The position numbers and the translations under genes are program-made. This document shows positions 1 through 64,000 of a stretch of DNA of 64,000 bases, one piece after another. The notes under the pieces are model-generated. The model was not told where the DNA came from, did not search any database, and was given only the letters and a program-made list of their open reading frames with translations. Within the stretch, counting starts at the first letter, position 1. Each line of letters opens with the position of its first letter. The DNA lies in UHGV virus genome UHGV-1374671, one strand, 5' to 3'. The stretch is from a virus.

Positions 1-299
1 AGCAGCACTTCCTCGTATTCCTCTGAGCCGCGCACCGGGCGCTTGACCCGGCACAGATACCGGCCGAAGTGAGGAGTGGTCGAGTCCTTGCCGGGAATGG
101 ACAGCTCGTGCAGCCGACCCAGCTTGAGCTTGTCAGACCAGTTGCCGCCCTTGCGCACCGGAATGCTGTACAGCTCGTGCTCCGTGAACAGCAGCCAGTA
201 TTCCGGGTCTCCGCTTTCGCACTCCACTTTCAACGCGTAGTATTCGGCAGCCGAACCGAACACGGGCTGCTGGTTCTTCACCGGCAGCACTACGCCCAT
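1..299 (-). CDS. hypothetical protein, 5'-partial in window (start codon at 297-299, runs off the left edge)
   Basis: Reverse-complement of 1-299 translates without stops as MGVVLPVKNQQPVFGSAAEYYALKVECESGDPEYWLLFTEHELYSIPVRKGGNWSDKLKLGRLHELSIPGKDST... This looks protein-like. The overlapping plus-strand ORF 69-512 is Arg/Leu-rich and antisense-like. Not in the ORF track because it is incomplete. Confidence 0.45.
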   Translation of the reverse strand, partial: MGVVLPVKNQQPVFGSAAEYYALKVECESGDPEYWLLFTEHELYSIPVRKGGNWSDKLKLGRLHELSIPGKDSTTPHFGRYLCRVKRPVRGSEEYEEVL

Positions 300-300
300 C

Positions 301-906
301 TCAATCTTCCGGTTGTTCAGGTGTTCCGCCATCGGCTTCGACTCCTTTCTTCTTGTCGTCCACAATCAGCCCAAGAATTGGAACCACAGTATTCTGATCC
401 ACAGCTTCAGTGCTTCCCACCTTTGCTTCAGTCCTCGTGGCTTCTTCATTGGTCGTCTCCTTGTCAGCCCCGCCTTTGTTGCCGGACGAGGTCTCCATGC
501 CGGTGGCCTTGATCGAGATCTCCTGGGCTCTTGCAGCCTGGATCATCCGTTCTCCGTCACTGGAGTCATGGTTCTTGTGCAGAGAGAAGTACCCGCGATC
601 GTTCTTGCCGATGCCGGCGTCAACGTGCGGGGTCGGGTTGTCAACGTTGCCCCAGGACACGGACAGGTACGCCTTGAACGAGTTGTCCCAGACGACCACC
701 GACTTGTCCTTGGTGGCGTTCATCACGGAAGCGACGATGCTCTCGGTGCTGGCGTCGGTGACCGTGGTCTTGACGACCTTGCCTTCGCTGTCGAATTCCG
801 TGATGGTGGTCTTGGTCTCAGTCGTGCCGGTAAGGCAGCCGGTCACCAGGAAGCAGATCCCGATGGCGGCCGCCGCGATAAGACACAGCCGAATCGATTT
901 CTCCAT
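301..906 (-). CDS. putative lipoprotein (signal peptide + lipobox LVTGC), Thr/Lys-rich
   Basis: ORF 301-942 on the minus strand. The internal Met MEKSIRLCLIAAAAIGICFLVTGC is preceded by AAGGAGGA, so start is set at 906. Signal peptide with lipobox. Confidence 0.6.
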   Translation of the reverse strand: MEKSIRLCLIAAAAIGICFLVTGCLTGTTETKTTITEFDSEGKVVKTTVTDASTESIVASVMNATKDKSVVVWDNSFKAYLSVSWGNVDNPTPHVDAGIGKNDRGYFSLHKNHDSSDGERMIQAARAQEISIKATGMETSSGNKGGADKETTNEEATRTEAKVGSTEAVDQNTVVPILGLIVDDKKKGVEADGGTPEQPED

Positions 907-916
907 GAGGTCCTCC

Positions 917-1858
917 TTATTCAACGCCTTCCCCCAGTCCAACCGTGGTGCCGGGTTTCAGCTTGTTGATGTCCATGCCGGGATTGGCAGCCTGGAACGC
1001 CTGCAGCCATTTGTTGTAGGGCATGTGCTGGTTGCCGCCAAGCTCTTTCCAGTATTTCCAGCCGGTGTCGCCGGGCTGTACGACACGGGTGCCGCCGAGA
1101 TCCGGTTCCTGCTGCAGCGCGGGAGCAGCCGGTTTGGGTGCCGGAGATGCACTCGCTGCAGTCTGCTGCGGGGTGGCAGTCAGCCCGGTTCCGCCAGTGG
1201 GCTGAATGGCTTTGGGAAGCTGGACGCCTGCAGCGGCGTTCTTAGTCTGTGCGGTCTTGAGAATCATCGCCAGCTGACGCGCCGCACCCTTTCTCAGGGA
1301 GGCGGTCTTCACAACGTCTTCCTGCCTGCGGGCGTCCTCCATTTCTTCCTGGCGCTTTTTCGCAGCACTGGACAGAATGTAACCGAGCGAACCACCTCCG
1401 ATCGCACCGGCCAGCGCACCGGCAGCACTTCCCCAGGTGCCTGCGTCGTTCGGATTCCCGGGAAGCGCACGACCGGCTGCGAGCGCCTGTGAGGTTCCGC
1501 CCACCAGCCCGGCTCCGATTCCGGATCCCAGCATGGCGCCTCCAATCGCGCCAGTAGCCCGGTTTTTCGTGGTGACTCCGTGCAGCAATGCAGCCAGCGC
1601 CAGGGCTCTGCCTGCCGCACCTGTAGCGGCAATGGCACCGATACTGGGGTTAGATGCGTTCTTGGTCCATTCTTCGTAGTTCATTCCATTTTCTCCCATG
1701 TATGTTGCTTTCTTATCCTGATCCCCTTCTCTCCAGCCTGACGCGTAGATGGCGCGTTCCTGCCTGCGGGCGTCCTCCAGGTTTTTGTACTTCTTTCCTG
1801 TGCGGCCCCACTGGTATCCAACGCTGCCGTCCGGCATTCTGACTTTGTGAATAGGCAT
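917..1858 (-). CDS. membrane protein with glycine-zipper TM segments and a C-terminal LysM-like domain
   Basis: ORF 917-1891 on the minus strand. Start moved to the ATG of MPIHKV, which is preceded by AAAGGAGAG. Gly-zipper run IGAIAATGAAG...GSGIGAGLVGGTS. C-terminal VVQPGDTGWKYWKELGG...INKLKPGTTV resembles the LysM consensus. Internal duplicate DARRQE motif. Confidence 0.6.
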   Translation of the reverse strand: MPIHKVRMPDGSVGYQWGRTGKKYKNLEDARRQERAIYASGWREGDQDKKATYMGENGMNYEEWTKNASNPSIGAIAATGAAGRALALAALLHGVTTKNRATGAIGGAMLGSGIGAGLVGGTSQALAAGRALPGNPNDAGTWGSAAGALAGAIGGGSLGYILSSAAKKRQEEMEDARRQEDVVKTASLRKGAARQLAMILKTAQTKNAAAGVQLPKAIQPTGGTGLTATPQQTAASASPAPKPAAPALQQEPDLGGTRVVQPGDTGWKYWKELGGNQHMPYNKWLQAFQAANPGMDINKLKPGTTVGLGEGVE

Positions 1859-1968
1859 CTCGAACTCTCCTTTGAATCTATACTTGCTCAATGGTCAGAC
1901 TATGTGATGTAACGCCGACGATCTATTGAATAGCTGAATGATACGTCCTACCGCCAGAGAGGATCTCT

Positions 1969-3093
1969 ATGAAAGTATTTTTTGATGACGCAACTACGCT
2001 GACCGGGGCGAGAACCATTCCCAGGGCAATGGTGCTTGTGTACGGGACGCGATCCAACGTGGAGCTGGAGGCTGTTACCGCGCAGGACAATCTGCCCATC
2101 GACCTGGAAGCCCTGGGATGCAAGGAATGGAAGCTGGAAATCAAGCCTGCTTTCAGCAACGACAGCAAAGTGCTGCTGTCCTCTTCACTGGATTCCTCCG
2201 TCCTGCAGGGAAACAAGTTCTCGTTTTCTCTAGGTCTGTTTTCCATGTCGCTTTACAGGTACACGGAAGGGCGCTCGAAGTCTCCTGCGCTTTTATCGAT
2301 GAGCGGCTACGCGAAGACCAACGACCCGGAGTCCAAGCTGGTCGCATTCGAGTTCCTCATCAACGTACAGGGTAGAACCAACATCAATGTCGATACCTGC
2401 AGCACCAGTTCTCTGGAAGCGCTCGGAGAAGCGCTCTCCGAGGAGATCGAAGCGCGCAAGGCCGGTGACAACGACCTGCAGGATCAGATCGATCGACTGG
2501 TCATCACCGGAGGACAGGTTACGGTCAACGGCATTATGGCCGTCGACGGGGACATTACGTTGAACCTCGGTGACCTGAAGGATGTGAGTCAGGAGACTGC
2601 CAACCTGCTGAAAAGCATCAAGGAAGTGCAGTCCGGGTACAACGATTTGATCACTGTTCAGATTAACAACCTGCAGATGGTTACCAAGGAGATCCTGGAG
2701 CTGTCGCTGGCCAAGCTGGAAGAGGAGCTGGAGTTCCGCAACCAGCAGTTCGAGGTGAATGTACCGCTGACCGGATCGTTCCCGATGTCGCTGGAGGAGG
2801 CGATTGCAGCATCCACCAACGGGGAACTGGTGTACCGCACTGTCGTAAACGGGGTGGTTACGGTCTGGATAGGCACCATGTATCAGGACGCGGTCACCAA
2901 CCTTACCAGAATGAACATGGTCAAGAACCAGGTCAGCGAGGAAGTGGCACCCGATACCGAGACCCTGGTCGAAATCGCCAGTTCCGCTGGAACGGTTCAG
3001 ATACAGAAACTGACATTGGATTTCGGTCCCGGGTACAATTTCACGGGACGCACGTTGAACATTTTATTCACCAGTGCAAAAGCACGAGCATAA
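1969..3093 (+). CDS. fibre/structural protein; N-terminal ~180 aa domain paralogous to the 9290 protein, then coiled-coil
   Basis: SD GAGAGG. N-terminus MKVFFDDATTLTGARTIP...FEFLINVQGR aligns with MLLYFDDPVSLTGCTIVP...FQFWIQVQGR of ORF 9290. Shares the motif VNGIMAVDGDITLNLGDLKDVSQETANLLKSIK with ORF 3107. Confidence 0.7.
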   Translation: MKVFFDDATTLTGARTIPRAMVLVYGTRSNVELEAVTAQDNLPIDLEALGCKEWKLEIKPAFSNDSKVLLSSSLDSSVLQGNKFSFSLGLFSMSLYRYTEGRSKSPALLSMSGYAKTNDPESKLVAFEFLINVQGRTNINVDTCSTSSLEALGEALSEEIEARKAGDNDLQDQIDRLVITGGQVTVNGIMAVDGDITLNLGDLKDVSQETANLLKSIKEVQSGYNDLITVQINNLQMVTKEILELSLAKLEEELEFRNQQFEVNVPLTGSFPMSLEEAIAASTNGELVYRTVVNGVVTVWIGTMYQDAVTNLTRMNMVKNQVSEEVAPDTETLVEIASSAGTVQIQKLTLDFGPGYNFTGRTLNILFTSAKARA

Positions 3094-3106
3094 AGGAGAT
3101 ACCAAC

Positions 3107-5200
3107 ATGAAACACAATTCCTATGAGCTTCTCAATCCCAGACTGAAGGTCGTCGTTGCGGAAGACGGTGTGCTTCCGGCGCTGGATGGCAGTCGTCTTA
3201 CCAATCTTCCCGGCGGAGAACTCACCGCCGGCGTCAGCTCCATCGGGGGCAAGGCCGGGGACATTACGCTTTCCGCCGACCTTTCCATGTCGGCCTCCAG
3301 CCAGCTGCAGATCGCCAACACCATTACCCGCAACACTGCTGCGACCCAGAGCATCACCGCCTCCACCGGCGAGTTCGTATTGACCGCAGCGCAGGGCGAC
3401 ATGAAGCTCGACGTCATGGCCGGTGACCTGCTTATCAGCGTCTACGGCGAGGACAAGCAGATCAACATTGCGGGCAAGACCGTGTTCAACGCCCCGGTGT
3501 CGCTGACTGCCGGCATTTCCGGGTACAACGGAAACGCACCCAATACCGCGAACTCCATCCTGATCCTCAACGCTCAGGGCAAGGTCGATTCCAAGTTCCT
3601 GCCTGAGATTCCGGAAGAAGGCGTAGCTTCCATCGGTGGCCAGAAGGGCGCCATCACGGTTGACTCGACGCTGACCATCGGTGCCGACAAGGTGCTGAAG
3701 GTCACGGACGGCGTGTTCCTGAAGCCGGTCATGGCTTCCGCACCCACTGTGAACTGGACCAATGGAACATCCGGGTTCAAGGTCACCAATGCCGAGTTCG
3801 AGCTGAAGAACAGCAAGGGAGGCGTCCGTGCCGGTGCTGAGTCCCTGGATCTCTTTGCGGATTCGATCAAGGTGACTTCTCTGGATGGAGACACCACGTA
3901 TCTCACAATTGGCACTGAAGCCGAGTTCTCGGTGGCCGTGAATGCCACCGACTACAAACTCAACGGCGCTTCCGTGGACGCCGCCAACGGACTCCTGAAG
4001 CTCGACGCCAGCGGCAAGGTTCCGCTTGCCAAGCTGCCGGATTTGCCGGCGACTGGCGTGACCTCCATCGACAGCAAGACCGGGGCCTTTACCACGGACT
4101 CCACGCTGACCGTCAGTGAGTCCAATGCGATCGGTGTTACTGCCGGCACGTTCATGATGCTGACCAACTCTTCGGACGTGGTTGCAACCACCACCGGATC
4201 GTTCAGCTTCCAGGCCACCAGCGGGGCCATCCGGTTCTCGTCCACCGAGAACTCGTTTACCGGCGCCGTGACGATGTCCGACACGGTCACCATGAGCGGT
4301 GCTGTTTCGATTACCGGGCCGATGACCTATGCCGGCGCTGCAATGAACGCCGCCAACGGTATCCCGACCCTCGACGCCCAGGGCAAGATCAAGGTCGCGC
4401 AGCTGCCCCCGATTGCGATTACTGAAGTGCTGCCCGTGGAAGCGGACGGTACCAGTGATCTCACCACGCTGCTCCGCAAGGCGGCCACTGACAAGAGTCT
4501 GACCGAGGTACAGCCCGGAGAGATCATTGTGATCTCCCGTCCGGCGGAAGACCCGGATCCGGCTCCGGAAGAGAGCTACTGGAAGAGCGTCTGCGGCAAC
4601 TACCTGGTCAACACCACTACGGCTGCTTCCGAGTTGGAGCCGGCGGACTGCATCAAGACCTACATGCCGGATACGTCGATTACTGTCAACGGTGTTGCGG
4701 CCGTGGACGGCAACATCACGCTCAATCTTGCTGACATTGCCGACGTCACCGACGACCAGGCCACGCTGCTGAAATCGATCAAAGTCGAGAGCGGAGTCCC
4801 GTCCATCCAGAACGTCAAGCTGGCCACCGCAGATCAGGTCAAGCAGACCTATACCATCGACCGGGAAACCATCGCGCTCTCCAGCCTTACCACAACGGAC
4901 ACGACATGGCCGACCGCAGGAGAGTTCTATGCGTACCGTAATGATGGAACCGTGGTCGTCCGCATCAATCGCGCCAGCGCTGACGCCGCCACCGTGGCCC
5001 GTACCTTCCTGGAAGCCTGGCTCATCACCAGCAGCGGCAAGGAGTACATCATGCCCGACATCACTCAGGCGACTCAGGGCGAGGGCAATGCGGTCGACAC
5101 CACGTTCCTCGTACTCACACTGGAATTCGGAAGCGGATTCGGCTTCACCGGCGTCTCTCTGGAAATCGGGATGCTGAGCCCGGTGGTCGCTACCGCGTAA
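3107..5200 (+). CDS. tail fibre protein with classical phage tail-fibre repeats
   Basis: ATG at 3107 preceded by AAGGAG; the track start at 3074 lacks an RBS. Internal repeats VASIGGQKGAITVDSTLTIG / VTSIDSKTGAFTTDSTLTVS and AANGIPTLDAQGKIKVAQLP / AANGLLKLDASGKVPLAKLP, the LDxxGKxPxxxLP type of repeat I associate with phage side-tail-fibre proteins (recalled, not checked). Confidence 0.75.
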   Translation: MKHNSYELLNPRLKVVVAEDGVLPALDGSRLTNLPGGELTAGVSSIGGKAGDITLSADLSMSASSQLQIANTITRNTAATQSITASTGEFVLTAAQGDMKLDVMAGDLLISVYGEDKQINIAGKTVFNAPVSLTAGISGYNGNAPNTANSILILNAQGKVDSKFLPEIPEEGVASIGGQKGAITVDSTLTIGADKVLKVTDGVFLKPVMASAPTVNWTNGTSGFKVTNAEFELKNSKGGVRAGAESLDLFADSIKVTSLDGDTTYLTIGTEAEFSVAVNATDYKLNGASVDAANGLLKLDASGKVPLAKLPDLPATGVTSIDSKTGAFTTDSTLTVSESNAIGVTAGTFMMLTNSSDVVATTTGSFSFQATSGAIRFSSTENSFTGAVTMSDTVTMSGAVSITGPMTYAGAAMNAANGIPTLDAQGKIKVAQLPPIAITEVLPVEADGTSDLTTLLRKAATDKSLTEVQPGEIIVISRPAEDPDPAPEESYWKSVCGNYLVNTTTAASELEPADCIKTYMPDTSITVNGVAAVDGNITLNLADIADVTDDQATLLKSIKVESGVPSIQNVKLATADQVKQTYTIDRETIALSSLTTTDTTWPTAGEFYAYRNDGTVVVRINRASADAATVARTFLEAWLITSSGKEYIMPDITQATQGEGNAVDTTFLVLTLEFGSGFGFTGVSLEIGMLSPVVATA

Positions 5201-5212
5201 GGAGCGCAACGC

Positions 5213-8200
5213 ATGAAAGCAAGTAGTCTTAAACTCCTGGACAGCACCAGGGAAGTTGTGACAGCGAAGAACGGCGTGATTGACCCGGAGCTGGTCAAGC
5301 CCGCTGTTCTGGGAATGCTGTCTCACGATATTGAAACGGACGCCGCAGCAGAGGACAAGGCCACGACCCCCAAGGCAGTGAACGACTTCATGTCGGACAA
5401 GTTGCTGGGTCTCGCGGCACAGTACCTGACCAAGCAGGAAGTGGCTGACGTCGGCATCTATCCCGAATCTGCGTACGAAGCTACGCAGGCCAAGGATCTG
5501 AATACCGTTACGGATCAGTGCAGCGTGGTGTTTCAGGGAGGAACTGGCTACACGAACGCACCTTTCCCGGAAGGGGAGGAGGCTCCTGCGTTCCTGCTTC
5601 GTGTGTATGCTGCCACCGTGGACGGAACTTCGTACCGGACACAGTATCTTACCGAACTCACTACCGGCAAGACCTGGGTGCGCGGCTACGTCAACCAGGG
5701 CTGGGGAGTGTGGGTTGCCGGAGACGCCTCCGCCGGGGCTCCCCGCATGTCGTTCGACAAGGATGACGTGCAGGTGGAATCCACTGGTAACGACCAGAAC
5801 GCGGCCTTTGTCACAGTGACCTCCGCGTACACTGTGATTGGCGTCCTGGACAACGAAGGCAACCAGTGGTCCTTGCCTAACGGGGCCATTACGACCAACG
5901 GCGCCTACACCAGGATCGACGTGTCCAGCATTCTGGCCAGCAAGAACATCACTCAGGCCGATATGACCGGTATCTGGTATGTGTTGTTTGCAGCCGGCGG
6001 AGAGGGCGAGGTTACACCTCCGGTGGACGAGTCCAGGCTGCTTCCCACCGGTGGCAAGGATGGAGACGTGCTGAGCTACCAGGAAGGCGTTGACCAGGGC
6101 AACGGCGAGGATGTGTTCCTGCTGCTGCAGAACGAGCTCACCGATTCCGCTCATGGTAACGCGTCACCTGTTGCAGTCACGACACAGGGAGTCACATTAA
6201 CTGGTGACAGCAATCTGCAGTTCGACGGCAACGGTTCCTACCTGACTGCAGTTCTCCCAGTGGCCAGCATCTTCGCAGCCGACAAGGAATGGACGATCGA
6301 CGCCTGGATCAAACCTGTGGCCAACTCATCCGGGTGGAACTATATCCTCACCGAGAACAACGGGGACTGGGGCAGTCATAGCATTGGGCTTACCTGGAAC
6401 GCCGACGATCAGACCCTGGAACAGGATACCGGCGGGTATGTGGCTTCTGTGATCAAGGCCTCGAACTGGCCCAACGCTTCAACGCCGTGTGCTGCCAACC
6501 AATGGCACTTCATCGCGGTCGAGAAACAGAAGACGTCCTCGGGGTGGAGCTTGAACTATTACCTGAATGGTTCCCCATGGCTCCAGGTCCCGTTTACGGG
6601 GGACTTTGTGCCGTTCGACTCCAATACACCGTTCTGGTTCGGGGGCAACACCAGCGACGGCGGACGGTACTACAAAGGGGAGGCCAACAAGATCCGTGTT
6701 ACAGCGGGCGCTCGTTATGGTGGCAAAGCATTTGCAGTTCCTGATAGGGAGGCTGCATACGAGCCACCTGCCGGTATGCCTGTATGGACAGCACCGTCCG
6801 GCGGTGACATTGATGAAACCATTGATGCAAAAATTTCCGCACACAATGCAGATTCGTCCGCGCATCCGGGAAAGCTATCTTTAACAGGTGGTCAGATGAC
6901 CGGCGAACTGAAGCTGGGCTCGTCGAATGGTATTCGCTTTAATAATGCAGATGGATATGGTGTCATACTTAGAAAAGATGCAAGTAATTTTTTTATAATG
7001 ATCACCGCCCAAGATGATGAAAACGGTTCTTGGACGGCTTCAAGACCACTTCAGTTAAACTTTGCTACAAGCGAGTGCAATATAAATGGCGGAGCGACTA
7101 AGGATGGTAAGGGTAATGTAATAACAACAACATACGCGCCGCTTTACCATCCGACATTCAGCAGCGGTATCGAAATAACAAGCTCAACTCCGTTCATAGA
7201 CTTTCATTACAACGATTCAGAGTCTGACTACACATTCCGCATTGTGCAGAATACGGCGGATACACTCACGCTTGGTGGAAAGGTTTCGGTGTCCAATACG
7301 TTGTCCGTCACGTCCGGGGGGCTGACAGTAGCTGGTAGTATAACATCGACTGGGGAAATACTGTCCAATACAACCAACTCGTTCCGGCTGATTTACGGCG
7401 ACTATGGTGCATTCTGGAGAAACGACGGTAATGATTTATACTTGATGCTTACGGACGCCGGAAATCAGACCGGTTCATATAATTCTCTCAGGCCGCTCAC
7501 CGTCGACTTTGCCACCGGTGTTTGCGACATATCAGGGTCCGCACTGGAAACAGAAACGAACCTTGCGAACACCGGTATTTATCCCAACGTATCCATGTAT
7601 ACAACGCAAACCAGCGACTTTAATACGTTTCTTACACAGGGCGTGTACTGGTTTCCTAACGGTGCGCATCCGAATGGCCCGTTGGGCGATGACGCCAACT
7701 GTACAGGTGTACTTTGCGTGTACAATGTGCGAAACACGCACTATGTGCAGATATTTTACATGCGCAGCGGAACTAGCGAAGGTAATCACATTATGTACTA
7801 TCGCTGGCGGTATTCCGAAACCTGGACGAATTGGATGACGATATCCGGCAACAACGAGCTTGCAACCGGTACATCCGACTATAATAATGTAACCAGCCCG
7901 GGTTCATATTATTTTTCCTACGGCGACAACACGTCAAACGTGAACGCGCCGGCCAACGGTCCGTTCCATCTTATCGTGCACCGTTACTACAACGCGGCCG
8001 GTACCGTGAACCGTGTTCTTCAAATGGCGATACCGCAAATCGTCAGTACAGGACAGACCGCGACTGTTTACATACGCACCGCATCCTGGGACAATGGCGC
8101 GTATACGTGGCAGCCGTGGACAAAACTTATTACAGAAGACATATTGGAAGCTGTCGGCGTCTATCCGACAAGCAGCGTGGAGCCAAATCTCAATTTCAAT

Positions 8201-8644
8201 ACAGCTTTAACACAGGGTTTCTATTTTGCGAACGGTGCAAATTGCACAAACGGACCGTTTACAGGAGCAAGCAATAATCAAGGCTGGGTTACGGTAAGAG
8301 CAATCCCGGCCGGAAATCATGCCCTGCAATTTTTTTACGGATTTAACACCGATGATTTCTTTGTCCGACGCTACACCAACAACGCGTGGGCATCCTGGAA
8401 ACGGATTACGACGAACGCGGCGTGCACGCCGAAAGTCGGAAGCGCCGTAGACTGCACAAGCGCACTGAAATCATCGGCCGGATACACGTGTCCGTCGAAC
8501 GGGTGGATATATGCGGATGGTATACAGCTCAATATCAACGGCGGCAATTTCTACACCAGCAGACTGTCGATGGTTCCGGTAATGTCCGGTGACGTTGTAA
8601 AATGTTCCGACGCTACGATCGGCGAGTTTTACGTGGCGCGATAA
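5213..8644 (+). CDS. large tail fibre / receptor-binding protein: N-terminal domain shared with ORF 32325, one LamG-like domain, C-terminal lower-GC module with three tandem knob-like domains
   Basis: SD AAGGAG. AFVTVTSAYTVIGVLDNEGNQWSLPNG...IWYVLFAAGGEG is paralogous to a segment of ORF 32325. DESRLLP linker, then LamG signature (EWTIDAWIKP...WHFIAVEK...YYLNGSPW). LSLTGGQMTGEL tail-fibre motif. Three ~110-aa aromatic-rich repeats (e.g. TQGVYWFPNG...WRYSETWTNWMT) resemble pyocin/tail-fibre knob domains. Confidence 0.8.
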   Translation: MKASSLKLLDSTREVVTAKNGVIDPELVKPAVLGMLSHDIETDAAAEDKATTPKAVNDFMSDKLLGLAAQYLTKQEVADVGIYPESAYEATQAKDLNTVTDQCSVVFQGGTGYTNAPFPEGEEAPAFLLRVYAATVDGTSYRTQYLTELTTGKTWVRGYVNQGWGVWVAGDASAGAPRMSFDKDDVQVESTGNDQNAAFVTVTSAYTVIGVLDNEGNQWSLPNGAITTNGAYTRIDVSSILASKNITQADMTGIWYVLFAAGGEGEVTPPVDESRLLPTGGKDGDVLSYQEGVDQGNGEDVFLLLQNELTDSAHGNASPVAVTTQGVTLTGDSNLQFDGNGSYLTAVLPVASIFAADKEWTIDAWIKPVANSSGWNYILTENNGDWGSHSIGLTWNADDQTLEQDTGGYVASVIKASNWPNASTPCAANQWHFIAVEKQKTSSGWSLNYYLNGSPWLQVPFTGDFVPFDSNTPFWFGGNTSDGGRYYKGEANKIRVTAGARYGGKAFAVPDREAAYEPPAGMPVWTAPSGGDIDETIDAKISAHNADSSAHPGKLSLTGGQMTGELKLGSSNGIRFNNADGYGVILRKDASNFFIMITAQDDENGSWTASRPLQLNFATSECNINGGATKDGKGNVITTTYAPLYHPTFSSGIEITSSTPFIDFHYNDSESDYTFRIVQNTADTLTLGGKVSVSNTLSVTSGGLTVAGSITSTGEILSNTTNSFRLIYGDYGAFWRNDGNDLYLMLTDAGNQTGSYNSLRPLTVDFATGVCDISGSALETETNLANTGIYPNVSMYTTQTSDFNTFLTQGVYWFPNGAHPNGPLGDDANCTGVLCVYNVRNTHYVQIFYMRSGTSEGNHIMYYRWRYSETWTNWMTISGNNELATGTSDYNNVTSPGSYYFSYGDNTSNVNAPANGPFHLIVHRYYNAAGTVNRVLQMAIPQIVSTGQTATVYIRTASWDNGAYTWQPWTKLITEDILEAVGVYPTSSVEPNLNFNTALTQGFYFANGANCTNGPFTGASNNQGWVTVRAIPAGNHALQFFYGFNTDDFFVRRYTNNAWASWKRITTNAACTPKVGSAVDCTSALKSSAGYTCPSNGWIYADGIQLNINGGNFYTSRLSMVPVMSGDVVKCSDATIGEFYVAR

Positions 8645-8666
8645 ACACTTTAACGGGGATTTACAT

Positions 8667-9272
8667 ATGCTTAAATATGCACAGATAGTCGATGAAACCA
8701 CAGGTGCTGTGAATGTCGGGCTCGGAGATGATGTGGAGTTCTATGAATCCATCGGCATGTCGCTGATGGACGTGGAACAGGCAGCGGATGGCGGATGGTA
8801 TCTTGCCGGGAAAGTGCCAGCACCCAGCGCCGAGTATCAGGCACGTCAGCTCTATGCCGCCTTGAAACAGGAACAGGAGATGCGTGCCGTTTCCACGTCC
8901 ATCCCGCTGGAAGACGAGGCCACGGCGTTCACCCTGTCCCCGGTGTGTCCGGCCTGGAAAGCGAATCATCACTATCAGCAGGGTGAAATCGTGAATCACG
9001 AGGGACTCCCTTATCGTGTCGTTCAGGACGTGGACTCGTTGGAGCACCAGGCCCCGGGCACGGAAGGCATGCTGGCAATTTACCGGCCCATCGACCCGGC
9101 TCCTGGAACGCTTGAAGAACCTAAAAGGTTCTATTTCGGAATGGATGTGACCAAGGACCTGTACTACACCCACAACGGGAAGGTGTATCTGGCGAAGTCC
9201 GATATGCCGGCCTGCGTTTATGAACCTGGTTCTGAAGGGCTCTGGCAGTGGGAAGAAGTTGAAACGCTGTAA
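8667..9272 (+). CDS. hypothetical protein; by position a candidate tail-fibre assembly or chaperone protein
   Basis: Complete ORF immediately 3' of the receptor-binding module. No recognisable motif. The functional guess is positional only. Confidence 0.45.
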   Translation: MLKYAQIVDETTGAVNVGLGDDVEFYESIGMSLMDVEQAADGGWYLAGKVPAPSAEYQARQLYAALKQEQEMRAVSTSIPLEDEATAFTLSPVCPAWKANHHYQQGEIVNHEGLPYRVVQDVDSLEHQAPGTEGMLAIYRPIDPAPGTLEEPKRFYFGMDVTKDLYYTHNGKVYLAKSDMPACVYEPGSEGLWQWEEVETL

Positions 9273-9289
9273 CGGATTGGAGGCTTCCA

Positions 9290-11530
9290 GTGCTTTTGTA
9301 TTTTGATGATCCGGTGTCTCTGACAGGGTGCACGATCGTGCCCTGTTCTCTGGTGCTGAGTTACGCCACCAGCTATGAACTGGTGTTCGAGTGTGTGACC
9401 CGTAATGGGGAACAGCCCATCGATATGGAAGCGCTGGGGCTGTCCTGGTCCGCAGTTGTTACGCCGAGTTTCAGCACGACCGACAAGCCGCTGGCCAAAG
9501 CGTCCATCGCGGCTGACAGCGTGGTCGGCAACAAGATTACTGTGCCGATTGACACTTTCAGCTCGAACTTCTACAAGTACGTGGCCGGTAGGCATGCGGC
9601 TCCGGCCGTGTTCAGTCTGCGCGGATACAAGATCAAGGACGTCGAGTCCACTTGCTCCGCTTCGTTTCAGTTCTGGATACAGGTGCAGGGTCGCCCCAAT
9701 CAGGACTGCATCCCGGACGAGCTGGACATGCTCAGCACTGCGTTGGAGAAGGAGATCAGTGACCGCATGGAAGCCGACGACCTGCTCCAGCAGGAGATCG
9801 ACCAGCTCAAGGACTCCGTCACAGCTGGCGGAGACATGACCAAGGCCGTCTATGACAAGAACGGCAACGGTATAGTTGACAGCGCCGAGAGTATCGGAAC
9901 CGCAACGGCAGTCCAGGTGGAGGACGCTGTCAGCAAGGCCCATGAGCACACCAACAAAGAGACGTTGGACAAGCTCGGCGAGTCCGAGGGCAATCTGGTG
10001 TTCGACGGCAAGGAACTTGTTACGGACACTTCCGCACTGGAACAAGCTATTGCAACCGAGACCCAGGAACGAAAGGACGCGGACGCTGCGCTGACTTCCA
10101 ACGTCACTTCGATCAGCGAGTCCCTGTCTCAGGAATCGACGACGCGTGCCGAGGCGGATGCCAAGCTGACCTCCGATCTGGAGCAATCCGTGTCCGCACT
10201 TCAGACCGCCGATACGGAAACCAATCAGCTTCTGAAGGAAGTGAGGGACGGACTGGAACGGAAGATCGACACTGAGATCAGTGACCGCCAATCTGCGGAC
10301 AGGCAGCTTATCTCCAGTGTGGAAGAGCTCAACAGCACGGTGTCCGAACTGGACACGGCCGTGGGCACTGTACAGGAATCGTTGACCCGGGAAACTGCTG
10401 ACCGTATCGCAGCGGACAATAAATTGACTGAGGACCTGGAACAGGCTGTGACCGGGCTCCAGGCAGCGGATGCCCAGATCACTCAGAAACTTACGGAAAC
10501 GAAGGAAGCGCTGGAACAGAAGATCGCTACCGAGAGCAGCGAACGGAAAGCGGCCGACGAGCAGTTCACAAGCAGCATAAGCGAGATCAACGGTTCAGTG
10601 GCTGAACTGGATGCCTCGGTGGGTACGCTCAATGAGTCACTTGCCCAGGAGACCCAGAACCGAATTGCAGAGGACAGCAAGCTGACAGAGGCCTTGGCTG
10701 CTAAGCTGCCGGTACCGACTGCTGAAGGTGCCGCAGGGCAGCTGTTACGCAAGACTGCGGACGGTACGGAATGGGCTGATATGCCGTTTGTGAAGAGACT
10801 TTCTGTCGGTACAGATTTCGATACTCTGGTTACTCCAGGGGAATACTATATCGATGACAGTGCGACCATACACGGACCGGCTACCACTATAAAAGGTTGG
10901 GTGCGTGTGGATACCGAAGGAGACCTCATCCGACAGACAGTTTACAACCTGTATACTGAGTATACAGAAACCCGTCAGAAGCAAAGCAATACGCAACCCT
11001 GGTCGTCGTGGAAAAAGCAACTGAATTCACTGGACCTCGCTGCGATCAATACGAGCATCAACGACAAGGCTCCGTTGGAGCACACGCATGAGATCACGGA
11101 TGTGATCGGCCTTGAGAATACCCTTCAAGAGCTACAGGACAATACCGCCATTCTCACAGAAGCAGACCCCGCTGTCGACTTGCAGTTCGAGGACTCCGTA
11201 CTGGGGACCGGTTGGGAGCTGAACGGAACAGTCAACATGTTGACTTTTTTCGACCAGGTTTACCAGCTGCAGAAGCTCAAGCTCCGTGTTGTCAGCAAGG
11301 ATCAGACGACCACTGGGAACGTCGTACTGGTTCCAAGTATCAATGATGTGGAACAGGAAGCTGTTGTAGTGCCCGTTTCCGCAGCGCTGACGGTGGTGGA
11401 AGTCCCGGTCAATGGATCAGGGCGGCTTACACTTTCCAGGGCCTCAGAAGACGCGCGTGATACCCTGAAAGGGGAATTCGGTACGGTAGGTATGTTCATC
11501 ACCAACATCTGGAAGGTTTCTGAACTGTGA
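9290..11530 (+). CDS. fibre-like protein: paralogous N-terminal domain, long coiled-coil built from ~65-aa tandem repeats, globular C-terminus
   Basis: GTG start with GGAGG six nt upstream. N-terminal paralogy with ORF 1969. Repeats ...LTEDLEQAVTGLQAADAQITQKLTETKEALEQKIATESSERKAADEQF... are heptad-like. Confidence 0.7.
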   Translation: MLLYFDDPVSLTGCTIVPCSLVLSYATSYELVFECVTRNGEQPIDMEALGLSWSAVVTPSFSTTDKPLAKASIAADSVVGNKITVPIDTFSSNFYKYVAGRHAAPAVFSLRGYKIKDVESTCSASFQFWIQVQGRPNQDCIPDELDMLSTALEKEISDRMEADDLLQQEIDQLKDSVTAGGDMTKAVYDKNGNGIVDSAESIGTATAVQVEDAVSKAHEHTNKETLDKLGESEGNLVFDGKELVTDTSALEQAIATETQERKDADAALTSNVTSISESLSQESTTRAEADAKLTSDLEQSVSALQTADTETNQLLKEVRDGLERKIDTEISDRQSADRQLISSVEELNSTVSELDTAVGTVQESLTRETADRIAADNKLTEDLEQAVTGLQAADAQITQKLTETKEALEQKIATESSERKAADEQFTSSISEINGSVAELDASVGTLNESLAQETQNRIAEDSKLTEALAAKLPVPTAEGAAGQLLRKTADGTEWADMPFVKRLSVGTDFDTLVTPGEYYIDDSATIHGPATTIKGWVRVDTEGDLIRQTVYNLYTEYTETRQKQSNTQPWSSWKKQLNSLDLAAINTSINDKAPLEHTHEITDVIGLENTLQELQDNTAILTEADPAVDLQFEDSVLGTGWELNGTVNMLTFFDQVYQLQKLKLRVVSKDQTTTGNVVLVPSINDVEQEAVVVPVSAALTVVEVPVNGSGRLTLSRASEDARDTLKGEFGTVGMFITNIWKVSEL
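10095..10710 (+). repeat. about three imperfect tandem copies of a ~200-nt unit encoding coiled-coil repeats inside ORF 9290
   Basis: Protein-level repeats: TSNVTSISESLSQESTTRAEADAKLTSDLEQSVSALQTAD / ISSVEELNSTVSELDTAVGTVQESLTRETADRIAADNKLTEDLEQAVTGLQAAD / TSSISEINGSVAELDASVGTLNESLAQETQNRIAEDSKLTEAL. Confidence 0.6.
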
Positions 11531-14250
11531 ACAGCTTTCTGAAATTGGCCAGGGATTCCTCCTGTATACTTGCTGTGCATCCGGCGTTCGGCGGCAGCTG
11601 GTGGAGTCAGCTGCACCCTTCCGACCTGAGATCCTATGACGGGGACCCGATGACCTGGGACGGGTTCACGGACAAGCTGACTGAAATCGGATCCGGGGAT
11701 TGGATTTTTGAAATAAGATTGTATATTAAAGATGGCCTCACCGGCCAGGTGTTTAATAACCAGTCCCAGACTCCACTGAAGCTATTAGATGACCTGGTAT
11801 CGTCGGGTGAGGCCTCTTTTTATATCCGCAACTATGTCACTTTGTCAGAGTGGACTGGCTGGCATGTGATCCGTTTGGAAGTGACAGGCGGGACCGCTTC
11901 GCTGTACCTGGACAACGAGTTCAAGGCGTCCAAGACCACGGGGCTGTCCATTCCTTTCCCGCAGGACAGCGTCACCGCTGCCGATATCGGGATCGACTAC
12001 GCCGTCCTGTTGAAGCCAGACGCCGATGTTCCGGTATGGTATGCGGAGTACAAGGACACTCATGCCAACTACGCCGACAGGGACTTCTCGATCTCGTACC
12101 AGTGGTCTGCTGTTCAGACTGCACTGCGGGGGCTGCCCTGGGAGAACGACTACCATTTCAGGTTCGATTTCACGGTGCCGGAAGATTTTGCGGATGGCAG
12201 TTACTGGCTCATGCTGCAGAGCAACGGACGCGTTGTGGCTACGCTGGACAAGGACACCAGAGGCTCCAGGTTCAGTTTGGGCACCTTTTCGTTTACGAAC
12301 GGCTTGACTGTGTACACACCGTTCCAGCCTTCTTTAGCAGGACGGCACGAGGTGACGCTGGCCGTGGTTGGTACCACGCTGAAGATCACGGTGGACGGCA
12401 CGGAGTATGAACAGACTGGAGAACGTGTTGCTTCTTCGGAATACGACAGGGTAATCACTACTCAGGCTCCAGTTACGTTCCATGCGATAGAACTGGTGGA
12501 CGATACTGCGGGTACCGAGCTGTGGCATGCGACTCATGCAGATCTGTATGTCAAGTACCCGGCGCTGCCCTATCCTGCCGGTATCCAACGTGCACTTCCT
12601 TTCCGTAACTTCGCGGCAGACCCGATGACGTTTACCGATTCGTATACCGCTCAGGACGGAATCGGAACAGATGATTTTACATTGTCTGTCGATTTTACAC
12701 TGCTTAGGGAAAACGCTAGTGGCTACATCAACATTGGCTGTCTGCGCTGCTCTTATTATGCCACTACTAAAGCCTACCAGCCAAGCGTACAGATTTTGAA
12801 AACGGACGGCACAAAAGATGCGTTGTATCCTGTGGGAACTATGCACATAACGGGAGATATCGTCGGCATTAAAGTTATCAAGGTCGGTCAAAATGTGCGT
12901 ATGGTTGTTTATGCCCGTGACGGCAGCACAGTAAAAGACCAGACCAAGCCTCTGCCTGATGGAGCAACAGTGACTTATACGTCAGGAGCTACAACTTATC
13001 CGGGAAACATTTTCGCCGCTTCCATCCGCAACGATACCACCGGGGAAACCGTCTGGCAGGCGGCATACTCCGATCTGTACGACACGTCGAATCCGTGGCC
13101 GTCGCCTGTTCCTGAAAACTTTGCCGAGAAAGCCAAGGCTTTCTATGACTGTCAGGCGGTGGTGCAGGAAGCACTCGATCCGACGCATGATTATAAGTTT
13201 TTACTCGATTTTGAGATTACTAAAGAGAGCGGCGAAGCATCTGTGTTTTATGCCGGAGCTGCTAACTTTCCGTTCGGTGTGTATTGTTACAGCGACAACA
13301 CCATAAGAGTTTTCAGCAACTTGCTAAGGGCAGCTAGCAATCCTACCGCAGAGCACACAGGAAGCATTGCCTACTCCGGTGATACTCGCCTGCAAGGGCG
13401 GCATATCATCGAATTAAACATTGAAGGCGATGCGATGCGCACCTTTTTGAATGGCAGCGAAGTTGCATATACGAGCAATACTGTCAGAACCGGAACCACC
13501 ACTGTTGGGCTTCCAAATTGCAACAGCGGCTACGTGTATAAAATTCAAATCATGGATTTAACCATCGGTTGCACCGTCTGGTCTTACCCGTCCGAGGCGG
13601 AGCGGGTGCGGCTCATCACGAAAACGAACGTCCGCACTGACCGGGGGGCGTTCGAGGCGGCGGACGCCAGCAAGGTGTCCGGCATAACCACAGCACTGGA
13701 CCTGCGAGGAACGCCCGTAGCGCATACGTTCATTGCCAGCGGCTATTTCCCTCTGCCGAACAACGACGGGCTGCTGCACTATTTCCCGTTGCTCACACAG
13801 GGAGCAGCACTGGACGGGACCGGAGATCGGGTTACTGCCGGGTTGTTTGTCAGCGTAGATTACAGAAACCAGCAGACGAGCTGCAATATTAAGGTGGTCT
13901 GGGCAGACTCCTCGTATGCCCTGCACTCAGTTACTGCCTCCGTGGACAGCGAGTTCTTCAACAAGCGACATCTGATTGCAGCCACTATGCGGACAGACAG
14001 GAAAACATCCAAGTGGACGACCGAGCTCTATGTAGATGGCGTTCTTCTTACCAGCGACACCGGAGATGTGACTCGTTTCGTATTCGGCAGCGCCGGCTCA
14101 ACTACGCTGGGCGTTGACTGCATCCAGATACAGGGACGAATTTACACCGGGTTCCTGTCGGAAAGCAATAAGATCGATTACGCGCTTGTGATAGGCCGCG
14201 TACTGTCCGCAGCGGAGATCAAGGTCCTCACACCGGGTACGCAATCATAG
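11527..14250 (+). CDS. large structural protein with several LamG/concanavalin-like jelly-roll domains
   Basis: GTG start overlapping the preceding stop; start is uncertain. LamG-like signatures GWHVIRLEVTGGTASLYLDNEF, GRHEVTLAVVGTTLKITVDGTEY, KWTTELYVDGVLLTSDTGDV. Internal repeat HADLYVKYPALPYP / YSDLYDTSNPWPSP. Confidence 0.6.
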   Translation: MNSFLKLARDSSCILAVHPAFGGSWWSQLHPSDLRSYDGDPMTWDGFTDKLTEIGSGDWIFEIRLYIKDGLTGQVFNNQSQTPLKLLDDLVSSGEASFYIRNYVTLSEWTGWHVIRLEVTGGTASLYLDNEFKASKTTGLSIPFPQDSVTAADIGIDYAVLLKPDADVPVWYAEYKDTHANYADRDFSISYQWSAVQTALRGLPWENDYHFRFDFTVPEDFADGSYWLMLQSNGRVVATLDKDTRGSRFSLGTFSFTNGLTVYTPFQPSLAGRHEVTLAVVGTTLKITVDGTEYEQTGERVASSEYDRVITTQAPVTFHAIELVDDTAGTELWHATHADLYVKYPALPYPAGIQRALPFRNFAADPMTFTDSYTAQDGIGTDDFTLSVDFTLLRENASGYINIGCLRCSYYATTKAYQPSVQILKTDGTKDALYPVGTMHITGDIVGIKVIKVGQNVRMVVYARDGSTVKDQTKPLPDGATVTYTSGATTYPGNIFAASIRNDTTGETVWQAAYSDLYDTSNPWPSPVPENFAEKAKAFYDCQAVVQEALDPTHDYKFLLDFEITKESGEASVFYAGAANFPFGVYCYSDNTIRVFSNLLRAASNPTAEHTGSIAYSGDTRLQGRHIIELNIEGDAMRTFLNGSEVAYTSNTVRTGTTTVGLPNCNSGYVYKIQIMDLTIGCTVWSYPSEAERVRLITKTNVRTDRGAFEAADASKVSGITTALDLRGTPVAHTFIASGYFPLPNNDGLLHYFPLLTQGAALDGTGDRVTAGLFVSVDYRNQQTSCNIKVVWADSSYALHSVTASVDSEFFNKRHLIAATMRTDRKTSKWTTELYVDGVLLTSDTGDVTRFVFGSAGSTTLGVDCIQIQGRIYTGFLSESNKIDYALVIGRVLSAAEIKVLTPGTQS

Positions 14251-14269
14251 GTCGAGGTGACAGCATATC

Positions 14270-15949
14270 ATGATCAAGTACTCTGAAATTCTGACGCCGT
14301 TGCAGCAACACCAGGAAAGAGCCCGGAAACGGGCCCTGGTGCGCGATCTTATCCTGGCTCACTCAACAGGGTCCGGAAAGACTCTCACAGCCATAGCGGC
14401 TGCGGACGCCCTCGGAAAACCCACTACAGTGTTCACGCCGGCGTCCCTGGTTGAGAACTTCCGTAAGGAGCTGGCCAAGCATAAGAAGGGAGGACCTTCG
14501 GTGGAGGTTTGGTCGCTCCCTACCGCAGTGTCCCGCAAGTACAAGGTTCCGGCAGGAAACACGGTCATCATCGACGAGGCCCACGCCTTGCGCAACGAAG
14601 GCACCGCCAGGCAGAAGTACATCAAGGAGCAGCTACAGAACGCCGGCCGCGTGATCGGGCTTACTGGCACTCCGGCATACAACGACATTGCGGATTGGTC
14701 CCAGTTGGTGAATCTGGTTGCACGTAAGCGCGTCGTACCCAGTGACCGCAGCGAGTTCCGCAATCGTTACATCAACGAGCGGGAAGTGCGCCCCGGGCTG
14801 TGGGCCAGGCTTGTTCACGGTGTGAAACCCGGCGTCGTGGACGAGTTGAAGAACGCTGACGAGCTCCGGGAAAAGATGGCGCCCTATGTGGACATCTTCG
14901 ACGCCGACGTCGAGAAGCCGGAGCGGAAGGATGAGGTTATCGAGGTTCCCATGAACCAGCAGCAGATCGGCACCTACAAGTACGTGACGCAGGCCATGCC
15001 TACGGCGCTGTTCTGGAAGCTGACCCACAACCTGCCTCCCAGCAAGGCGGAGGCGAAGTCCCTGAACGCGTTCTATTCCGGCGTCCGACAGGTGGCCAAC
15101 ACACCGGAGGCGTTCTCTGCTGAGCCTGTGGAGCCTGGAGAGAAGATCAAGAGAGCGGTGCAGGAGCTGAAGAAGCGCATGAAGGACAACAAGGGGTTCC
15201 GTGCGCTGGTGTACAGCAATTATCTCGGCTCCGGCATCGATTCCTACGGCAGGTTGCTGGACAAGGAAGGGATACCGTACCGCAAGTTTACCGGTCAGCT
15301 CAGCACTGCTGAAAAGAAGTCCATCGTGGACGCCTACAACAAGGGAGAGGTCCCGGTGATTTTGGGATCCGGCTCGGCGTCGGAAGGGTTGGACTTGAAG
15401 GGCACCAGATTGATTCAGATTCTGGAGCCGCACTTCAACAACGCCAAGACCGACCAGGTGATCGGGCGCGGCATCCGGTACAAGTCTCACGACCATCTTC
15501 CGCCTGATCAGCGCAATGTGACAGTGCAGAAGTACATCAGCACGTTTCCGACCACCAGGAACTGGCTTGGGTTCAAGCGGGAGCCTCAGTCTTCCATTGA
15601 CCAGTACCTGACCAGCAGGGCGGAGGAGAAGGACCAGCTCATAGATCAGGTCAAGAACACACTGATCGACAACACCAAGACAGCAGCATGCAAGTGCAGA
15701 ACAGCGAGGTACGGCTTGAGCAAGATCATTTCATTCTTTGATGTGAAGAACCGCAAAGTGGTACGAGTTCCTATTGAGCAGTGCTACAAGTGCATGTACA
15801 CGCCCCGCAACCACAGCCAGGCCGTTGTGTACGCAGTGCGCGCTGTTACGGAGGACGGCACCAGGCTGACTCGTTTTGTTCCGGCCAAAGAGTACAGAAT
15901 TTTGAAATGCAGGGAATGTGACGAGCATGGCGGACACACCAACATTTGA
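14270..15949 (+). CDS. SNF2/Rad54-family DEAH-box helicase with C-terminal Cys-rich zinc-ribbon-like tail
   Basis: Motif I ILAHSTGSGKTLTA, motif II IIDEAHALRN, motif III LTGTPAYN, motif VI QVIGRGIRY. C-terminus CKCRTARYG...CYKCMY...CRECDEHGGH. Confidence 0.85.
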   Translation: MIKYSEILTPLQQHQERARKRALVRDLILAHSTGSGKTLTAIAAADALGKPTTVFTPASLVENFRKELAKHKKGGPSVEVWSLPTAVSRKYKVPAGNTVIIDEAHALRNEGTARQKYIKEQLQNAGRVIGLTGTPAYNDIADWSQLVNLVARKRVVPSDRSEFRNRYINEREVRPGLWARLVHGVKPGVVDELKNADELREKMAPYVDIFDADVEKPERKDEVIEVPMNQQQIGTYKYVTQAMPTALFWKLTHNLPPSKAEAKSLNAFYSGVRQVANTPEAFSAEPVEPGEKIKRAVQELKKRMKDNKGFRALVYSNYLGSGIDSYGRLLDKEGIPYRKFTGQLSTAEKKSIVDAYNKGEVPVILGSGSASEGLDLKGTRLIQILEPHFNNAKTDQVIGRGIRYKSHDHLPPDQRNVTVQKYISTFPTTRNWLGFKREPQSSIDQYLTSRAEEKDQLIDQVKNTLIDNTKTAACKCRTARYGLSKIISFFDVKNRKVVRVPIEQCYKCMYTPRNHSQAVVYAVRAVTEDGTRLTRFVPAKEYRILKCRECDEHGGHTNI

Positions 15950-16160
15950 ACAGGCCAGGGACAGCTATAACAGAGCCCTTCAGATGGGCGCCCGTTTCCG
16001 TCCGCGTTCGGTAATACAGGACCGTGCGGCACGTCAGGAGCGCATGCGGCAGTTCTTTCAGAGGCGTATGGTCAGGTCGCCGCAGATCGGGTTCAAGGAG
16101 GAAAACCAGAGCAAGGTTCCGTTCGGCAAACTGCTGTCGATTCCCAGCCGGTTTGGTTGA
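15927..16160 (+). CDS. small Arg-rich hypothetical protein (doubtful)
   Basis: Complete ORF overlapping the helicase 3' end. Weak RBS. Confidence 0.25.
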   Translation: MADTPTFEQARDSYNRALQMGARFRPRSVIQDRAARQERMRQFFQRRMVRSPQIGFKEENQSKVPFGKLLSIPSRFG

Positions 16161-16206
16161 ACAGACAATGACGGCCCGTTATTGATAAAGGTGAGGAAAC
16201 TGGAAA

Positions 16207-16470
16207 ATGGCGACAGAAGAACATATCCATGCGTTACCCAGGCGGCTGGCCGACATCCGCATGATCTATCCGGAAGGCGTAATGGTCTTCGATGTGAACG
16301 AGAAGCGTATCTACATCGGTGACGGACATACTGCCGGCGGCCTGCCTCTGCCTGATACAGCTGAGCTTCTGTCCATCCTGAGCCAGTTCGAGGAGTTCAG
16401 GGCGGAAATGAAGGACCTGGAGGCGCGCATGGTGGCCATAGCCAGGCAGCAGGCAATTATTTTCGGATAG
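16207..16470 (+). CDS. small protein that is a free-standing copy of the N-terminal module of the giant fibre ORF 32325
   Basis: SD GGTGAGGAA. HIHALPRRLADIRMIYPEGVMVFDVNEKRIYIGDGHTAGGLPLP aligns with HYHQLPLITGTDIVYEEALPLWDMNAKRIIVGDGVTPGGVRIP. Confidence 0.55.
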   Translation: MATEEHIHALPRRLADIRMIYPEGVMVFDVNEKRIYIGDGHTAGGLPLPDTAELLSILSQFEEFRAEMKDLEARMVAIARQQAIIFG

Positions 16471-16481
16471 AGGATCAGAGC

Positions 16482-17267
16482 ATGGCATACAAGAACTACA
16501 CGGCGATAACGGAAGGCGCACCTGAAACCGAAGTCACCGGTTTCGACACGGAGCAGGACGAGTTCAACGGGGTGTACAGCCTGGTCAACAAGCAGGCCAG
16601 CGCCAAGAACCGTCGCTGGATCAAGGACACCAGCATCATCGCCTTCAACTTCGACCAGTCCATCCAGCGCTGGGAGATCTACAAGCAGAGATCTCCTGCC
16701 AAGATCGCGGCGAACAGCGTTTCCTACACCAGGAATACCGCCAACGATACGGAGACCTCAGTCGGATGGGCCAACGGCAGCACCTGGCGGTATACGGCGA
16801 AAGCCAACCCGTCCACCAGCGACTACGCCTATACGGATCCGGAACTGTCCAACACCGAAACCAGGGAACGCATTACCCAGTACGTGCAGGAATCCCGGGA
16901 CGTGGCTGCTTATTCCACTGAGGAAACGGCGGTGGACGATCCGATCAACTGCGCCTGGACTGTCGGTACCGTGGTGCTGGTCGCCGTGGCGGTCTCTCAG
17001 CAGATCATCCCGGCTGTGCCAGGCAAGGAAGTGGCGATCATCACCGTGGAGGCATACAATCAGTCCGACGCAGACGGTAATCTGACGTTCATACGAAAGA
17101 ATCCGGATGGTGACATCGTGTTTCAGTTCTCCATCGGGCTGGTCTCATTGGAGACCGTTGCCATGAACCACAAAATGCTGATTCCGGAGGGGTACACTAT
17201 GGAGGTGTCCGCGACTGTGCGCGGCATCCGGGTGTGTCTGAACTGCAGCGAGACCGAGGTGGTGTAG
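16482..17267 (+). CDS. hypothetical protein
   Basis: SD GAGGA. Complete ORF, no recognised domain. Confidence 0.55.
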   Translation: MAYKNYTAITEGAPETEVTGFDTEQDEFNGVYSLVNKQASAKNRRWIKDTSIIAFNFDQSIQRWEIYKQRSPAKIAANSVSYTRNTANDTETSVGWANGSTWRYTAKANPSTSDYAYTDPELSNTETRERITQYVQESRDVAAYSTEETAVDDPINCAWTVGTVVLVAVAVSQQIIPAVPGKEVAIITVEAYNQSDADGNLTFIRKNPDGDIVFQFSIGLVSLETVAMNHKMLIPEGYTMEVSATVRGIRVCLNCSETEVV

Positions 17268-17830
17268 TGTTTATCAGCCTGTCCAGGACCAGCTTCGAGG
17301 AAGTGGAGTCGACGGACCTGGCCGGAATAAAGCCCTGGCCGGTGCGCCGGGGCCTGCTGTATCAGGACGCTGTTGCTCAGCAGGAATTCTACTCCTACGA
17401 CAGGGCTGCGCTTCTGTGGGAACAGGTGCTGACTGTGGAAGGCAAGCCCAGCATCGTGATCAAGACCCAGAAGCTGAACATGGGGGAAGGCACGCCTACC
17501 CAGGTGCAGATGGCGCTCTATTACTTCTGGGTCAGGATGCGCGGCTACTTCATTTCAGATCGACCGCAGGAGATCCAGTTCGGGGCATCGTTTCAGGCCA
17601 TGCAGCTGGCGCTGAAAGTGGGAAACTACGAAGGCTTCCTGGAAGTGCAGTCGGAGTCCAGGGACAGCAGGTTCTTCACTGCTGAGCTCGGGGTCGGGCG
17701 TTACCCGTTCGAGTTTTACGGGAGATACGGACGTGACACCCGCAGACAGGCCGCCTATCAGCTTCGGTACAGGAACAGCGGTGACGATGATTGGCAGGAC
17801 GTCCATGTGAATCAGTTCTCCCCTGAGTAG
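17267..17830 (+). CDS. MFxxSR-family small protein 1 of 4, PA14-like segment
   Basis: GTG at 17267 overlaps the upstream TAG and gives MFISLSRTSF, matching the N-terminus of the next three paralogues. The track start at 17234 lies inside the upstream gene. YYFWVRMRGYFISDRPQEIQFG resembles PA14. Confidence 0.5.
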   Translation: MFISLSRTSFEEVESTDLAGIKPWPVRRGLLYQDAVAQQEFYSYDRAALLWEQVLTVEGKPSIVIKTQKLNMGEGTPTQVQMALYYFWVRMRGYFISDRPQEIQFGASFQAMQLALKVGNYEGFLEVQSESRDSRFFTAELGVGRYPFEFYGRYGRDTRRQAAYQLRYRNSGDDDWQDVHVNQFSPE

Positions 17831-17838
17831 GAGGACGC

Positions 17839-18528
17839 ATGTTCGTAGTTACAAGACCGAAAGCAACCCCTCCCGACGTCAGGCTGGTGCGCATTCCGCA
17901 GGCAGACATCTTCAGGAACTCCCCCAGGACCAAGCTGGTGGAAACCTCGCGTAATGGTTACACCCAGACCCAGGAACGGTTTGGTGTTCGCAACACTGAC
18001 AATATCGGCAGCGTTCCTTCCTATGATGCCGATATGATGGACGGTCTCAGCAGAGCTCCTGTTTCATTGCTGGTGTGCCCCGTCAACATGACCGGGTATA
18101 CACAGGACAACTGGGTTGTCAGCGCATCTTCCGAGAAATACGGAGATACGCTGGCCTGGATGGCGTTCAACCCCGAGGACGGCTGGCGTACCAGCGAGTG
18201 GGGCTGCAATTCAAGCATACCATGCTGGCTGCAGTGGACCAACACGAGCAGGTCGGTACGGGTGCGGGAGTACGTCATACAGGGCTCCGCCAGCTATGGA
18301 GGCCCTCTGGCATGGCGACTGGAAGGGAAGAACGCGGAAGACGACGGGTGGACCATACTGGATTCCAGGACAGAGAGCTCCTGGCCCAACAAGACGACCA
18401 GGACATATCAGATCCCGGACAACAAGGCCAGGTTTACAAGTCACAGACTATACTTCACCAGGGCCACCGACGGTGACAATCCGATTGCCTGCGTCTGGGC
18501 GTATTCTGAAGTAAGGGAGGACTCGTAA
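17839..18528 (+). CDS. MFxxTR-family small protein 2 of 4, discoidin (F5/8 type C)-like
   Basis: SD AGGAGGA. N-terminus MFVVTRPK. GCNSSIPCWLQWTNTSRSVRVREYVIQG...GWTILDSR resembles the F5/8 type C core. Confidence 0.6.
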   Translation: MFVVTRPKATPPDVRLVRIPQADIFRNSPRTKLVETSRNGYTQTQERFGVRNTDNIGSVPSYDADMMDGLSRAPVSLLVCPVNMTGYTQDNWVVSASSEKYGDTLAWMAFNPEDGWRTSEWGCNSSIPCWLQWTNTSRSVRVREYVIQGSASYGGPLAWRLEGKNAEDDGWTILDSRTESSWPNKTTRTYQIPDNKARFTSHRLYFTRATDGDNPIACVWAYSEVREDS

Positions 18529-18529
18529 T

Positions 18530-19204
18530 ATGTTTCTGGTTACCAGAGAACGATTGGAGCCCCCGGCGCAGAACCTGATTCGCAACACGGTCGTACCATT
18601 CAAGGGCGACAACCGGATACTGGGAGGACAGGAGGAACGCTTCCAGACCCAGACTGCTCAGCGCTTCCTGTTCAGGTCGTCTTACAGCGGCGGCATCAGG
18701 GCCACGTCCGATCCGGATATGGTGAAGGGCGTGTGGCAGGCCTCCCTGCCGAAAGGCAGCGGCACATGGGTCGATCCGTTTACCTGGGATATGAACTGCG
18801 AGTCCGGCAGGATGTCCAGCTACGTGGTCACCACCTTCGATACGTCTGTACGCCGTGCCCAGGTGTTCTTTGCCGTGAAGTTCCTGGCCAATGTCAAGTA
18901 CAGGATCGGCACGCACTATGTTTCCGGTGACCAGAGCGACATGTACATGTACCTGTGGGAGCCGGATGCGGAAGGCTGGAAGAGTGGTGGCAGCAATGGA
19001 AGACTGGCATATGATGACGACTCCAATTGGACTGTCAACGGCAAGCCATGCAATGCTGCCTTTGAGTACACGAGCGCAACTGACAGGATGTTGATTGTAG
19101 GGCCGGGTTGCTACAGGGATTACGCGGGTACGCAGCTGACACTGGAGTTCGATCCCGCGCCTGGCATCCTCCAGTACCATGACTTGACTGAAAGGGAAAT
19201 CTGA
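18530..19204 (+). CDS. MFxxTR-family small protein 3 of 4
   Basis: SD AGGGAGGA. N-terminus MFLVTRER. Confidence 0.55.
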   Translation: MFLVTRERLEPPAQNLIRNTVVPFKGDNRILGGQEERFQTQTAQRFLFRSSYSGGIRATSDPDMVKGVWQASLPKGSGTWVDPFTWDMNCESGRMSSYVVTTFDTSVRRAQVFFAVKFLANVKYRIGTHYVSGDQSDMYMYLWEPDAEGWKSGGSNGRLAYDDDSNWTVNGKPCNAAFEYTSATDRMLIVGPGCYRDYAGTQLTLEFDPAPGILQYHDLTEREI

Positions 19205-19806
19205 TGTTCATAACAGTGAGCAGAATCAACAGCAGACACCAGCAGGACTTCATGCAGACCGGTCAGGCGGAGCTTCGTCCCGTGTACCAGATGGAGAGGT
19301 CGGCAATCATTGTCGGCAAGATGGTGTATCAGGATCTGAACCAGGCTCCGGGCTTCAACAACTTCGAGCAGGCAGTACAGAACTGGAACCGCAACGGTGG
19401 AGCAAATCAGCCGAAGATTCTCACGTCATTGCTGACCTTGACCGATGGACAGCCTACGCAGGTGGGAAGATACACAAACTATTTCATGGTGCGCATGCAG
19501 GGATACATCAGGTTGAACAAGGCGGGCACCTGGATCATGTACGCGAATCAGGACGACTATCTGGCAGTGAGATTCGGGACCGCCACCGGACAGCATATAG
19601 GACCTTCCGGCAGTCAGAATGAGATCTGCACTTATCAGGCATCAAGCGGAGGCTGGGTGGAATTCGACATGGTGTTTCAGGAAAACGGGGGCAACCAATA
19701 TTACGGATTCTGGTTGCAGGGACCTGATTCCGGTGGTATGACAGAATTACAGCCAGCAGAAGTGGGATACTCCCAGAATCTGCTGGCTAAGGACTTCACT
19801 TACTGA
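19204..19806 (+). CDS. MFxxSR-family small protein 4 of 4, PA14-like
   Basis: N-terminus MFITVSRIN. YFMVRMQGYIRLNKAGTWIMYANQDDYLAVRFG resembles PA14. Confidence 0.55.
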   Translation: MFITVSRINSRHQQDFMQTGQAELRPVYQMERSAIIVGKMVYQDLNQAPGFNNFEQAVQNWNRNGGANQPKILTSLLTLTDGQPTQVGRYTNYFMVRMQGYIRLNKAGTWIMYANQDDYLAVRFGTATGQHIGPSGSQNEICTYQASSGGWVEFDMVFQENGGNQYYGFWLQGPDSGGMTELQPAEVGYSQNLLAKDFTY

Positions 19807-20287
19807 GCTTTTTCAGATTGCCCAGTTCTGCGCGGGTTTTCAGATACCTGGATCTGTACATGCGGATCGTCTTTTTCAGTTCCGCTTTCTCCGCTTCCAT
19901 GTTCTGTATTTTTTCCAGAAGCTGCTGCCGGTTGTTGAACAACTTCATCATGTTGGACGGCAGTAGTTGAAGCCCATGTTCGTACAGCGCCCGGCACGCG
20001 TTCTGCTCTTCCTCCGACAACACCAAAAACAACTGGGTTGCGAGCAGGTTTCTTTCCGCTACCAGGCGGACCGCATAATCCGATACACGCCCTTTGGTGA
20101 ATTTCAATACCTTCTCGGTAACGCTTATGGCATCCAGTTTAAGAATGTCGTAACCGGCATTGATCAGATCATCAATTGTATCCGATACGAGGGCATCAAT
20201 GTCGTAGTCTGCGTTTGCTCTGGGCACATAGGACGGATCCTGCAAGGCTTTGCTCCGTTCGATGTCATATTCCTTAAGCTCTTTCAC
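19796..20287 (-). CDS. hypothetical coiled-coil protein (leftward operon, third gene)
   Basis: GTG start with AAAGGGA. 3' end overlaps the convergent gene 19204-19806 by 11 bp. Confidence 0.5.
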   Translation of the reverse strand: MKELKEYDIERSKALQDPSYVPRANADYDIDALVSDTIDDLINAGYDILKLDAISVTEKVLKFTKGRVSDYAVRLVAERNLLATQLFLVLSEEEQNACRALYEHGLQLLPSNMMKLFNNRQQLLEKIQNMEAEKAELKKTIRMYRSRYLKTRAELGNLKKLSK

Positions 20288-20567
20288 TGTGTTTCCCTTT
20301 CTGTATGCGTCTGATGTCGTTCACGGTATAGAACGGCAGCTTTCTGGACTCCATACGGGGAACCACCCCGTACTTCTTGCAGAGCCTTCTCAGTGTGGGC
20401 TGATTGATGCCGCCTAGAATCTCCCTGGCCGTCTTGGCGCTGAAACAATAATCCCCGTCCACGACCTCCACTTTCATGGCGTCCTTGATGTATGCGATCT
20501 GGATGGCCGACAGGCTGCTGTCCAGCAGCATCAGCCTTTCAATGGATTCACGGATGTTGTCCAGCAT
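20274..20567 (-). CDS. small HTH DNA-binding protein (excisionase/AlpA-like helix-turn-helix)
   Basis: SD AAAGAGGAGA. FSAKTAREILGGINQPTLRRLCKKYGVVP is a typical HTH. Confidence 0.55.
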   Translation of the reverse strand: MLDNIRESIERLMLLDSSLSAIQIAYIKDAMKVEVVDGDYCFSAKTAREILGGINQPTLRRLCKKYGVVPRMESRKLPFYTVNDIRRIQKGKHSERA

Positions 20568-21064
20568 TATCTGGTCTCCTCTTTGGCGCGCTTCTGCGCG
20601 ACGCGAAGCAGGATCAGGTAACCGAGCAGGTCCAGGATCACGTCTTCGTCATCGTCGGACTGCTGGTTGCGCAGCCTGGAGATCTTATCGTCCAGGCGTA
20701 CTTTGATCTGTTCCACCGGGTCCGCTTTGGAGAACACCCGTACCGGATTCAACGCCGAGTCCCCGTATTTTCGATTCTTCTCCAGGAGCAGACTCTTGAT
20801 CTCGTCACAGGCGGAGACAATGTCCTGCTGAGACCGAGTCAGCTTGGGTTCCGTGGTTTCCTTGTCCTTCTTCGGCTGATCGTAGTGGCGCCCAATGTGG
20901 ACCCAGTCCTCTCTGTACGACGTCTGGTGGCATTGCGGACACTCGAACAGCACCCTGGCCGGCCTTTCAGCTGATTCGATGTTAGTGGACACGCCCAGAG
21001 AAGCCTCAGAGCACAGTCTCCCGCACATGGGACACTGCAGCGACACCGTATAAATTGACTCCAT
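20567..21064 (-). CDS. Zn-ribbon protein with MazG/DUF1599-like helical C-terminus (tentative)
   Basis: SD AAAGGAGGT. CPMCGRLC...CPQCHQ, then KYGDSALNPVRVFSKAD...DEDVILDLLGYLILL, which resembles MazG-type NTP pyrophosphohydrolase helices. Confidence 0.5.
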   Translation of the reverse strand: MESIYTVSLQCPMCGRLCSEASLGVSTNIESAERPARVLFECPQCHQTSYREDWVHIGRHYDQPKKDKETTEPKLTRSQQDIVSACDEIKSLLLEKNRKYGDSALNPVRVFSKADPVEQIKVRLDDKISRLRNQQSDDDEDVILDLLGYLILLRVAQKRAKEETR

Positions 21065-21215
21065 GTCAACTGACCTCCTTTTGGTTGGTTTGCGATCCTA
21101 ATATAACGCTCTGCCCTGAGCAGGAATGTTCGCAATATGACGCTTAAACTCAGGGCCTTTCGCCACGTGCGTTTACGCAGAAACTACCCTCAAAGGACAA
21201 GTTTCTTTTTTACAC

Positions 21216-21247
21216 TTGACTTGGTATGGTAAGTGGAAACCATACCA
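21216..21247 (+). promoter_or_regulatory. promoter-like TTGACT followed by a perfect 9-bp inverted repeat TGGTATGGT-N8-ACCATACCA (operator-like)
   Basis: Read directly from the sequence in the divergent intergenic region 21065-21267. Confidence 0.45.
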
Positions 21248-21267
21248 AGTACATAAGGCAGACCTCT

Positions 21268-21852
21268 ATGACCAAAGACGAATTCCGGGAGTTCATTCTT
21301 CAAGAAAGCGGTATCATCCAGTCCGACCCCACTGGCTTCAGTGTGTGTCACAGCTGTGGAGCCACAGGGGACTCCTTTGAGGAATCTGTCCGGCACCTGC
21401 CAAGCTGCAAGCTGATGCAGGCCCTCCAGATGATCACGCACGACATGCCGGACACTTTTATACTCGGAGTAGAAAATCAACTGACTGTGACCACGCTGCT
21501 GGACTTCATCCAGGCATTGGAACCGGAGGATGTCGCGTTCATAGATCAGCTCACCAGCAAAGTGCTGGAGGCGAAGGACGTCGAGACGCGGGAGTCGTAC
21601 TGGAGACCGCTGATTGGCTGGGCACCCAGCGCGAACCCGTCGCTGGTGCTGGCCATTGTACGGAAGGGCCTGAAGAACGATACGCAGCGCATCAGCTTCC
21701 GTAATTACATGATCTTCGAGAAGGCCACCAGCCAGTCGCTGGAGACGATACAGAAGCAGCTGCAGGACGTGCTGGACACCAGGGAAAAGGCCGGGAAGGT
21801 GTTTGACAATCTGTTCCGTAAGAAATATAATGTGCCTCTGGATGGCGCATAA
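21268..21852 (+). CDS. hypothetical protein
   Basis: The track start at 21226 lies inside the inverted repeat. The ATG at 21268 has AAGG 10 nt upstream. No domain recognised. Confidence 0.5.
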   Translation: MTKDEFREFILQESGIIQSDPTGFSVCHSCGATGDSFEESVRHLPSCKLMQALQMITHDMPDTFILGVENQLTVTTLLDFIQALEPEDVAFIDQLTSKVLEAKDVETRESYWRPLIGWAPSANPSLVLAIVRKGLKNDTQRISFRNYMIFEKATSQSLETIQKQLQDVLDTREKAGKVFDNLFRKKYNVPLDGA

Positions 21853-21896
21853 CGCTGCCCATATCATAAAGGCTCTGTAATGACAAGGAGAACGGC

Positions 21897-23789
21897 ATGG
21901 CAGTTTTAGATAATCCGGTGGGGGGTCGCGGCGGGTTGCACAACCCGTTTCGCACATACTCCAACTTCGTATATCCCCGCACCATCGACGAGGTGTTCAT
22001 CTGGGCCCTGTGGTTCTGGGACCGCAACCCGAAGTACAGGAACGCGCTTCAGAAGGTGGTTTCGTACTTCGTGGCCGGACTCAACGTGCAGCAGGACAAC
22101 ACGGCGGACGACGTGGACGAGGACATCGTCCGCCAGTTCGAGGAACTGCTGACTGAGAACTACAACGCGCTGCCTTTGATTGTGGCTTTCGGCGTGGAGC
22201 TGGCCGCCATGGGCAATGTGTTCGTGTCTGCCGAGCGGATCTTCACCCGTCAGCTGCTGTGTCCGACGAAGGGCTGTGGATGGCAGATGCCGGTGAAGCA
22301 GCTGCACAAGGGGATTGACTACAACTGGAACGGGCGCAACTTCACAGGACGCTGTCCTCAGTGCCACAAGGACGTCACATACAAGTTCAAGGATGTGAAG
22401 AGCGAGGACGCGTACGGGAGAAAGATCCGGTTCGTGTTCCGCGACGCCGTGGATATGCTGATCCAGTACAACCGACTCACCGGGACCTACAAGTATTACT
22501 ACAAAATGCCGGGGCAGATCAAGAATGCGATCAAGCGCGGGGACGCGGTCTATCTGGAGGATGCACCCAAGGTGTTCCTGGACGCCGCTGTCAACGACTC
22601 GCTGATCGAGTTCTATCAGGACAAGTTCTTCTCCATGCGGACCACCACCCTGACCGAGCTTGACAGGCTCTACAAGGGATGGGGAGTGCCGCTTTTCATG
22701 AACGGGTTCGACAACTTCATCCGGCTCCAGCATCTGGACAAGTTCAATGAAGCTGTGACCATGGACTACATTGCACCTGTTCGTATGCTTTCTCCCCAGC
22801 CCGCCAACCTGAAGTCAGGCGTGGATGACCCGAATCGCAATCAGCCCATCAGCGGACACATTTTCCGGAACATGATGCAGCAGTCCCTGAAGCAGGTAAA
22901 GGAGAATCCGACCACCTGGATCATCTCTCCGATCCCGGTTCAGTATCAGATGCTCGGAGGAGAGGCCAAACAGCTGGCTCCCGTGGAACTGATGGAGTGG
23001 TACACCAGCCAGATCCTGGCCGACATGGGCATTCCGCAGGAGTTCCGTCAGACCACGTTCCAGGTGGTCGCCCCCACCATGGGTCTTCGTATGTTTGAGC
23101 GACAGTGGGTGCACTTCGCCAAAGGGCTGAACACATTCACGCGCTGGATGGCGGAACAGATAGCCGAGGCTCACAACTTCGAGCAGATGTCCTGTTCTCT
23201 GGACATGACCTCCTTTGTGGAGGATGATATGAACAAGCAGATGACGTTCCAGCTGATGACCGGTGGGGTCATCTCCAAGACCAATACCTTGAAACGCATT
23301 GGTATCGACTACGAGGAAGACACCAAGCAGCGGATCAAGGAGCAGAAGCGCGAGATGGAACTCGGCAATGAGATGCAGGAGGAGCAGGAGAACTCCGAGA
23401 TGGTGAAATCCGTCATCCCGCCCGCAGCGGCTCCAGGCATCGGGCAGGCTACGGCCAACATCCAGGCAATGGAAGCAGCCGCCCAGGGACAGGCACCGGG
23501 TATGCCTGCGGCCCCGGCGGGCGCAATGCCGCCTGCGGCACCGGCCGGAGGAGGCCTGCCCTTCAATCAGGGAGCTTCGGAGGCCGCCAGCATCGACCAG
23601 ATGTTCCAGCAGGCCCAGCAGATTGCCGGAGAGCTGTACACGCTGCCTGAAGCGCAGCGCAGGTCTCAGTTGGTGCAGCTGAAGAACACGAATCCGCCGC
23701 TGCACGCAGCGGTCAAGCAGATGCTGACCGACATGAAGCAGGACGTGGCTTCGCAAGCCGTGCAGCAGAGTCAGCAACCGCAGGGATAA
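21897..23789 (+). CDS. portal-like / head-tail connector-like protein (tentative) with Pro/Ala-rich low-complexity C-terminal third
   Basis: SD AAGGAGAA. Size and position at the head of a virion-type block. Assignment is by gestalt only. Confidence 0.4.
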   Translation: MAVLDNPVGGRGGLHNPFRTYSNFVYPRTIDEVFIWALWFWDRNPKYRNALQKVVSYFVAGLNVQQDNTADDVDEDIVRQFEELLTENYNALPLIVAFGVELAAMGNVFVSAERIFTRQLLCPTKGCGWQMPVKQLHKGIDYNWNGRNFTGRCPQCHKDVTYKFKDVKSEDAYGRKIRFVFRDAVDMLIQYNRLTGTYKYYYKMPGQIKNAIKRGDAVYLEDAPKVFLDAAVNDSLIEFYQDKFFSMRTTTLTELDRLYKGWGVPLFMNGFDNFIRLQHLDKFNEAVTMDYIAPVRMLSPQPANLKSGVDDPNRNQPISGHIFRNMMQQSLKQVKENPTTWIISPIPVQYQMLGGEAKQLAPVELMEWYTSQILADMGIPQEFRQTTFQVVAPTMGLRMFERQWVHFAKGLNTFTRWMAEQIAEAHNFEQMSCSLDMTSFVEDDMNKQMTFQLMTGGVISKTNTLKRIGIDYEEDTKQRIKEQKREMELGNEMQEEQENSEMVKSVIPPAAAPGIGQATANIQAMEAAAQGQAPGMPAAPAGAMPPAAPAGGGLPFNQGASEAASIDQMFQQAQQIAGELYTLPEAQRRSQLVQLKNTNPPLHAAVKQMLTDMKQDVASQAVQQSQQPQG

Positions 23790-23801
23790 GGAGCGGCTAA
23801 C

Positions 23802-26294
23802 ATGAATTACAGACACCTGTACAAGACGGCGGCTCCCACCCAGCCGGCGCAGAAACAAACCTCAGCACAGCCGCAAAAACCCCAGCAGCCGGCTGGCAAC
23901 AGCGCGGCTCTGAAACTTAACATGAACAAGATGCCGGGCCTGGGTGATTCCAAGGAATACCGGGAGATGTGGTGGAACACCCGTCGCACCCAGGAACGCG
24001 ACAACGCGCTGAACGAATATCAGAAGGCGTCCCCTGACATCAAGTCCAAGTACAAGACCGCCGACGAGTATGTGGAATGGAAGATGAACCAGAACAGGTG
24101 GCGCTGGGATCCCAATGCTGCCCGCAGATACATCGGAGAGGGCTACACAGCCGGGCGCAAGGATGTGGAGGCCAATACCAGTCGCGACTGGTATACGCTG
24201 TGGATGACCAAGAACATCGACGAAGACTGGTTGATGCAGAACGCCAGTCAGAAGGCGCCCACGGATCCAGTCGAGTTTGCTCGTTGGAAGAACTACCAGA
24301 ACGCAGTCAGCGGTGCTGCCAACGCCACGGAAGCGGAGACGTCCGCCAATGCCAACGCCGGCATGTACGTAGCCGGAAAGGCATTGGACGGAGTTACCGC
24401 CGGTGTCGGAAATGTCGGAGGGCGGTTCACTGAGGCCGTCACTGGACAGACCCAGGATGAGCTGGCAACCGAGTTCGGTGAATTTGCGGGTCAGGGCGCG
24501 GAACAGATGCTGAGAGGCGCCGGCACTGTTGCCGAGGTCGGTGCGTCTCTTCCAACATATGCGTTGGCAGGCAGTGCCGCCAGTGCGCTGAAGGCGGCCA
24601 ACCCGGTTGTTACGTTTGGTGGCAAGTTTGCACCCGCGCTGCAGCGCCTGGCCACATATGGAACCAATGTGGCTGGAAATACGCTGAACACCTACCGGAC
24701 GTTGAAACCGGTAGGGCGCACGCTTACCAACCTTGGCGACACGATAGACAACGGCGGCAAGACGGAAAGCGGGACTGCCAGTTTTATAGGCAATACCGGG
24801 CGCATTATGGGAGGCGTCGCTGAATCCATTGCAGACACTGCTCCATATTACACAGCAGTGGGAAGTTTAGGAACTTTCGGAAAGATCCCGGGTATAATCG
24901 GCAAATCCGTAATCCCAGCTGAACTTGCGTTGGATGCTCCTGAATTGGCGAACGAGGCTCTTTTGTTGACCAATGAAACATACCGATTACGCAACTCCAC
25001 TATCGAGACACAGAAGTACAACCAGCAGCAGTTGGATGAGATCAGCAAACAGTACAAAGTGGATGCTGTTCAGGCCAAGCAGATCTGGAGTGACTTTACA
25101 TACTATGACTGGGATAACAACATCCTGACCAAGTATCCGGAAGCAGCCAACAATCCTGACATGATGAATGCTCTCCGCATTCAAACTGCGATCGGCGCTG
25201 CCAAAGCCGGCAGCATGCTTCCGAACGGTGTGTTCGACCTGCCTGGTATGACCCAGGAGCAGCGTACCCAGATCTTCGAGACATGGGCCGCCAACATGGG
25301 GGCTGCCGATACATCCGCGTGGGACGCCACCAAGAGTCTGTTCAATGGGAAGTTTGTGCTTGGTGATCAATACAAGCACGAGAAATTCCAGGAGATGCTG
25401 AAGAACAACCCGCAGTTCAGGGAAACGGCGGATCAGTTCATGTCCACCAGCGTTGCGCACTATGTGCAGAACCCGACTAAGGAGGCAATGGATCCTGACA
25501 GCCTGATGTACTTCAACGAGTATTGCGAGACGATTGGACAGGCAGGTGTAGACAAGGTCATGGCAGGTCCGTTCTCACAGCTGAGCCCCGAACAGTGGTC
25601 GAATTTGATAAACCAGCAAGGTAACGCCGGGGCCAATCCCATGGTGCAGCGTGCAGCCACCAAACAGCTGCTCAATGAAGTGAATGCCGATCCTGCCAAG
25701 GGCGGAGCGCTGCTCCCTGTGCTGATCGACCAGATGAAACAGGGCAAGGGCGGCTATGCGACGGACCAGGAGCTGAAGCCGAAAATCAATGCCATGCTCA
25801 AGAGCTGGGACCAGGAGAAATTTGACAAGTTCGCTGAGGCCGGCATCGACGCGTTCGAGGACGACGAGCAGTTCTACACTTTTGCCAAGTCCATGGTGTC
25901 AGGCAGCAGCGATGCGCTGGATGGCGTTCCGGACGAAGCGAAGGCGAAGCTGGAAGCCGGGTTCACTAAGGCAGTGAAGTCCCGTGTGTTCGATTCCGTG
26001 TTGAAGAATCCTGGAAACATGCACAAGGCCGTCGGGCTGTGGTTGCGCACCAAAGGCCAGGGTGGCATGGCAGACTCCATCGAGAACAACCCGTGGGTGT
26101 TCTACGGCGGACTGGCATTGCTGGTAGGCGGTGTCGGTGCCCTGACGCTGGGAGCGTTCTCCGGTAACGATGACGAGGAAGAGGAGGATGACGATGCCGC
26201 ATATAAAAAGAGAGTGCGTGGCCGTTATATGAACTCATACGGGACGCCGTACACAACTGCTGACATTATGAGGTCGTTAGAATATGGCGAATGA
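23802..26294 (+). CDS. large hypothetical virion-type protein with C-terminal TM helix and acidic tail
   Basis: SD AAGGAG. C-terminus GGLALLVGGVGALTLGAF, then DDEEEEDDD. Confidence 0.55.
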   Translation: MNYRHLYKTAAPTQPAQKQTSAQPQKPQQPAGNSAALKLNMNKMPGLGDSKEYREMWWNTRRTQERDNALNEYQKASPDIKSKYKTADEYVEWKMNQNRWRWDPNAARRYIGEGYTAGRKDVEANTSRDWYTLWMTKNIDEDWLMQNASQKAPTDPVEFARWKNYQNAVSGAANATEAETSANANAGMYVAGKALDGVTAGVGNVGGRFTEAVTGQTQDELATEFGEFAGQGAEQMLRGAGTVAEVGASLPTYALAGSAASALKAANPVVTFGGKFAPALQRLATYGTNVAGNTLNTYRTLKPVGRTLTNLGDTIDNGGKTESGTASFIGNTGRIMGGVAESIADTAPYYTAVGSLGTFGKIPGIIGKSVIPAELALDAPELANEALLLTNETYRLRNSTIETQKYNQQQLDEISKQYKVDAVQAKQIWSDFTYYDWDNNILTKYPEAANNPDMMNALRIQTAIGAAKAGSMLPNGVFDLPGMTQEQRTQIFETWAANMGAADTSAWDATKSLFNGKFVLGDQYKHEKFQEMLKNNPQFRETADQFMSTSVAHYVQNPTKEAMDPDSLMYFNEYCETIGQAGVDKVMAGPFSQLSPEQWSNLINQQGNAGANPMVQRAATKQLLNEVNADPAKGGALLPVLIDQMKQGKGGYATDQELKPKINAMLKSWDQEKFDKFAEAGIDAFEDDEQFYTFAKSMVSGSSDALDGVPDEAKAKLEAGFTKAVKSRVFDSVLKNPGNMHKAVGLWLRTKGQGGMADSIENNPWVFYGGLALLVGGVGALTLGAFSGNDDEEEEDDDAAYKKRVRGRYMNSYGTPYTTADIMRSLEYGE

Positions 26295-27201
26295 TCCTGC
26301 TGTTACGAACACCCCGTTTCTGCCAAAGAAACAGGATAACATCGTGTCCAGGGCGATTCAGGCCTATCAGAAGGTCGTGCCCAGTCCGCTGCTGCACGCC
26401 GCTCTGCTGGGAGCAGGCGCTTATGGTTTGACCCGGCTGGGTTGGAAACCCATTGTGGAGACCACCAGGTCGCTTGCCCGTGTTCCGGGCCGCGCCCTGG
26501 CCGGCATGTCGGACCAGGACTGGGACGCCGCGATGGACGAGCTGGGATCGGATCCTTCTTTCAGTCGCTGGATTCCGGCCGCAGTCGGCGCACTGGCTGC
26601 AGGCGGTGCGCTGGCCGCGCACTATCGTCCCAACAAACAGTACGGCGGATTGTTGAGCTGGAACGCGGACACGAAGTATTACCAGAACCCAGCCGAGCGT
26701 TTCCTGGCACCGGACACCAGCAATCAGTTCACGCCTCGCAGTGCGCAGGAGGATCGCTGGGTGAACCTCCTGCGCAAGACCGGTTCGCTGGACAAGACGG
26801 CGGACTCTCCTTACCTGTACGGAAATTATGTTCCGACCACGGACTTCTCCAAAGCACTCAATGCAGTCAGTGCGGTGGATCTGTTTGTGAACGACCCCTA
26901 TCTGCAGAACCAGGACTATGTGAGAAACCTGGGAACCTCCATCATCACCAATGCCGCCCAGCGGGAAGGCACCAGCCGACCCACGCTCGGCAGTGTGTTT
27001 GACAGCGCTGTGGACAAGATCGACAAGAAACTGTCGTTTGAAGGTCTCGCATCTGTAGGAGTGAAGTCACTGGTCGCCAACAGCGCAGCCAGGTTGTTCA
27101 CCAGTGCGCTGGGCGCAATGACGGATCTGGATCCGAGAGCCAGACAGAACATCATTGATGCAGGTACGTGGGCTGGAGCCATTACTGCTATTTTGGAATA
27201 A
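26284..27201 (+). CDS. membrane protein, glycine-zipper-like helices
   Basis: LLHAALLGAGAYGL, WIPAAVGALAAGGALAAHY. Confidence 0.5.
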   Translation: MANDPAVTNTPFLPKKQDNIVSRAIQAYQKVVPSPLLHAALLGAGAYGLTRLGWKPIVETTRSLARVPGRALAGMSDQDWDAAMDELGSDPSFSRWIPAAVGALAAGGALAAHYRPNKQYGGLLSWNADTKYYQNPAERFLAPDTSNQFTPRSAQEDRWVNLLRKTGSLDKTADSPYLYGNYVPTTDFSKALNAVSAVDLFVNDPYLQNQDYVRNLGTSIITNAAQREGTSRPTLGSVFDSAVDKIDKKLSFEGLASVGVKSLVANSAARLFTSALGAMTDLDPRARQNIIDAGTWAGAITAILE

Positions 27202-27212
27202 AGGAGACTTTC

Positions 27213-27548
27213 ATGGATATTCGCAAAAATGTGTACGGGCTTCAGAAAGAAGCGCTCGGATTGTCAGATATCACTGGAGCCGTAGGTGATCTCATTCATC
27301 TGGGCGGACAGGTTATCACGGAGGGCGGTGTTTATGTGCTGGCCGCTGCTGGCGCTGCTGGTATGGGTCTCGGTTACGCAGCTGCACAGATGACCGCTCA
27401 CGGTCCCCAGGACGAGGAAACCGCCAAGAAGGAGTACGTGAACGAGCGGCTCAAGGCGGATCTGGGATACCTGAGCGGCAAGACGAAGCTGGAGTACAAG
27501 GACTTCATCAATAAAGAAAAGCCGAAACCGGCCCGGGTGATCGCATGA
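27213..27548 (+). CDS. small glycine-zipper membrane protein
   Basis: SD AGGAG. AAAGAAGMGLGYAAAQM. Confidence 0.5.
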   Translation: MDIRKNVYGLQKEALGLSDITGAVGDLIHLGGQVITEGGVYVLAAAGAAGMGLGYAAAQMTAHGPQDEETAKKEYVNERLKADLGYLSGKTKLEYKDFINKEKPKPARVIA

Positions 27549-28018
27549 TCAAAGTGCAGAAAAAGGAAGCCGAGCTTGATCCAGGAGAGCTGGTAAGCTC
27601 CCATGACGCTGGGCTTGTTTTAGACAGCATGCTTCCTCAGGACGGCACGCAGCAGCCTCACGAACTGGACCCGCTGGGCAATGCCCTGTACAGTTACAAA
27701 TTCGAGGACCGGATCAACGGCATCGTTGTGGCGGAACAGGACAGAAAGCTGCCGATCGATCGCGAGGATCTTCTGTCCGTGGCGTTCAGGCTAAAGAGTA
27801 CGGAGCGCTCCTGGGTGTTCTGGATGTCTCCGGAACACGAGGAGAACTGCAAGAAATACGCGGAGTTGTTGAACCGGGCCAACGAGGGTCGGGTTCGCAT
27901 AGTGGAAGAGACCAAGCAGTACGACACTGCAAAGAGTGCGTTTATGGTTTGGATTCGGTATTACGAATGCGAGTTTGAGCTGCATCCTCGCTTTGAATAC
28001 TTACGCAAGGAACAGTAA
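27545..28018 (+). CDS. hypothetical protein
   Basis: ATGA overlap with the upstream gene. Confidence 0.5.
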   Translation: MIKVQKKEAELDPGELVSSHDAGLVLDSMLPQDGTQQPHELDPLGNALYSYKFEDRINGIVVAEQDRKLPIDREDLLSVAFRLKSTERSWVFWMSPEHEENCKKYAELLNRANEGRVRIVEETKQYDTAKSAFMVWIRYYECEFELHPRFEYLRKEQ

Positions 28019-28021
28019 AAT

Positions 28022-29125
28022 ATGAACAAAGAAGCAGAAAAACCTTTGAGCTACGCTGGTACTGGTCCTGCCTACTCGTACCTGTCCACGCTGAATCCCA
28101 TTTCCGGAGTCACCGGAGGCGGTGACCGTTTTCCGGAATGGATTGCCAGAATGTTTCCCGGCAATCCTCAGGCCGCGCATATGACGTTTAAGCTGGGCGC
28201 TCTCGGGTTGCTGACCGCAGGTGTTGTCGGTAGCGCGCGAATGATCAAGCACTTCAACAATATGGCCGACCTGGCGGAAAAGGACAATCCGGCAGGCAAG
28301 CTGCACTCGCAGCTGTCCACCACGTTTGAGGTTCCCATGAGCCCTGGCGATGCACATAAGGGGTCGGAAAAAGACAAGACTGTCAACAAGGCAAAGCAGT
28401 GGATCCGGCAGCGTGTCGGCCAGGTGGTCGACACTGCGAAGAGCGACGTTAGCGCAGTCACCGGACTCTTTACAGGCAAGACTGCTGCCATCAATGTGAT
28501 CGAAGACCCGAATCGCGGCATCGAGTATACTCCCAAGAGCCTGTCCATGGGCAATGCTATCAGCATGGCGGCGCCTCTGGGCGTTATGCTGCTGGCTGCT
28601 GGAGCTGGTTACAAACTCGCCGACAACATTGCCGGTGCGCGGCGCAACCGGCTGCTGGACGAGGCCATCAAGCGCAAGGCGGACGCCACCAAAGCTCTGA
28701 TGAAAACCCGTGCCAGGATTCCAAAGGGACTTGCAACGGAAAAGGACATCAAAAACACGCACGATATCATCAGCTCCGACGACATCTTCCTGAAGCAGGG
28801 ATCCACGCCGCTTACGCAGAAGGTGGTTTCGGCTGCAGGCCTGCTTGGCATCGCCATGATGTCGGCAACCGCGCTCGGCTCCTACAAGTACTTCTCCGCC
28901 AGTAATCCGAACAACATCAAGTACAAGGCGCTCAAGAAGGGCTTGTCCGAGTACGCCAAGCAGCGCACCAACCTTGCTCCGATCTCGGTGATCCCGACGG
29001 ACTCCGATGCGTTCTTCAAGGAGATCGACGGACCGGCTGCAACGGCTGCACCCAAGGCGACTCCGAGGTCGCTGCCCCAGTTCGATCCCAGTACGCTCAA
29101 CAACCCAATCTCGGTGTCGCTGTAA
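28022..29125 (+). CDS. multi-pass membrane protein with GxGY glycine-zipper helices
   Basis: GALGLLTAGVVGSA, MAAPLGVMLLAAGAGYKLA, AAGLLGIAMMSATALGSYKYF. Confidence 0.55.
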   Translation: MNKEAEKPLSYAGTGPAYSYLSTLNPISGVTGGGDRFPEWIARMFPGNPQAAHMTFKLGALGLLTAGVVGSARMIKHFNNMADLAEKDNPAGKLHSQLSTTFEVPMSPGDAHKGSEKDKTVNKAKQWIRQRVGQVVDTAKSDVSAVTGLFTGKTAAINVIEDPNRGIEYTPKSLSMGNAISMAAPLGVMLLAAGAGYKLADNIAGARRNRLLDEAIKRKADATKALMKTRARIPKGLATEKDIKNTHDIISSDDIFLKQGSTPLTQKVVSAAGLLGIAMMSATALGSYKYFSASNPNNIKYKALKKGLSEYAKQRTNLAPISVIPTDSDAFFKEIDGPAATAAPKATPRSLPQFDPSTLNNPISVSL

Positions 29126-29128
29126 CAA

Positions 29129-29992
29129 ATGGACGGTCAGATCACAGACATGCCGGTAAACGCGGTTCCTGGCCCTGTACAGCAGGGTTCAGGCTCCACC
29201 GTGTCAACACCCGTGTCGCCGGCTATCTCTCCTGTAAACGCCCCTGCTGTGCCCGCAAAACCGGATCCGCAGAAGGCATTTGCCGGAGCGACTTCCAACA
29301 TGCTCCGTGCCCAGCAGAAGTTCATCGCGGACGTGCTGACGGAGAAGCCGGTCACCATGTACCGGATGGACGACTATCCGACGATCCGGCGCACGTTGTT
29401 CGAGAATGTCAAGGAGGCCGTGTCCAAGCGTTTCCCGCTGTACAACGACAGGTATACGTTGGAGTTGGAGAACGTGGATTACGACGATCCGGAGGAACTG
29501 GACCTGCCGGAGCAGAAACAGGCGATTCTGGAAGGACGCTCCTGTTCCAGACGGCTGCGTGGCACCTGGGTGCTGCGCGACGCCGCCACCAACAAGGTGG
29601 TGGACAGATCCAAGCGCATGACCCTGATGAAAGTTCCGTACATGACGGATCGCGGTACTTTCATCCGCAATGGACACGAGTACACTTTCACCAACATCAT
29701 GCGCATGGAGCCAGGAGTCTACACCAAGCAGAAGGATGATGAGATCTCGGCCCAGTTCAACATCAAGAAGGGAACCGGGGCCGGCTTCAATATGCGTTTG
29801 ATCCCCAGTACCGGCATCTTTCAGATCAGTCGTGGCACCACGAATTGTCCGGCGTATGCTGTGCTGCATGATCTGGGCGTTTCTGACGAGCAGATGCAGA
29901 AGGCCTGGGGAGAGGAACTGTTCAAGAAGAACAAGGAAGCGGGTACGGGCGAGAAAGCGCGTATCGCAGCCAACAAGATATACAACATGTGA
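29129..29992 (+). CDS. hypothetical protein
   Basis: Complete ORF, weak RBS. No domain recognised. Confidence 0.45.
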   Translation: MDGQITDMPVNAVPGPVQQGSGSTVSTPVSPAISPVNAPAVPAKPDPQKAFAGATSNMLRAQQKFIADVLTEKPVTMYRMDDYPTIRRTLFENVKEAVSKRFPLYNDRYTLELENVDYDDPEELDLPEQKQAILEGRSCSRRLRGTWVLRDAATNKVVDRSKRMTLMKVPYMTDRGTFIRNGHEYTFTNIMRMEPGVYTKQKDDEISAQFNIKKGTGAGFNMRLIPSTGIFQISRGTTNCPAYAVLHDLGVSDEQMQKAWGEELFKKNKEAGTGEKARIAANKIYNM

Positions 29993-30022
29993 TCATAACC
30001 TATGAGCAAGGAAGGGTGTGGA

Positions 30023-31198
30023 ATGGAATACAACGAAGAACTTTGGGACGGTTCTGAGCTGAGCAAGGAGGCGGGCATCGGCCAGTGGCTCAAGAATACC
30101 ATGAGAGGGATTCGAGTTCGTGGCAAGCAGACTTGGCGCGGAACCAAGAAGCTCCCTGGCAAGGCTTGGCAGGGAACCAAAGCGATACCCGGCAAACTTA
30201 AAAATGAGTACAAGGATATGAGCACCGGCAAGAAGGTGCTTCTCGGTGGTTCAGTCGCCGGGTCGGCAGCTGTTGGCGGTGCCGGTATCATCGGCGCCAA
30301 TTCTTACTACAACAGTCAAATTGAGCACGAGAAGGAAAAGCAGAAACTTTTGGACGACCTGCGGCAGACCCAGAACAAGCCCATTGTGCAGCAAGCTACC
30401 AGTCGTAAAGTCGATAATGGAGCTGGATCTGGATCGAATCTTGTCGGAACCGGCATCGGAGCCGGTGTTGGTGGGTTGGCCGGATACGGTATCGGATCTG
30501 CGCTGTCCAAAGACAAGGCTGCCAGAATCCTGTCGGCACTTGTTGGAATGGGTGCCGGCGCGTACATCGGCAATCAGTACGGCAAGAAAGCCAGCGCCGG
30601 GCTTTCCACTCCGGAACGTATTATGTGCAAGATTGCAACGCGTGACGGAGCGGGACTTGGCACTTTGTCTACCCTGGTGCTGATGAGCAAGGCCGCTGCC
30701 GGGGAGCAGAACGCGGCTCCCAACATCTGGGATGCAATCCGTGAATGGGCCACGGCGGACAACTACAAGAATCTGAAACAGGTCGGTACCGGGTTGGGCA
30801 TCGGTCTCGGTACGTACGCACTGTCCGGACTGATTCCTGGCGCATCCAAGTCCCGTGGAGCACGGGCCTTGCTGGCAGGTGCCGCCGGTATTGGCGCCGG
30901 TATGTACGGGAACAAATTGGTGGATACGATTTCCGGATATCTGAATCAGAGACGCGCTGCCGGGACGCAAGGACAGCAGACACAGCAGACACAGCAGCCT
31001 CAGGCGCAGAAGCAGACACCTGCGAAACAAGTGCCTGCGAAACAAACTCCGGTGAAACAAACGCCTGCGAAACAGGTACAACAGCAGCCCGGGACGGGAT
31101 TGCCACAGCTCCAGTTCGATCCGATCCTTCAGGATTATCAGCAGCGTCTTGCGCCCGATATCTTCGGAGCGAGCGGTCCAAGTACGGTCCACGTGTGA
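30023..31198 (+). CDS. glycine-zipper membrane protein with Gln/Pro-rich tandem repeats
   Basis: The ATG at 30023 has GGAAGGG upstream. GIGAGVGGLAGYGIGSAL, GTGLGIGLGTYAL. Repeat TPAKQVPAKQTPVKQTPAKQ. Confidence 0.55.
   Translation: MEYNEELWDGSELSKEAGIGQWLKNTMRGIRVRGKQTWRGTKKLPGKAWQGTKAIPGKLKNEYKDMSTGKKVLLGGSVAGSAAVGGAGIIGANSYYNSQIEHEKEKQKLLDDLRQTQNKPIVQQATSRKVDNGAGSGSNLVGTGIGAGVGGLAGYGIGSALSKDKAARILSALVGMGAGAYIGNQYGKKASAGLSTPERIMCKIATRDGAGLGTLSTLVLMSKAAAGEQNAAPNIWDAIREWATADNYKNLKQVGTGLGIGLGTYALSGLIPGASKSRGARALLAGAAGIGAGMYGNKLVDTISGYLNQRRAAGTQGQQTQQTQQPQAQKQTPAKQVPAKQTPVKQTPAKQVQQQPGTGLPQLQFDPILQDYQQRLAPDIFGASGPSTVHV
30973..31077 (+). repeat. short tandem repeats (cagcagaca x3, then a 15-nt unit cctgcgaaacaa... 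x4)
   Basis: Read directly from the sequence. Confidence 0.6.
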
Positions 31199-31228
31199 AA
31201 TAACTCAAAACAAATAGGAGATGCCAAT

Positions 31229-32230
31229 ATGAAGTACACTGACATTTTGAATATGCAGCACGTGGACACCATGTCCAAGTTTGCAGGCCTTTTCGGCAAG
31301 GCTGTTAAAGGCGGTATTAAAGGGGCCCGTAAGGGTAAGGTCAAACCCAAAGCAATTGGACACATCACGCCCGGAGGACTTCTTTTGGTCGGGGGCGGTG
31401 CGGCATCGGTACCGGCTGCAAAGTGGGTGGCAGACAAGATGAACGAGGCCGGGCAGGTGATCGGTGACGCCTACTATGCCGAAGACAGGCAGAAAGCTGA
31501 GCAGAGCATCGCGCAGGCGGACAGACGGCTGCAGGCACATCAGCGCATTCTCGAACAGCAGCATAAACTGCGGGATATGGAAGCCAGCAGCGACGCCACC
31601 GCCGAGCAGATCGCCGCGCAGCGCGCGGAACTGCAGCGCATGCAGGATGAAGCTGCAAAAGCTACGGAGACTGCCAAGCTGATGCAGGAACAGGCTGCGA
31701 GAGATACGCAGATTGCCAACGAGCGTGCTGCGGGTTTTGATAAGGCACTGGAAGCCGAACGTAACAAGGCTGAGATGGAATCGGCTGAGCTGCTCGGTCG
31801 TATAGCCGATAAAGACAAGACGAATCGGATGCTCGCAACCGGCCTCGGGGCAGGCGCCGGTGGGCTGGTTGGTTATGGGATCGGTTCCGCTCTTACGAAT
31901 AAGCTGCCGTACCGTCTGCTCGCCGCCCTTGCGGGCGGCGCTGCCGGCGGCTTTGGTACCAACTATCTGTATAAGAAGTGGAACAACAACAAACAGGCCA
32001 GCGTTGCCCCGGCGGCGGCTGCGGTTCCGGCAGTGCCCGGCAAGTCGGCCTTCGGCAGTGCGAAGAACTGGCTGAAGAATCGGCGTGCCCTCAAGGAACC
32101 GGTTGCGGCTCCCAAGATCGTTCCCACCCAGCCGGACACCAACCAGGTGAAGTCGGCGTCTGCAGAGATGCCGCTGGCGCACCGCATTCTGCTCGGGCTT
32201 GCCATTAACGGTATGCCGAAGCCGGAATAA
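31229..32230 (+). CDS. coiled-coil plus glycine-zipper membrane protein
   Basis: SD AGGAGA. LATGLGAGAGGLVGYGIGSALT, ALAGGAAGGFGTNYLY. Confidence 0.55.
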   Translation: MKYTDILNMQHVDTMSKFAGLFGKAVKGGIKGARKGKVKPKAIGHITPGGLLLVGGGAASVPAAKWVADKMNEAGQVIGDAYYAEDRQKAEQSIAQADRRLQAHQRILEQQHKLRDMEASSDATAEQIAAQRAELQRMQDEAAKATETAKLMQEQAARDTQIANERAAGFDKALEAERNKAEMESAELLGRIADKDKTNRMLATGLGAGAGGLVGYGIGSALTNKLPYRLLAALAGGAAGGFGTNYLYKKWNNNKQASVAPAAAAVPAVPGKSAFGSAKNWLKNRRALKEPVAAPKIVPTQPDTNQVKSASAEMPLAHRILLGLAINGMPKPE

Positions 32231-32253
32231 ATTATACTCCAAGTATAAAATCG

Positions 32254-32284
32254 AAAGGAGCTCTTCGGGGCTCCTTTTTGTTTC
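32254..32284 (+). terminator. rho-independent terminator
   Basis: 8-bp stem AAAGGAGC / GCTCCTTT, 8-nt loop, then TTGTTT. Confidence 0.75.
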
Positions 32285-32324
32285 CACGCTGCGCCTATTT
32301 TAAAAAGAAACGACAGGGCTGACT

Positions 32325-35300
32325 ATGGAATCCGTAATCCCCGTTCATTATCATCAATTACCGCTCATCACCGGGACGGATATTGTCTACGAAGAGGCAC
32401 TCCCGCTCTGGGACATGAATGCCAAGCGTATCATAGTCGGAGACGGTGTAACGCCAGGAGGCGTACGCATCCCGAACTTCAATGACGACCTGTCCTATGT
32501 GCGCAAGTTCGTACTGGCCGATACTACGGCAGTGACCAAGGACTGGCTGATCTGCACCACTCAGCTTACCGTGAATCTTCCGGAGGATGCCACCGCCATG
32601 TCAGTGGTGCGTATCTCCACGCTGGCGGATGTGGAACCGGTTACGGTCAAGACAGGTGATACGGTGGTGCTGACACTTGGTTCCAGCACCACCGTGGAGC
32701 TGGTGTACGGAGACACCGGATGGGTTGTCACTGAGAACACCAGTGCGGCGGCGGACATGGGAGAATATCTTAAGCGCGAAGCTCTGATGCTGAACGGAGC
32801 AGCGGCCCAGCTGGTGTCCTTCAAGTCCATGACACAGTCCGCATATGACCTCATTACTCCTGTCATCGACGCAGTATATTTCATCAGAGACACCGGTAAA
32901 CTGATCTTCAACGGCGTCGTCTACGGCTCAGGAGGTGGTGGCGGTGGAGAGAGTGGCGTTTCCACGTATCTGTATGTGGCGTATGCGGCAGATGATACCG
33001 GAGCCGGGTTCTCGTTGATACCCACGGACGACCTTCCTTATCGTGCCGAGATTCATGTGCATGTCGAAATTCAGAACCCAACGCTGTCCGATTTCGCCGA
33101 TGCCGTGTGGATCAAGTACATCGCCACCGGTGGAGGCGGTGGAGAGGGAGGCGCGCCGCGCCAGGCCTTCACCAAGGACGACGTCACAGTGGAAGCCACC
33201 GGCGACGACCAGAACGCCGCTTATCTGACACTGTCTTCGATGTTCACGGTTGTCGGCATTCTGGACAACGAGGGAGTACAATGGAATCTGCCATCCCAGT
33301 CGGTCAAAAAGTTGGACAACTCCACTCGCGTGGACATATCTAGTGTGTTGGCTGACAAGGGGATAACTGCTGACAAAATTGTGGACATCTGGTATGTCCT
33401 TTTTGCTGCGTCAGAGAGTGGTGGGGGTACCGGAGGATCTGTTGCCTGGAGCGACGTTACAGGGAAGCCTTCCACATATCCTCCTGCTGCGCACACCCAC
33501 ACCATTTCCCAGGTGGATGGTTTGCAGACCGCGCTGGACAACGCCGGCAAGGTGAAGACAGTCAATGGCATTTCTCCGGATGACACCGGTAACATTACCA
33601 TTGAGACTGGCGGCACGGTGAAGACGGTCAACGGAATCTCTCCTGACGAGTCCGGCAATGTCATTATCGACACCGGATCCGATGTGGATGAGAATCGGCT
33701 GCTGCCCACTTCCGCCAATCACGAGGACATGCTGATTTTCGACGCCACCAGTACGGTCGGCGGAGGCAATGACGAAAGCACCAAGTTTCTGATTCAGATA
33801 CCGGCGGGTGGCAGTCTCATCACGGATACGGCAGCAGGCAATCAGGCTGCCGTGCCCATAGAGGACAACGGCGTTCAGGTCAACGCAGAAGGCGAGATGG
33901 TATTCAGCGGTTCCAATTACTTGAAGATCGCGGCTAATACGCTGCCTGCTGATCTGATGGGAACCGACATGGAGTTCACCATTGACATCCTGTACACTGC
34001 CGAGAGCAAGAGTATACAGTGCCTGTTTGGACGCGGGGACAGCCCCCGTATGGATTTCCTGTTGCGCAGCAGCGGTGTCATGGAGATCGGCGGCGGCCCC
34101 AATCTTGGAAGCGGCTGGCCTTTCAATACCCAGACGCTGCTTACCTTTGATTTGTGGAAGCTGGACAATACCTGGAATTATGCTGTGTACCGCAACGGTT
34201 CTGTTGTTACGACAGGCACCTGGGGGACGGCCAATTTCCGTGGATCTGACCTGTGGATCGGATGGGAAGGCAATACCAGTGGCCGAGAGATGACCGGTAA
34301 GATCAAGGCTTTCAGGCTTACCAACAAGGCGCTGTACAAAGGTGTATCGTTCTCTCCGAATTATCCGTGGAGTGTTCCTGTAAATGTCGGAGAATGGGGT
34401 ACTGTCAACAAGTCCGAGTTTGTGACCAAGGACAGCAACCGCCTGTTACCGGCAACAGATACGGTTCCGTCCGCCAACGTGAACAATCCAGTGATCTTCA
34501 AAGCAATCAGTCGGATTGACAAAACGTACTGGCTGTGTCTGCCTCTCAATGAGGATACGCTGGACAGGTCGAACTACGAGGTGCTTACGACTGTGGAGGG
34601 CACTGCTCCCATTGTAAGCAACGCACCCAGCACTCCCGGTGGTTCGATATACTTCAACGGAAGCTCCTGTTTGCATGGAGAGCTGCCGGCTGCGTTTGGT
34701 GTAGGCGATTTCACAGTCCGCATGTGGATGATGGCTCCTTCCATGACCAGTAGCACGTACCCCCGAACGCTTTTCTCCACGCGCAATGGCAATGCTACCA
34801 GCGGCTCCACCTTCGCGCTGCACTGTCAGCCGGACGGGAACCTGTTCATCTACTCCAACACTGACATCACTCCTCGGGACACTGCTCCGCTCAAGTTGCA
34901 AGCCGGTGTCTGGTACCACCTGGCTGTGGTACGTAAGAACGGTGTCATAACGATCTACGTCGACGGCCAGACATATGCGTCCGGCAATATGACCAACGGC
35001 CTGACCCGCCAGGTGTTCAGCATTGGCGCTTCCTGGGGTTACAGCAGTTACAACGAGGCAGGCACTGTGTACATCTCGTCGCTGGACGTGCTGAACTACG
35101 CAGCGTATGACGGTGAGTTTACAACTCCGACTTACCAGCCCGGAATTCTGGCCGGTGCTGGTTACGAAGTAGCGACGGACGACGAAGTCAAAAGCATGCT
35201 CAGCGTGGCAGGAATTGACGAATCGCGACTGCTGCCCGACCCGGCGGCGGTTTCGGCCAGTCTTGCCGGACACCCGGTGGTGTTCGACGTTCAGGAACTG

Positions 35301-37721
35301 GGAGGAACGGGGGATGCGAATACTCTCCTGCTGATGCATTTTGACGATGACACTGTTGATTATTCTCCGAATGCGCACAGCGCAACGAAAACCGGTGATG
35401 TGTCATTCCAGACCGGTAAGTTCGGAAAATGCTTGAAGTTTGCCTCCGCCTCCGGCGGTTCGTATTTGCAGATTCCAAGCTCAACAGCGTTCAATCTGGC
35501 CAACCGGTCTGCTTGGACATTTGATGTTTGGGTATACATCTCGCAGACGCCGGGGTACACTGCAATACTTGCACAACGACAGGCCAGCAGTCCGTGTTCC
35601 TATCAATTCTGTTTCAGCAGCGGTACTCGGAAACCGCAGTTGTACACGGGAAGTGCGTATGTAGCGACAGGAGAAGTGCCGTTGAATACATGGACGCATG
35701 TTGCCTTCACCTATCTGAACGGAACGTTGAAAATCTGGATCGGCGGTCAGCTGGATTCCACCTTTACAAATGTGTCGCTCACTGATTACGACCTGCCGAT
35801 TGAGATCGGATATCACTATTCCAGCACTGACGAGCAGTTCATCGGACTTCTGGACGAACTTCGTCTGAGTTCCTGCGACCGCACCGCCGACCCGACTGAT
35901 CCGATGTACTCCGCGGACGGAACCTCGTTCACGCCGCCCGCCAAGCCGTATGGGGTCACCTCAAACCGGTTCAAAGTTTCAGACGATGTATTGGTGAGCA
36001 GCGTCAATGACGTGAAGCCTGATGCAAAAGGAAACATCACGTTAGATGCGACAGACATTGTGGAAGAATCCAGACTGCTGCCCACATTGGATTCCGTGCC
36101 GGTCGACCGAAGTGGTAATCCGGTCGTGTTTGATTATCAGTCCGGCATTGACGCGGACACGCTTTGTCTGCTGCACCTGGACGACGCCTCCTGGACGGAC
36201 GCCACGGGAAAGAACACGGTGACGCAGAACGGAAGCGTTGCCAAGGTGTCCGCTAATGGGTACTTTGACAATGCCCTTGATCTCAGTGCCAACCTTAACT
36301 CCGGCAGCCTGAGCTGGTTGACGATCCCGTGGCTGGCAGAGTATGAGAACAGCACCTGGACAATGGAGTTTTTCGCCAAGCCCACCAAGGCTGTGGTGAA
36401 CTTCATGTTTTTCAGTTTCGGCAATTCTCAAGGTTCGTACTTGTCGCTGGGATCTCAGAGTCTTACGAACCTTTGGCTCGGCAACGGGTCTGGTACTTAT
36501 ACCGGTTCGATCAATATGCAGCTCAATACCTGGTACTGGTTTGTTGTGCAGTACGACGGCGCTGCTGTTAAGGTCTATGTGGATGGTACTCTGATTGTGC
36601 AGGGTAACTTCGAGCCGAATTACATTGGCCAGGATCTGCAGTTCGGTAATCTGAATCTGGTCAACAACCAAGACAATACCTTCATCGGGTACCTGGATGA
36701 GTTCCGCTGGTCGAAGGGGCTGCGATACCCCACTGGTGTGATGACCAGACCTGAGGAACCGTTTGGCACCCCTACTAAGAGCTACAAGGTGTCGGAAGCG
36801 GATCTGGTGTTTTCAGACAGCACCCGCCTACTGCCGGAGACTCCCGATAATGGTGCAATTCCGTGCTTCAACAGCACTCCGCCAGAGGGTGTCAATTATA
36901 ATGACTCTCATACTGTGATGCTTGTTCAGGGATCCACTACCAATATGGCACTGGGTACGAAGCTGCCGTTTATGGTGACTGGCACAGTCTCTGCGCAAGA
37001 GGACGGTTCTTTGCTATTTCCGTCAGGCAGTGATAAGCTGGTTACTACGAGTGCAGCGGAAGTAAAGAGGGTGTTCGGAGGCGAGTTCACAGTAGACGTC
37101 TATATGAAACCGACACAGTTTAATAACACAAGTAGACAGGACACTAACTTTTTCTACTTAACCGGGCCGTCTACGTATTACATCTATGGCAGTAACTATA
37201 ACGACTCCGGGAGCGCTGTACAGGATAGGTGGGGTGTTTGGGCCTACGCTGGGCAACGGGTTATTACGTTGCCCAATGCCGAGTATCATCATGCAGCGCT
37301 TGATGTGTACCTAGTGAGCGGTAGCAGGAAATACACCATCTACTATGACGGTGTTCCTGTGCTGACCGGTGACTGGTACACAGATGGGTTGGCAACGGCA
37401 GAAGAAACTACAGATGCGGTGATCACGTTCTTCGGGACTTCAGGTGAGGCCAGCCTTACCAATGCCTACGTGAAAGCGCTGCGTGTTTCAGATATCGCCA
37501 GGTACAAGGGAGTACAGTTTACACCGCCTGCTCATGGTACGTATGGCAACCCTCCTGCAGGCTATTGGGATACGATCAACAAATCCGAGTTTAAGGCGAC
37601 AAGGGTGCGCATTCTTTCTCGTGATCCCAGTACCAGACTGGCCGTAGTTCAGCCGCTGAGACTCCGCAATGGTGTATGGGAAACAGATCCGGATGCCCCT
37701 GAGAAAACTGTGAAATATTGA
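32325..37721 (+). CDS. giant fibre protein (1798 aa): N-terminal IGDGxTxGG module, domain shared with ORF 5213, Gly-rich linkers, five tandem LamG-like domains
   Basis: Five (D/E)xxRLLP linkers, each followed by a ~220-aa jelly-roll with the W.H.A...l.(I/V)(Y/W)(V/I)DG signature (e.g. WYHLAVVRKNGVITIYVDGQ). Full alignment evidence in the finding. Confidence 0.8.
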   Translation: MESVIPVHYHQLPLITGTDIVYEEALPLWDMNAKRIIVGDGVTPGGVRIPNFNDDLSYVRKFVLADTTAVTKDWLICTTQLTVNLPEDATAMSVVRISTLADVEPVTVKTGDTVVLTLGSSTTVELVYGDTGWVVTENTSAAADMGEYLKREALMLNGAAAQLVSFKSMTQSAYDLITPVIDAVYFIRDTGKLIFNGVVYGSGGGGGGESGVSTYLYVAYAADDTGAGFSLIPTDDLPYRAEIHVHVEIQNPTLSDFADAVWIKYIATGGGGGEGGAPRQAFTKDDVTVEATGDDQNAAYLTLSSMFTVVGILDNEGVQWNLPSQSVKKLDNSTRVDISSVLADKGITADKIVDIWYVLFAASESGGGTGGSVAWSDVTGKPSTYPPAAHTHTISQVDGLQTALDNAGKVKTVNGISPDDTGNITIETGGTVKTVNGISPDESGNVIIDTGSDVDENRLLPTSANHEDMLIFDATSTVGGGNDESTKFLIQIPAGGSLITDTAAGNQAAVPIEDNGVQVNAEGEMVFSGSNYLKIAANTLPADLMGTDMEFTIDILYTAESKSIQCLFGRGDSPRMDFLLRSSGVMEIGGGPNLGSGWPFNTQTLLTFDLWKLDNTWNYAVYRNGSVVTTGTWGTANFRGSDLWIGWEGNTSGREMTGKIKAFRLTNKALYKGVSFSPNYPWSVPVNVGEWGTVNKSEFVTKDSNRLLPATDTVPSANVNNPVIFKAISRIDKTYWLCLPLNEDTLDRSNYEVLTTVEGTAPIVSNAPSTPGGSIYFNGSSCLHGELPAAFGVGDFTVRMWMMAPSMTSSTYPRTLFSTRNGNATSGSTFALHCQPDGNLFIYSNTDITPRDTAPLKLQAGVWYHLAVVRKNGVITIYVDGQTYASGNMTNGLTRQVFSIGASWGYSSYNEAGTVYISSLDVLNYAAYDGEFTTPTYQPGILAGAGYEVATDDEVKSMLSVAGIDESRLLPDPAAVSASLAGHPVVFDVQELGGTGDANTLLLMHFDDDTVDYSPNAHSATKTGDVSFQTGKFGKCLKFASASGGSYLQIPSSTAFNLANRSAWTFDVWVYISQTPGYTAILAQRQASSPCSYQFCFSSGTRKPQLYTGSAYVATGEVPLNTWTHVAFTYLNGTLKIWIGGQLDSTFTNVSLTDYDLPIEIGYHYSSTDEQFIGLLDELRLSSCDRTADPTDPMYSADGTSFTPPAKPYGVTSNRFKVSDDVLVSSVNDVKPDAKGNITLDATDIVEESRLLPTLDSVPVDRSGNPVVFDYQSGIDADTLCLLHLDDASWTDATGKNTVTQNGSVAKVSANGYFDNALDLSANLNSGSLSWLTIPWLAEYENSTWTMEFFAKPTKAVVNFMFFSFGNSQGSYLSLGSQSLTNLWLGNGSGTYTGSINMQLNTWYWFVVQYDGAAVKVYVDGTLIVQGNFEPNYIGQDLQFGNLNLVNNQDNTFIGYLDEFRWSKGLRYPTGVMTRPEEPFGTPTKSYKVSEADLVFSDSTRLLPETPDNGAIPCFNSTPPEGVNYNDSHTVMLVQGSTTNMALGTKLPFMVTGTVSAQEDGSLLFPSGSDKLVTTSAAEVKRVFGGEFTVDVYMKPTQFNNTSRQDTNFFYLTGPSTYYIYGSNYNDSGSAVQDRWGVWAYAGQRVITLPNAEYHHAALDVYLVSGSRKYTIYYDGVPVLTGDWYTDGLATAEETTDAVITFFGTSGEASLTNAYVKALRVSDIARYKGVQFTPPAHGTYGNPPAGYWDTINKSEFKATRVRILSRDPSTRLAVVQPLRLRNGVWETDPDAPEKTVKY

Positions 37722-37731
37722 GGTACATACA

Positions 37732-39078
37732 ATGAGTTTGATAGGAAGAACGAGTACAGACGGTACCTCCAGTGCGGTTGTTCTGGATGACGGTACGCTT
37801 TGGGTTGTCGGTAATAATGGCTACGGACAGCTCGGCCTTGGCGACAAGACAACCCGCTCTGATTGGACCCAGGTAGGTACCGACACTGACTGGGCCAAGG
37901 TATACATGGGCGGAAGTAACCTCTTTGCGATTAAAACCGACGGTACCTTGTACGGGGCCGGGCGCAATGCGGCCGGTACACTTGGACTTGGAAGCGCGGA
38001 TGTAGAAGTCCTTACGTTAACCAAGATCACCAGTGCACCGAAGACACTGGATATCGCTGCATCCACTTTTCAGACTTTATTGTGCGGAATGGGTGGAGGG
38101 TCTGTACATGCTGCCGGAGACGCGAGTATGTATCTTGGATACAGCGATGTTACGGAAGGCAATGTTACCACTTTTGCGAAGACCCTGAGTGGCGCGTATA
38201 AGAACGTATTCATAGTCTTAAACAACAAGTTTGGATTGGAGTACCCGGGATCGCTGGAGGTTTGGGGTAACGGCAACAACGGGCAGCTCGGGAACGGTAG
38301 TACAACACCCATAGCGACACCGACAGCTTTCTTCAGTGACCTTACGTTTTCTGATATCAGTGCACAGACCGCCAGTATCAGTACGTTTTTGATCTTTGGT
38401 GTTACCACTGGTGGTGATCTGTATTACTGGGGTAAACAGAACACAGGTACCATTGCGTCTCCTACTTTCCTGATGAGCGGGGTGAAGGCTGCTGCCAATA
38501 GACATATCATCAAGACAGATGGCTCTTTGTGGGCTCAGGATGGCTCCGATAGCACAACGTTCAAACAAGTAGACCCGGGTCCCTGGACTGCCGTGCATGA
38601 CGGAGGTACCGCTGTCATACTGGAGAAAGAAGACGGCACTTTATGGGGGTACGGCTCCTCCAATACGGCATTAGGCCTCACAGAAGAAACTACGGTGCCG
38701 ACCCTGCTGCCTATCTCAACAGTACCTTCCGAGTATGGGATCATTGTCGGGGATTTGTTGGTATACACTGAAGGGGAAGATGACACAGAAAACAAGGACA
38801 ATGCTGTTTGGCATGTACTGAGCGATAGTCCGGCGATCGCATTGGACCGTGCCAACGGGGAGCTTCAGAAGGTCATACTGACGCAGGATTGCACTTTGAC
38901 TGCGCCAATCTTGACTAAAGACAGGTCCACGCTGCTGTTACAGGTAACCACATCATCGAACAGTACGCAAGTCATTGTCGGAGGCACCATTGTTGTGCAG
39001 GAGCTCGGTATTCACCAAATCGGCTGGTTCTTTGATGGTTCTACTACCCGTAGATATCCAACTGTGAAGGTGGTGTAA
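37732..39078 (+). CDS. RCC1-like beta-propeller repeat protein
   Basis: Repeats NGYGQLGLGD, AAGTLGLGS, NGQLGNGS. Confidence 0.65.
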   Translation: MSLIGRTSTDGTSSAVVLDDGTLWVVGNNGYGQLGLGDKTTRSDWTQVGTDTDWAKVYMGGSNLFAIKTDGTLYGAGRNAAGTLGLGSADVEVLTLTKITSAPKTLDIAASTFQTLLCGMGGGSVHAAGDASMYLGYSDVTEGNVTTFAKTLSGAYKNVFIVLNNKFGLEYPGSLEVWGNGNNGQLGNGSTTPIATPTAFFSDLTFSDISAQTASISTFLIFGVTTGGDLYYWGKQNTGTIASPTFLMSGVKAAANRHIIKTDGSLWAQDGSDSTTFKQVDPGPWTAVHDGGTAVILEKEDGTLWGYGSSNTALGLTEETTVPTLLPISTVPSEYGIIVGDLLVYTEGEDDTENKDNAVWHVLSDSPAIALDRANGELQKVILTQDCTLTAPILTKDRSTLLLQVTTSSNSTQVIVGGTIVVQELGIHQIGWFFDGSTTRRYPTVKVV

Positions 39079-39515
39079 TGGTCAGTAAGGTGTTTGAGCT
39101 GTATAGACGCGCTGCAATGGGGGATGGGAATTTAGGTACTCCTGTACCCCGTCCTGCTATCCAGATACTGTCTGTTACGGCGGCAGACAGCATGCACGGA
39201 GAGGTGATCATTACAATCACAGCCAAAAACACAGGTATGGCTAACGGTCAGTTTTTTGTGACCGCACATGGTACATATCAAGTAGGAGATGACTCCACCT
39301 ACACAGGAGACATTGTATTCAAAAGCAGTGGTAGTACATTGCGCTTGACTCCGCAAGAGGAGCAGACAATATCCTTGCAATCTGACAGGTTCGCAAGCGC
39401 TGGACTAAAAGGAACAGGCAACGTAACTGTTGTTTTTGTGGGGGATATTGTTGGGCCTGTTGAGAGGTCTCTTGCTTTCAGTTGGAATTATCCGGGTATG
39501 GGAACTGGAGATTGA
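39078..39515 (+). CDS. hypothetical protein
   Basis: ATG overlapping the upstream stop. SD GAAGGTGGTG. Confidence 0.5.
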   Translation: MVSKVFELYRRAAMGDGNLGTPVPRPAIQILSVTAADSMHGEVIITITAKNTGMANGQFFVTAHGTYQVGDDSTYTGDIVFKSSGSTLRLTPQEEQTISLQSDRFASAGLKGTGNVTVVFVGDIVGPVERSLAFSWNYPGMGTGD

Positions 39516-39596
39516 GTGTATGCACCGCTGCGCAATAGTAGAGAGTCCCGGCACTGCTTTGGGTATTTATATGTCATATCATGACTGGAGGACATA

Positions 39597-40157
39597 ATGA
39601 TTTGGTCTCAACTTAAGACAGCGGCCCAGATGGCTTCTGCACTTGTCCGCAAAGGATATCTGGCCACCTGGTATGAAAAGGACACAAACGGCAGCATCCT
39701 GCACAAGTACAAGGATGAGACTGGGGCAATCGGACTTATCTCCGGAGGTGGAAGCAGCCCAGCTCCAGCTGCATCTGCAGGTCGTTTCTACGTCCCGATA
39801 CCGACCGGCGATGGTAGCACCATCACTGAGCTCTATGTGGAGATGCTGTTCTCGGAGTCAGGAAATTTTGCCACGGACGGCATCAGTGTCAACATGCAGA
39901 ACGCTGCGTCTGCTATGAAGGGCGTGACTACGGTTATCGAAGATGACGGCTCCAGCAAGCCGGAACTGGTGTCCATGACGTCAGCTGGTGTACCCGTCGA
40001 GTTCTTCAGTACATCGCTGATTGTGGACATGGAAGATCTCGGCTCCGGAGGTTTGAACCTGCTGGATACCAGCAAGACCTACTACGGAGCTTACCGATGG
40101 AGGTCCACAATGGAGAACGACACCACCAACACCCCGTGGCGGGCTATCACATTCTAA
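39597..40157 (+). CDS. hypothetical protein
   Basis: SD GGAGGA. Confidence 0.5.
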   Translation: MIWSQLKTAAQMASALVRKGYLATWYEKDTNGSILHKYKDETGAIGLISGGGSSPAPAASAGRFYVPIPTGDGSTITELYVEMLFSESGNFATDGISVNMQNAASAMKGVTTVIEDDGSSKPELVSMTSAGVPVEFFSTSLIVDMEDLGSGGLNLLDTSKTYYGAYRWRSTMENDTTNTPWRAITF

Positions 40158-40170
40158 ACAGGAGGCCAAT

Positions 40171-40776
40171 ATGAAAAGATTTCTGATCAGTGCCTTGCTG
40201 CTGGCAAATACGGCGTTGTTCGCTTGCTGGGGCACGGCCGAGGACTACGACAAGGCGTTTATCTACGCGGTCAACAACTTTGTCCGCACCCAGCTGGTGA
40301 GCCTCACGTATCCGCCCACGTTTCAGAACGGAGGTAACGTATCCTTCCCGGCGACGATCAACGTGCGCATCAGCCCCAACGAAACCGGCAACCCTGTTAC
40401 GAAAGCCGTGCTTCAGTACCGCGTCGGAGAATCCGGGGAATGGACCACGGCTGTTACACTGGACAATCCGAAGTGGGAACTTGACATCATGACTCCCAGG
40501 CCGGTGTTCGGTATTGACGTGATCAAGATCAACCCGATCCCAGCACAGGGGACCAGGGTGTACATCCGTATGTATCTCACAGACGGTGTGTACGAGACCT
40601 TTGATCTGGAGAGCAACGAGACACCGCTGGGTGCCTTCTCCTGCTACGTGACCAGCACAGGCCGTGCGGTTCCGCAACTGGCCCCTGTGAACGCCTTGAT
40701 CGAGAACGCTGACGGGCAGATACAGCCTGTTCAGCTCGCCTCATTGATGTTTACGAACGAACAGGAGTCGAAATGA
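40171..40776 (+). CDS. secreted protein / probable lipoprotein
   Basis: SD AGGAGG. Signal peptide MKRFLISALLLANTALFAC. Confidence 0.55.
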   Translation: MKRFLISALLLANTALFACWGTAEDYDKAFIYAVNNFVRTQLVSLTYPPTFQNGGNVSFPATINVRISPNETGNPVTKAVLQYRVGESGEWTTAVTLDNPKWELDIMTPRPVFGIDVIKINPIPAQGTRVYIRMYLTDGVYETFDLESNETPLGAFSCYVTSTGRAVPQLAPVNALIENADGQIQPVQLASLMFTNEQESK

Positions 40777-42122
40777 ACGCAATCGGTAAAATCTCAGCGG
40801 CAGTGACTGCCGCTGCAGCCGCCACGGTAGGTACTGTCCTGTATGTCAACGACGATACCACCAACACGGCAGTCGACCAAGAAGTCAACACCAGGAACGC
40901 CATTGTTGAGGTTTGGGAGCCGCAGCTGGTTGATCTCGGCATCGTTGATATTGAAGCCAGTCTGGTGGATGTGACGGAAGGGCAGATCACGACGTACCAG
41001 CCTCCGGCGCTTACGGATCTCAATAGCTACACGCCAACTGTGCTGAAAAGCGGTGAAGGAGACGTGCTGGACATTGCAGTTGTGAGAGTGTCCGGCGACG
41101 TACTGGACCTGTCCAGAAATGCGGAAGCCGTGCGCAAGGTGGCCAATATGTTCATGGATACGCGCAACGCCACGTTTGATCCCACCATGATGAACGACGC
41201 ACACATTCTTGAAGCCTGGTACGAGGTCTACCATCAGGAAGCGCAGCCAATCAACAAGATCGCGCTTCCCAATGATATCCGGATGGTGGCGGAAGTGAGG
41301 GTACCCGACAATGGGGAACAGTATGCGACGCTGGTGGAGAACCTGGAGCACTACAAGGATCTCGGATACAACTCGGTGCTGCTGGTGTTCCATACCCAGG
41401 AATCCCTGGACTCGTTGAAGAGTACCATCAAGCTGATCAGAGATCATGACATGGGTGTCTGGTTCGCATTTGCAGGGGCCACTTCCAAAGTGGATGGCAT
41501 GACGTACCTGGAAGATACCAAGTCCGTGTTCCCGCATCCGGAGCTGCTGAAGAAGTACCTGGTGGATCTGGCGCCGCTGTGCGACGGTTTCATCGGCATG
41601 TGGAAGCGCACCAGCGCTCACTTCTTCGTACAGGATCAGCCTTATATGGACTACCTGGCACGGTGTGTCAGGGAAGGGAACCCGAACATCCCGGTGCTGG
41701 GTGAGATCTACTTCGGCCCCACTGCGGACGTCCCGGAAGTGGACGGCATCAAGAAGCTGAACTCCGGCACCAACCAGTTCAATTATCTGATTCCCCGCAA
41801 GGCCAACAATGCGTCAGGATACCTGGTCGTGAATCTCGGGTATTCCAACGTGAATGTGAAGGGTGTGTTGAATGGCCTTCTGTCAGGACAGAAAGAGGAT
41901 GATAAGTTGGTGCTGATCTCAGGACCGAACCCGGTGTTCATTTCCACCGGCAGGCCCGTGCTTACTTACAAGCAGCTCCGCAGCGTATACACAGGGCTTG
42001 AGCAGCGTTGGCTGACCGCTGGAGCCAGAGGAGTTGTCCTGTTGCACGGTGAGATGTCGGATGGCAGTGCTACGGATAAGATCAGCAACAATTTGTCTGT
42101 TTCCAAATATTTTAACAAGTAA
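40773..42122 (+). CDS. N-terminally membrane-anchored protein with TIM-barrel glycoside-hydrolase-like core (tentative)
   Basis: N-terminal TM ISAAVTAAAAATVGTVLYV. Alternating hydrophobic beta-strand / helix pattern (YNSVLLVFHTQE, MGVWFAFAG, FIGMWKRT, VLGEIYFGP). Confidence 0.4.
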   Translation: MNAIGKISAAVTAAAAATVGTVLYVNDDTTNTAVDQEVNTRNAIVEVWEPQLVDLGIVDIEASLVDVTEGQITTYQPPALTDLNSYTPTVLKSGEGDVLDIAVVRVSGDVLDLSRNAEAVRKVANMFMDTRNATFDPTMMNDAHILEAWYEVYHQEAQPINKIALPNDIRMVAEVRVPDNGEQYATLVENLEHYKDLGYNSVLLVFHTQESLDSLKSTIKLIRDHDMGVWFAFAGATSKVDGMTYLEDTKSVFPHPELLKKYLVDLAPLCDGFIGMWKRTSAHFFVQDQPYMDYLARCVREGNPNIPVLGEIYFGPTADVPEVDGIKKLNSGTNQFNYLIPRKANNASGYLVVNLGYSNVNVKGVLNGLLSGQKEDDKLVLISGPNPVFISTGRPVLTYKQLRSVYTGLEQRWLTAGARGVVLLHGEMSDGSATDKISNNLSVSKYFNK

Positions 42123-42142
42123 CCCAATAAAGGAGATCTACA

Positions 42143-42922
42143 ATGAAGAAATTGTTGATTGGGCTGTGTGCCCTGTGTGCTCTGGCAGTGAGTGCAGCTG
42201 AGAATCCGATGAACACCGTACGGACGACCAAGAACGTGGAAGAGCTTCCTGCCGTTCTGCAGGCTGCCTCTGCTGAGATTACGCTTCAGTCGCCTGAGAA
42301 CCGTCGCGTTGATCTGTGTGTTGCCTACGGGCTCGCTTACCTGCGCAGCACAGATGTCCCGACCTTCGACGCCTACATCAAGGTCGTACAGGACAAGGCG
42401 ATCGAGCTGAAGTGCTGGGATGCCTGCAAGATCACGGGTAACGTGTTTGAAGTGCTGCGCCCTTGGTGGATCGGCGAAAAGTTTACCAAAGCGCTTACGG
42501 ATCCGGCCATTGAATGGATTGCCGCCAACCCGCACGTGAATCTGTACAGCAAAGCTGCTATCCTGAGTTACGATCACGAGGACTATGCACAGGCAGTCAG
42601 CTGGTGGGAGAAACGCAAGGGCGGCTCGGCGTATGCGATTATTGCGTACGCCAAGCTGGGGCAGCTCGATGCCGGCATCGACTATTTCTACTCCAAGCTG
42701 GGTACGAAAGAGTGGTCTCCCGAGTCCGGTGTAAACGCCTTTAAGAAGGCCTGGGAACTGGTGCTGGAAAAGAGCAAGTCGGACCCGGCGGTGCTGGACA
42801 AATACAAGAAGCTCAACGCCACGTACGCCAGCATGTACACCAACTACCTGTATGACGCATCAGATCCTGCGAAGTCCCCGTGGCGGCCGCTGGTTACCCT
42901 GCTGACCGCCCAGTCCAAGTAA
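42143..42922 (+). CDS. secreted helical-repeat protein (paralogue A)
   Basis: SD AAGGAG. Signal peptide MKKLLIGLCALCALAVSAAE. C-terminus ...SPWRPLVTLLTAQSK. Confidence 0.55.
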   Translation: MKKLLIGLCALCALAVSAAENPMNTVRTTKNVEELPAVLQAASAEITLQSPENRRVDLCVAYGLAYLRSTDVPTFDAYIKVVQDKAIELKCWDACKITGNVFEVLRPWWIGEKFTKALTDPAIEWIAANPHVNLYSKAAILSYDHEDYAQAVSWWEKRKGGSAYAIIAYAKLGQLDAGIDYFYSKLGTKEWSPESGVNAFKKAWELVLEKSKSDPAVLDKYKKLNATYASMYTNYLYDASDPAKSPWRPLVTLLTAQSK

Positions 42923-42938
42923 CAGAAGGAACCCTATA

Positions 42939-43730
42939 ATGAAAACTCTTAAGCTGATCACTTGTCTCCTGTTCACGTTTATCGGATGTGTGGGCTTTGC
43001 GGGCTACACTGAAGATTTCCGGATGGCAGACAGCCCGGAAAATATGCAGGCCGTGCTTACCAGATGGGAAGCAGAGTTGCCGAACATGACGAAGGAGGAA
43101 AAGGTCAAGTTCTCCGGTATGAAGATGCTGTACTACTTCCGCACCACTGAGAACCCGACCTATGCTGCCGGACGCCAGATCTACATGGAGCAGATCAAGA
43201 AGCTCGGTGTGGAAAAAGAGGGCATGGAGAGCTCTTTCCTGCTCGGTCCGGTGCATCCGTGGTGGTGCGCCAAGAAGAACGTTGCGCTGATGGAGGAGGC
43301 TCTTGCGTATGTTGAGACGTTGGACAAGGTCACCGCAACGCAGTGGGCGGAGGCCGGACGCATCCTGGCCTTTGCGCTGGACCGCAGGACGGAGGCCATC
43401 GAATATTTCGAGAGCGCCGGACCGAATGGGTATAAGGAGCTGATCCGCGTGTACAAGGAACTCGGCAATGCGGACAAGGCTGTTGAGACTTATTACAAGG
43501 CCGTTGAATCCGAAGGAATGTCCGCGAAGGATGCCGCAGCACAGTTCCAGGTTATCTGGCCGTTGCAGGTTAAGAGCTTCAAGAACGCGGAAGATCGAGC
43601 TGCTGCCAAGTTCCGGCTGCAGACGCTGGTCGACCAGTACACCAACAAGCTGTACACTGATACCAGTGTGAAACCGGAGAACTCTCCGTGGCGCGCGGCG
43701 CTTACGCTGTGGACGGCCAACGCGAAGTAA
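42939..43730 (+). CDS. lipoprotein, helical-repeat (paralogue B of 42143)
   Basis: Signal peptide + lipobox LFTFIGC. C-terminus ...SPWRAALTLWTANAK matches the neighbour. Confidence 0.55.
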   Translation: MKTLKLITCLLFTFIGCVGFAGYTEDFRMADSPENMQAVLTRWEAELPNMTKEEKVKFSGMKMLYYFRTTENPTYAAGRQIYMEQIKKLGVEKEGMESSFLLGPVHPWWCAKKNVALMEEALAYVETLDKVTATQWAEAGRILAFALDRRTEAIEYFESAGPNGYKELIRVYKELGNADKAVETYYKAVESEGMSAKDAAAQFQVIWPLQVKSFKNAEDRAAAKFRLQTLVDQYTNKLYTDTSVKPENSPWRAALTLWTANAK

Positions 43731-43750
43731 ATCGGTACACAGCTTCTCAT

Positions 43751-43800
43751 AACGGGCTTATTGGTCGGATCACGGTCAGTAAGCCCGTTGTATTGTTGTG
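43751..43800 (+). terminator. terminator-like hairpin
   Basis: 10-bp stem AACGGGCTTA / TAAGCCCGTT with a long loop, then GTATTGTTGTG. Confidence 0.45.
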
Positions 43801-43856
43801 GTAAGCACTTCAAATTGATGTAACGCGGAGCCTGAAATAAAGAGGACACACACAAC

Positions 43857-44486
43857 ATGACATACGCGGAATTCGAGAAACAGGCTGCCTTGTTGGACGT
43901 CGGGATCGATACGGATCCGGATAAGCCGATGAAAGTTGAGGTTGACAAAGAGATCCCGGTAGGTATCGAAAAGGAAATCAATGTCAGGCTACGGCAGCCT
44001 ATCGACATCAATCTGATACCCTCACAGATTACCCCGGAGAACGCCGCTCTTATTGGCGCACTTGGCGGTGGTACTCTTGGATACCTGTTCGGACCTGAAA
44101 AGAAACTGCCCAAGCTGATTGCCACATTGGCGACCGCAGGAGCCGGCGGACTTGGTGGTTACTACGGTGCGAAGCTGCTGCGGAAAAGCGCTTCTATTGG
44201 ATTCCTGAACAAGCTGGCCGCCGTCAGACCGTTCCAGGTGGACAAGGTGCTGGACCGGCAGGAGAAGAAGGAACGTAAGCGCACTGTAAAAGCCAGCCCC
44301 ACGTTGATTCAAATGATCCGCCAATTCAGTGCCCCGGATGTCAACCCTGGTATTCGATATACGAGATCCGGCCTTGAGGGACTGACCCAGGAAGAGCTGG
44401 AAGACCTCTATATGCGGGACATGGCTGTAGCCGCACTTCAGGAGCGGGCTGTCAGCGCAGGTACCAACGATAGCACATCGAACTAA
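43857..44486 (+). CDS. glycine-zipper membrane protein
   Basis: SD AAAGAGGA. ALIGALGGGTLGYLFG...ATAGAGGLGGYYGAKLL. Confidence 0.55.
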   Translation: MTYAEFEKQAALLDVGIDTDPDKPMKVEVDKEIPVGIEKEINVRLRQPIDINLIPSQITPENAALIGALGGGTLGYLFGPEKKLPKLIATLATAGAGGLGGYYGAKLLRKSASIGFLNKLAAVRPFQVDKVLDRQEKKERKRTVKASPTLIQMIRQFSAPDVNPGIRYTRSGLEGLTQEELEDLYMRDMAVAALQERAVSAGTNDSTSN

Positions 44487-44504
44487 TGATAGGAAGTGTT
44501 GATT

Positions 44505-45122
44505 ATGTTGTTCAACGATTTTGTCAAGATGGCGGAAGAAGAAAACACCGACAATAAGAAGCCCGATATCGAGGGCGCGGTTCCAGTTTCTCAGAAAGAT
44601 CTTAACGTCACCTCTCCCAGTAACGTGGAGAAGGGACGCCACGGAATGGAACACGGGAAAGAGGACAACCCCGACAACGACCATGCCCTCGTCATGAACC
44701 TGCTGTACAAGGCGCTGGCTGATGAGCTGCTCGCCTGGTATCAATACTGGGTGTGCCGTAACCTGTCCCGTGGTCCTGGCAAGTTCGACGTGGATCCCGA
44801 GTTCGAGGAGCACATGAAAGAGGAATGGGAACATGTCGACTGGGTGATGGAGCGCATCAAGGAGCTCGGCGGCGCTCCCTACACCAATCCGAACCAGTGG
44901 TTGCCGAATGCGAACCCGTGGCCGGAAGTCACTGAAACCTCCGTACCCGCTCAGCTGGACAAGACCATCGAAGCCGAGAATACCGCGATCAAGTTCTACA
45001 AAGAAGCCTGCGAGGCGGTCCGGCATGTCGATCTCACCACGTACACGCTGTTCAAAAAGATTCTTGGTGAGGAAGAAAAGCATGCCTACGATCTGCACAT
45101 GCTGAAGGAAGCCGTGCAGTAA
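44505..45122 (+). CDS. ferritin-like four-helix-bundle protein (bacterioferritin/Dps-like)
   Basis: The ATG at 44505 has AGGAAGTG upstream. Iron-site-like spacing LADELLAWYQYW...EEWEHVDWVMERIKELGG...AENTAIKFYKEA...LGEEEKHAYDL. Confidence 0.55.
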   Translation: MLFNDFVKMAEEENTDNKKPDIEGAVPVSQKDLNVTSPSNVEKGRHGMEHGKEDNPDNDHALVMNLLYKALADELLAWYQYWVCRNLSRGPGKFDVDPEFEEHMKEEWEHVDWVMERIKELGGAPYTNPNQWLPNANPWPEVTETSVPAQLDKTIEAENTAIKFYKEACEAVRHVDLTTYTLFKKILGEEEKHAYDLHMLKEAVQ

Positions 45123-45168
45123 GCTACGGCAATACAGTAGACTCGAACGATATAGGAAGCAAGCCCTT

Positions 45169-48100
45169 ATGGATGATATCAACGTGACGCCTGTTTTGGC
45201 GGACAGCTCCACAGTGGAGAACATTCAGGTTCGCCCGCAGCGTCCTCCCAAAACGGCAGCTGACTGGGTGCGCGACATGCGCATGTCTCCTGAAGTGAAC
45301 AAGACCACTGTCGGTGTGGAGACGGACCGGATAACTCCTGAGTTGCTGATGGCCACGTCGTCCAAGCTGCTTGGTATCTCCAGACGGGAGCAGGATCCGG
45401 ATCCCAAGGATTCCCTGCTCTTCCAGCGCTTCTACGGGCCGGCCGAATACTTTGCAGAACACATTCTGCGGGACGGCAACAAGGTGGCCCGTAACCTGCT
45501 GTGGAAAGCAACCAACAAGGGCAAGATTGACTTCGTACCGTCAGGAGCATTGGATCAGCACGTCAGCGATGTGTTCTACAGCAGCAAGCTGGCCCAGATG
45601 ATCGACGGGTCGTCTCCTTTGGAAACGGTGGACGCTTCCTTCAAGACCACCCGTATCGGCGAGGGCGGCGTCGCAGATGTGCAGTCGGCTCCTGATGAGA
45701 TGCGTACAGTGCAGCCTTCCTACTTCGGATACCTAGACTCCGTGCGCTGCTATTCGGACGATACCGAACTCATGACCAAAAATGGCTGGAAATTCGTTAC
45801 CGATATTACGGAAGACGATGAGCTTGCATGTTATATGGACGGCAGGTTGGAGTACCACAAACCAACCGCATTGAATGTATACGACTACAAGGGCAAGATG
45901 TACGGATACAAAGGTACGCATATCTCGTACCTGGTGACACCGAATCACCGGATGCATTCCAGATGTTATGGAGAACTCAGAGATGGGCGTCCTTGTGGTT
46001 ATAACATTCGTACAGCTGAGAGCATTCACGGTAAGAACAGGGTTGTAGATTCTGCCTGCCATTTGCCGTTACTGTGCAATGAGGATCAGAAATACTTTGA
46101 GCTCCCTGTGGTAGGTCCTAATCTGAAGAAAGAGCAGGTTCATGGCAATCCGCCAATGGGCGCCAGCTTGAAGAACGTGGACAAAGTGGACATCGTGAAG
46201 TTTGCCGAGTTCCTCGGATGGTACCTGGCTGAGGGTTCCTATGTGATCAATGAAACCAAAGGATACTACCGCGTTGATATTGCACAGTCCCCGGAAGTCA
46301 GTGCGGAAAACTACGAGCATATCAGACAGCTGATAGAATCTCTTCCCTTCAACGCAACCAATCCAGGTGCCGAGGAAAAAGCAAAAAGGGGCGGGCATGC
46401 CTTGTCCATCGCCAGAAAACAGCTGACCATATACGTCAGTCAGTTTGGAAAGTGCGAAGACAAGTACATACCTGAGTGGATTTTCTCAGCTCCGTTACAG
46501 GCCCGCAAAGCGTTTTGTTGGGCCCTTCTGCAAGGAGATGGACGGGAACAGAGACATCTCTGCACAAAGTCAAAGCGACTGGCTACTGACTTTGCCCGCC
46601 TGCTTTTTGAATTGGGTGAATCTGCCAAAGTATACCACGAAAAAGAAACCAGATATGAAAACCATCCTGGTATCTGGAATGTTTACTGGCACACCCGCAA
46701 AGAACGTCTTTTGGCTGGAAAAACACATAAGCACAAGGAAGGTGAATATTTCACTGAAGACTATACCGGCAAAGTGTACTGCCCGACCATACCTGGCGGT
46801 CTGGTGTACTGCCGCAGAGGCGAAAAGAGCGTTGGTTTCTGGTGCGGTAATAGTCCGGAGAGGTTACGCGTCGGATTGGATATGTATATGACCAAGAATG
46901 TGGTCAAGGGATCCGATGGAAAGCTGTACCAGAGATTCATCAACGCGCGTACCGGCAAGGAGGAGCTGGTTGACTCCGTAACAGCTTCCAGATCCATTGT
47001 GGCAGCGCCTGAGATGATGGACGCCGATACCAAGTCCATCTTCGCTCTTGGTGGTCGTACTGGCGTACGTATCGTACCCAAGGATAAGGTTGATTATTAT
47101 TTACCCAGAGCCGACGATGCGTACAGCATGTCGTCCAATATGGTGCCCATGTTCAATGGTGTGAAGGAAATGCGCCTGCTGATGGGATGCCTGCATCCGG
47201 GTACTCCGTTGATCACCATATCGGCGAAGAACGAGATCAACATCAAGCCGGCGAAATCCATTGGCAAGAATGCTTATGGAGTGCCTGGCTGCGATGCCAA
47301 AGGCAAGTCGCTGGGGTATCTGATCCGTAACAGCATTGCCAAGTTTCCCCAGAAGCGCAAGTGGTTCAAGAAGGTCGTGCTGATGTCGGGGCGGTCCCTG
47401 ATCACCAGCTACGATCACAGATGGCCAGTGCTGCGGGACGACAAGCTGGAGCTGGTGAACGCATCCGATCTTCAGCCCGGGGACAAGGTGCTCAGATCCA
47501 CGTTCAAGGATCTGCCCAATCGACGCACCTTTTTGCGCGGCGTACTGGTGAACAAGGATGTTGCCACGCTGCTGGGCTGCATCGTAAGGTCGGTCACCAA
47601 ACCTGACCCGGACAAGCTCCGGGTGGTGTACCAGCCTTCTCAGAAGAAGTTCATCGAGGCAGCCATCGAACGGCTCAAACTGGAGAACTCCCGCTTCTAC
47701 GCCAATGCCGGCGAGAAGTGCCTTGCCATTCATGACAGCAACTTCATCCAGTGGGTGGAGAAGGAGATCTGTCTGGAGCCGGAAGAGCGCAAGGTCCCCA
47801 CTGTGATTCTCAGTGCGTGCCTGGACATTGCGTCTCACTTCATCGACGCTTACACGGCCGACACCACCAAGGTCGGCATCGACAGCAACGAGGACATGTG
47901 GATCCTGGATATCCCCAGCATGATCTGCCGTGACGGTCTTGCGTTGCTGCTTGCCAGAATGCAGACGGATACCCTGTACCGGGATGCTGTGCGGGCAGAC
48001 GGAGTCAATCTGGCGTTGAAGCTGGTGGAACAGACCCCCACCTTCGGGGATTCCATTGTGGACGAGGTGAAAATTATACTCGAAGTAGAAAAGGTCCCGC

Positions 48101-51100
48101 TCATGATTGACATCGATATCGATGACAACATGTATGCGACCGCCAATGGAATCATCACACACAACTCCAAGTACCCGTTGCAGGCCATCTCCCTGCTGGA
48201 GCGGGAAGCTCCTTTGGTGAGAGGGCTGGATGAGGCGTCCGGCAGGGACATCCCGTCGTTGGCAGGCAAGTATCTCGGCGCCAGATTCGCCAACCAGGGC
48301 GGCACCGTCACCGCTGTGCGCAAGGACCGCATCGACGTCGTCTACGACGACGGCACCAAGGGCAGCGTTTCCCTGTACCAGAATTTCCCGATGAACGCCA
48401 AGGGGTACATCACCAACACGCCTGTGGTGAAAGCGGGACAGTCCTTCAAGAAGGGAGATGTATTAGCGGCGTCGAACTATACAGACGACAAAGGCGTGGC
48501 GGCCATCGGCAAGAATCTGAGATCCGGCTGGCTGTCCTGGAAGGGCGGCACCTATGAAGACGCTGTTGTAATCTCCGAATCAGCCGCCAAGAAGTTGACC
48601 AGCCGTACCATGTACAAATCGGCAGTCGACCTCGACAAGACAGTCAGTTTGGGAAAGAAGAACTACGTCTCCTGGAAGCCGTCCGAGTACACCAAGGACC
48701 AGCTGTCGGCGCTGGATGACAACGGAATCATTAAGCCGGGTTCCGTGCTTCGCAAAGGAGACCCGATGATTCTGGCGGTGCAGACATCCGAACCCTCTCC
48801 CGGGACGCTTGGCAAGCGCGTGCTGACGGATATCTCCGAGACCTGGGAACACGACCATCCGGGTGTGGTCACTGACGTGGTCAAGACCAGGAAGGGTGTG
48901 AAGGTGTTTGCCATTGTGGAAGCACCTGCGGAAGTGGGGGACAAGGTAAGCGGGAACTTCGGCAACAAGGGAGTAGTCTCGCAGCTTGGTAGAGAGTCCC
49001 AGGAAGAACAGGACGACGAGAACCAGGACTTCCAGATCCAGAAGATCGTACCGGACGCCATGATGCCCATTGGAGAGGACGGCAAGCCTCTGGATCTGCT
49101 GTTCAGTCCTCTTGGGCTTATCTCCCGTACGAACGCTTCCCAGATCCACGAGGCTCTTCTGGGCAAGATCGCCCGTAAGACTGGAAAACCGTTCGTCATG
49201 CCGGCCTTCTACAAGGGCGACCTTACGGAGTTCGTGGAGAACCAGCTGAAACAGAACAAGGTCAGCGACACGGAAGACCTGACGGATCCTTATACCGGCA
49301 GGAAGATCCCCAAAGTGCTGACCGGTGTGTCGTACATCTACAAGCTCAAGCACCAGGCCGAGTCCAAGCTGTCCGCACGCGGTACTGCCGAGTACACTGC
49401 CGAGGGCACGCCGGGTGGTTCTGGACTCACTGGGAGCAAAAGGTACGGAACTTTGGAGCAGTCCGCGATGGTCGGCCACGGTGCGTTTGACAACCTGCTT
49501 GATGCGAAACTCCTGCGTGGCCAGTCGAACTCGGATTTCTGGCGCAGCATCCGTACTGGAGAGATCCCGACGATTCCTGGAGAGCCCCTGGTGCACAAGA
49601 AGTTCTTCGCCCACCTTACAGGCTCCGGTGTGAACGTGCGCAAAACCCCGAAGGGCATCAGCGTGTTCTCGTTGTCCAACGACGATGTGAAAGAACTTGC
49701 CGGCCCCCGTGAGCTGAAATCCAAGGACACCTACGAAGCCAAGACATTCCGTCCCATCGATGGAGGACTCTTTGGTCAGGACCTGTTCGGCCCCAATGGA
49801 GACCGCTGGGCATACATCCAGCTGGACGAACCTCTGCCGAACCCTGTAATGGAGGAGCCTCTGGCGCGTCTTCTCAGAATGTCCACCAAGGACTTCATGG
49901 CAGTGGCCGCCGGCAAGGCTGAAGTGAATGGAATGAAATCCTCCGCCGACATCAAGGAACGCCTGTCCAGGATCAACTTGAAGGCCGAGGAACAGCAGGC
50001 CAAGCAGGAGTTCAAGGACGCCCCGATGTCTAAGAAGGACGCGGCGCTGAAGCGTTATCGGGACATCGCCCGCATGGCTGCGAATGAAGTGTCCCCTGAC
50101 CAGTACATGCTGGATAGGATTCCGGTGCTGCCTCCTGTCTTCCGTCCTGTCAGTACGCACAACGGACTGACCATGGTGGCCGACAGCAACTACCTGTATG
50201 CGCAGATGCTGGACGCCAGAGACGACGCCCGGGAAGCCCGCAACCTGCCCAAGGAATACCAGCAGCAGGCCAGGGAAAACCTGTACCGAAGCTGGAAGGA
50301 GCTGACCGGCATGTACGAGCCCGAGAACGTGAAGCTGAAGAACAAGCACGTGCGGGGGCTTCTGAAGTGGGCGCTTGGTGACAGTCCAAAATGGTCCGCG
50401 TTTCAGAGAAAGGTATTGGGCTCCACGGTGGACACGGTAGGCCGTGGTGTTATCACTCCGGATCCGCGCCTGAAGCTGAACCAGCTCGGCGTTCCTCTGC
50501 CGATGGCGTTGGGCATCTATGAGCCGTTCGTTGCTCGATCCATGGTCAAGCAGGGGTACTCTCCTGTGGAAGCCATGAAGATGATCAAGGTCCAGGACAA
50601 GCGCGTGATACCAGTGCTGCTTAACGTGATGAAGAACAGCCCTGTGCAGCTGAATCGGGCACCTTCGCTCCACAAGCTGAACATCATGGGATTCGAGCCT
50701 GTGCTCACTGCCGGGCACGCTGTCCGGGTAAACCCGTCCATTGTGGTGCCCTTTGCGGCGGACTTCGACGGCAACTGCTGCGATTTTGATAGTGTAATTT
50801 TCCTAAAATTATCAAAATCTGCGCTTGAAAAAACTGCTTTTATGTGCTATGTTGATCATAGTAACAAACCCGAACAAAACAAGGAGGTTTCTATGATCAC
50901 GGAAGACACAAGAGTCGTGGTGTTCAACCCGGATGAGACTGACCCGGATACTGTGTACTGCTCTATGAAGATCGGGGAGTTCCCGCGTAAGGGGGTGCCG
51001 GTGAAAGACCGGAACGGTGCTTTGGTGTACCCGGTTCCAGAAGGGGTAAGCGTACTGTCCTGCGACCCAGTTACAGGTGCTCCGAAGTTCTGCCCTGTGT

Positions 51101-52542
51101 CGGCTGTAACAGTGGAGGAGAACTGCCATACGGTAGAGTTGACTCTCGGCAGCAGAAAGATCATCGTGTCGGATAACGAATCCCTGGCCGCGTTCGACAG
51201 CAAGGCAGGTACGTTGATCAAAGTGTCCCCGGCAGAGATCGGAGATCGGATGATTCCTGTTCTGAAAAAGCAGCAGCTGCCATATGGCCCGTTCGGCACC
51301 AGGGACCTCGGCTGGATGTTCGGTGCGTTCATCTCCGATGGCTGGGTCACGCACAATATGGTGGGATACGCCAAAGTGGAAGCCAACAAGCGTGCTGAGT
51401 TCGTCAGGATCATGCGTGCGTATCACGAGAACTTTACTTGCAACGAATACACTGATCGTCCGCAGGCTGGAAAGAACAAGTTGGGCGCCTCCGTTAAGTT
51501 GCACCTGTGCAGCAAATCCCTGGCAGACTGGATGCGCAACTGGCAGCTCATAAACGAGGACTGTCCTGCGGCAGAGCGTGCTGCGCTGCGGAAGCAGATA
51601 AACAGCAAGATGATTCAGTACGGCTCCGAGGACTTCCTGTGGGGGCTGTTCTCCGGTCTCCTGGACGGTGACGGGTCCATCAGCAAAAACACGACGATGG
51701 AGAAGCCGCGCTTTACAGCCAGATTCAGCACCTCCAGCAAACAGCTGGCGGACGACATCTGCGCACTGTGTTATCGACTGGGTCTGCGTTACTCCATGAC
51801 CGTGGTACCTCCCAGAGGATTCTCCAATACGGCATACATCATCATCCCGTCCACTATTGACTTGCATGCCAAGCTGGACAAGCTCACCTGTATTGGTGAG
51901 CGGGAGATTCAGCTTATCTCGGAATGGAAGCAGCAGCCGTCGTACAAAGACACCAAAGACATGATCCCGCTGTCTGTTAAAGAAGCGGAAGTGCTGATTA
52001 AGCTGGCGAACGCCAGGAAAGACGTAGGAGTGTCCTCCGGGATCTACAAGACTAGAAAGAAGTCCTGTATCTACGGTGGTCGTGTTGGGCTGATGCGTTA
52101 CTGCGAGGAAATCAAGGAGATGTTCCCTGAGTTATACGCCCGTATTAAAAACGAGGACACCATTTGGCAGACTGTCACTTCCGTGGAGGACGCCGGCAAT
52201 CGCCAGGTGTTCGACTTGATGGTTGAGGGTACGAAAGTGTTTGCCATCAACAACGGCGTGATTATCTGGGACACCGCCAACGTGCACGTACCGGTATCCG
52301 ACAACGCCAGACGGGAGACCTATGAGAAGATGTTCCCGGAACGCAATCTGATCTCCATGCGTGAGCGCAAGGTGCTGTACAAGCCCGAAAAGGAGTACAT
52401 GCAGGGGATCTACGTGGCGACCCGCATGAAGAAGGGCAAGGATGTCCGACCGAAGATCTTCGGATCTGTGGAAGAAGCGCGTCAAGCGTTACGCAAGGGC
52501 ATTATTGATATTGATGATCCTATTGAAATACGCAAGCAATAA
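45169..52542 (+). CDS. bacterial-type RNA polymerase: beta C-terminal half fused in frame to beta' N-terminal half, interrupted by two inteins
   Basis: Aligns by eye to E. coli beta: TRIGEGGVADVQS...PSYFGY vs RISALGPGGL...PTHYGR; GDKVSGNFGNKGVVSQ vs GDKMAGRHGNKGVISK; PLGLISRTNASQI vs PLGVPSRMNIGQI. Then directly to beta': TFRPIDGGLFGQDLFGP vs TFKPERDGLFCARIFGP; PVLPPVFRP; PVLLNRAPSLHKLNIMGFEP; FAADFDGN...TANVHVP vs NADFDGDQMAVHVP. Confidence 0.85.
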   Translation: MDDINVTPVLADSSTVENIQVRPQRPPKTAADWVRDMRMSPEVNKTTVGVETDRITPELLMATSSKLLGISRREQDPDPKDSLLFQRFYGPAEYFAEHILRDGNKVARNLLWKATNKGKIDFVPSGALDQHVSDVFYSSKLAQMIDGSSPLETVDASFKTTRIGEGGVADVQSAPDEMRTVQPSYFGYLDSVRCYSDDTELMTKNGWKFVTDITEDDELACYMDGRLEYHKPTALNVYDYKGKMYGYKGTHISYLVTPNHRMHSRCYGELRDGRPCGYNIRTAESIHGKNRVVDSACHLPLLCNEDQKYFELPVVGPNLKKEQVHGNPPMGASLKNVDKVDIVKFAEFLGWYLAEGSYVINETKGYYRVDIAQSPEVSAENYEHIRQLIESLPFNATNPGAEEKAKRGGHALSIARKQLTIYVSQFGKCEDKYIPEWIFSAPLQARKAFCWALLQGDGREQRHLCTKSKRLATDFARLLFELGESAKVYHEKETRYENHPGIWNVYWHTRKERLLAGKTHKHKEGEYFTEDYTGKVYCPTIPGGLVYCRRGEKSVGFWCGNSPERLRVGLDMYMTKNVVKGSDGKLYQRFINARTGKEELVDSVTASRSIVAAPEMMDADTKSIFALGGRTGVRIVPKDKVDYYLPRADDAYSMSSNMVPMFNGVKEMRLLMGCLHPGTPLITISAKNEINIKPAKSIGKNAYGVPGCDAKGKSLGYLIRNSIAKFPQKRKWFKKVVLMSGRSLITSYDHRWPVLRDDKLELVNASDLQPGDKVLRSTFKDLPNRRTFLRGVLVNKDVATLLGCIVRSVTKPDPDKLRVVYQPSQKKFIEAAIERLKLENSRFYANAGEKCLAIHDSNFIQWVEKEICLEPEERKVPTVILSACLDIASHFIDAYTADTTKVGIDSNEDMWILDIPSMICRDGLALLLARMQTDTLYRDAVRADGVNLALKLVEQTPTFGDSIVDEVKIILEVEKVPLMIDIDIDDNMYATANGIITHNSKYPLQAISLLEREAPLVRGLDEASGRDIPSLAGKYLGARFANQGGTVTAVRKDRIDVVYDDGTKGSVSLYQNFPMNAKGYITNTPVVKAGQSFKKGDVLAASNYTDDKGVAAIGKNLRSGWLSWKGGTYEDAVVISESAAKKLTSRTMYKSAVDLDKTVSLGKKNYVSWKPSEYTKDQLSALDDNGIIKPGSVLRKGDPMILAVQTSEPSPGTLGKRVLTDISETWEHDHPGVVTDVVKTRKGVKVFAIVEAPAEVGDKVSGNFGNKGVVSQLGRESQEEQDDENQDFQIQKIVPDAMMPIGEDGKPLDLLFSPLGLISRTNASQIHEALLGKIARKTGKPFVMPAFYKGDLTEFVENQLKQNKVSDTEDLTDPYTGRKIPKVLTGVSYIYKLKHQAESKLSARGTAEYTAEGTPGGSGLTGSKRYGTLEQSAMVGHGAFDNLLDAKLLRGQSNSDFWRSIRTGEIPTIPGEPLVHKKFFAHLTGSGVNVRKTPKGISVFSLSNDDVKELAGPRELKSKDTYEAKTFRPIDGGLFGQDLFGPNGDRWAYIQLDEPLPNPVMEEPLARLLRMSTKDFMAVAAGKAEVNGMKSSADIKERLSRINLKAEEQQAKQEFKDAPMSKKDAALKRYRDIARMAANEVSPDQYMLDRIPVLPPVFRPVSTHNGLTMVADSNYLYAQMLDARDDAREARNLPKEYQQQARENLYRSWKELTGMYEPENVKLKNKHVRGLLKWALGDSPKWSAFQRKVLGSTVDTVGRGVITPDPRLKLNQLGVPLPMALGIYEPFVARSMVKQGYSPVEAMKMIKVQDKRVIPVLLNVMKNSPVQLNRAPSLHKLNIMGFEPVLTAGHAVRVNPSIVVPFAADFDGNCCDFDSVIFLKLSKSALEKTAFMCYVDHSNKPEQNKEVSMITEDTRVVVFNPDETDPDTVYCSMKIGEFPRKGVPVKDRNGALVYPVPEGVSVLSCDPVTGAPKFCPVSAVTVEENCHTVELTLGSRKIIVSDNESLAAFDSKAGTLIKVSPAEIGDRMIPVLKKQQLPYGPFGTRDLGWMFGAFISDGWVTHNMVGYAKVEANKRAEFVRIMRAYHENFTCNEYTDRPQAGKNKLGASVKLHLCSKSLADWMRNWQLINEDCPAAERAALRKQINSKMIQYGSEDFLWGLFSGLLDGDGSISKNTTMEKPRFTARFSTSSKQLADDICALCYRLGLRYSMTVVPPRGFSNTAYIIIPSTIDLHAKLDKLTCIGEREIQLISEWKQQPSYKDTKDMIPLSVKEAEVLIKLANARKDVGVSSGIYKTRKKSCIYGGRVGLMRYCEEIKEMFPELYARIKNEDTIWQTVTSVEDAGNRQVFDLMVEGTKVFAINNGVIIWDTANVHVPVSDNARRETYEKMFPERNLISMRERKVLYKPEKEYMQGIYVATRMKKGKDVRPKIFGSVEEARQALRKGIIDIDDPIEIRKQ
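45748..48165 (+). mobile_element. intein 1 (806 aa) with LAGLIDADG homing endonuclease, in the beta segment
   Basis: Begins with Cys (CYSDDTELMTKNGWKFV), block B VTPNHRM, LAGLIDADG motifs LGWYLAEGSY and ALLQGDG, ends ...GIITHN followed by Ser. Confidence 0.7.
50776..52272 (+). mobile_element. intein 2 (499 aa) with LAGLIDADG endonuclease, inserted inside the NADFDGD catalytic loop of beta'; atypical C-terminus ...IIWD
   Basis: Starts CCDFDSVIF right after DFDGN. LAGLIDADG motifs MFGAFISDGW and LFSGLLDGDGSI. C-terminal block VFDLMVEGTKVFAINNGVIIWD followed by T(ANVHVP); the canonical ending would be VVHN. Confidence 0.6.
50780..50895 (+). promoter_or_regulatory. AT-rich island inside intein 2 with TTGAAA-N17-TATGTT, SD AAGGAGG and an in-frame ATG
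   Basis: tgtaattttcctaaaattatcaaaatctgcgcTTGAAAaaactgcttttatgtgcTATGTTgatcatagtaac...AAGGAGGtttctATG at 50893, same frame as the host ORF. Local GC is far below the surrounding ~58%. Confidence 0.45.
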
Positions 52543-52562
52543 CCCGAAGTGAGGCACAGCAT

Positions 52563-52751
52563 ATGCAGAGTATGAGACATCTCTACGGACTCGACAAACA
52601 GGCGGCTCAGAAGAAACAGGCCTTCGCCAAGAAGCTCGCCGACTTCATGCGTCACCAGCGCATGGAGGCGCAGCAGAAAGCCGCTGCTGCCGTCGAACGC
52701 GGTAAGAACAACGTCCTGGCCATGATCCGTCAGGCCTGCAACAGCAAATAA
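52563..52751 (+). CDS. small protein with RHLYGLxK N-terminus
   Basis: SD GAGG. MQSMRHLYGLDKQAA parallels the start of the next gene. Confidence 0.4.
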   Translation: MQSMRHLYGLDKQAAQKKQAFAKKLADFMRHQRMEAQQKAAAAVERGKNNVLAMIRQACNSK

Positions 52752-52762
52752 GGAGCGCGGCA

Positions 52763-53746
52763 ATGAGTGAGAAATACAGACATCTCTACGGACTGGGTAA
52801 AGCGGCTGTGGCTGTACTTACTCCGGAAGCAGAGCAAGCGGCTGTTCAGCCTCCGATGGACCCTGCCATGGCTGGCGGCGCTCCTCCGATGGATCCGATG
52901 GCGGCCGGAGGAATGCCTCCGCAGGGCGGCGCTGGAGCTCCTCCGATGGGTGGCGCTCCGATGCCGCCGCCGGCAGGCGGACAGATCCCGCCGGAAATCC
53001 TCCAGGACCAGATGTTCATCCAGTTTCTGCAGGAGGCGCTGGGGGTGTCCCTTGATCCGGCGTCGGGCATGTTCATGGGCCCGAATGGCGAACAGATCCC
53101 GCCCCAGCTTATCATTGAGGCCTACCAGGAGTTCCAGACGATGCAGGCCCAGGGCGGCATGCCGCCTGCAGGAGCTGGGGCTCCGCCTGCGGCAGGCATG
53201 GATCCGGCTATGGCAGCAGGTGGTGCTCCGATGCCGGCAGGAGCCCCGCCGATGGATCCCATGGCTGCGGGAATGCCTCCGGAAGCGGCTGGTGGAGTTC
53301 CTCCGGAAATGGGAGGAACCCCTGAAGAAGTGCCTCCGGAAATGGGCGCTGCACCTGAAGCAGGTGCTCCTGCGCCGGCTGCTGGACCGGAAGCGATGAT
53401 GCAGGAACTGCTGTCTGGAGTAGAGGCCGTGCTGCAGTCCTTCTCCGGAAAGCTGGACAAGCAGCTCAGTGCCATCCAGGACAAGATCGAGGCTCTGAAG
53501 ATGGATGTCGAATCACTGCGGGACACCACGGACCAGCGCACCAAGATGGAAGAGGACGAGGCTGCCCGTATCCGGGAAGAGCTGGAAGCAGAGCTTGTGC
53601 CCACCGCCGTTGCCCAGAAGGAGGCCAGCATTTCCATTCCGGCTCCGCAGCCGATCAAGATGCCGACCGTTGAGAACAAGCCGAGCACCAGGAAGCGTAC
53701 CGGCACTCCGAACCTGTTCTCCGTGATCCAGGGAGGAAAACGATGA
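52763..53746 (+). CDS. Pro/Ala/Met/Gly-rich low-complexity protein with RHLYGLxK N-terminus and coiled-coil C-terminus
   Basis: SD AAGGAG. MSEKYRHLYGLGKAAV. Repeats GGAPPMDPMAAGGMPP. Confidence 0.5.
   Translation: MSEKYRHLYGLGKAAVAVLTPEAEQAAVQPPMDPAMAGGAPPMDPMAAGGMPPQGGAGAPPMGGAPMPPPAGGQIPPEILQDQMFIQFLQEALGVSLDPASGMFMGPNGEQIPPQLIIEAYQEFQTMQAQGGMPPAGAGAPPAAGMDPAMAAGGAPMPAGAPPMDPMAAGMPPEAAGGVPPEMGGTPEEVPPEMGAAPEAGAPAPAAGPEAMMQELLSGVEAVLQSFSGKLDKQLSAIQDKIEALKMDVESLRDTTDQRTKMEEDEAARIREELEAELVPTAVAQKEASISIPAPQPIKMPTVENKPSTRKRTGTPNLFSVIQGGKR
52850..53350 (+). repeat. low-complexity Pro/Ala/Met-coding repeats
   Basis: Seen in the translation. Confidence 0.5.
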
Positions 53747-54585
53747 ACTATATCGAAGTACAGAAGATGCGGAAAGAAGCCGCATCGGAATCCAGTCTTG
53801 ACAAGTTCTTGATGAATCACGAGACTCTCGGCAAGCCCTACATGGAAAAAATGTCACCGCAGGAAATGCTGTATCACGGCGTAGGGGCCGTGGGCGGTGG
53901 AGCCCTCGGTTACATGCTGTCTCGTATGATCCATCGTAAGCCCAGCGGCATGCTGCGCGCCCTGTATACGCTGGGAGGCGCGGCTGCCGGTGGTGTTGCC
54001 CCGTACTATCTGCTGCGGGCCAAGAAGGATGAACAGGGGCTGACGGAAGCGGATCGCATGCGCCTCCAGGACGCTTGGGCGCATGCGCCCAAGGCACTGC
54101 AGGAAGCGCGCAATCAGGCAGAGGGACTGAAGCCCAATGGTGAGGAGCTGCCCAACGAGAAACCTATTCAGACCCGTATCGCGGATGCTATTCCCGGCAA
54201 TATATGGTGGTACGGCGGTGCTGGTGCGGCCATCGATGCCGGCAGATTCGCAAAAGAGCGTCTTAACATTTTTGAGCAGAACCGGAAGCTCCAGCCGAAC
54301 GAAGTGAAAGTAACGGTTAAGCCTCCCAAAGGCAAACCTACGACCACCACTACAACCGAGACTGCTGCCGAGAAACCGTATCCGCGTTTCTTCCCCACAA
54401 AGGAAGAGTTCAAGAAGACACCTGTGGCCGCTACCAACTACACGTTGTTTAAGCGCCTCAGAGGTACACTTGGCGGCGTCACGTTAGGTACGGTACTGGC
54501 GCTTCTCCGCAGCAAGGCAGGAGACAATCAAGTTCTTGACCCGCTGTCCAAGGAGAACTTGGACCAAGCGCTGCAGAACAAGTAA
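53743..54585 (+). CDS. glycine-zipper 2TM membrane protein
   Basis: VGAVGGGALGYMLS...LYTLGGAAAGGVAPYYLL. Confidence 0.5.
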   Translation: MNYIEVQKMRKEAASESSLDKFLMNHETLGKPYMEKMSPQEMLYHGVGAVGGGALGYMLSRMIHRKPSGMLRALYTLGGAAAGGVAPYYLLRAKKDEQGLTEADRMRLQDAWAHAPKALQEARNQAEGLKPNGEELPNEKPIQTRIADAIPGNIWWYGGAGAAIDAGRFAKERLNIFEQNRKLQPNEVKVTVKPPKGKPTTTTTTETAAEKPYPRFFPTKEEFKKTPVAATNYTLFKRLRGTLGGVTLGTVLALLRSKAGDNQVLDPLSKENLDQALQNK

Positions 54586-54600
54586 GCAGAAACAGGGATT

Positions 54601-56907
54601 GTGACCATGTTGACGACACTGGGCAGAGAACTGATTCGGGCAAAGCTCCCCGAGAAGTACAAGGGGTACGCGGATCAGGTTCTGGACAAGAAAACACTGA
54701 CCAATCTGATGACCGAGATCGCCAGAGAGGATCCGGAAGGGTACATCGACGTTCTGCAGGATCTCAACAACATTGGACAGGAAGTCGTGTCCACATACGG
54801 ACGGGACACCTCGCTCTCGTATGCAGACCTGAAAGTCGACAATGAGATCAAAGCCCTGAACAAGCGCCTGCGGCAGGTCATCAAGGGAGTCCTCAATGAC
54901 GATTCCCTTACCAGCGAGCAGAAGGAAGAGAAGATCAAGGAACTGGGATACAAGTACACGCAGAAGGTGCAGGACGCGGTATTCCAGGACAACGACAAGC
55001 GAGGAACGTCGCTGGCCTCCCAGATCAACTCAGGCTCTCGTGGAAATAAAACCCAGTTGATGCAGCTCCAGTTCGGCAACATGCTGATGAAAGATGCACT
55101 CAACCGGGACATTCCTTATCTGATGATAGACCCGTTCGTCCATGGTGCGTCACCGATGTCGTACTGGGTGTCCGCGTCCAGTGGGCGCAAGGGGTTCTTC
55201 GATGTGCAGGCCGCCACCGGACAGGCCGGATATCTGGGCAAGCAGGTGACAGCCGCCACACACAGAACCACCATTGAGAAAGAGGACTGCGGCACCACCG
55301 ACACCGGAGTGCCGTTTCCTGCCAACAGCACGAAGAACGTGGGCGCGGTTCTGCTGCGCCCCTTCCACAAATACCCGGCAGGCACGGTTGTCACTGAGAA
55401 GATGGTTGCCGAGGCCGATGACGACGAGGAGATGATTCTGCGCAGTCCAACCACCTGCAAGTGCAAGGACGGCATCTGCGCCAAGTGCAATGGGCTGGGA
55501 GAGAATGGGAAGTTTCCGGCAGTGGGCGAGTATGTGCCGCTGAATGCTGCGCGTTCTTTTGTTGAGCCGGTTACGCAAGGAGGGATCTCGTGTCTGCATC
55601 CTGGAACACAGGTACGTATGGCAGACTGGTCTATCAAAGCACTGCGTGATATCAGGGTAGGCGATCGCGTTATGGGCGTTCACACCGATGGTTCTTATGA
55701 ACCCGCCCTCGTCACCCGGACGTTCGATAATGGCATTGTTCCGATGTACTTGACAAAGTTCCGTAAGGGCACTGATAAGATTGCCGTGCTGATGTCCACC
55801 ACATGTCACAAAATGCTCTTATCTGTCGACGGGGATGCTCCTGCCATTCTTCCTGTAGGTACAGATGGCCAGCTCAGCGCGTGTCAGACTATCGGACCTG
55901 CAGGGTATACTGATAAGCAGATTAAGATGTCACACTTCAAACGCATCTCTCAGGAATATATCGGAGACATGCAATCGCTGGATATTGAGATCGACAACGA
56001 CTCCCATCTGTTTCTGTTGGCCAATGGCCTGGTGGTTTCCAATTCCAAACATGGCGCGGGTATTGGAGGCAAGCGATGGGTCGATCCCGAGGGGCCTGAC
56101 CAGCCGCACGGGTTCCGTGCCCTTGAGCGTCTGTTCATGGCTCCCAGCAACTTCCCGGGCGGAGCCGTACTTGCCCCGCAGGACGGCACGGTAAGCAACA
56201 TTCAGAAGGCCTCCCAGGGCGGCCATTACATCACGGTGGGCAACAAGACGCTGTACTGCTCTCCAGATCGCACTATGAAAGTCAAAGTCGGGGACAAGGT
56301 GTCCGCCGGCGACGTACTTACCAATGGTGTGCCCAATCCTGCCGAGGTGATGGATCTCAAAGGACTGGGAGAGGGCCGGCATTACTTCGTCAACAAATTG
56401 AACGAAACCTTGAAGGCACAGGGCTGGGCAACAGACCGCAGAAATATCGAGGCGTTTACACGCAGCATGATTAGTAAGGTCAAAATCACCGACCCTGACG
56501 GATACAAGTCGTATCTGCCTGGTGATATTGCCGATTACAACGAGATCATGGCTGACTGGGAGCCCAGGGAAGGATCCGTCACAGTGAAAGCGGATCAGGC
56601 GCTGAACAAGTACCTGGAGAAACCGACCCTGTACTTCAGCGTCGGCACCAGGATCACCCCGTCAGTTGTGCAGCAGTTGAAGAAATACAAGTTTGATACT
56701 GTGACGGTGTCGGATAAGGAGCCTCCTTTCAAAGCTCAGTTCCTGCGTCCTGCTGTTGTGCTGCAGAACGACAAGAACTGGTTGCCCAGGCTGGCGGGAG
56801 AGCGGCTGCAGCCAGCACTGTTTGATGCAGCGCAGAAGGGCATCACCGACGAGTACGACTCGCCGAGTTACGTTGACAAAATCGTGGCGGCGCCATTTAA
56901 ACCATAA
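54601..56907 (+). CDS. RNA polymerase beta' C-terminal half, with mini-intein
   Basis: [20 protein letters not shown] vs [28 protein letters not shown] vs VTEDDCGT; Zn/Cys cluster; EPVTQGGIS...SKHGAGIGG vs GEPGTQLTMRTFHIGG. Confidence 0.85.
   Translation: [768 protein letters not shown]
55591..56043 (+). mobile_element. mini-intein (151 aa, no endonuclease) in the beta' trigger-loop region
   Basis: [13 protein letters not shown]..., block B [9 protein letters not shown], ends LANGLVVSN followed by Ser. Confidence 0.75.
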
Positions 56908-56921
56908 GAGGTAGACAAGTT

Positions 56922-59120
56922 ATGCACAAATTGATCGTAAGACAAGGTATCATGAAACACGCTGCCGAGGAGGATGGTCCGTCTTTCGAGCAGCAGTTCG
57001 GCATTCTGGCCAATGCTATGGTGACTGACAAGTTCCCGCAGCTGGACAACATGAAACTCGCATTTCAGTTGATCGAGAAGTCCGACGACAATCAGGATGC
57101 CTGTGGTGCTTCTGTCTATCTGGTCGGCCGCACTGTCATTTTCATTCCGGCGTTCTTCCGCAACAACAAGCTGAAGACCGGTGATATGATGTTCTCCGCG
57201 CAGTCCCAGTCTTTCCTCCCTCTGTCCGATCCGTGGCTGGCATGGATCAAGAACAAGGACCTGGACGATGGCGGCAAGGAAGTTCCGTCCTCGGTTGCGG
57301 ACAACCGCAGCAACCCGAAGGGCGTCACCATTCGCGAGATCTCGGATCCGATCATGAAGACCGCGTCCGTGTTCCTCAAGGGACTGCTGCATGTGGAACC
57401 GTCACTGGAGGCCAAGCTCAATGACGTCAGCATCCTGGACACCGCGATCCGCATGGGCAAGCAGGCCTCCGAGAACCTGCTCGACAAGCTGCTCCAGGAT
57501 CAGGACTATCTCAATGCGACGCTGACCTTTTATACCGGCAATGACCTGGACAAATTCGCCAAGCAGGCAGCCGCACTGGCCGAGCCTGTGGTGAAGGCTG
57601 AGCTGATTCTGCCGCTGGACAAGAAGGCGCATACGCTGAACGAGGTCGAACTCAAGGCGCTGTACAAGGACGGGTTCTTCATCCGCAAGACTGCCGCCTC
57701 CAAGAACAATCCCAATGTGATCCGCTACAAGCAGATCTCCGGCATGTTCAGTGCGCTGTCCGACATCGGGCGGGTTCAGCTGCTGGTTGCCGGCGGTGAT
57801 TTGAAGGACTGTCTGGTTCTCCGCAAAGCCAACTGGAAGGACATCGGCACCGACACCTACGACGATTGCTGTTGTTCCCCATACGACAATCGCGGTACGA
57901 AAACCGACCCTGCCATGACTGCATCCGGATATATGGGCGGTGCAAAAGACGCCGGGTTTGTTGTTTTGGACGAGAAAGGCAAGCCGCTTAATCTGCCGGC
58001 TGGAGTGATGGTGCTGGCCAACAGCAAGGAGAAGTTCGACAAGGACATGATCAAGGACATCGGACATGCCCTTACGCCTGACAGCATCAAGAGCATTCCG
58101 TGGGGTGCGTCCATCATTCTGCCCACCGGAGAAGTCCGCAGAGCGCTTGGACACATGCAGAAGGCCGTCAACGGCAAGGGCTGGGTCAACGAGGACAGGT
58201 CCATCAGCATCTCCGACAATCCGGATCTGAAACGTCCCATCGGCAGCGGCAACGCAGTCATCCTTCCGCAGGGCTGTCGCATCGTGTTCTGTCCTGTTGA
58301 GTACAACGAGGACGGTACGGAGCGCAGCTACGAGGAGCGGGACAAGATGCACAGTGAGGCCCAGAAGGCTCCCAGTGCTTCCCCGGCGTTTGTCACCATG
58401 GGAACGCTGGATGCGTTCATCACCGACTTCTGCAACAAGCGGTACGACGTTACCAAGATTTACAGCAACGGGCAGGAGTTCGTCATCAGCGACAAGCTGG
58501 ATATGAGCAACCCGCCCATGAGCATCAAGGAAGCCGCGTTCACACTGGTTGACCGCTATGAGATCGATCCGGCCATCGCCAAGGTCATGCTCAAGGAAGC
58601 CAACAACGGCGCCACTTACGACCACCCGCGCTCGACCCAGTATTTCCTGGAGAAGCGGGCCGACGAGATGTGGGACGACGCCAACATCCCGATGACCAAG
58701 ATGCCGAACAAGCCGCCGCGCACCGAGTTCCAGGATATGCCGACCACGTTGGAAGATCCGGCTCAGCTGCAGAAGGCCATCACCACGGCCGCGCAGAACG
58801 GCATCAAGGAAGTGTTCGACGTCACCACGCTCAAGCTGCTGGTGCGCCAGAACCGTTTCTTCGACGAGATCAGTGACGACATCCCGCTGTTCATGCGCAC
58901 GCTGGACAGCCTGTGTCGCAAACTGTTCCAGTTCTACTGGCATACGGACAAAATGGAAGAAAAGTACGGTATGGTGAAAATGAAAGCGCTGGAAGAGAGC
59001 CTCAAGTGCACGATTGACAGTCTTTCAGAACTCACCGTGTTCTTCAAGCTGCGTACTGTCGATGGCTCCGGTACTGTTGGAGACAGTAACGGTGACCTGA
59101 TGACAGGCAATATGCTGTAA
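56922..59120 (+). CDS. hypothetical 732-aa protein adjacent to the RNAP genes (candidate additional or divergent RNAP subunit)
   Basis: SD AAGAGGTAG. Only faint resemblance to beta N-terminal blocks (GRTVIFIPAFF vs ERVIVSQLHRSPGVFF). Confidence 0.5.
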   Translation: MHKLIVRQGIMKHAAEEDGPSFEQQFGILANAMVTDKFPQLDNMKLAFQLIEKSDDNQDACGASVYLVGRTVIFIPAFFRNNKLKTGDMMFSAQSQSFLPLSDPWLAWIKNKDLDDGGKEVPSSVADNRSNPKGVTIREISDPIMKTASVFLKGLLHVEPSLEAKLNDVSILDTAIRMGKQASENLLDKLLQDQDYLNATLTFYTGNDLDKFAKQAAALAEPVVKAELILPLDKKAHTLNEVELKALYKDGFFIRKTAASKNNPNVIRYKQISGMFSALSDIGRVQLLVAGGDLKDCLVLRKANWKDIGTDTYDDCCCSPYDNRGTKTDPAMTASGYMGGAKDAGFVVLDEKGKPLNLPAGVMVLANSKEKFDKDMIKDIGHALTPDSIKSIPWGASIILPTGEVRRALGHMQKAVNGKGWVNEDRSISISDNPDLKRPIGSGNAVILPQGCRIVFCPVEYNEDGTERSYEERDKMHSEAQKAPSASPAFVTMGTLDAFITDFCNKRYDVTKIYSNGQEFVISDKLDMSNPPMSIKEAAFTLVDRYEIDPAIAKVMLKEANNGATYDHPRSTQYFLEKRADEMWDDANIPMTKMPNKPPRTEFQDMPTTLEDPAQLQKAITTAAQNGIKEVFDVTTLKLLVRQNRFFDEISDDIPLFMRTLDSLCRKLFQFYWHTDKMEEKYGMVKMKALEESLKCTIDSLSELTVFFKLRTVDGSGTVGDSNGDLMTGNML

Positions 59121-59128
59121 GGAACCGT

Positions 59129-60043
59129 ATGGACGAAACTGCCACCATAGTGGACGCGGAGCTGCTCGATGTTCAGGCACCTCCGCCGTCCGAAAAAACT
59201 CCCTCCAACACAAGGGAGTTTTTTCTTAGACCGCCGGACTGGCGTTACCAGGAAGCCAGCAAGTATTTGAACGAGGAGCGGGACGGTTTTGTCCCGTCCA
59301 TCCCCTCTGATGTGTTTGTCCAGTTTGCCGTGCGCGGCATTCGGGCTATGAGAAGTCCGCGAACCAGGGACGTGCTGCTCGCCAAGAACTACAACCTGGC
59401 GGCGGCTCTGTACTGCGGGGTGACCGCCAGACACAGCTCCCTGGTGGCCGAAATGGAAGCACTCATCATAGGTGGCTACACCAGGGACACGCTGTCGAAG
59501 GCAACCACCAGAATCAACAAGGACATATTCGAGCTGTACAGGAGAATCTTCTTCGACCTGACAGGCATCACTGCGATGCACTCCTGGATTAACCATTTTC
59601 TATTTGAGCCTGAGAGATATGCAGAGAGTCCGATTCTGTTGCGTTCCAGACTCCTGGCTTATTACAGCTCGGTGCAGGACGGTGTGGATGCCGCGAACAT
59701 GCAGCCATTGAGCAAGGAAGCGCGTGACTGCATGCAGTCCATCATGGAGAATGAGCGGCATAAGAAGATCTTTGATTATGTCGTAAAGGTTGCGCACCTG
59801 GAGCCTGAGAAGTATGCCGAAATCATGGAGGCGGCCATCAAGTCCGCTTCCGACCGCGCGTTTGTGGAACGCATGAAGGAACGGGAAGAGAGCGGGTCGG
59901 CTTCCTTGGAAGAACTGGCCACCGGACTGGAAGAAGGCATCCGGGCATTCAGCCTCGACGAGCTGGAAGCCTCGAAGCAGGATAAAATTGGTCTTGATTT
60001 CGACAACAAGTATATAAGTGCAATCCTGAGAAAGGATCAATAA
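59129..60043 (+). CDS. hypothetical protein
   Basis: SD AAGGAA. Confidence 0.5.
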   Translation: MDETATIVDAELLDVQAPPPSEKTPSNTREFFLRPPDWRYQEASKYLNEERDGFVPSIPSDVFVQFAVRGIRAMRSPRTRDVLLAKNYNLAAALYCGVTARHSSLVAEMEALIIGGYTRDTLSKATTRINKDIFELYRRIFFDLTGITAMHSWINHFLFEPERYAESPILLRSRLLAYYSSVQDGVDAANMQPLSKEARDCMQSIMENERHKKIFDYVVKVAHLEPEKYAEIMEAAIKSASDRAFVERMKEREESGSASLEELATGLEEGIRAFSLDELEASKQDKIGLDFDNKYISAILRKDQ

Positions 60044-60044
60044 G

Positions 60045-61898
60045 ATGGAACAGGTTATCTCCGCAATCGAATCCGCCCGGCTTACCGGAGCGATCGAAAA
60101 AGCCGCTACGCTGGCTACGCTGCACGAAGAGCAGGACCGCAGCGAGCTGCTGGCCAATCAGCTGAAGGAGGCGAACGTCGACGCCAAGTTTGCCAAAGTC
60201 GCGTCGCAGGCCTTCAACAAGCGACTCACCGTGCTGACCTTCCGCAAGACGGCGGACGAACACAGAGCCGAGCCTTTTCCGCTCTCCGACTCCGATCGTG
60301 TGCATGCTCTGATGACCGGCGAAGCGGAGGCCCAGGAAAAGAAAGCCTCGCTGAGTGACGCGAATTTTAAATTCAACTTTGAAATTGCGCGGCCCCCGAT
60401 GCAGAAAGCCGCTTCCGTGTCCGGTTATCAGCGCCCGCTGTACGAGGACACTGTGGACTACAAGACATTCAGTCAGCACATCGACAGCATGCTGGAGAAG
60501 CATGCCGCTCGTGTCAGTGTGCTGTCCGGGATGATCGAGTCGCTGGATTCCAAGGTCCAGGACGAGACCAGGGAGCTGGCCGACTACTTCAGCAAGTCCG
60601 CGTATTCCTCCTACGAGTTCACCACGCTGAACAACTACTATGGAGAGCTGTTCCGGGATGCGCTCAAGGATTCAATGCCGTCCCATGTGGAATTCAAGAA
60701 AACCGCGTCGGCGGCCATTCTCCCGGACAAGGAAGTGTACCGCAAAACCGCTGCCCTTATCCGGGACCGCCAGGCGCTGCAGGACATGAAGGACTTCATG
60801 GCTGACTATGGCAAAGGACTCAACGAATTTGCCAAGACTGCGGCCGCGTTCGGGGATTTCGTTCAGCAGTGCGAATACGACGGCATCCACAAGAAAGCAG
60901 CCCAGAGCTACGTCGGGCAGACAATGCGCGGACTGGGACTGGCTGGGCTTACCACAGTTCAGGCATTGGAAGCTGTACGGCGTTCCGGTCAGGAAGCCAC
61001 GAACACCGGCTTCGGCAATGCTCGCAGACTGTATAACGCCGGCACTGACAACTCCGCTTCGCCGTCTTCGGCGCTGGATGCTGACTTCCTGGTGAAGGAC
61101 CGGTTCCGCGACCGCATGATGGGATGGTCGGACATGTCCGCCGATCCGCAGTTCTCCATGTATCCGGCTGAGCAGGTGTTCCAGGCCACCAACAAGGCCA
61201 TGGATCTTGACACTTCGCTGGAGCGGCCTGATCGTCGTGAACTTCTCCGCGCTCAGGTGGGTCAGTTGCTCGCGCAGAACAACCGTGCAAGCACTGCTGA
61301 CCTCGCCGCGCTGGCCACCACGTTGAAAGGACTGTCCAGTGCGGGCGGTTCGGCTGCCTCCATTGCAGCCGCCCCGGTCGCCGCCATGGACAAGGTCGTC
61401 GCTCCGGAACCGGCGCAGCTCGATCACATCACTGATGCGATTCCGGCCAATAGCCCGTTCCTTGCCAAGGACTTCATTACGCAGTATAGCAACCAGATGG
61501 AAGCTGCGCGACTGCAGGATCAGAAAGAGGACGAGGCCGAGCTGGCGGAACTCAAGAAGCAGCGTGACGCTGCGATCGACCGCAAACTCAAGGAACAGGA
61601 CAAGGAAGAAGAGCGCAAGTACAGAGAGCTGCAGGCCGCCAGTGCCGAACAGCGGAACAAGGCTATACAGAACAGGTCACAGTACGAGAGGGCTCGACAA
61701 GCCGCAATCGGGCATGTGCTTAAGGCTTATGACCTGCATTACAACACGTCTGACAAGGTCTTTGAAGACAGACACGGGGCCCGGTACACACCGGATACCG
61801 TGGCCCAGATGGCTACTGCATACATGACTGGTATGGATGATCTCAATACCCAGATCGACAGCAAGCTGCCGTCTCCTCCGCCGGCGCCTGTGAACTGA
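60045..61898 (+). CDS. hypothetical protein (coiled-coil / Ala-rich)
   Basis: Complete ORF. No domain recognised. Confidence 0.5.
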   Translation: MEQVISAIESARLTGAIEKAATLATLHEEQDRSELLANQLKEANVDAKFAKVASQAFNKRLTVLTFRKTADEHRAEPFPLSDSDRVHALMTGEAEAQEKKASLSDANFKFNFEIARPPMQKAASVSGYQRPLYEDTVDYKTFSQHIDSMLEKHAARVSVLSGMIESLDSKVQDETRELADYFSKSAYSSYEFTTLNNYYGELFRDALKDSMPSHVEFKKTASAAILPDKEVYRKTAALIRDRQALQDMKDFMADYGKGLNEFAKTAAAFGDFVQQCEYDGIHKKAAQSYVGQTMRGLGLAGLTTVQALEAVRRSGQEATNTGFGNARRLYNAGTDNSASPSSALDADFLVKDRFRDRMMGWSDMSADPQFSMYPAEQVFQATNKAMDLDTSLERPDRRELLRAQVGQLLAQNNRASTADLAALATTLKGLSSAGGSAASIAAAPVAAMDKVVAPEPAQLDHITDAIPANSPFLAKDFITQYSNQMEAARLQDQKEDEAELAELKKQRDAAIDRKLKEQDKEEERKYRELQAASAEQRNKAIQNRSQYERARQAAIGHVLKAYDLHYNTSDKVFEDRHGARYTPDTVAQMATAYMTGMDDLNTQIDSKLPSPPPAPVN

Positions 61899-61916
61899 TG
61901 AAACGGGGAATGCAAG

Positions 61917-63797
61917 ATGAAGAAACACTTTCTTCCTGAGAGCTTCGATTTTGGGATGCCGTCCGTTGAGCTGATCGGAGTCGGTACCAAAGGACTGGAC
62001 AAGACTGCCATGGTGAAGCGGGCCAGCGCGTTCGACGATGTGATCGGGGATCTGAAAAAGAAACCCAATCGCGAGTACCTGCATGTGATCACCACCGGCG
62101 CGTTTGAGAAGTACGGCGCCAACGCCAACTGTTTCATTGGTGAAACCCCTGTCCTGACCACACTGACTGGGAAACGCAAAAAGATCAAGGACATCAAAGA
62201 GGGCGATCTGGTGCTGACCGGCAAAGGTCGTTTGCGTCCTGTTACCAAGGTCTATGTCAGGAAGTATGCCGGAGAGATCATTGAGGTATGGGGTACGGAA
62301 TGGAAAAGCAAAGTATCCATGACAGCAGAGCACCCGGTGCAGGTGGTCAACCCCGGTAACCGGGAAACGCTGGACGGCAAGTTCGTGAAAGCGTGTACGC
62401 TTACGATCAATGACGAACTGGTGGTGCCGGCCATGGACCATGTTAAGAGCGGTAATAAGGAGTTTCACGACAAAGTCGCTCTTGTCAGATCTCGAAATGC
62501 CAAATGTTCCACGGTGTTCAATCTTGAGGTGGAGGAAGACCACACGTACTGCATTCCGTTCGTGGTGCACAACTGCGACGGCTGGAATGGTGAGTCGTTT
62601 GATCTGGAATTCCCGCATCCAGAAGACCAGAAAAAGAAAAAGATCACGTTGGACGGCGGGTTGTCCAAGTACCATGACGATACCTACATGAAGAACGGTG
62701 CCGTGTACCAGGAACACAAGACCAAGCGTGCCGGCGTCGATCCCAGCGGGGAAGTCGTAGCTGCACGGTACAACCCGATCATGAAGCGCGGTGAGTTAAT
62801 TATCAGCGTGGACACTGGCAAATGGGCTTCCCGCCTGCAGAAGAAAGCGCAGGGCAAGGATATCTATCTCAGCATCGGGGCCGACGTGCCGCATGACATT
62901 TGTAACATCTGTGGACGCATCGCCAAGACCGCAAGCCAGCACTGCGATCACTTCAAGAAGCACCGTGGCCAGGTGTACGACTCCGGTGTGCGTGCCTGTG
63001 TGATGAACGACTCCCCGAGTTTCTACGACATCAGCGGAGTCGACGTTCCGGCTGATCAAATCGCTTTTGTTCTCAGCAAGGTGGCCAGCGGCTCTACGGC
63101 CAAGGAGGCCGCGCTGGAAGTGCTGAGCGTCTGCACTCCCCGTCGCCCGATGCTGTACACCAAAGCGGCTGCCATTTTGGACAAGCTCTCCAAGATGGAG
63201 AAACAGCTGGTCGGCATGGTGGAGGGAGACAAACAGGAGCCCGCTTTCCATGACGATGACGAAGTCGCCAAAGATTTTATACTCAAAGTAGAAAACTTCC
63301 CCAGCGACGAAATCATCGACAGCTGTAATCGGAAAGGCATCCTGTTGTCCCCCGGCATGCTGTTCAAGATCATGGGCAAGGACTGCACGGAGGACTCCGA
63401 CAAGGAGATGCTGTGCGGACTGGATGACGACTGCTGCGGGGATTGCTCCACGATGTTCGAGGACATGGAAGAGGATGAGTGCTGCAACGAGGAACTGCTG
63501 GACGGCAGCTTTGACGAGCACCTCCCGGCTGACCTGTCGTTGGACGCCATCCTTGAGAAGTTCGTACCGGAGTTCGGTGTCACCCAGCCGGCTATGCAAG
63601 GCAAGATCATCACCGTCACCATCACCGGGCGCAAGGGGAAAGAGCCCAAGCAGGAGTCCAAAGAGGCTTCTCTTAATAAGCAGGCACAGGAAGCTCTCCG
63701 GCGCACGTATGCCAGGTACGTCATCAGTTTCGCCGAACGAAATGACGACGCAACCTGTTACAATGCGCTGAGAAAAATAGCAGTTTACGGCAAATAA
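61917..63797 (+). CDS. Cys-rich hypothetical protein interrupted by a mini-intein
   Basis: SD GGGGAA. Extein junction ...TTGAFEKYGANAN / CDGWNGESFDL. CNICGR...HCDHF and CCGDC clusters. Confidence 0.6.
   Translation: MKKHFLPESFDFGMPSVELIGVGTKGLDKTAMVKRASAFDDVIGDLKKKPNREYLHVITTGAFEKYGANANCFIGETPVLTTLTGKRKKIKDIKEGDLVLTGKGRLRPVTKVYVRKYAGEIIEVWGTEWKSKVSMTAEHPVQVVNPGNRETLDGKFVKACTLTINDELVVPAMDHVKSGNKEFHDKVALVRSRNAKCSTVFNLEVEEDHTYCIPFVVHNCDGWNGESFDLEFPHPEDQKKKKITLDGGLSKYHDDTYMKNGAVYQEHKTKRAGVDPSGEVVAARYNPIMKRGELIISVDTGKWASRLQKKAQGKDIYLSIGADVPHDICNICGRIAKTASQHCDHFKKHRGQVYDSGVRACVMNDSPSFYDISGVDVPADQIAFVLSKVASGSTAKEAALEVLSVCTPRRPMLYTKAAAILDKLSKMEKQLVGMVEGDKQEPAFHDDDEVAKDFILKVENFPSDEIIDSCNRKGILLSPGMLFKIMGKDCTEDSDKEMLCGLDDDCCGDCSTMFEDMEEDECCNEELLDGSFDEHLPADLSLDAILEKFVPEFGVTQPAMQGKIITVTITGRKGKEPKQESKEASLNKQAQEALRRTYARYVISFAERNDDATCYNALRKIAVYGK
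62130..62573 (+). mobile_element. mini-intein (148 aa)
   Basis: CFIGETPVLT, block B TAEHPVQVV, ends YCIPFVVHN followed by Cys. Confidence 0.7.
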
Positions 63798-63874
63798 GCC
63801 GTTTTCTTGAACGTGGCGGCCTCTGTGTAAGGCCGCAAAACAGTGAATCCACAAAGATAAGGACACGCACAACA

Positions 63875-64000
63875 TGAGCAACCAACTTCAGACGAAGGCC
63901 GCGTCTCTGGCGCAGATTCTGGCAGCCAACAAGCTGACCAAGTCCGCTGAACAGGAAATTACGCATACCGAGCCGACTGCCCAGACCGATCTCGGCAAGG
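63875..64000 (+). CDS. 3'-partial hypothetical protein (MSNQLQTKAASLAQILAANKL...)
   Basis: ATG preceded by a leader nearly identical to that of gene 43857 (AGGACACxCACAACATGA). Confidence 0.35.

Follow-up and report, generated by a model that had tools for sequence, protein, structure and literature searches.

The locus studied here raises the question of how a phage can encode an RNA polymerase (RNAP) whose catalytic loop, once the intein that interrupts it is removed, would read DFDGN where DFDGD is expected. The window, by which we mean the whole 64,000-nucleotide stretch of viral DNA that was analysed, is part of a genome likely to measure around 165-180 kb, as judged from related contigs of 164-179 kb. 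On its plus strand, positions 45169-52542 encode a fusion of RNAP beta with the N-terminal portion of beta', as seen from Pfam matches and extein reconstruction, and the 2457 aa encoded are reduced to 1264 aa upon removal of three inteins. The ORF matches RNA_pol_Rpb2_6 (E 5e-43), RNA_pol_Rpb1_2 (E 8e-19) and Rpb1_1 (E 0.003), the flanks of the beta' loop being homologous to Rpb1 domains 1-2. Phage polymerases of this kind are divided among several genes. The third Asp of the NADFDGD motif is called universally conserved (PMC13198411, PMC5856549) and is a ligand of Mg A alone, the other two Asp residues forming a bridge between Mg A and Mg B (PMC13198411). At the window locus the last five codons of the N-extein within this Mg-binding loop (50761-50775, plus strand) read D-F-D-G-N, with Asn (AAC) where the third Asp is expected, so that the encoded extein lacks one of the three Mg A-ligating aspartates.

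The first-pass annotation had located an intein within the NADFDGD loop, at 50761-52275, and had claimed that its excision restores colinearity with the uninterrupted loop. Pfam, the structural model and the intein-less homolog P0001 all bear out the observation, the intein lying between FAADFDGN and TANVHVP. The interval given does include the intein, but it also takes in the +1 Thr codon and the five DFDGN codons; taken alone, the intein covers 50776-52272 (plus strand), i.e. 499 aa from Cys1 to Asp499 (Cys1870 to Asp2368 of the ORF). The colinearity is exact: P0001, which is 98% identical over the 389-aa spliced extein query and reads FAADFDGD/TANVHVP (the slash marking the junction), aligns throughout with the window protein after the 499 residues are removed, which gives AADFDGN/TANVHVP. 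Across both junctions, 50701-52335 (plus strand) translates to ...VVPFAADFDGN/CCDFDSVIFL...VFAINNGVIIWD/TANVHVPVSD, and the C-extein begins with T-A-N-V-H-V-P (52273-52293, plus strand), in which Thr2369 is the predicted +1 nucleophile.

The insert, all of whose elements lie on the plus strand, is organised as a split HINT domain with a nested LAGLIDADG endonuclease. Block A (CCDFDSVIFLKL, 50776-50811) has the canonical register C1..D5-S6..I8, with Cys1 as the predicted N-terminal nucleophile. It is followed by a poorly conserved N-lobe insertion of around 36 aa (50833-50940; pLDDT <50 at query residues 30-65), containing an internal Met that many gene calls in databases take as their start and from which the correspondingly shortened matches begin. 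The core of block B (51169-51180) is S-D-N-E in place of T-x-x-H, with Ser at B:7 and Glu at B:10, and the family profile aligns S-d-n-e onto the T-A-N-H of the Ssp DnaB mini-intein. The endonuclease contributes a first LAGLIDADG motif (LGWMFGAFISDGW, 51301-51351), in which G179, W180, G183, D188 and G189 are near-invariant, and a second one (LWGLFSGLLDGDGS, 51631-51678) recognised by Pfam LAGLIDADG_3 (E 7e-9), with G294, D297 and D299 conserved; the motifs GAFISDGW and GLLDGDGS are conserved. Block F (RQVFDLMVEGTKVF, 52201-52242) holds the invariant Asp480 within VFDLMV, at F:4, and has Lys487 at the His position of the Ssp DnaB P-H-N-F. Block G (VFAINNGVIIWD, 52237-52272) comprises the hairpin VFAI-NNG-VIIW, whose strands are modelled by AlphaFold2 at query residues 498-501 and 505-508 and which ends at Trp498 in the model, and closes with this penultimate Trp and a terminal Asp (GAC).

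The AlphaFold2 model of the intein (pLDDT 84.4, pTM 0.84) retrieves with Foldseek the full-length LAGLIDADG inteins TliVMA, PI-PfuI and PI-SceI (E 6e-19 to 1e-11), as well as I-DmoI and I-Tsp061I, at a sequence identity to solved inteins of only around 10-13%. Among sequence profiles, Pfam Intein_splicing gives 29.2 bits when applied to the intein by itself, under its 35.8-bit cut-off, and NCBIfam intein_Cterm (TIGR01443) does not match the loop intein, while on int2 and int4 of the same phage it reaches 15.5 and 15.0 bits, just under the 15.6 cut-off; the family profile, in turn, matches PDB mini-inteins at E 4e-7 to 1e-6. Cys1, Thr at +1, a HINT fold and colinear removal are thus found together, whereas the block B T-x-x-H and the C-terminal His-Asn are absent. 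We take the insert to be very probably a genuine intein with canonical boundaries. A class 3 intein, which has no nucleophile at position 1 and relies on a Trp-Cys-Thr triplet with Cys at F:4 (PMC4031507), was considered and rejected, since the sequence starts with Cys and has Asp480 at F:4.

Two features highlighted by the first-pass annotation, the non-canonical termini ...IIWD and the predicted DFDGN product, are indeed present and prove to be properties of a whole family rather than of one sequence. We found 610 matches in a library of cluster representatives, one of whose clusters, that of P0023, comprises 207 member sequences, and read the junctions in the best 150 of the matches. Among these, the N-terminal junction is DxDGN/C in 105 cases, DxDGD/S in 3 and DFDGE/C in 1; the C-terminal junction is D/T in 139 and D/S in 6, so that Asp is the last residue in 145 of the 146 C-junctions counted, and it is preceded by Tyr (80), Trp (50) or Phe (9). 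Clearly, the Asn at -1 does not stem from an artefact or a one-off mutation, as N/C is common to 105 independent cluster representatives and the codon in the DNA is AAC. Conservation was counted over 107 full-length members that are mutually only about 30-55% identical: Trp464, Asp480 and Asp499 occur in all 107, Cys1 in 104 (the other three having Ser), Asn134 in 104, Ser132 in 103 and Glu135 in 91, with Thr (103) or Ser (4) at +1. At B:10 the residues are E (91), D (5), A (4), H (3), Q (2) and P (2). The replacements of the block B His by Glu and of the block F His by Lys are departures that add to those already noted at the termini. As judged from these alignments, a terminal Asp characterises the entire clade and is not a quirk of the window copy, and both splicing residues and exteins are under strong purifying selection in more than 100 diverged lineages.

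The family was found only in sequences from uncultured phages. A tblastn search of 50,697 phage records yielded no isolated phage with the intein, megablast of the region gave no match, and the only occurrence in cellular genomes is a 2.6-kb contig in a metagenome-assembled genome, probably of phage origin; other cellular matches are canonical GyrA and terminase inteins that have only the endonuclease in common. Within the searchable literature we found neither a description of this intein family nor a paper combining 'intein' and 'NADFDGD'. The family is large and, as far as we could find, undescribed, and it targets the Mg-binding loop of beta'.

Comparison with intein-less alleles is informative on both mobility and the -1 residue. 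The window and P0001/L162 share flanks with around 93-94% DNA identity, their exteins (window versus P0001) showing a few conservative differences, and at -1 the window has the codon AAC where the intein-less contig L162 has GAT. Further near-identical pairs with and without the intein are P0030 versus P0002 and L063 versus L017/L032. Because such pairs exist, the intein is read as mobile; one ectopic copy lies at a look-alike site, PDFDGE/TQL. The sequences thus point to an active, mobile LAGLIDADG element with canonical boundaries that presumably splices. As to whether homologous phage polymerases carry DFDGD, a point raised by the first-pass annotation, the -1 residue is Asp in 54/54 intein-less relatives and Asn in 97/97 Cys1 alleles, designated type I. 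At +1, intein alleles invariably have Thr or Ser, versus T/Q/A/N in intein-less ones. No other column within 70 aa of the junction separates the 97 type I from the 54 intein-less sequences, so that no compensating extein change was found in this part of beta'. A scan of viral DNA for DxDGN-TxNxHxP, the form expected of an Asn-bearing loop with no intein, returned none, versus 28 RNAP loci with the Asp version.

Two rare, distant lineages occupy the same loop site and keep Asp at -1: type II, consisting of three members with Ser1, and type III (L180 and L181), with Ser or Thr at position 1. Both have His in block B, the three Ser1 members being the only ones with this residue among the 107 full-length sequences, and both likewise end in Asp; an additional protein search found almost no further type II members. 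A single allele, P0143, combines Cys1 with Glu at -1 and Gln in block B. The covariation is strict, Cys1 plus a block B Glu going with Asn at -1 and Ser/Thr1 plus a block B His with Asp. From it, the pairs N-E, D-H and E-Q formed by the -1 and block B residues look like complementary contacts. Finally, a related intein inserted five residues upstream (P0192, GGF/S...FD/SADFDGD) also ends in Asp.

The first-pass annotation had concluded that either splicing is unusual or the catalytic loop is atypical, and this dilemma is now sharper, since the boundaries are canonical. The explanation we favour, to which we assign roughly an even chance, is that splicing is ordinary but carried out by a rewired active site, and that the Asn is retained and tolerated by the polymerase. 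The reaction would follow the class 1 route: Cys1 would undergo an N-to-S acyl shift, the N-extein would be passed onto Thr+1, the terminal Asp would cyclise in the place of Asn so as to free the intein, and an O-to-N shift would yield the peptide bond. In such a site Ser B:7 and Glu B:10 would stand in for Thr and His, Asp would act at F:4, Lys would replace the block F His, and Trp or Tyr the penultimate His. The Asn at -1 would then be a change imposed on the extein by the intein, as the partner of the block B Glu; peptide-thioester chemistry suggests that it avoids the self-cleaving Asp-thioester expected of a Cys1 intein placed after the native Asp. As position -1 adjoins the insertion point, the Asn would be expected to be carried along by co-conversion whenever the intein homes. 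Canonical boundaries imply the canonical product, so that the spliced beta' would carry DFDGN-T (junction peptide DFDGN-TANVHVPVSDNAR). Asn would coordinate Mg A as a neutral ligand, the resulting cost being offset by a better splicing yield, and it may be tolerated because the third Asp ligates only this ion.

Several observations weigh against this explanation. The universality of the third Asp, its presence in all the intein-less relatives and the empty viral scan count against a tolerated Asn. In two-metal polymerases, the rate usually falls by orders of magnitude when a metal-ligand Asp is replaced by Asn, and a costly substitution sits poorly with the fact that type I is by far the most abundant and most diverse intein at the loop site. 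Also, residue 499 is never Asn in about 145 sequences, although Asn usually cyclises at least as well as Asp. His B:10 is described as more conserved than any other residue of inteins, just two exceptions having been known by 2014 (PMC4031507), and an active site devoid of it may therefore not run the standard chemistry. In favour of the explanation, cyclisation of a terminal Asp or Gln is accepted for some inteins (PMC4031507).

We regard a second explanation as possible though on balance unlikely: with the same canonical boundaries, splicing or the moments that follow it would see the -1 Asn turned into Asp, and the mature loop would be the native DFDGD. Such a conversion could be envisaged in several ways. 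The block B Glu, which sits at the usual place of His B:10 near the backbone nitrogen of residue 1, might deprotonate this nitrogen for attack on the Asn side chain, with loss of NH3 and formation of a succinimide or imide that ends as Asp, a route that would at once activate the scissile bond; imides at a Cys backbone nitrogen do arise spontaneously in model peptides (PMC11775684). Alternatively, Cys1 might act as a deamidase nucleophile, the Asn amide might be passed to an anhydride of the terminal Asp, or, once the active site is assembled, the amide coordinated by Mg might be hydrolysed by a Mg-bound water. The third Asp is invariant elsewhere, yet type I is dominant and most diverse (105 versus 5 alleles), which argues for a low host cost. 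Consistent with conversion, His B:10 gives way to a carboxylate only together with Asn at -1, and the terminal Asp is absolutely conserved and never Asn. On the other hand, each route requires new chemistry, since no intein known to us changes a residue of its extein. P0143 suggests that a Cys1 active site can do without Asn, and types II and III end in Asp with no Asn to convert. Moreover, efficient Mg-assisted self-repair should render Asn near-neutral for RNAPs in general, where it is nonetheless never seen.

Other explanations fare considerably worse. That the copy is dead or dispensable, splicing having been lost or the work being done by a second intact beta' gene or by the host enzyme, could be entertained because only 64 kb of the likely 165-180-kb genome is in view; we hold it to be highly improbable, as the 7.4-kb ORF is unbroken, four in-frame inteins are spread over two polymerase genes of this phage, tblastn detects no beta' paralog within the window, and the purifying selection described above extends over the diverged lineages. 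Still less credence can be given to shifted junctions, by which the excised segment would be N-C...I-I-W, lying between Gly and Asp, and the 'terminal' Asp would be the third Asp of the polymerase, giving DFDG-D-T. Insertion would then need no substitution, the complete conservation of this Asp would be accounted for, and an ungapped alignment with Ssp DnaB would put the Trp on Asn and the Asp on +1. However, cleavage would be demanded after Gly and after Trp with neither a cyclising residue nor a +1 nucleophile, and an insert running from N to W was rejected on four further points: the residue following the Asp is strictly Thr or Ser in intein alleles only; counted from the first Cys, block A falls into register; the last strand of the predicted hairpin is VIIW, then Asp, as in the IIVH-N of DnaB; and at P0192 (...VFD/SADFDGD) the shifted reading deletes a conserved Phe that the canonical one alone keeps. 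Equally hard to credit is cleavage at both junctions without ligation, leaving beta' in two pieces with the -1 Asn cyclised to a C-terminal succinimide and opened to isoasparagine (the side chain then being that of Asp and the alpha-carboxyl amidated) so as to restore the carboxylate ligand: G-N/C does resemble a canonical C-terminal splice junction and these phage polymerases are already split, but the almost invariant Cys1 and +1 Thr/Ser would be superfluous and, to our knowledge, a chain break inside the metal-binding loop is without precedent.

Retained Asn and regenerated Asp would both be new. Should the Asn be retained, a natural multisubunit RNAP would work without one of the three aspartates held invariant across all life, with direct implications for the way in which Mg A is bound and employed; should the Asp be regenerated, protein splicing could include a residue-editing step, a chemistry undescribed for inteins. 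The covariation series (Asn/Cys1/Glu, Asp/Ser-Thr1/His and Glu/Cys1/Gln) points to an intein active site co-adapting with the -1 extein residue, which is relevant to the engineering of inteins for awkward junctions, and the locus would be a clear case in which the catalytic centre of an essential enzyme has been altered under pressure from a selfish element.

With respect to known systems, the loop intein resembles the class 1 inteins with nested LAGLIDADG endonucleases PI-SceI, PI-PfuI and TliVMA/PhoVMA in its modelled overall fold, split HINT and two LAGLIDADG motifs, in Cys1, the block F Asp and the +1 Thr, and in occupying a highly conserved site at which near-identical alleles differ by presence or absence. 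It departs from them in having Glu, Lys and Trp/Tyr for the His residues of blocks B, F and G, in ending with Asp instead of Asn, and in that its -1 extein residue differs from that of the intein-less alleles. Inteins ending in Asp or Gln, for example those of CIV RNR and of Pab and Mma Pol II (PMC4031507), likewise have a terminal residue other than Asn that is able to cyclise; they are, however, isolated and otherwise canonical variants, whereas the Asp of the loop intein is invariant in a very large family, is shared with three further related lineages and goes along with the loss of all the conserved His. Tko CDC21-1, the one functional intein listed in 2014 without His B:10, activates its N-terminal junction without this residue (PMC4031507), as the loop intein probably does, judging from its sequence; Tko CDC21-1 compensates by Lys58 (PMC4031507), while the loop intein has Glu at B:10 itself, covarying with the -1 residue and with Cys/Ser1. 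In the literature, the insertion site of the Mja A' intein aside, we found no report of an RNAP intein in the DFDGD loop or of one changing a catalytic residue. Of the NCBIfam models, PRK14898, for archaeal A'', matches the loop intein best, through its intein portion (E 1e-14, far below the cut-off). Like the known RNAP inteins (Mja rPol A' and A'', Nph rPol A'' and the eukaryotic and viral RPA2/RPB2/RPC2 inteins; PMC1635734), it lies in one of the most conserved, active-site-proximal parts of the enzyme; but whereas the eukaryotic and viral inteins are found in the second-largest subunit and the A'' inteins in the C-terminal half of the largest one, the intein described here is lodged in the DFDGD loop.

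The third insert of the RNA polymerase ORF (45169-52542, + strand, 2457 aa, with three in-frame inteins) is an intein made up of HINT and LAGLIDADG parts, with strong selection on Cys1, Asp480, Asp499 and Thr+1 (−1 and +1 being the last N-extein and first C-extein residues). The intein proper occupies 50776-52272 (+), from Cys1870 to Asp2368 (499 aa), and the protein reads ...VVPFAADFDGN/CCDFDSVIFL...VFAINNGVIIWD/TANVHVPVSD across it, slashes marking the splice junctions. Translation of the window bore out all that the first-pass annotation had said about the sequence of the intein and its junctions; the interval it assigned, 50761-52275, does contain the intein, but also spans the codons for DFDGN and for the +1 Thr. 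Pfam LAGLIDADG_3 matches this intein at E 7e-9, and Intein_splicing scores 29.2 bits on it alone, below the gathering score. The AlphaFold2 model (22 homologs, pLDDT 84.4, pTM 0.84) has full-length LAGLIDADG inteins as its best PDB matches (TliVMA 6e-19, PI-PfuI 1e-17, PI-SceI ~1e-12), and a profile of the splicing domain only retrieves mini-inteins, including the TFIIB and Ssp DnaB inteins (E ~1e-6). A variable insertion of ~36 aa with low model confidence (50833-50940) separates block A from the remainder of the N-lobe; many database gene calls start at a Met inside it, so that relatives are mostly stored as shortened 'intein/homing endonuclease' ORFs without the N-terminal junction. The homolog P0001, which lacks the intein and has exteins 98% identical, reads FAADFDGD/TANVHVP and is exactly colinear with the window. 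In DNA, its contig L162 reads GGC GAT/ACA versus GGC AAC/TGC...TGG GAC/ACC in the window, within flanks of ~93-94% identity, and this presence/absence polymorphism is of the kind that homing would give.

The same ORF matches Rpb2 domain 6 (beta) and Rpb1 domains 1-2 (N-part of beta'), together with LAGLIDADG and intein-splicing models. In it beta is joined to the N-part of beta'; the C-part of beta' has its own gene (54601-56907, +), which carries the fourth intein of the phage, and three small ORFs lie between. The ORF at 52763-53746 (327 aa), between the polymerase genes, is low-complexity and Pro/Ala/Gly/Met-rich, and has conserved counterparts in the related contigs L162 and L182. The other inteins of the phage, namely the first (45748-46851, +, 368 aa), the second (47188-48165, +, 326 aa) and the fourth (55591-56043, +, a 151-aa mini-intein), are canonical, all three having a block B His (TPNH, SYDH and TTCH) and a terminal Asn (WCGN/S, THN/S and VSN/S); the second and fourth start with CLHPGT.

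Using the third intein as query against 1.84 billion cluster representatives, we obtained 610 matches at E < 1e-3, 150 of them at E < 1e-30. Both junctions were anchored in all retrieved sequences (the best 150 of 610 matches): the N-terminal one was DxDGN/C in 105, DxDGD/S in 3 and DFDGE/C in 1, the C-terminal one was D/T in 139, D/S in 6 and aberrant in 1, and the penultimate residue was Tyr in 80, Trp in 50 and Phe in 9. Indeed, the non-canonical termini first noticed here (Trp-Asp versus His-Asn) are a family-wide feature, with the terminal Asp in nearly all C-terminal junctions. Among 107 aligned full-length members (~30-55% identity to the window copy), the near-invariant splicing-domain positions are Cys1, Ser132, Asn134, Glu135, Ser136, Trp464, Asp480, Lys487, Gly494, Asp499 and the +1 Thr. 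Profile alignment with the Ssp DnaB mini-intein places S-x-N-E on T-A-N-H and T-K-V-F on P-H-N-F, which means that Glu replaces the block B His; further swaps are block F His to Lys, penultimate His to an aromatic residue and terminal Asn to Asp. The beta' protein P0122 (935 aa), which bears a family member, has an N-terminal junction without the DFDGN loop (...ISPLSAH/CLAFST...) and the C-terminal end IIVWGAS, and is probably frameshifted or decaying.

The Asn at −1 is tied to the intein. Of the 27 homologs without the intein that the first protein search gave, all have Asp at its position, followed by T, Q, A or N. When 70 aa of extein to either side of the junction are compared between 97 Cys1-intein alleles and 54 alleles lacking the intein, the −1 column splits the groups perfectly (Asn in 97/97 versus Asp in 54/54, which answers whether homologous phage RNAPs carry DFDGD), and the runner-up column reaches only 0.43. 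Three close allele pairs differ in both intein and −1 residue (window/P0001, P0030/P0002 and L063/L017). Scanning IMG/VR with DNA patterns for the four junction types gave 53 loci matching the intein-bearing pattern with Asn (DxDGN-CxDxD; three polymerase, L045, L063 and L069), 76 matching the intein-bearing pattern with Asp (DxDGD-CxDxD; none polymerase), 32 matching the intein-less pattern with Asp (DxDGD-TxNxHxP; 28 polymerases) and none matching the intein-less pattern with Asn (DxDGN-TxNxHxP). The intein-less P0007 (333 aa) reads NMDFDVD, a Gly to Val change within the catalytic loop that may be genuine or stem from a sequencing error.

Besides this Cys1 lineage (type I), two Ser/Thr1 lineages retain Asp at −1. 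Type II (P0175, P0181 and P0184) has Ser1 instead of Cys and the canonical His in block B (S-x-D-H). Type III is very distant (~23-25% identity to other inteins at the site), lies again at DFDGD/T and comprises the contig copies L181 (about 3-2554, MDFDGD/TIQGEW..., Thr1) and L180 (316-2944, ADFDGD/SILNM..., Ser1), with block B S-[SD]-D-H, Asp at −1 and the end ...VVQD/T; a frameshift interrupts the N-terminal part of the L180 copy, and a stretch of L181 is masked. One Cys1 member sits in a glycosyltransferase-like, non-polymerase protein (P0143, 806 aa) at GTPDFDGE/...VWD/TQLRLE, with Glu at −1 and Gln in block B, and its insertion at this look-alike site is probably ectopic homing. Position 1, the usual block B His position (B:10) and −1 covary as Cys1-Glu-Asn, Ser/Thr1-His-Asp and Cys1-Gln-Glu. 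An Asp thioester cyclises readily to an anhydride and is hydrolysed, the oxygen ester of Ser/Thr1 being less prone to this; a Cys1 intein behind the native Asp would thus tend toward cleavage over splicing, and the covariation pattern fits this chemistry. B:10 adjoins the N-terminal scissile bond (PMC4031507), and the −1/B:10 pairs look like complementary side-chain contacts.

Splicing would follow the class-1 route, with Asp499 instead of Asn cyclising, here to an anhydride; terminal Asp is an accepted variant in other inteins (PMC4031507). The −1 Asn would be kept because the active site of the intein requires it, and co-converted with the intein because it adjoins the insertion point. We give an even chance to the Asn staying in the spliced polymerase and being tolerated there. 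An Asn carbonyl is still able to bind Mg. The third Asp of E. coli RNAP ligates Mg A alone, the first two bridging Mg A and Mg B (PMC13198411), so by analogy Asn may be the least harmful substitution. Regeneration of Asp from the −1 Asn is possible, if less probable: the third Asp is invariant everywhere else, type I dominates (105 alleles versus 5), and the Glu is placed where it could deprotonate the backbone N of Cys1, which makes a succinimide-type deamidation chemically conceivable. Model peptides do show imide formation at the backbone N of a Cys (PMC11775684).

Far less probable are shifted junctions, in which an excised piece N...W would leave exactly DFDGD; an ungapped block G alignment to DnaB would even favour such a one-residue shift, but we reject it on four grounds. 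After the Asp, 145 of 146 intein alleles have Thr/Ser versus T/Q/A/N in intein-less ones, a restriction that marks this residue as constrained as the +1 nucleophile; the block A register is canonical when starting at the first Cys; the modelled last hairpin, VFAI-NNG-VIIW then Asp, parallels NFVA-ND-IIVH then Asn of DnaB, with the extra residue in the turn; and P0192 (581 aa), with a related intein five residues upstream (GGF/SCVGH...SVFD/SADFDGD), also ends in Asp, the conserved Phe being kept only under the canonical reading. In P0192 the +1 Ser takes the place of the Asn of NADFDGD. These four arguments assign the terminal Asp to the intein, as a trait of the clade, and DFDGN-TANVHVP is the canonical product predicted from sequence and model. 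A dead copy is very improbable, as is cleavage not followed by ligation. The original dilemma, that a DFDGN product implies either unusual splicing or an atypical catalytic loop, thus stands in a sharper, directly testable form, with canonical boundaries and extended to a large family.

The finding is real and generalises to that large family, which gave no match in 50,697 deposited phage records and, among 185,579 species genomes, turned up on just one short contig, from a metagenome-assembled genome. Related contigs are viral (164-179 kb), and the window, all of whose large ORFs are on the + strand, carries a Gp34-like long-tail-fibre trimerisation domain (5213-8644), a SNF2-type helicase (14270-15949) and a protein of 1798 aa that bears Laminin_G_3 domains (32325-37721). 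The searchable literature yielded no report of an intein within NADFDGD and no description of this family, and there is a substantial chance of novelty in the splicing chemistry or in the biology of the polymerase. A 2014 review (PMC4031507) ranks the block B His as the most conserved residue of inteins, with two known exceptions only. Inteins already known from polymerases occupy the second-largest subunit or archaeal A' and A'' (PMC1635734).

Follow-up and report, generated by a model that had tools for sequence, protein, structure and literature searches.

A probable expression cassette within the coding sequence of a homing-endonuclease intein in a viral RNA polymerase gene

On the usual view, to our knowledge, the endonuclease of an intein is made only as part of the host protein. 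In phage T4, I-TevI, I-TevII, I-TevIII and mobE/segB have their own promoter inside the transcription unit of the host gene and a consensus Shine-Dalgarno sequence (SD) about 8 nt before the AUG; a hairpin hides the initiation region on read-through transcripts but cannot form when transcription begins at the internal promoter (PMC2988022). Atypically split inteins, found in phage or metagenomic genes, are broken just after the first HINT strand(s), and the naturally split PolB16 OarG has an N-fragment of 15 aa (PMC10189870). In 'fractured genes', the two halves of a split intein flank an endonuclease gene that stands on its own, and the break-up of an endonuclease-containing intein has been proposed as their origin (PMC2677866). 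In dnaX-type inteins the endonuclease lies within an in-frame insertion and is translated alone, from its own start with a putative SD, but in another frame, and no promoter has been described. AceL-TerL and VidaL are atypically split inteins with very short N-fragments, and we know of no split intein with a full LAGLIDADG endonuclease.

We analysed an intein in a fused RNA polymerase gene of a viral genome (the window, i.e., the whole 64 kb stretch of DNA) and consider it likely that an AT-rich island in its coding sequence is a working expression cassette. As with the T4 intron endonucleases, an endonuclease gene is nested in an essential phage gene, with a putative promoter of its own (here recognized from sequence and conservation); a hairpin that might mask the AUG is predicted in the window and in some relatives. 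However, the putative cassette is carried by an in-frame intein and not by an intron or a gene standing alone; over its full length it also has to remain an open frame encoding part of the intein, and the promoter looks to be of the host type, not the phage late type. The start point lies just after the first HINT strand(s), as in atypically split inteins, and two relatives (L001 and L132) are truly split, whereas the window intein is contiguous, with promoter, SD and ATG inside the open frame, and its large fragment retains a full LAGLIDADG endonuclease. As in the 'fractured genes' of phages and metagenomes, intein parts and endonuclease would be separately expressed units, but here the endonuclease is still fused to the C-terminal intein part; because nothing is broken in most members, the window lineage may represent an earlier stage of that process. 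The likeness to dnaX-type inteins is an endonuclease with its own start and SD within an in-frame insertion, with the difference that one frame would serve both the precursor and the internal product. A literature search for inteins with internal promoters found none.

The host gene carries three intein-like inserts (aa 194-560, 674-998 and 1870-2368), which gave weak Intein_splicing and LAGLIDADG_3 matches in Pfam. The initial annotation had placed the island in 'intein 2'; it lies in the third insert. The features of gene and insert are as follows.

45169..52542, + strand: fused RNA polymerase beta/beta'-N ORF of 2457 aa with three intein-like inserts (Pfam Rpb2_6, E 5e-43; Rpb1_2, E 8e-19)
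50761..50775, + strand: end of the N-extein, DFDGN, i.e., the catalytic NADFDGD loop with Asn for the third Asp, by comparison with intein-less alleles
50776..52272, + strand: intein of 499 aa, Cys1870-Asp2368, a HINT domain in which a LAGLIDADG homing endonuclease is nested; Thr2369 occupies +1
50776..50811, + strand: intein block A / beta-strand 1 (CCDFDSVIFLKL), in AT-rich codons, a strand in the AF2 fold (pLDDT 69-83), conserved in subfamily A
50833..50937, + strand: loop of predicted disorder (aa 1889-1923) that joins intein strands 1 and 2 (AF2 pLDDT 30-48, model residues 35-69)
51307..51678, + strand: two LAGLIDADG motifs (LGWMFGAFISDGW; LWGLFSGLLDGDGS) with acidic catalytic residues kept (D149, D258 and D260 invariant)

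The intein is an in-frame insert in a conserved host motif and is missing from close homologues: an intein-less allele (L131/P0009), whose flanks are 93-96% nt-identical, reads AADFDGD directly followed by TANVHVP (site sequence ...GACTTCGACGGCGATACAGCCAACGTG...). The LAGLIDADG domain shares the frame of the host gene, unlike endonucleases encoded out of the intein's frame, and this frame is open from 45169 to 52542, so that the N and C intein parts are not on separate ORFs. An AF2 model of the intein (pLDDT 83) found its best Foldseek matches in the TliVMA, PI-PfuI and PI-SceI inteins (E 5e-20 to 1e-11), with which it shares the HINT and LAGLIDADG fold, but at 10-13% sequence identity and with different splicing residues. 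The nucleophiles, Cys1870 (position 1) and Thr2369 (+1), are conserved in all Cys-type members, whereas all three canonical histidines are lacking: instead of the block B Thr-x-x-His there is an invariant S-x-N-E-S with Glu for His at B:10, Lys replaces His at F:13, and the C-terminal His-Asn is [WY]-Asp (Trp/Tyr-Asp) in all members. Asp is a known rare replacement for the C-terminal Asn of inteins (PMC4031507). The -1 residue is Asn, against the catalytic Asp of intein-less alleles; all intein-less homologues (~96) have DFDGD, and Asn occurs solely where the intein Cys comes next. Splicing at the canonical boundaries would yield DFDGN-T. No second RNA polymerase catalytic loop compensating for DFDGN was found in the window, and the junction codons, compared with the intein-less allele, are uninformative on whether the Asp or the Asn codon is ancestral.

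Within the insert, the following elements of a gene start were recognized.

50782..50819, + strand: inverted repeat GATTTTGATA-N18-TATCAAAATC, conserved, just 5' of the -35
50825..50853, + strand: predicted sigma-70/sigma-A-type promoter, -35 TTGAAA (50825-50830), 17-nt spacer, extended -10 TGcTATGTT (50845-50853; TG at 50845-50846, hexamer at 50848-50853)
50853..50899, + strand: predicted hairpin in which 50853-50861, spanning the predicted transcription start, pairs with the AUG region (50891-50899), with the SD in the loop
50881..50887, + strand: SD AAGGAGG, 5 nt before the ATG; a homologous in-frame SD-ATG is present in 17/23 distinct junctions
50893..52542, + strand: internal ORF of 549 aa (Met1909, intein residues 41-499, then an 89-aa C-extein)

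The island (50780-50895) has a GC content of 0.328 by composition count, compared with 0.546 for the ORF and 0.542 for the remaining intein; the initial annotation of about 115 nt at roughly 30-35% GC inside a GC-richer ORF thus agrees with the measured 33%, its figure of ~58% for the ORF being too high. It is the minimum-GC stretch of the whole 64 kb, about 4 sd under the mean, and the 10 segments of 116 nt (among 63,884) that are equally AT-rich all overlap it. The hexamers with their 17-nt spacer, the SD five nucleotides before an in-frame ATG (50893-50895, codon 1909 of the polymerase ORF), and the codons gat-ttt-gat (50782-50790) after gac-ttc-gac (50761-50769) were all found as initially described. 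Rather than following the first block of the intein, the island encodes block A itself (CCDFDSVIFL) and the next loop. The second DFD, whose reading as co-converted donor flank is not supported, corresponds to positions 3-5 of block A (C-x-D-F-D-S) throughout the subfamily and is absent from this position in more distant members; its DNA, GATTTTGATA, is one arm of the conserved inverted repeat with TATCAAAATC. A search for further copies of the island in the window revealed no repeat family, and two other AT-rich dips (6896-7088 and 42045-42191), considered as its kin, proved unrelated. An Rfam scan of 50000-52000 at E <= 1 gave no matches, which excludes an intron or known RNA element there, and no tRNAs were found in the window.

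The window promoter matches the sigma-70 consensus at 9/12 positions, its recognition by the host RNA polymerase being assumed; by itself this match is not beyond chance, because 5 such sites were seen in 12 kb versus 6.0 expected from shuffles. The SD is unusual: across the genes of the window, a 6-mer SD precedes just three of the 399 ATGs that are internal and in frame (a 5-mer SD precedes internal ATGs in 10/399, the background), and the internal SD is stronger than the SD at most of the true starts of window genes. The loop of predicted disorder holds the -10, leader, SD and ATG together with a repeat resembling block A (ITEDTRVVVF); AF2 also predicts a short helix at KSALEKTA. Database proteins begin exactly at the internal ATG (P0001, 91% identical). 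The internal ORF comprises HINT without strand 1, the LAGLIDADG endonuclease and the C-extein. When it was modelled with AF2, the product was without strands 1-2, as an Int-C fragment would be, and its first ~26 residues were unstructured, so the free internal product may fold poorly. Replacement of strand 1 by the block-A-like peptide after Met1909 was considered and is not supported by the model, in which the repeat was left unused and residues 1-11 formed no strand (pLDDT 34), although the underlying alignment is shallow. Motifs similar to ITEDTRVVVF are also present in relatives.

The same cassette occurs at the same codons in homologous inteins of just 30-50% identity. In 12 subfamily members (inteins ~45-55% identical) the promoter lies at the same offset, 64 nt past the D codon, with a 17-nt spacer, and its match to the consensus is 12/12 in L036 (TTGACA/TATAAT), 11/12 in L002 (TTGACA/TATAGT) and in L003, L083 and L084 (TTGACA/TATATT), and 10/12 in L040, L037 and L085. 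The protein pattern L-[DE]-x6-Y served to predict the promoter, which newly fetched DNA then proved to contain. The residue after the conserved Tyr is variable (V, S, N, I, G, C), but the third position of its codon is T throughout, as is the invariant final base of a -10. The in-frame SD-ATG extends, in homologous position, to a distant subfamily with unalignable linkers and is also kept in members without a recognizable promoter; the linker around the SD is unalignable as protein, yet GGAG-N5-9-ATG is retained. Same-codon use at identical amino acids is 0.67-0.70 in the island versus ~0.35 elsewhere, and GC3 is 0.20 versus ~0.7. Compared with its closest relative (L035), the window is 93% nt-identical in the island versus 83% in the rest of the intein, and all eight island differences lie outside the hexamers, SD, ATG and stem arms; the TG of the extended -10 is lost in L035. 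The cassette is not essential to the intein, because four more distant same-site inteins (L006, L018, L022 and L048) are without it and L043 has ATA where others have ATG. Megablast of the region against GenBank phages found no close relatives, tblastn gave distant beta' matches only and no annotated phage with the intein, and a search for the host in bacterial and archaeal genomes returned binned metagenomic contigs only.

The inverted repeat upstream of the -35 is paired in 93.8% of cells across 13 homologues, with compensatory synonymous changes at two pairs, and might act either as an RNA hairpin on the read-through mRNA or as an operator. For the AUG-masking hairpin, folding from the -10 gave a dG of -13.3 (z -2.6), compared with -2.6 when folded from the predicted transcription start, which would be at about 50859-50861. 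The same hairpin geometry, formed by different sequences, was found in L035, L002, L040 and L083, and it is weak or absent in L003, L085, L004 and L037.

The window itself uses the standard code, and we compared four relatives that are TAG-recoded, in which in-frame TAG makes up 2-6% of codons in the polymerase and its other inteins (TAGs per codons are given below).

L002: upstream extein 20/500; island before the ATG 2/41; ATG to intein end 0/452
L036: upstream extein 28/500; island before the ATG 2/42; ATG to intein end 0/461
L083: upstream extein 11/500; island before the ATG 0/42; ATG to intein end 0/461
L133: upstream extein 11/499; island 1; ATG to intein end 0/510

From the internal ATG to the end of the intein, TAG is thus absent from 452-510 codons in all four, and TAGs reappear 14-22 codons past the intein. 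This points to separate translation of the internal ORF under the standard code. Mobility of the intein as the cause was rejected, because the three other inteins of the L002 polymerase gene are rich in TAG (6/159, 14/327 and 19/373) and the island before the ATG has TAGs.

The internal initiation suggested in the initial annotation, giving an endonuclease-Hint-C-extein product, is therefore indicated by the conserved promoter, SD and ATG, the synonymous constraint and the TAG-free ORF of recoded relatives. The island was, however, also described there as the 'footprint' of a former gene; purifying selection across inteins only 30-50% identical argues for a working part, not a relic. Formally, homologues do share the segment as a conserved linker, which had been named as evidence against the initial reading; what is conserved, however, are the DNA signals rather than the peptide, and this strengthens the functional reading. 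The cassette may have begun either as a free-standing endonuclease gene that was captured or as a split intein whose parts fused again. Judging from the sequence, most of the insert can probably be made as a separate protein as well. As protein, the island would form intein strand 1 and a disordered loop, so that the 2457-aa precursor may be translated straight through it, and the intein within the full-length precursor could splice in cis. As DNA and RNA, it would provide a host-type promoter with an AT-rich upstream tract and extended -10, a short A-rich leader, a strong SD and an in-frame AUG. On transcripts begun at the internal promoter, translation would start at Met1909 and yield 549 aa of intein without its first strand plus C-extein, a product expected to have endonuclease activity, whereas on read-through mRNA the hairpin would pair the AUG region with a segment missing from the internal transcript. 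The chief role of the cassette is most likely to supply the homing endonuclease independently and probably early. Because the start sits at an atypical split point and two relatives are split there, the internal product may also serve as the C-terminal half in trans-splicing.

That trans-splicing is instead the main purpose, the internal start chiefly making the C-intein half with the C-extein for joining to N-terminal polymerase fragments bearing block A, and the fused frame being incidental or a recent re-fusion, appears unlikely to us. L001 and L132 (the latter closely related to the window phage) show a true split at the cassette, where a frameshift leaves overlapping ORFs; the internal start, conserved as a translation start of its own, lies ~40 residues into the intein (intein codon 40), just past the first strand, which is a natural atypical split position (PMC10189870); and the modelled product without strands 1-2 resembles Int-C. 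However, the frame is open in 22/23 junctions, compared with 4% of shuffles of the 39 window-island codons, which suggests that the cis precursor is selected, and in the recoded relatives, read with the standard code, the TAG-free ORF ends after 14-22 residues of C-extein, so that their internal product cannot rebuild the polymerase. Very unlikely, though compatible with the cassette reading rather than exclusive of it, is an embedded promoter that drives the genes after the polymerase and favours intein retention, with a secondary role for the SD-ATG: promoters inside T4 seg and mob genes offer a precedent (PMC2988022) and no AT-rich promoter-like site in these 64 kb of tightly packed same-strand genes is stronger than the island, but neither the in-frame SD-ATG of 17/23 junctions, some without a recognizable promoter, nor TAG avoidance confined to the internal ORF would be explained.

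The island does look like a complete gene start of a composition foreign to the surrounding ORF, as would be expected of a relic, the remaining 5' part of an endonuclease gene that formerly stood alone and was joined in frame, with co-converted flank, and now without function. This we regard as highly improbable, since outside the island the GC of the intein resembles that of its host gene while the island is still AT-rich and better conserved, its elements keep their register even between deeply diverged inteins, where compensatory changes are seen, and the second DFD belongs to block A and the inverted repeat and is not an extein duplicate. Conservation at the protein level, with promoter, SD and ATG as codon by-products of an intein linker or helix, could draw on the conserved peptide motifs (C-x-DFDS, LK[IL]SKS and L-[DE]-x6-Y) and the predicted helix at KSALEKTA, but third codon positions are constrained where amino acids differ (with the low GC3), the SD linker keeps its spacing to the ATG where it is unalignable as protein, and the loop is predicted to be disordered; we give this explanation almost no credence.

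Beyond the cassette itself, we put forward, as a speculation with the odds clearly against it, that the lineage is both a living intermediate from contiguous to atypically split inteins and a new mechanistic class of intein. As an intermediate, promoter, SD and AUG would evolve first in the open loop, and a later frameshift would complete the split, as in L001 and L132. A new class might be indicated by the lack of canonical histidines, the Asp end and the Asn replacing the third Mg-binding Asp of the polymerase DFDGD loop; splicing would have to turn Asn(-1) into Asp, e.g., by way of a backbone succinimide and then an acyl shift on the side-chain carbonyl, and, if this is true, polymerase activity would be chemically dependent on splicing.

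An intein with a promoter, ribosome-binding site and start codon in its own codons would mean that the 'gene within a gene' control of phage introns reaches inteins, with four constraints (open reading frame, promoter, leader and RNA structure) on one stretch of ~115 nt. The lineage may offer a concrete route to atypically split inteins, which are valued protein-engineering tools. In the TAG-recoded phages, a standard-code gene nested in a recoded gene would support the view of recoding as a device that keeps early and late translation apart. If resolved, the Asn/Asp junction at the active site of the polymerase could bring to light a new chemistry of splicing, or a viral RNA polymerase that is switched by splicing.

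Same-strand genes fill the 64-kb window (GC 55%), which looks like phage DNA. The AT-rich island lies in a fused RNA polymerase beta/beta'-N ORF with three intein-like inserts (aa 194-560, 674-998 and 1870-2368) and forms the beginning of the third, which the initial annotation had counted as intein 2; every sequence feature described there was found in place.

45169..52542, + strand: polymerase ORF, 2457 aa (Pfam Rpb2_6, E 5e-43; Rpb1_2, E 8e-19)
45748-46851, + strand: intein-like insert CYSDDTEL...FWCGN/S, weak Pfam matches, without internal start cassette
47188-48162, + strand: intein-like insert CLHPGTPL...ITHN/S, weak Pfam matches, without internal start cassette
50780-50895, + strand: AT-rich island
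50782-50819: perfect 10-bp inverted repeat GATTTTGATA-N18-TATCAAAATC, just upstream of the -35
50825-30, + strand: -35 TTGAAA, 17 nt before the -10
50845-53, + strand: extended -10 TGcTATGTT
50881-87, + strand: SD AAGGAGG, 5 nt before the ATG
50893, + strand: in-frame ATG (Met1909)

The third insert reads ...PFAADFDGN / CCDFDSVIFLKLSKSALEKTAFMCYVDHSNKPEQNKEVS-M-ITEDTRVVVF...NNGVIIWD / TANVHVP (slashes mark its ends), and an intein-less allele (protein P0009, locus L131; DNA flanks 93-96% identical to the window) reads AADFDGD-TANVHVP; the insert therefore interrupts the catalytic NADFDGD loop. Its AlphaFold model (pLDDT 83) matches the endonuclease-containing inteins TliVMA, PI-PfuI and PI-SceI (E 5e-20 to 1e-11), and its two LAGLIDADG motifs are both intact. 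Inteins seem to have invaded this loop repeatedly and independently, making it a likely hotspot: L016 and P0034 carry a different one, inserted one residue downstream (DFDGDQ/C...), and L015 has a possible insert after DFDGDAMSV. The contig of a 91%-identical relative, L035, starts precisely at intein codon 1 (L035:1-2), where a mixture of intein-plus and intein-minus alleles in the sample would be expected to break the assembly. Elsewhere, a partly palindromic 19-mer, TTATACTCNAAGTAGAAAA, occurs four times on the + strand (21458-21476, 32232-32250, 48074-48092, 63277-63295; 0.02 expected), with one copy intergenic, ahead of ORF 32325, and one in a local drop in GC within the polymerase gene's second intein; the element is a candidate phage-specific promoter or regulatory site. 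The ORF that follows the polymerase gene (52763-53746) is very GC-rich (up to 75%), with internally repeated Pro/Met/Ala/Gly-rich segments (repeats D15, D20; spacing ~360 nt).

The island has a GC of 0.328 vs 0.546 in the ORF, and no 116-nt stretch anywhere in the window is poorer in GC. The second-lowest dip (0.33; 6896-7088), inside a 1143-aa ORF (5213..8644), showed no obvious promoter or SD pattern and could represent mosaicism in a tail-fibre-like gene. Taken alone, the window's hexamers make a mediocre promoter (9/12 match; 5 such sites vs 6.0 expected in shuffles). The SD is significant: of the 399 in-frame ATGs internal to genes of the window, just 3 have a 6-mer SD. When the 39 codons of the island are shuffled, just 4% of the permutations leave the frame open.

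The comparison covered inteins at the same site in 23 distinct junction sequences, collected by protein searches and contig scans. In the window's subfamily (intein identity ~45-55%), the -35/-10 pair stands at a constant offset, 64 nt past the D codon, with a spacer of always 17 nt.

Promoter-like hexamers in loci of relatives (-35/-10, match)
L036: TTGACA/TGcTATAAT, 12/12
L002: TTGACA/TGcTATAGT
L003, L083, L084: TTGACA/TATATT
L040, L037, L085: 10/12

The hexamers are spelled by the codons of [LIV]-[DE]-x and Y-x; the Tyr is followed by a variable residue (V, S, N, I, G, C) whose codon ends in T every time. The protein pattern L-[DE]-x6-Y predicted the promoter in P0002, P0003, P0005 and P0006, where it was then confirmed in the DNA. 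An in-frame SD-ATG occurs at the homologous place in 17/23 junctions, including a distant subfamily with unalignable linkers (L007, L009, L012, L017, L042); in L001 it is out of frame, in L043 ATA replaces ATG, and in four junctions (L006, L018, L022, L048) it is absent. At identical amino acids, synonymous codon identity is 0.67-0.70 in the island vs ~0.35 elsewhere, and GC3 is 0.20 vs ~0.7. Window and L035 DNA are 93% identical in the island and 83% in the rest of the intein, with none of the eight island differences in the hexamers, SD, ATG or stem arms. Inteins of a sister lineage at this site have Ser1, follow an Asp at -1 (DFDGD/S[IV][LW]N...; L132:1081-1290, L133:2933-3115) and bring a promoter-like site, SD and ATG of their own; the frame is continuous in L133 and shifted in L132.

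A 9-bp stem is predicted between 50853-50861, which spans the predicted transcription start ~7 nt past the -10, and 50891-50899, with the AUG inside and the SD in the loop. Folding from the -10 gives a dG of -13.3 (z -2.6), and from the predicted start -2.6. A like geometry in different sequence was found in L002 (ATAGTAAAC/GTTTACTAT), L040 (TAACGGT/GCCGTTA), L035 and L083; folding gave no convincing AUG hairpin in L003, L085, L004 and L037. The same arrangement is described for T4 I-TevI, I-TevII, I-TevIII, segB and mobE (PMC2988022). Across 13 sequences the upstream inverted repeat is conserved, 93.8% of its cells being paired, and synonymous substitutions compensate each other (GAT/AAA to GAC/AAG), with a covariation score that 14/500 shuffles reach; an RNA hairpin and an operator are both candidate roles.

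The strongest argument for the cassette comes from relatives rather than from the window itself. TAG is a sense codon in four of them, and returns 14-22 codons past the intein.

In-frame TAG (upstream polymerase; island before ATG; ATG to intein end)
L002: 20/500; 2/41; 0/452
L036: 28/500; 2/42; 0/461
L083: 11/500; 0/42; 0/461
L133: 11/499; 1; 0/510

At the gene's 4% rate, ~18 TAGs would be expected in the L002 internal ORF, and the gene's three other inteins, one with a LAGLIDADG-like domain, hold 6/159, 14/327 and 19/373. One of the four inteins of this gene (L002:1-7421), at L002 3385-4503, is missing from the window, and most L002 TAGs align where the window protein has Glu/Gln. An internal ORF free of TAG amid TAG-bearing surroundings is kept readable in the standard code, as expected if it were translated separately while TAG still means stop; suppressor tRNAs are thought to let phages switch code while infecting standard-code hosts (PMC10879173). 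Under the standard code the product would stop soon after the intein and so could not help to restore the polymerase; a role as an endonuclease in its own right is therefore favoured.

AF2, run on the full intein, models CCDFDSVIFLKLS as strand 1 (pLDDT 69-83) and places a short helix after it; residues 1889-1923, which hold the -10, leader, SD, Met1909 and the block-A-like ITEDTRVVVF, are disordered (pLDDT 30-48), suggesting that the cassette sits in a loop the protein can afford. The modelled internal product, whose first ~26 residues are unstructured, resembles the large fragment of atypically split inteins (PMC10189870). A frameshift truly splits two inteins at the cassette, leaving ORFs that overlap: that of L001 (180-kb contig) and that of L132, which is closely related to the window phage and has almost identical exteins and the sister-type Ser1 intein. 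The frame is otherwise maintained in 22/23 junctions.

Every Cys1 allele has Asn at -1 and a C-terminal [WY]-Asp. The Asn (50773-50775) replaces the third catalytic Asp of DFDGD; at this position all ~96 intein-less homologues have Asp and none Asn, and the Ser/Thr1 sister lineage retains Asp (P0033, L132, L133). Three canonical His are replaced across the family, by Glu at B:10 (block B ~51160-51180), by Lys at F:13 and by Trp/Tyr at the penultimate position, the window intein ending in Trp-Asp, not His-Asn (52267-52272). Canonical splicing would yield a polymerase with a DFDGN-T junction; either such an enzyme works, or Asp is made from the Asn, or splicing follows another chemistry than the canonical pathway.

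The initial annotation had read the island as the footprint of a captured endonuclease gene, which its conservation across homologous inteins does not bear out, and had seen co-conversion in a re-encoded DFD, which is instead part of intein block A and of the inverted repeat, not an extein copy. Its idea of internal initiation gains support from the conserved promoter, SD and ATG, the synonymous-site constraint and the TAG-free internal ORF of relatives. Either a free-standing gene that was captured or a split intein that fused again may have been the source of the cassette. In the literature searched, we found no description of an intein with an internal promoter; the nearest cases, the cyanobacterial dnaX intein and the ShiLan insertion, differ in having out-of-frame endonucleases. 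From these sequence comparisons, the island is quite probably a functional expression cassette, conserved and running through a loop of the intein, that would give the intein's endonuclease its own mRNA and its own start, the full-length precursor still being translated through the cassette and then spliced in cis.

Follow-up and report, generated by a model that had tools for sequence, protein, structure and literature searches.

The window analysed here, a stretch of 64,000 nucleotides of the virus genome UHGV-1374671 read on one strand, contains an open reading frame at 54601-56907, homologues of which begin at the ATG at 54607. The encoded protein (54607-56907) is 766 aa long and homologous to the C-terminal half of the RNA polymerase beta' subunit; it includes, in frame, a stop-free segment of 151 codons (55591-56043, plus strand) which reads from Cys1 to Asn151, starts with CLHPGT and contains TTCH. 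The extein residues on either side are EPVTQGGIS and SKHGAGIGG, with the codons TCC AAA CAT (S-K-H) following directly on Asn151. An earlier note had proposed a mini-intein splitting the gene at this point, and the split that it described matches the translation exactly, with coordinates right to the base. The features of the polymerase locus are the following.

45169-52542, plus strand: partner gene, a fusion of beta and the N-terminal half of beta', 2457 aa as compared with 1590 aa in siblings (Pfam Rpb2_6, Rpb1_2, Intein_splicing and LAGLIDADG_3; comparison with sibling contig L002)
54607-55590, plus strand: N-extein, residues 1-328, with the bridge-helix region and the first helix of the trigger loop, ending in EPVTQGGIS (Pfam, NCBIfam, solved beta' chains, homologue starts)
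55591-56043, plus strand: very probable mini-intein, 151 aa, Hint splicing domain alone, without homing endonuclease and ending in Ser150-Asn151 (translation, precise absence in the sibling, AlphaFold, Foldseek, TIGR01443, dN/dS)
55591-55632, plus strand: block A, 14 residues, with the putative nucleophile Cys1 (TGT, 55591-55593) (Hom_end_hint match, PI-SceI alignment, invariant residues)
55798-55809, plus strand: block B, T70-T-C-H73, a TxxH motif (T70 and H73 invariant in 27 copies)
55891-55926, plus strand: low-confidence loop, approximately residues 101-112, at the position of the LAGLIDADG domain in full-length alleles (pLDDT, alignment to the full-length intein of contig L003)
55981-56043, plus strand: blocks F and G, 21 residues, with Asp131, Ser150 and the terminal Asn151 (AAT, 56041-56043) (invariance of D131 and N151, TIGR01443 match)
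56044-56046, plus strand: +1 Ser (TCC), the putative C-extein nucleophile, equivalent to T934 of E. coli beta' (invariance, solved-structure alignment)
56044-56907, plus strand: C-extein of 287 aa and the stop codon (reading frame, homologue and solved-chain alignments)
56050-56052, plus strand: catalytic trigger-loop His (CAT), equivalent to H936 of E. coli beta', three residues past the splice junction ('sskhgag' aligned to 'rtfhtgg'; H484 of the reading frame is invariant in 18 homologues)

The identity of the host protein is clear from profile and structure-based comparisons. The Pfam domain RNA_pol_Rpb1_5 matches across the insert (8.4e-16, 58.7 bits against a cutoff of 28.5), NCBIfam rpoC_TIGR matches the host protein at 7e-49, and the Pfam and solved-chain matches together place it among beta' subunits with an Rpb1 domain 5 that carries bridge helix and trigger loop. 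The intein-less homologue P0005 of contig L002 finds Clostridioides difficile beta' (7l7b_D) by HMMER with E = 4.6e-36, in which 'epvtqggisskhgagigg' is paired with 'epgtqltmrtfhtggvag'; the proposed alignment of the flanks to GEPGTQLTMRTFHIGG is thereby confirmed. In the solved beta' chains the splice site aligns to TQLTMR|TFH, and the insertion point falls after the residue equivalent to E. coli R933 and before that equivalent to T934. It thus follows the helix that contains TQ and precedes the catalytic His, in agreement with the proposed location in the trigger loop. Moreover, the flanking residues T325, Q326, K483 and H484 are invariant across all homologues aligned. By protein comparison, the nearest isolate is Salmonella phage Arash, whose gp216 shows 28% identity and no insert.

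The segment is precisely absent from close relatives. Contig L002, which shares ~93% DNA identity with the window over the region, aligns to 52270-55586 and to 56044-57826 with 4 unaligned bases between, so that the window carries a net insertion of 453 nt. On the protein level, P0005 (615 aa) has flanks which are 99% identical and lacks exactly these 151 residues, with GGIS|SKH continuous. As a DNA duplex, the empty site reads CAAGGAGGGATAAGC|TCCAAGCATGGGGCG. The insertion at 55591-56043 is far more than chance, being in frame within a conserved host protein and cleanly missing in orthologues, as is typical of class 1 inteins. At the identical site, the homologue P0002 (993 aa) of contig L003 carries the same Hint ends together with a LAGLIDADG domain. 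This full-length intein comprises 378 aa, with LAGLIDADG_3 detected and the extra ~227 residues located at loop residues ~101-112; over its first 58 and last 36 residues it does not differ from the window mini-intein. A simple recent deletion of the nuclease from an allele of the L003 type was considered and rejected, as the middle part is too diverged for a BLASTN alignment; from its sequence, the window mini-intein looks mosaic.

Among 120 homologues, the site is empty in 52, occupied by a mini-intein in 46 and by a full-length intein in 22. The extein tree requires at least 36 steps of gain or loss, and for 19 of the 68 occupied alleles an empty relative exists at ≥ 95% extein identity. The same mini form is present on many long phage contigs, for instance in a cluster of 47 member sequences (P0004) on contigs of up to 183 kb. 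Ratios of dN/dS between mini-inteins (0.10 and 0.08), next to 0.014-0.057 for the flanks, indicate that the mini-intein is under purifying selection. A possible homing footprint at the -1 Ser codon, which is TCG in 4/4 occupied alleles with a -1 Ser and AGC in the closest empty allele, was dismissed, because 8/40 empty alleles elsewhere use TCG as well and the occupied alleles are closely related.

An AlphaFold2 model of the 151-aa segment (27 sequences) is all-beta, with a pLDDT of 91.4 and a pTM of 0.86; only residues 101-110 fall to a pLDDT of 61. The best 50 matches of this model in a Foldseek search of the PDB are all inteins, BIL or hedgehog Hint domains, headed by Ssp DnaE (1zd7, TM 0.83, E = 1.9e-7) and followed by Npu DnaE. 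Thus, on the predicted structure, the segment has the Hint fold of inteins. The nuclease families are unmatched within it, which agrees with the description as a Hint-only mini-intein, i.e., a splicing domain alone. The counter-case that the earlier note had reckoned with, a lineage-specific insertion without similarity to the Hint fold, did not materialize, since the predicted fold matches Hint domains and inteins alone.

The catalytic residues named at the outset (C1, the TTCH of block B and the junction ...VVSN/S) hold up likewise: 27 copies with only 30-84% identity all have C1, T70, H73, D131, N151 and S+1, and T6 and V8 of block A are invariant as well. Nucleophilic Cys1, Thr-x-x-His in block B and terminal Asn with Ser at +1 (...VVSN|S) make up the residue set of class 1 inteins. 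A class 3 intein, which would have a non-nucleophilic N-terminus and a Trp-Cys-Thr motif with the Cys of block F as first nucleophile, was rejected, given the presence of Cys1 and a block F without Cys. Sequence profiles contribute a match of TIGR01443 (intein_Cterm) to residues 131-152 with 17.4 bits against a cutoff of 15.6, and one of Pfam Hom_end_hint to residues 1-34 (1.4e-5) which, with 25.7 bits, stays under the curated cutoff of 32.1. No family of PHROGs was matched by the 151-aa segment. The best direct sequence match is PI-SceI, the yeast VMA1 intein, at E = 0.003, which is weak and confined to the ends. Block A of the window aligns to the PI-SceI N-terminus CFAKGTNVLMADGS, a stretch of 30 residues from block A to CFAKGTNVLMADGSIECIENIEVGNKVMGK, and the 11 residues of block G to FLLANQVVVHN. 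A LAGLIDADG nuclease is found in PI-SceI as well as in the full-length sibling allele; PI-SceI differs from the window mini-intein by its 454 aa, its nuclease and DNA-recognition regions and its host, the V-ATPase. The isolated segment gives weak sequence matches in Pfam and the PDB, and its assignment as an intein is founded on the model of its fold, its presence/absence polymorphism and its motifs.

In inteins, the residue before the terminal Asn is usually a His, which assists Asn cyclisation. This penultimate His is common, not universal, and the window mini-intein has Ser150 in its place. Among 68 occupied homologues the position is S in 47, H in 13, A in 4, K in 2, G in 1 and R in 1. Penultimate Ser is therefore a trait of the family, and splicing may be slow or rely on other residues. 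As inteins with a Gly-Asn end are on record (PMC1635734), Ser150 represents a known kind of variation which does not exclude membership.

Taken as a whole, 55591-56043 is a genuine and probably active class 1 mini-intein. With high confidence, it can be described as a mini-intein of the class 1 type within a 766-aa precursor, where it interrupts the beta' trigger loop in its first helix. That it splices, and with what efficiency, is inferred, with indirect support from the dN/dS of ~0.1 and the essential site. In the proposed reaction, the thiol of Cys1 would attack the carbonyl of Ser(-1) in an N-S acyl shift, the hydroxyl of Ser+1 would receive the N-extein by trans-esterification, and cyclisation of Asn151 would release the intein. 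A final O-N shift would yield a native peptide bond in ...EPVTQGGIS-SKHGAG..., a product which would equal the sequence directly encoded by intein-less sibling phages. The unspliced subunit is expected to be inactive, since catalysis requires a trigger loop that packs on the bridge helix and carries the His past the junction to the substrate. Without a homing endonuclease, the mini-intein is incapable of self-driven spread; it persists by descent and recombination, and copying into empty alleles could occur if a full-length allele of a relative infecting the same cell provided its LAGLIDADG nuclease. An intron reading of the insertion was rejected, as Rfam (E ≤ 0.1) returned no RNA family over 45000-57000, so that nothing hints at an intron.

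A special case of the class 1 mini-intein would be an active element with conditional splicing, responding to redox state, temperature or a host cue and timing the activity of the polymerase. The insertion site guarantees an inactive precursor, the mini form is immobile by itself and yet under purifying selection, and conditional splicing has been documented for other inteins, e.g., the P. horikoshii RadA intein (PMC4513877). Nevertheless, nothing points to a sensor, the extra cysteines C72 and C98 are not conserved in the family, and the free loss and gain among near-identical phages is what a purely selfish element would show; conditional splicing is thus considered unlikely. The same low probability is assigned to the broader idea that splicing, as a functional trigger loop cannot assemble in the precursor, might act as a post-translational gate on phage transcription, with nuclease-less copies kept as a timer or environmental switch.

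Less probable again is a decayed intein that is dead for splicing and leaves the beta' C-half gene of the window non-functional. Loss of the nuclease domain and the missing penultimate His would fit such decay; however, all catalytic residues are intact, the intein dN/dS of ~0.1 argues for constraint on the protein level, the flanks are very strongly constrained (0.014), and the same mini form recurs on many long phage contigs, such as those of the P0004 cluster. Only a very small chance is left for a Hint domain which merely cleaves, in the manner of BIL or hedgehog proteins, and would divide the subunit at the trigger loop into two separate chains. BIL domains belong to variable, often secreted proteins and usually lack part of the residues required for ligation. 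Division over several polypeptides is common among multisubunit polymerases of phages, and structures of BIL2 and hedgehog Hint domains (6y75, 6tyy, 1at0) appear among the fold matches, but true inteins are the best of these, the full ligation set of Cys1, terminal Asn and +1 Ser is invariant in a host that is a conserved active-site element of the polymerase, and empty alleles have one continuous chain across the site. The least credible reading, a non-splicing, lineage-specific domain kept in the mature enzyme like SI3, can draw on the tolerance of some bacteria for large trigger-loop insertions and on the weakness of Hint-family matches by sequence alone, yet it is opposed by a predicted fold that matches Hint domains only and shows no sandwich-barrel hybrid motif, by the complete and invariant catalytic set, by the precise presence or absence between 99%-identical flanks with a nuclease-bearing allele at the same site, and by an insertion point that precedes the catalytic His by three residues within the first helix of the trigger loop.

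The predicted Hint fold resembles those of Ssp DnaE (1zd7), Npu DnaE (4kl5), the Ssp DnaB mini-intein (1mi8) and the Mtu RecA splicing domain (2imz) with TM values of 0.77-0.83. Canonical class 1 mini-inteins share with the window element a similar size (~140-160 aa), Cys1, TxxH, the Asp of block F, the terminal Asn and a +1 nucleophile, whereas identity amounts to only 14-21% and the penultimate residue of the window element is Ser, not His. The Ssp DnaB mini-intein and the Mtu RecA splicing domain are engineered nuclease deletions derived from replication or repair proteins; the window element, unlike these reference domains, occurs naturally as a mini-intein, in the RNA polymerase of a phage. 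SI3 of E. coli beta' is likewise a large extra domain within the trigger-loop region, but it is kept in the mature enzyme, has a different fold (sandwich-barrel hybrid motif) and sits at the loop tip, whereas the window element has the Hint fold and the splicing residues and is absent from near-identical siblings.

Inteins are known to occur preferentially in the conserved active-site motifs of enzymes for replication and transcription, and a trigger-loop intein therefore fits the rule rather than breaking it. For large subunits of RNA polymerases, inteins have been recorded in archaea (Mja rPol A', Mja rPol A'' and Nph rPol A'') and in RPB2, RPA2 and RPC2 of eukaryotes and large DNA viruses (PMC1635734, PMC10710043), with 14 archaeal RNA polymerase inteins listed elsewhere (PMC4760082). 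These also reside in conserved, catalytically important regions, and several non-allelic inteins per gene are possible; in the window, by contrast, the intein lies inside the trigger-loop helix of a protein from a tailed bacteriophage. Literature searches on trigger-loop inteins, jumbo-phage polymerases, phage rpoC inteins and phage Arash gave no relevant report, and a description of an insertion site inside the beta' trigger-loop helix was not found, the exact sites of archaeal A'' inteins lying outside this comparison. In addition, genomes were scanned for GEP[GA]TQxTxx followed directly by a Cys codon, a pattern which covers only Cys-initiated inteins with a canonical flank at the exact residue. 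With one genome per species, 185,579 prokaryotic species returned one chance match in an unrelated Bacteroidales surface protein, and the same scan of IMG/VR returned none. Thus, no cellular polymerase with the canonical flank in this set has a Cys-initiated intein at the exact position. A near-identity nucleotide search with 50000-60000 against 50,697 phage records gave no match.

Relatives of the mini-intein occupy other sites in the same protein family. In the beta' C-half family of the phages, sister inteins match the window mini-intein by BLASTP with E values of 1e-9 to 1e-32. Two of their sites lie in the bridge helix (ARKGVxDxK[FL]|...|ST[QR]DAG and DAGFF|...|SKQ), one ahead of EPxTQ (AAAQAL|...|SEPVTQ), one a single residue upstream of the window site (QGSL|...|SSKH) and one immediately past the catalytic His (NFKH|...|SG), i.e., related inteins are found at no fewer than five other sites of bridge helix and trigger loop in this phage clade. 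Sister inteins and window mini-intein have Cys1, the ...VSN end and +1 Ser in common and differ in insertion site. Among the copies from the profile search, Cys is first in 259/266 and Ser is at +1 in 242/264, and up to four copies of the lineage were detected in one protein. It is suggested that one intein lineage jumped repeatedly within bridge helix and trigger loop, among at least six sites with a +1 Ser, a proposal which is less speculative and better supported than a splicing gate. The clade consists of uncultured large phages, in whose polymerase the intein lineage has settled at several positions of the two moving parts. If the jumping holds true, the clade would be a natural system for studying how inteins gain new insertion sites, and the occupation of several sites by one lineage affords an uncommon look at how inteins spread ectopically inside one enzyme. 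Besides, the compact natural Cys1/Ser+1 mini-intein with a Ser-Asn end comes with many natural variants, and matched sets of alleles (empty, mini and full-length) from near-identical phages should be useful for work on splicing, homing and protein engineering. For annotation, inteins explain why the polymerase gene length varies by hundreds of codons in this clade.

Relative to L002, the polymerase genes of the window contain three insertions, at 45748-46851, 50773-52269 and 55591-56043, the first two of which lie in the partner gene. The claim of a third independent intein in one polymerase stands insofar as these three show no detectable mutual similarity; it needs amendment in that the polymerase is encoded by two genes and the second insertion has non-canonical junction residues. 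A scan of IMG/VR with this second intein found no close relative. The neighbouring intein in the DFDGD motif is stranger than the mini-intein of the trigger loop.

The stretch at window positions 55591-56043 (plus strand) translates without a stop into 151 residues, including STTCHKML, and is directly followed by codons for S-K-H. It lies in frame within an ORF at 54601-56907, for which the start sites of homologues indicate an ATG at 54607 and thus a 766-aa protein. This host ORF is homologous to the C-terminal half of the RNA polymerase beta' subunit, with a Pfam RNA_pol_Rpb1_5 match (58.7 bits) that spans the insert and an NCBIfam rpoC_TIGR match (7e-49). Close homologues from a search of 5.8 billion proteins fall into three size classes of ~615, ~770 and ~990-1000 aa. 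P0005 (615 aa), encoded by the sibling phage contig L002, shares 99% identity with the window protein on either side of the segment and runs on without a gap as ...EPVTQGGIS/SKHGAGIGG... (the slash marks the junction, here and below). P0002 (993 aa), encoded by the sibling L003, features the same segment ends with ~227 additional residues in mid-segment, and a LAGLIDADG_3 nuclease domain was found in this full-length version. The DNA of L002 is ~93% identical to the window and aligns in two blocks (52270-55586 and 56044-57826), leaving 4 bases unaligned in between, which gives a net insertion of 453 nt in the window. Among the 120 best homologues, the site is empty in 52, holds a mini form in 46 and a full-length form in 22. 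The insertion is real and sharply bounded; its coordinates and anatomy, as read from the sequence in the earlier note, are confirmed by the translation and by the precise absence in P0005 and L002.

In this clade, the polymerase consists of a fused beta and beta' N-half (window 45169-52542; 1590 aa if inteins are not counted) and a beta' C-half encoded separately. Between the two lie two small function-unassigned genes (327 and 280 aa). In Salmonella phage Arash (L001), gp206, annotated as 'subunit beta' and 1525 aa long, is located several genes upstream of gp216. Compared to L002, the polymerase genes of the window carry three insertions:

45748-46851, plus strand: insertion 1, 368 aa (CYSDDTELM...FWCGN/S), in the beta part between ...YLDSVR and SPERLRVG
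about 50773-52269, plus strand: insertion 2, 499 aa, with Intein_splicing and LAGLIDADG_3 matches, inside the DFDGD metal-binding motif
55591-56043, plus strand: insertion 3, the trigger-loop mini-intein, 151 aa

Insertion 1 is absent from both L002 and L003, ends in Gly-Asn and shows a weak LAGLIDADG_3 match (22.0 bits, slightly under the cutoff). As no mutual similarity is detectable among the three, it was fair to speak of a third independent intein in one polymerase.

The position of the third insertion was derived by HMMER from the intein-less P0005, which matched solved beta' chains with E = 4.6e-36 and placed 'epvtqggisskhgagigg' opposite 'epgtqltmrtfhtggvag'. In E. coli beta' numbering (TQLTM932-R933-T934-F935-H936, in agreement with the HMMER ranges 135-336 / 721-941), the intein separates the residues equivalent to R933 and T934. 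The +1 Ser replaces T934, and the catalytic His is the third residue past the splice junction. T325, Q326, K483 and H484 are invariant in 18 of 18 aligned homologues, including that of phage Arash. Since a beta domain of 151 residues is incompatible with folded trigger helices, the precursor is expected to lack activity, and its splicing would be obligatory.

In an alignment of 27 mini forms with 30-84% identity to the window copy, C1, T6, V8, G29, V41, T70, H73, D131, N151 and the next Ser are invariant, among which are both nucleophiles (the first and the +1), the TxxH of block B, the Asp of block F and the Asn that cyclises. The AlphaFold2 model calculated from this alignment is all-beta with a mean pLDDT of 91.4 and a pTM of 0.86, its sole weak stretch (residues 101-110) being the position of the nuclease domain in full-length alleles. 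A lineage-specific insertion lacking similarity to the Hint fold, the alternative raised in the earlier note, does not hold, as all 50 best Foldseek matches in the PDB are inteins, BIL or hedgehog Hint domains, with Ssp DnaE (1zd7, TM 0.83) and Npu DnaE (4kl5) at the top. Sequence-only support for this identity is weaker than the fold evidence, comprising Pfam Hom_end_hint under its cutoff (25.7 bits), a PI-SceI match in blocks A and G (E = 0.003) and TIGR01443 intein_Cterm slightly over its cutoff. By its predicted fold, the segment is a Hint domain, and its invariant residues include the complete intein catalytic set.

Comparisons of the window with two other mini-intein alleles resulted in dN/dS values of 0.10 and 0.08 for the intein and 0.014 and 0.057 for the flanks, so that the splicing domain is constrained as a protein, albeit less tightly than the polymerase. 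Synonymous divergence of the intein (0.96) is more than double the value for the flanks (0.41), an indication that its history is a separate one. Compared with the L003 full-length allele, the window copy is identical over its first 58 and last 36 residues, and the middle is unalignable in DNA. With this diverged middle, the window copy looks like a mosaic rather than a fresh deletion derivative of the full-length allele. On a flanking-protein tree of 120 sequences, at least 36 presence/absence changes are required, and for 19 of the 68 occupied alleles there is an empty relative at ≥95% identity; a mobile element that is gained and lost repeatedly behaves in this way.

At the junction (window 55586-55590 and 56044-56070 vs L002 10976-11010), 8 synonymous differences in 45 nt exceed the regional average of ~7%. 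For the -1 Ser, the window, L003, L087 and L088 use the codon TCG and the empty L002 uses AGC. This may be a footprint of co-conversion or immunity, but TCG also occurs in empty alleles elsewhere, so that it is not significant.

Related genes were found at least 146 times in IMG/VR, of which 80 loci were kept, mostly on contigs of 30-230 kb and many of 150-230 kb. Relatives with flanks only 31-38% identical to the window have an occupied trigger-loop site as well. Homologous inteins (BLASTP E 1e-9 to 1e-32) occur elsewhere in the beta' C-half family (loci L015, L018, L020, L022, L025, L029, L071, L074 and L082; proteins P0189-P0337), at the following sites:

bridge helix, two or three sites
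before EPxTQ
a single residue upstream of the trigger-loop site
directly after the catalytic His

When 1.84 billion representative proteins were searched with a profile, 209 clusters reached E ≤ 1e-30 and 1,685 clusters E ≤ 1e-10. Four long high-scoring matches (P0189, P0191, P0196, P0210) were scanned, and all feature Hint domains, three of them also Rpb1 domain 5. Copies per protein among the 149 listed proteins, counted as C-terminal profile matches, are mostly one or two and four at maximum, with P0189 (1219 aa) as an example of up to four; in P0196 (2248 aa), six stretches were matched and three LAGLIDADG stretches occur. Of 266 copies, 259 have Cys1, and 242 of 264 have the +1 Ser. Thus, one intein lineage has spread among Ser-preceding sites in the bridge helix and trigger loop, the two mobile catalytic elements of this polymerase.

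Polymerase inteins have been recorded in archaeal rPol A'/A'' and in eukaryotic or viral RPB2, RPA2 and RPC2 (PMC1635734, PMC4760082, PMC10710043). No report of a trigger-loop intein, or of an intein in the beta' subunit of a multisubunit phage polymerase, was found in the literature, in which the archaeal A'' insertion sites were not located. A scan for GEP[GA]TQxTxx plus Cys, narrow in covering only Cys1, the canonical flank and the exact residue, gave a single chance match in an unrelated protein among 185,579 species (one genome each) and none in IMG/VR. Accordingly, we did not find an earlier description of this insertion site and host. The interpretation as a mini-intein in the trigger loop proved correct in view of translation, fold, invariant residues and the alignment to beta', and the element is a genuine and most likely active class-1 mini-intein. 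Its interest is somewhat increased by the population context, with matched empty, mini and full-length alleles and with related inteins at several places in the bridge helix and trigger loop.

The 499-aa LAGLIDADG intein in the DFDGD motif, the Mg-binding motif of the beta' N-half, is stranger than the trigger-loop intein. Its block register sets Cys1 at 50776 and the end at ...NNGVIIWD/T, so that the window reads AADFDGN/CCDFDSV...NNGVIIWD/TANVH vs AADFDGD/TANVH in intein-less siblings. Thus, a -1 Asn replaces the third catalytic Asp of intein-less relatives, the last intein residue is Asp and the +1 residue Thr. Among junctions read from relatives down to ~35% identity (including P0164, P0165, P0178, P0188 and L085), the -1 Asn occurs in 8 of 8 readable N-junctions, including DHDGN and DMDGN, and the terminal Asp with the +1 Thr in 14 of 14 readable C-junctions. 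Judged from these residues, canonical splicing would yield DFDGN-T. As an idea, it is chemically possible that cyclisation of the -1 Asn and ring opening produce isoasparagine, whose carboxylate is Asp-like, and that the chain stays unligated. The route to a working metal site merits separate study.

In many relatives (e.g., L085, P0166-P0177), the DFDGD-site gene is naturally split into two overlapping ORFs. In L085 (JGI 3300077578, 180.6-kb contig), ORF-A (662-6022) ends in ...GMDFDGNCLDFDSKILVKVSKS...QVS and a stop codon. ORF-B (6001-7602) overlaps it in a different frame, starts ~50 residues into the element and comprises the LAGLIDADG domain and block G (...GGLVVYD/TASYSVP), followed by the final ~90 residues of the beta' N-half. 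The arrangement resembles a split intein whose N-piece is short and whose C-piece is long and includes the nuclease; both halves are fused in a single frame in the window. The IMG/VR relatives L027 (~200) and L036 (~79) read GADFDGD/SVSMDTKLLL... and SADFDGD/SQFSHVFW..., with an intact DFDGD just before the slash, which suggests further insertions (Ser-initiated inteins or introns) next to this site.

The large ORFs of the window are all on the plus strand and include tail-fibre and helicase families, so that the window is part of the genome of a large tailed phage. A 148-aa mini-intein (CFIGETPV...FVVHN/C; 62130-62573) with weak Hint, PT-HINT and Intein_splicing matches is located in the ORF 61917-63797, which encodes a function-unassigned protein of 626 aa. 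L002 (16855-19938) and L003 carry this intein plus a second one of 401 aa (CFPKGTLV...GIDVHN/C) at ...GADVPHD[IT]/CNICG. The 401-aa intein is missing at the corresponding window position (~62897-62900), and a precomputed weak LAGLIDADG_3 match is recorded for the whole protein that contains it. Just 5' of the polymerase gene, the ORF 44496-45122 has a counterpart of 205 aa in L002 and L003 that matches Pfam Ferritin, hence a ferritin-like protein encoded by the phage. Finally, window 32325-39078 encodes a 1798-aa protein with three Laminin_G_3 (concanavalin-like) stretches, followed by a 448-aa RCC1-repeat protein, both of which are probably host-recognition or fibre components.
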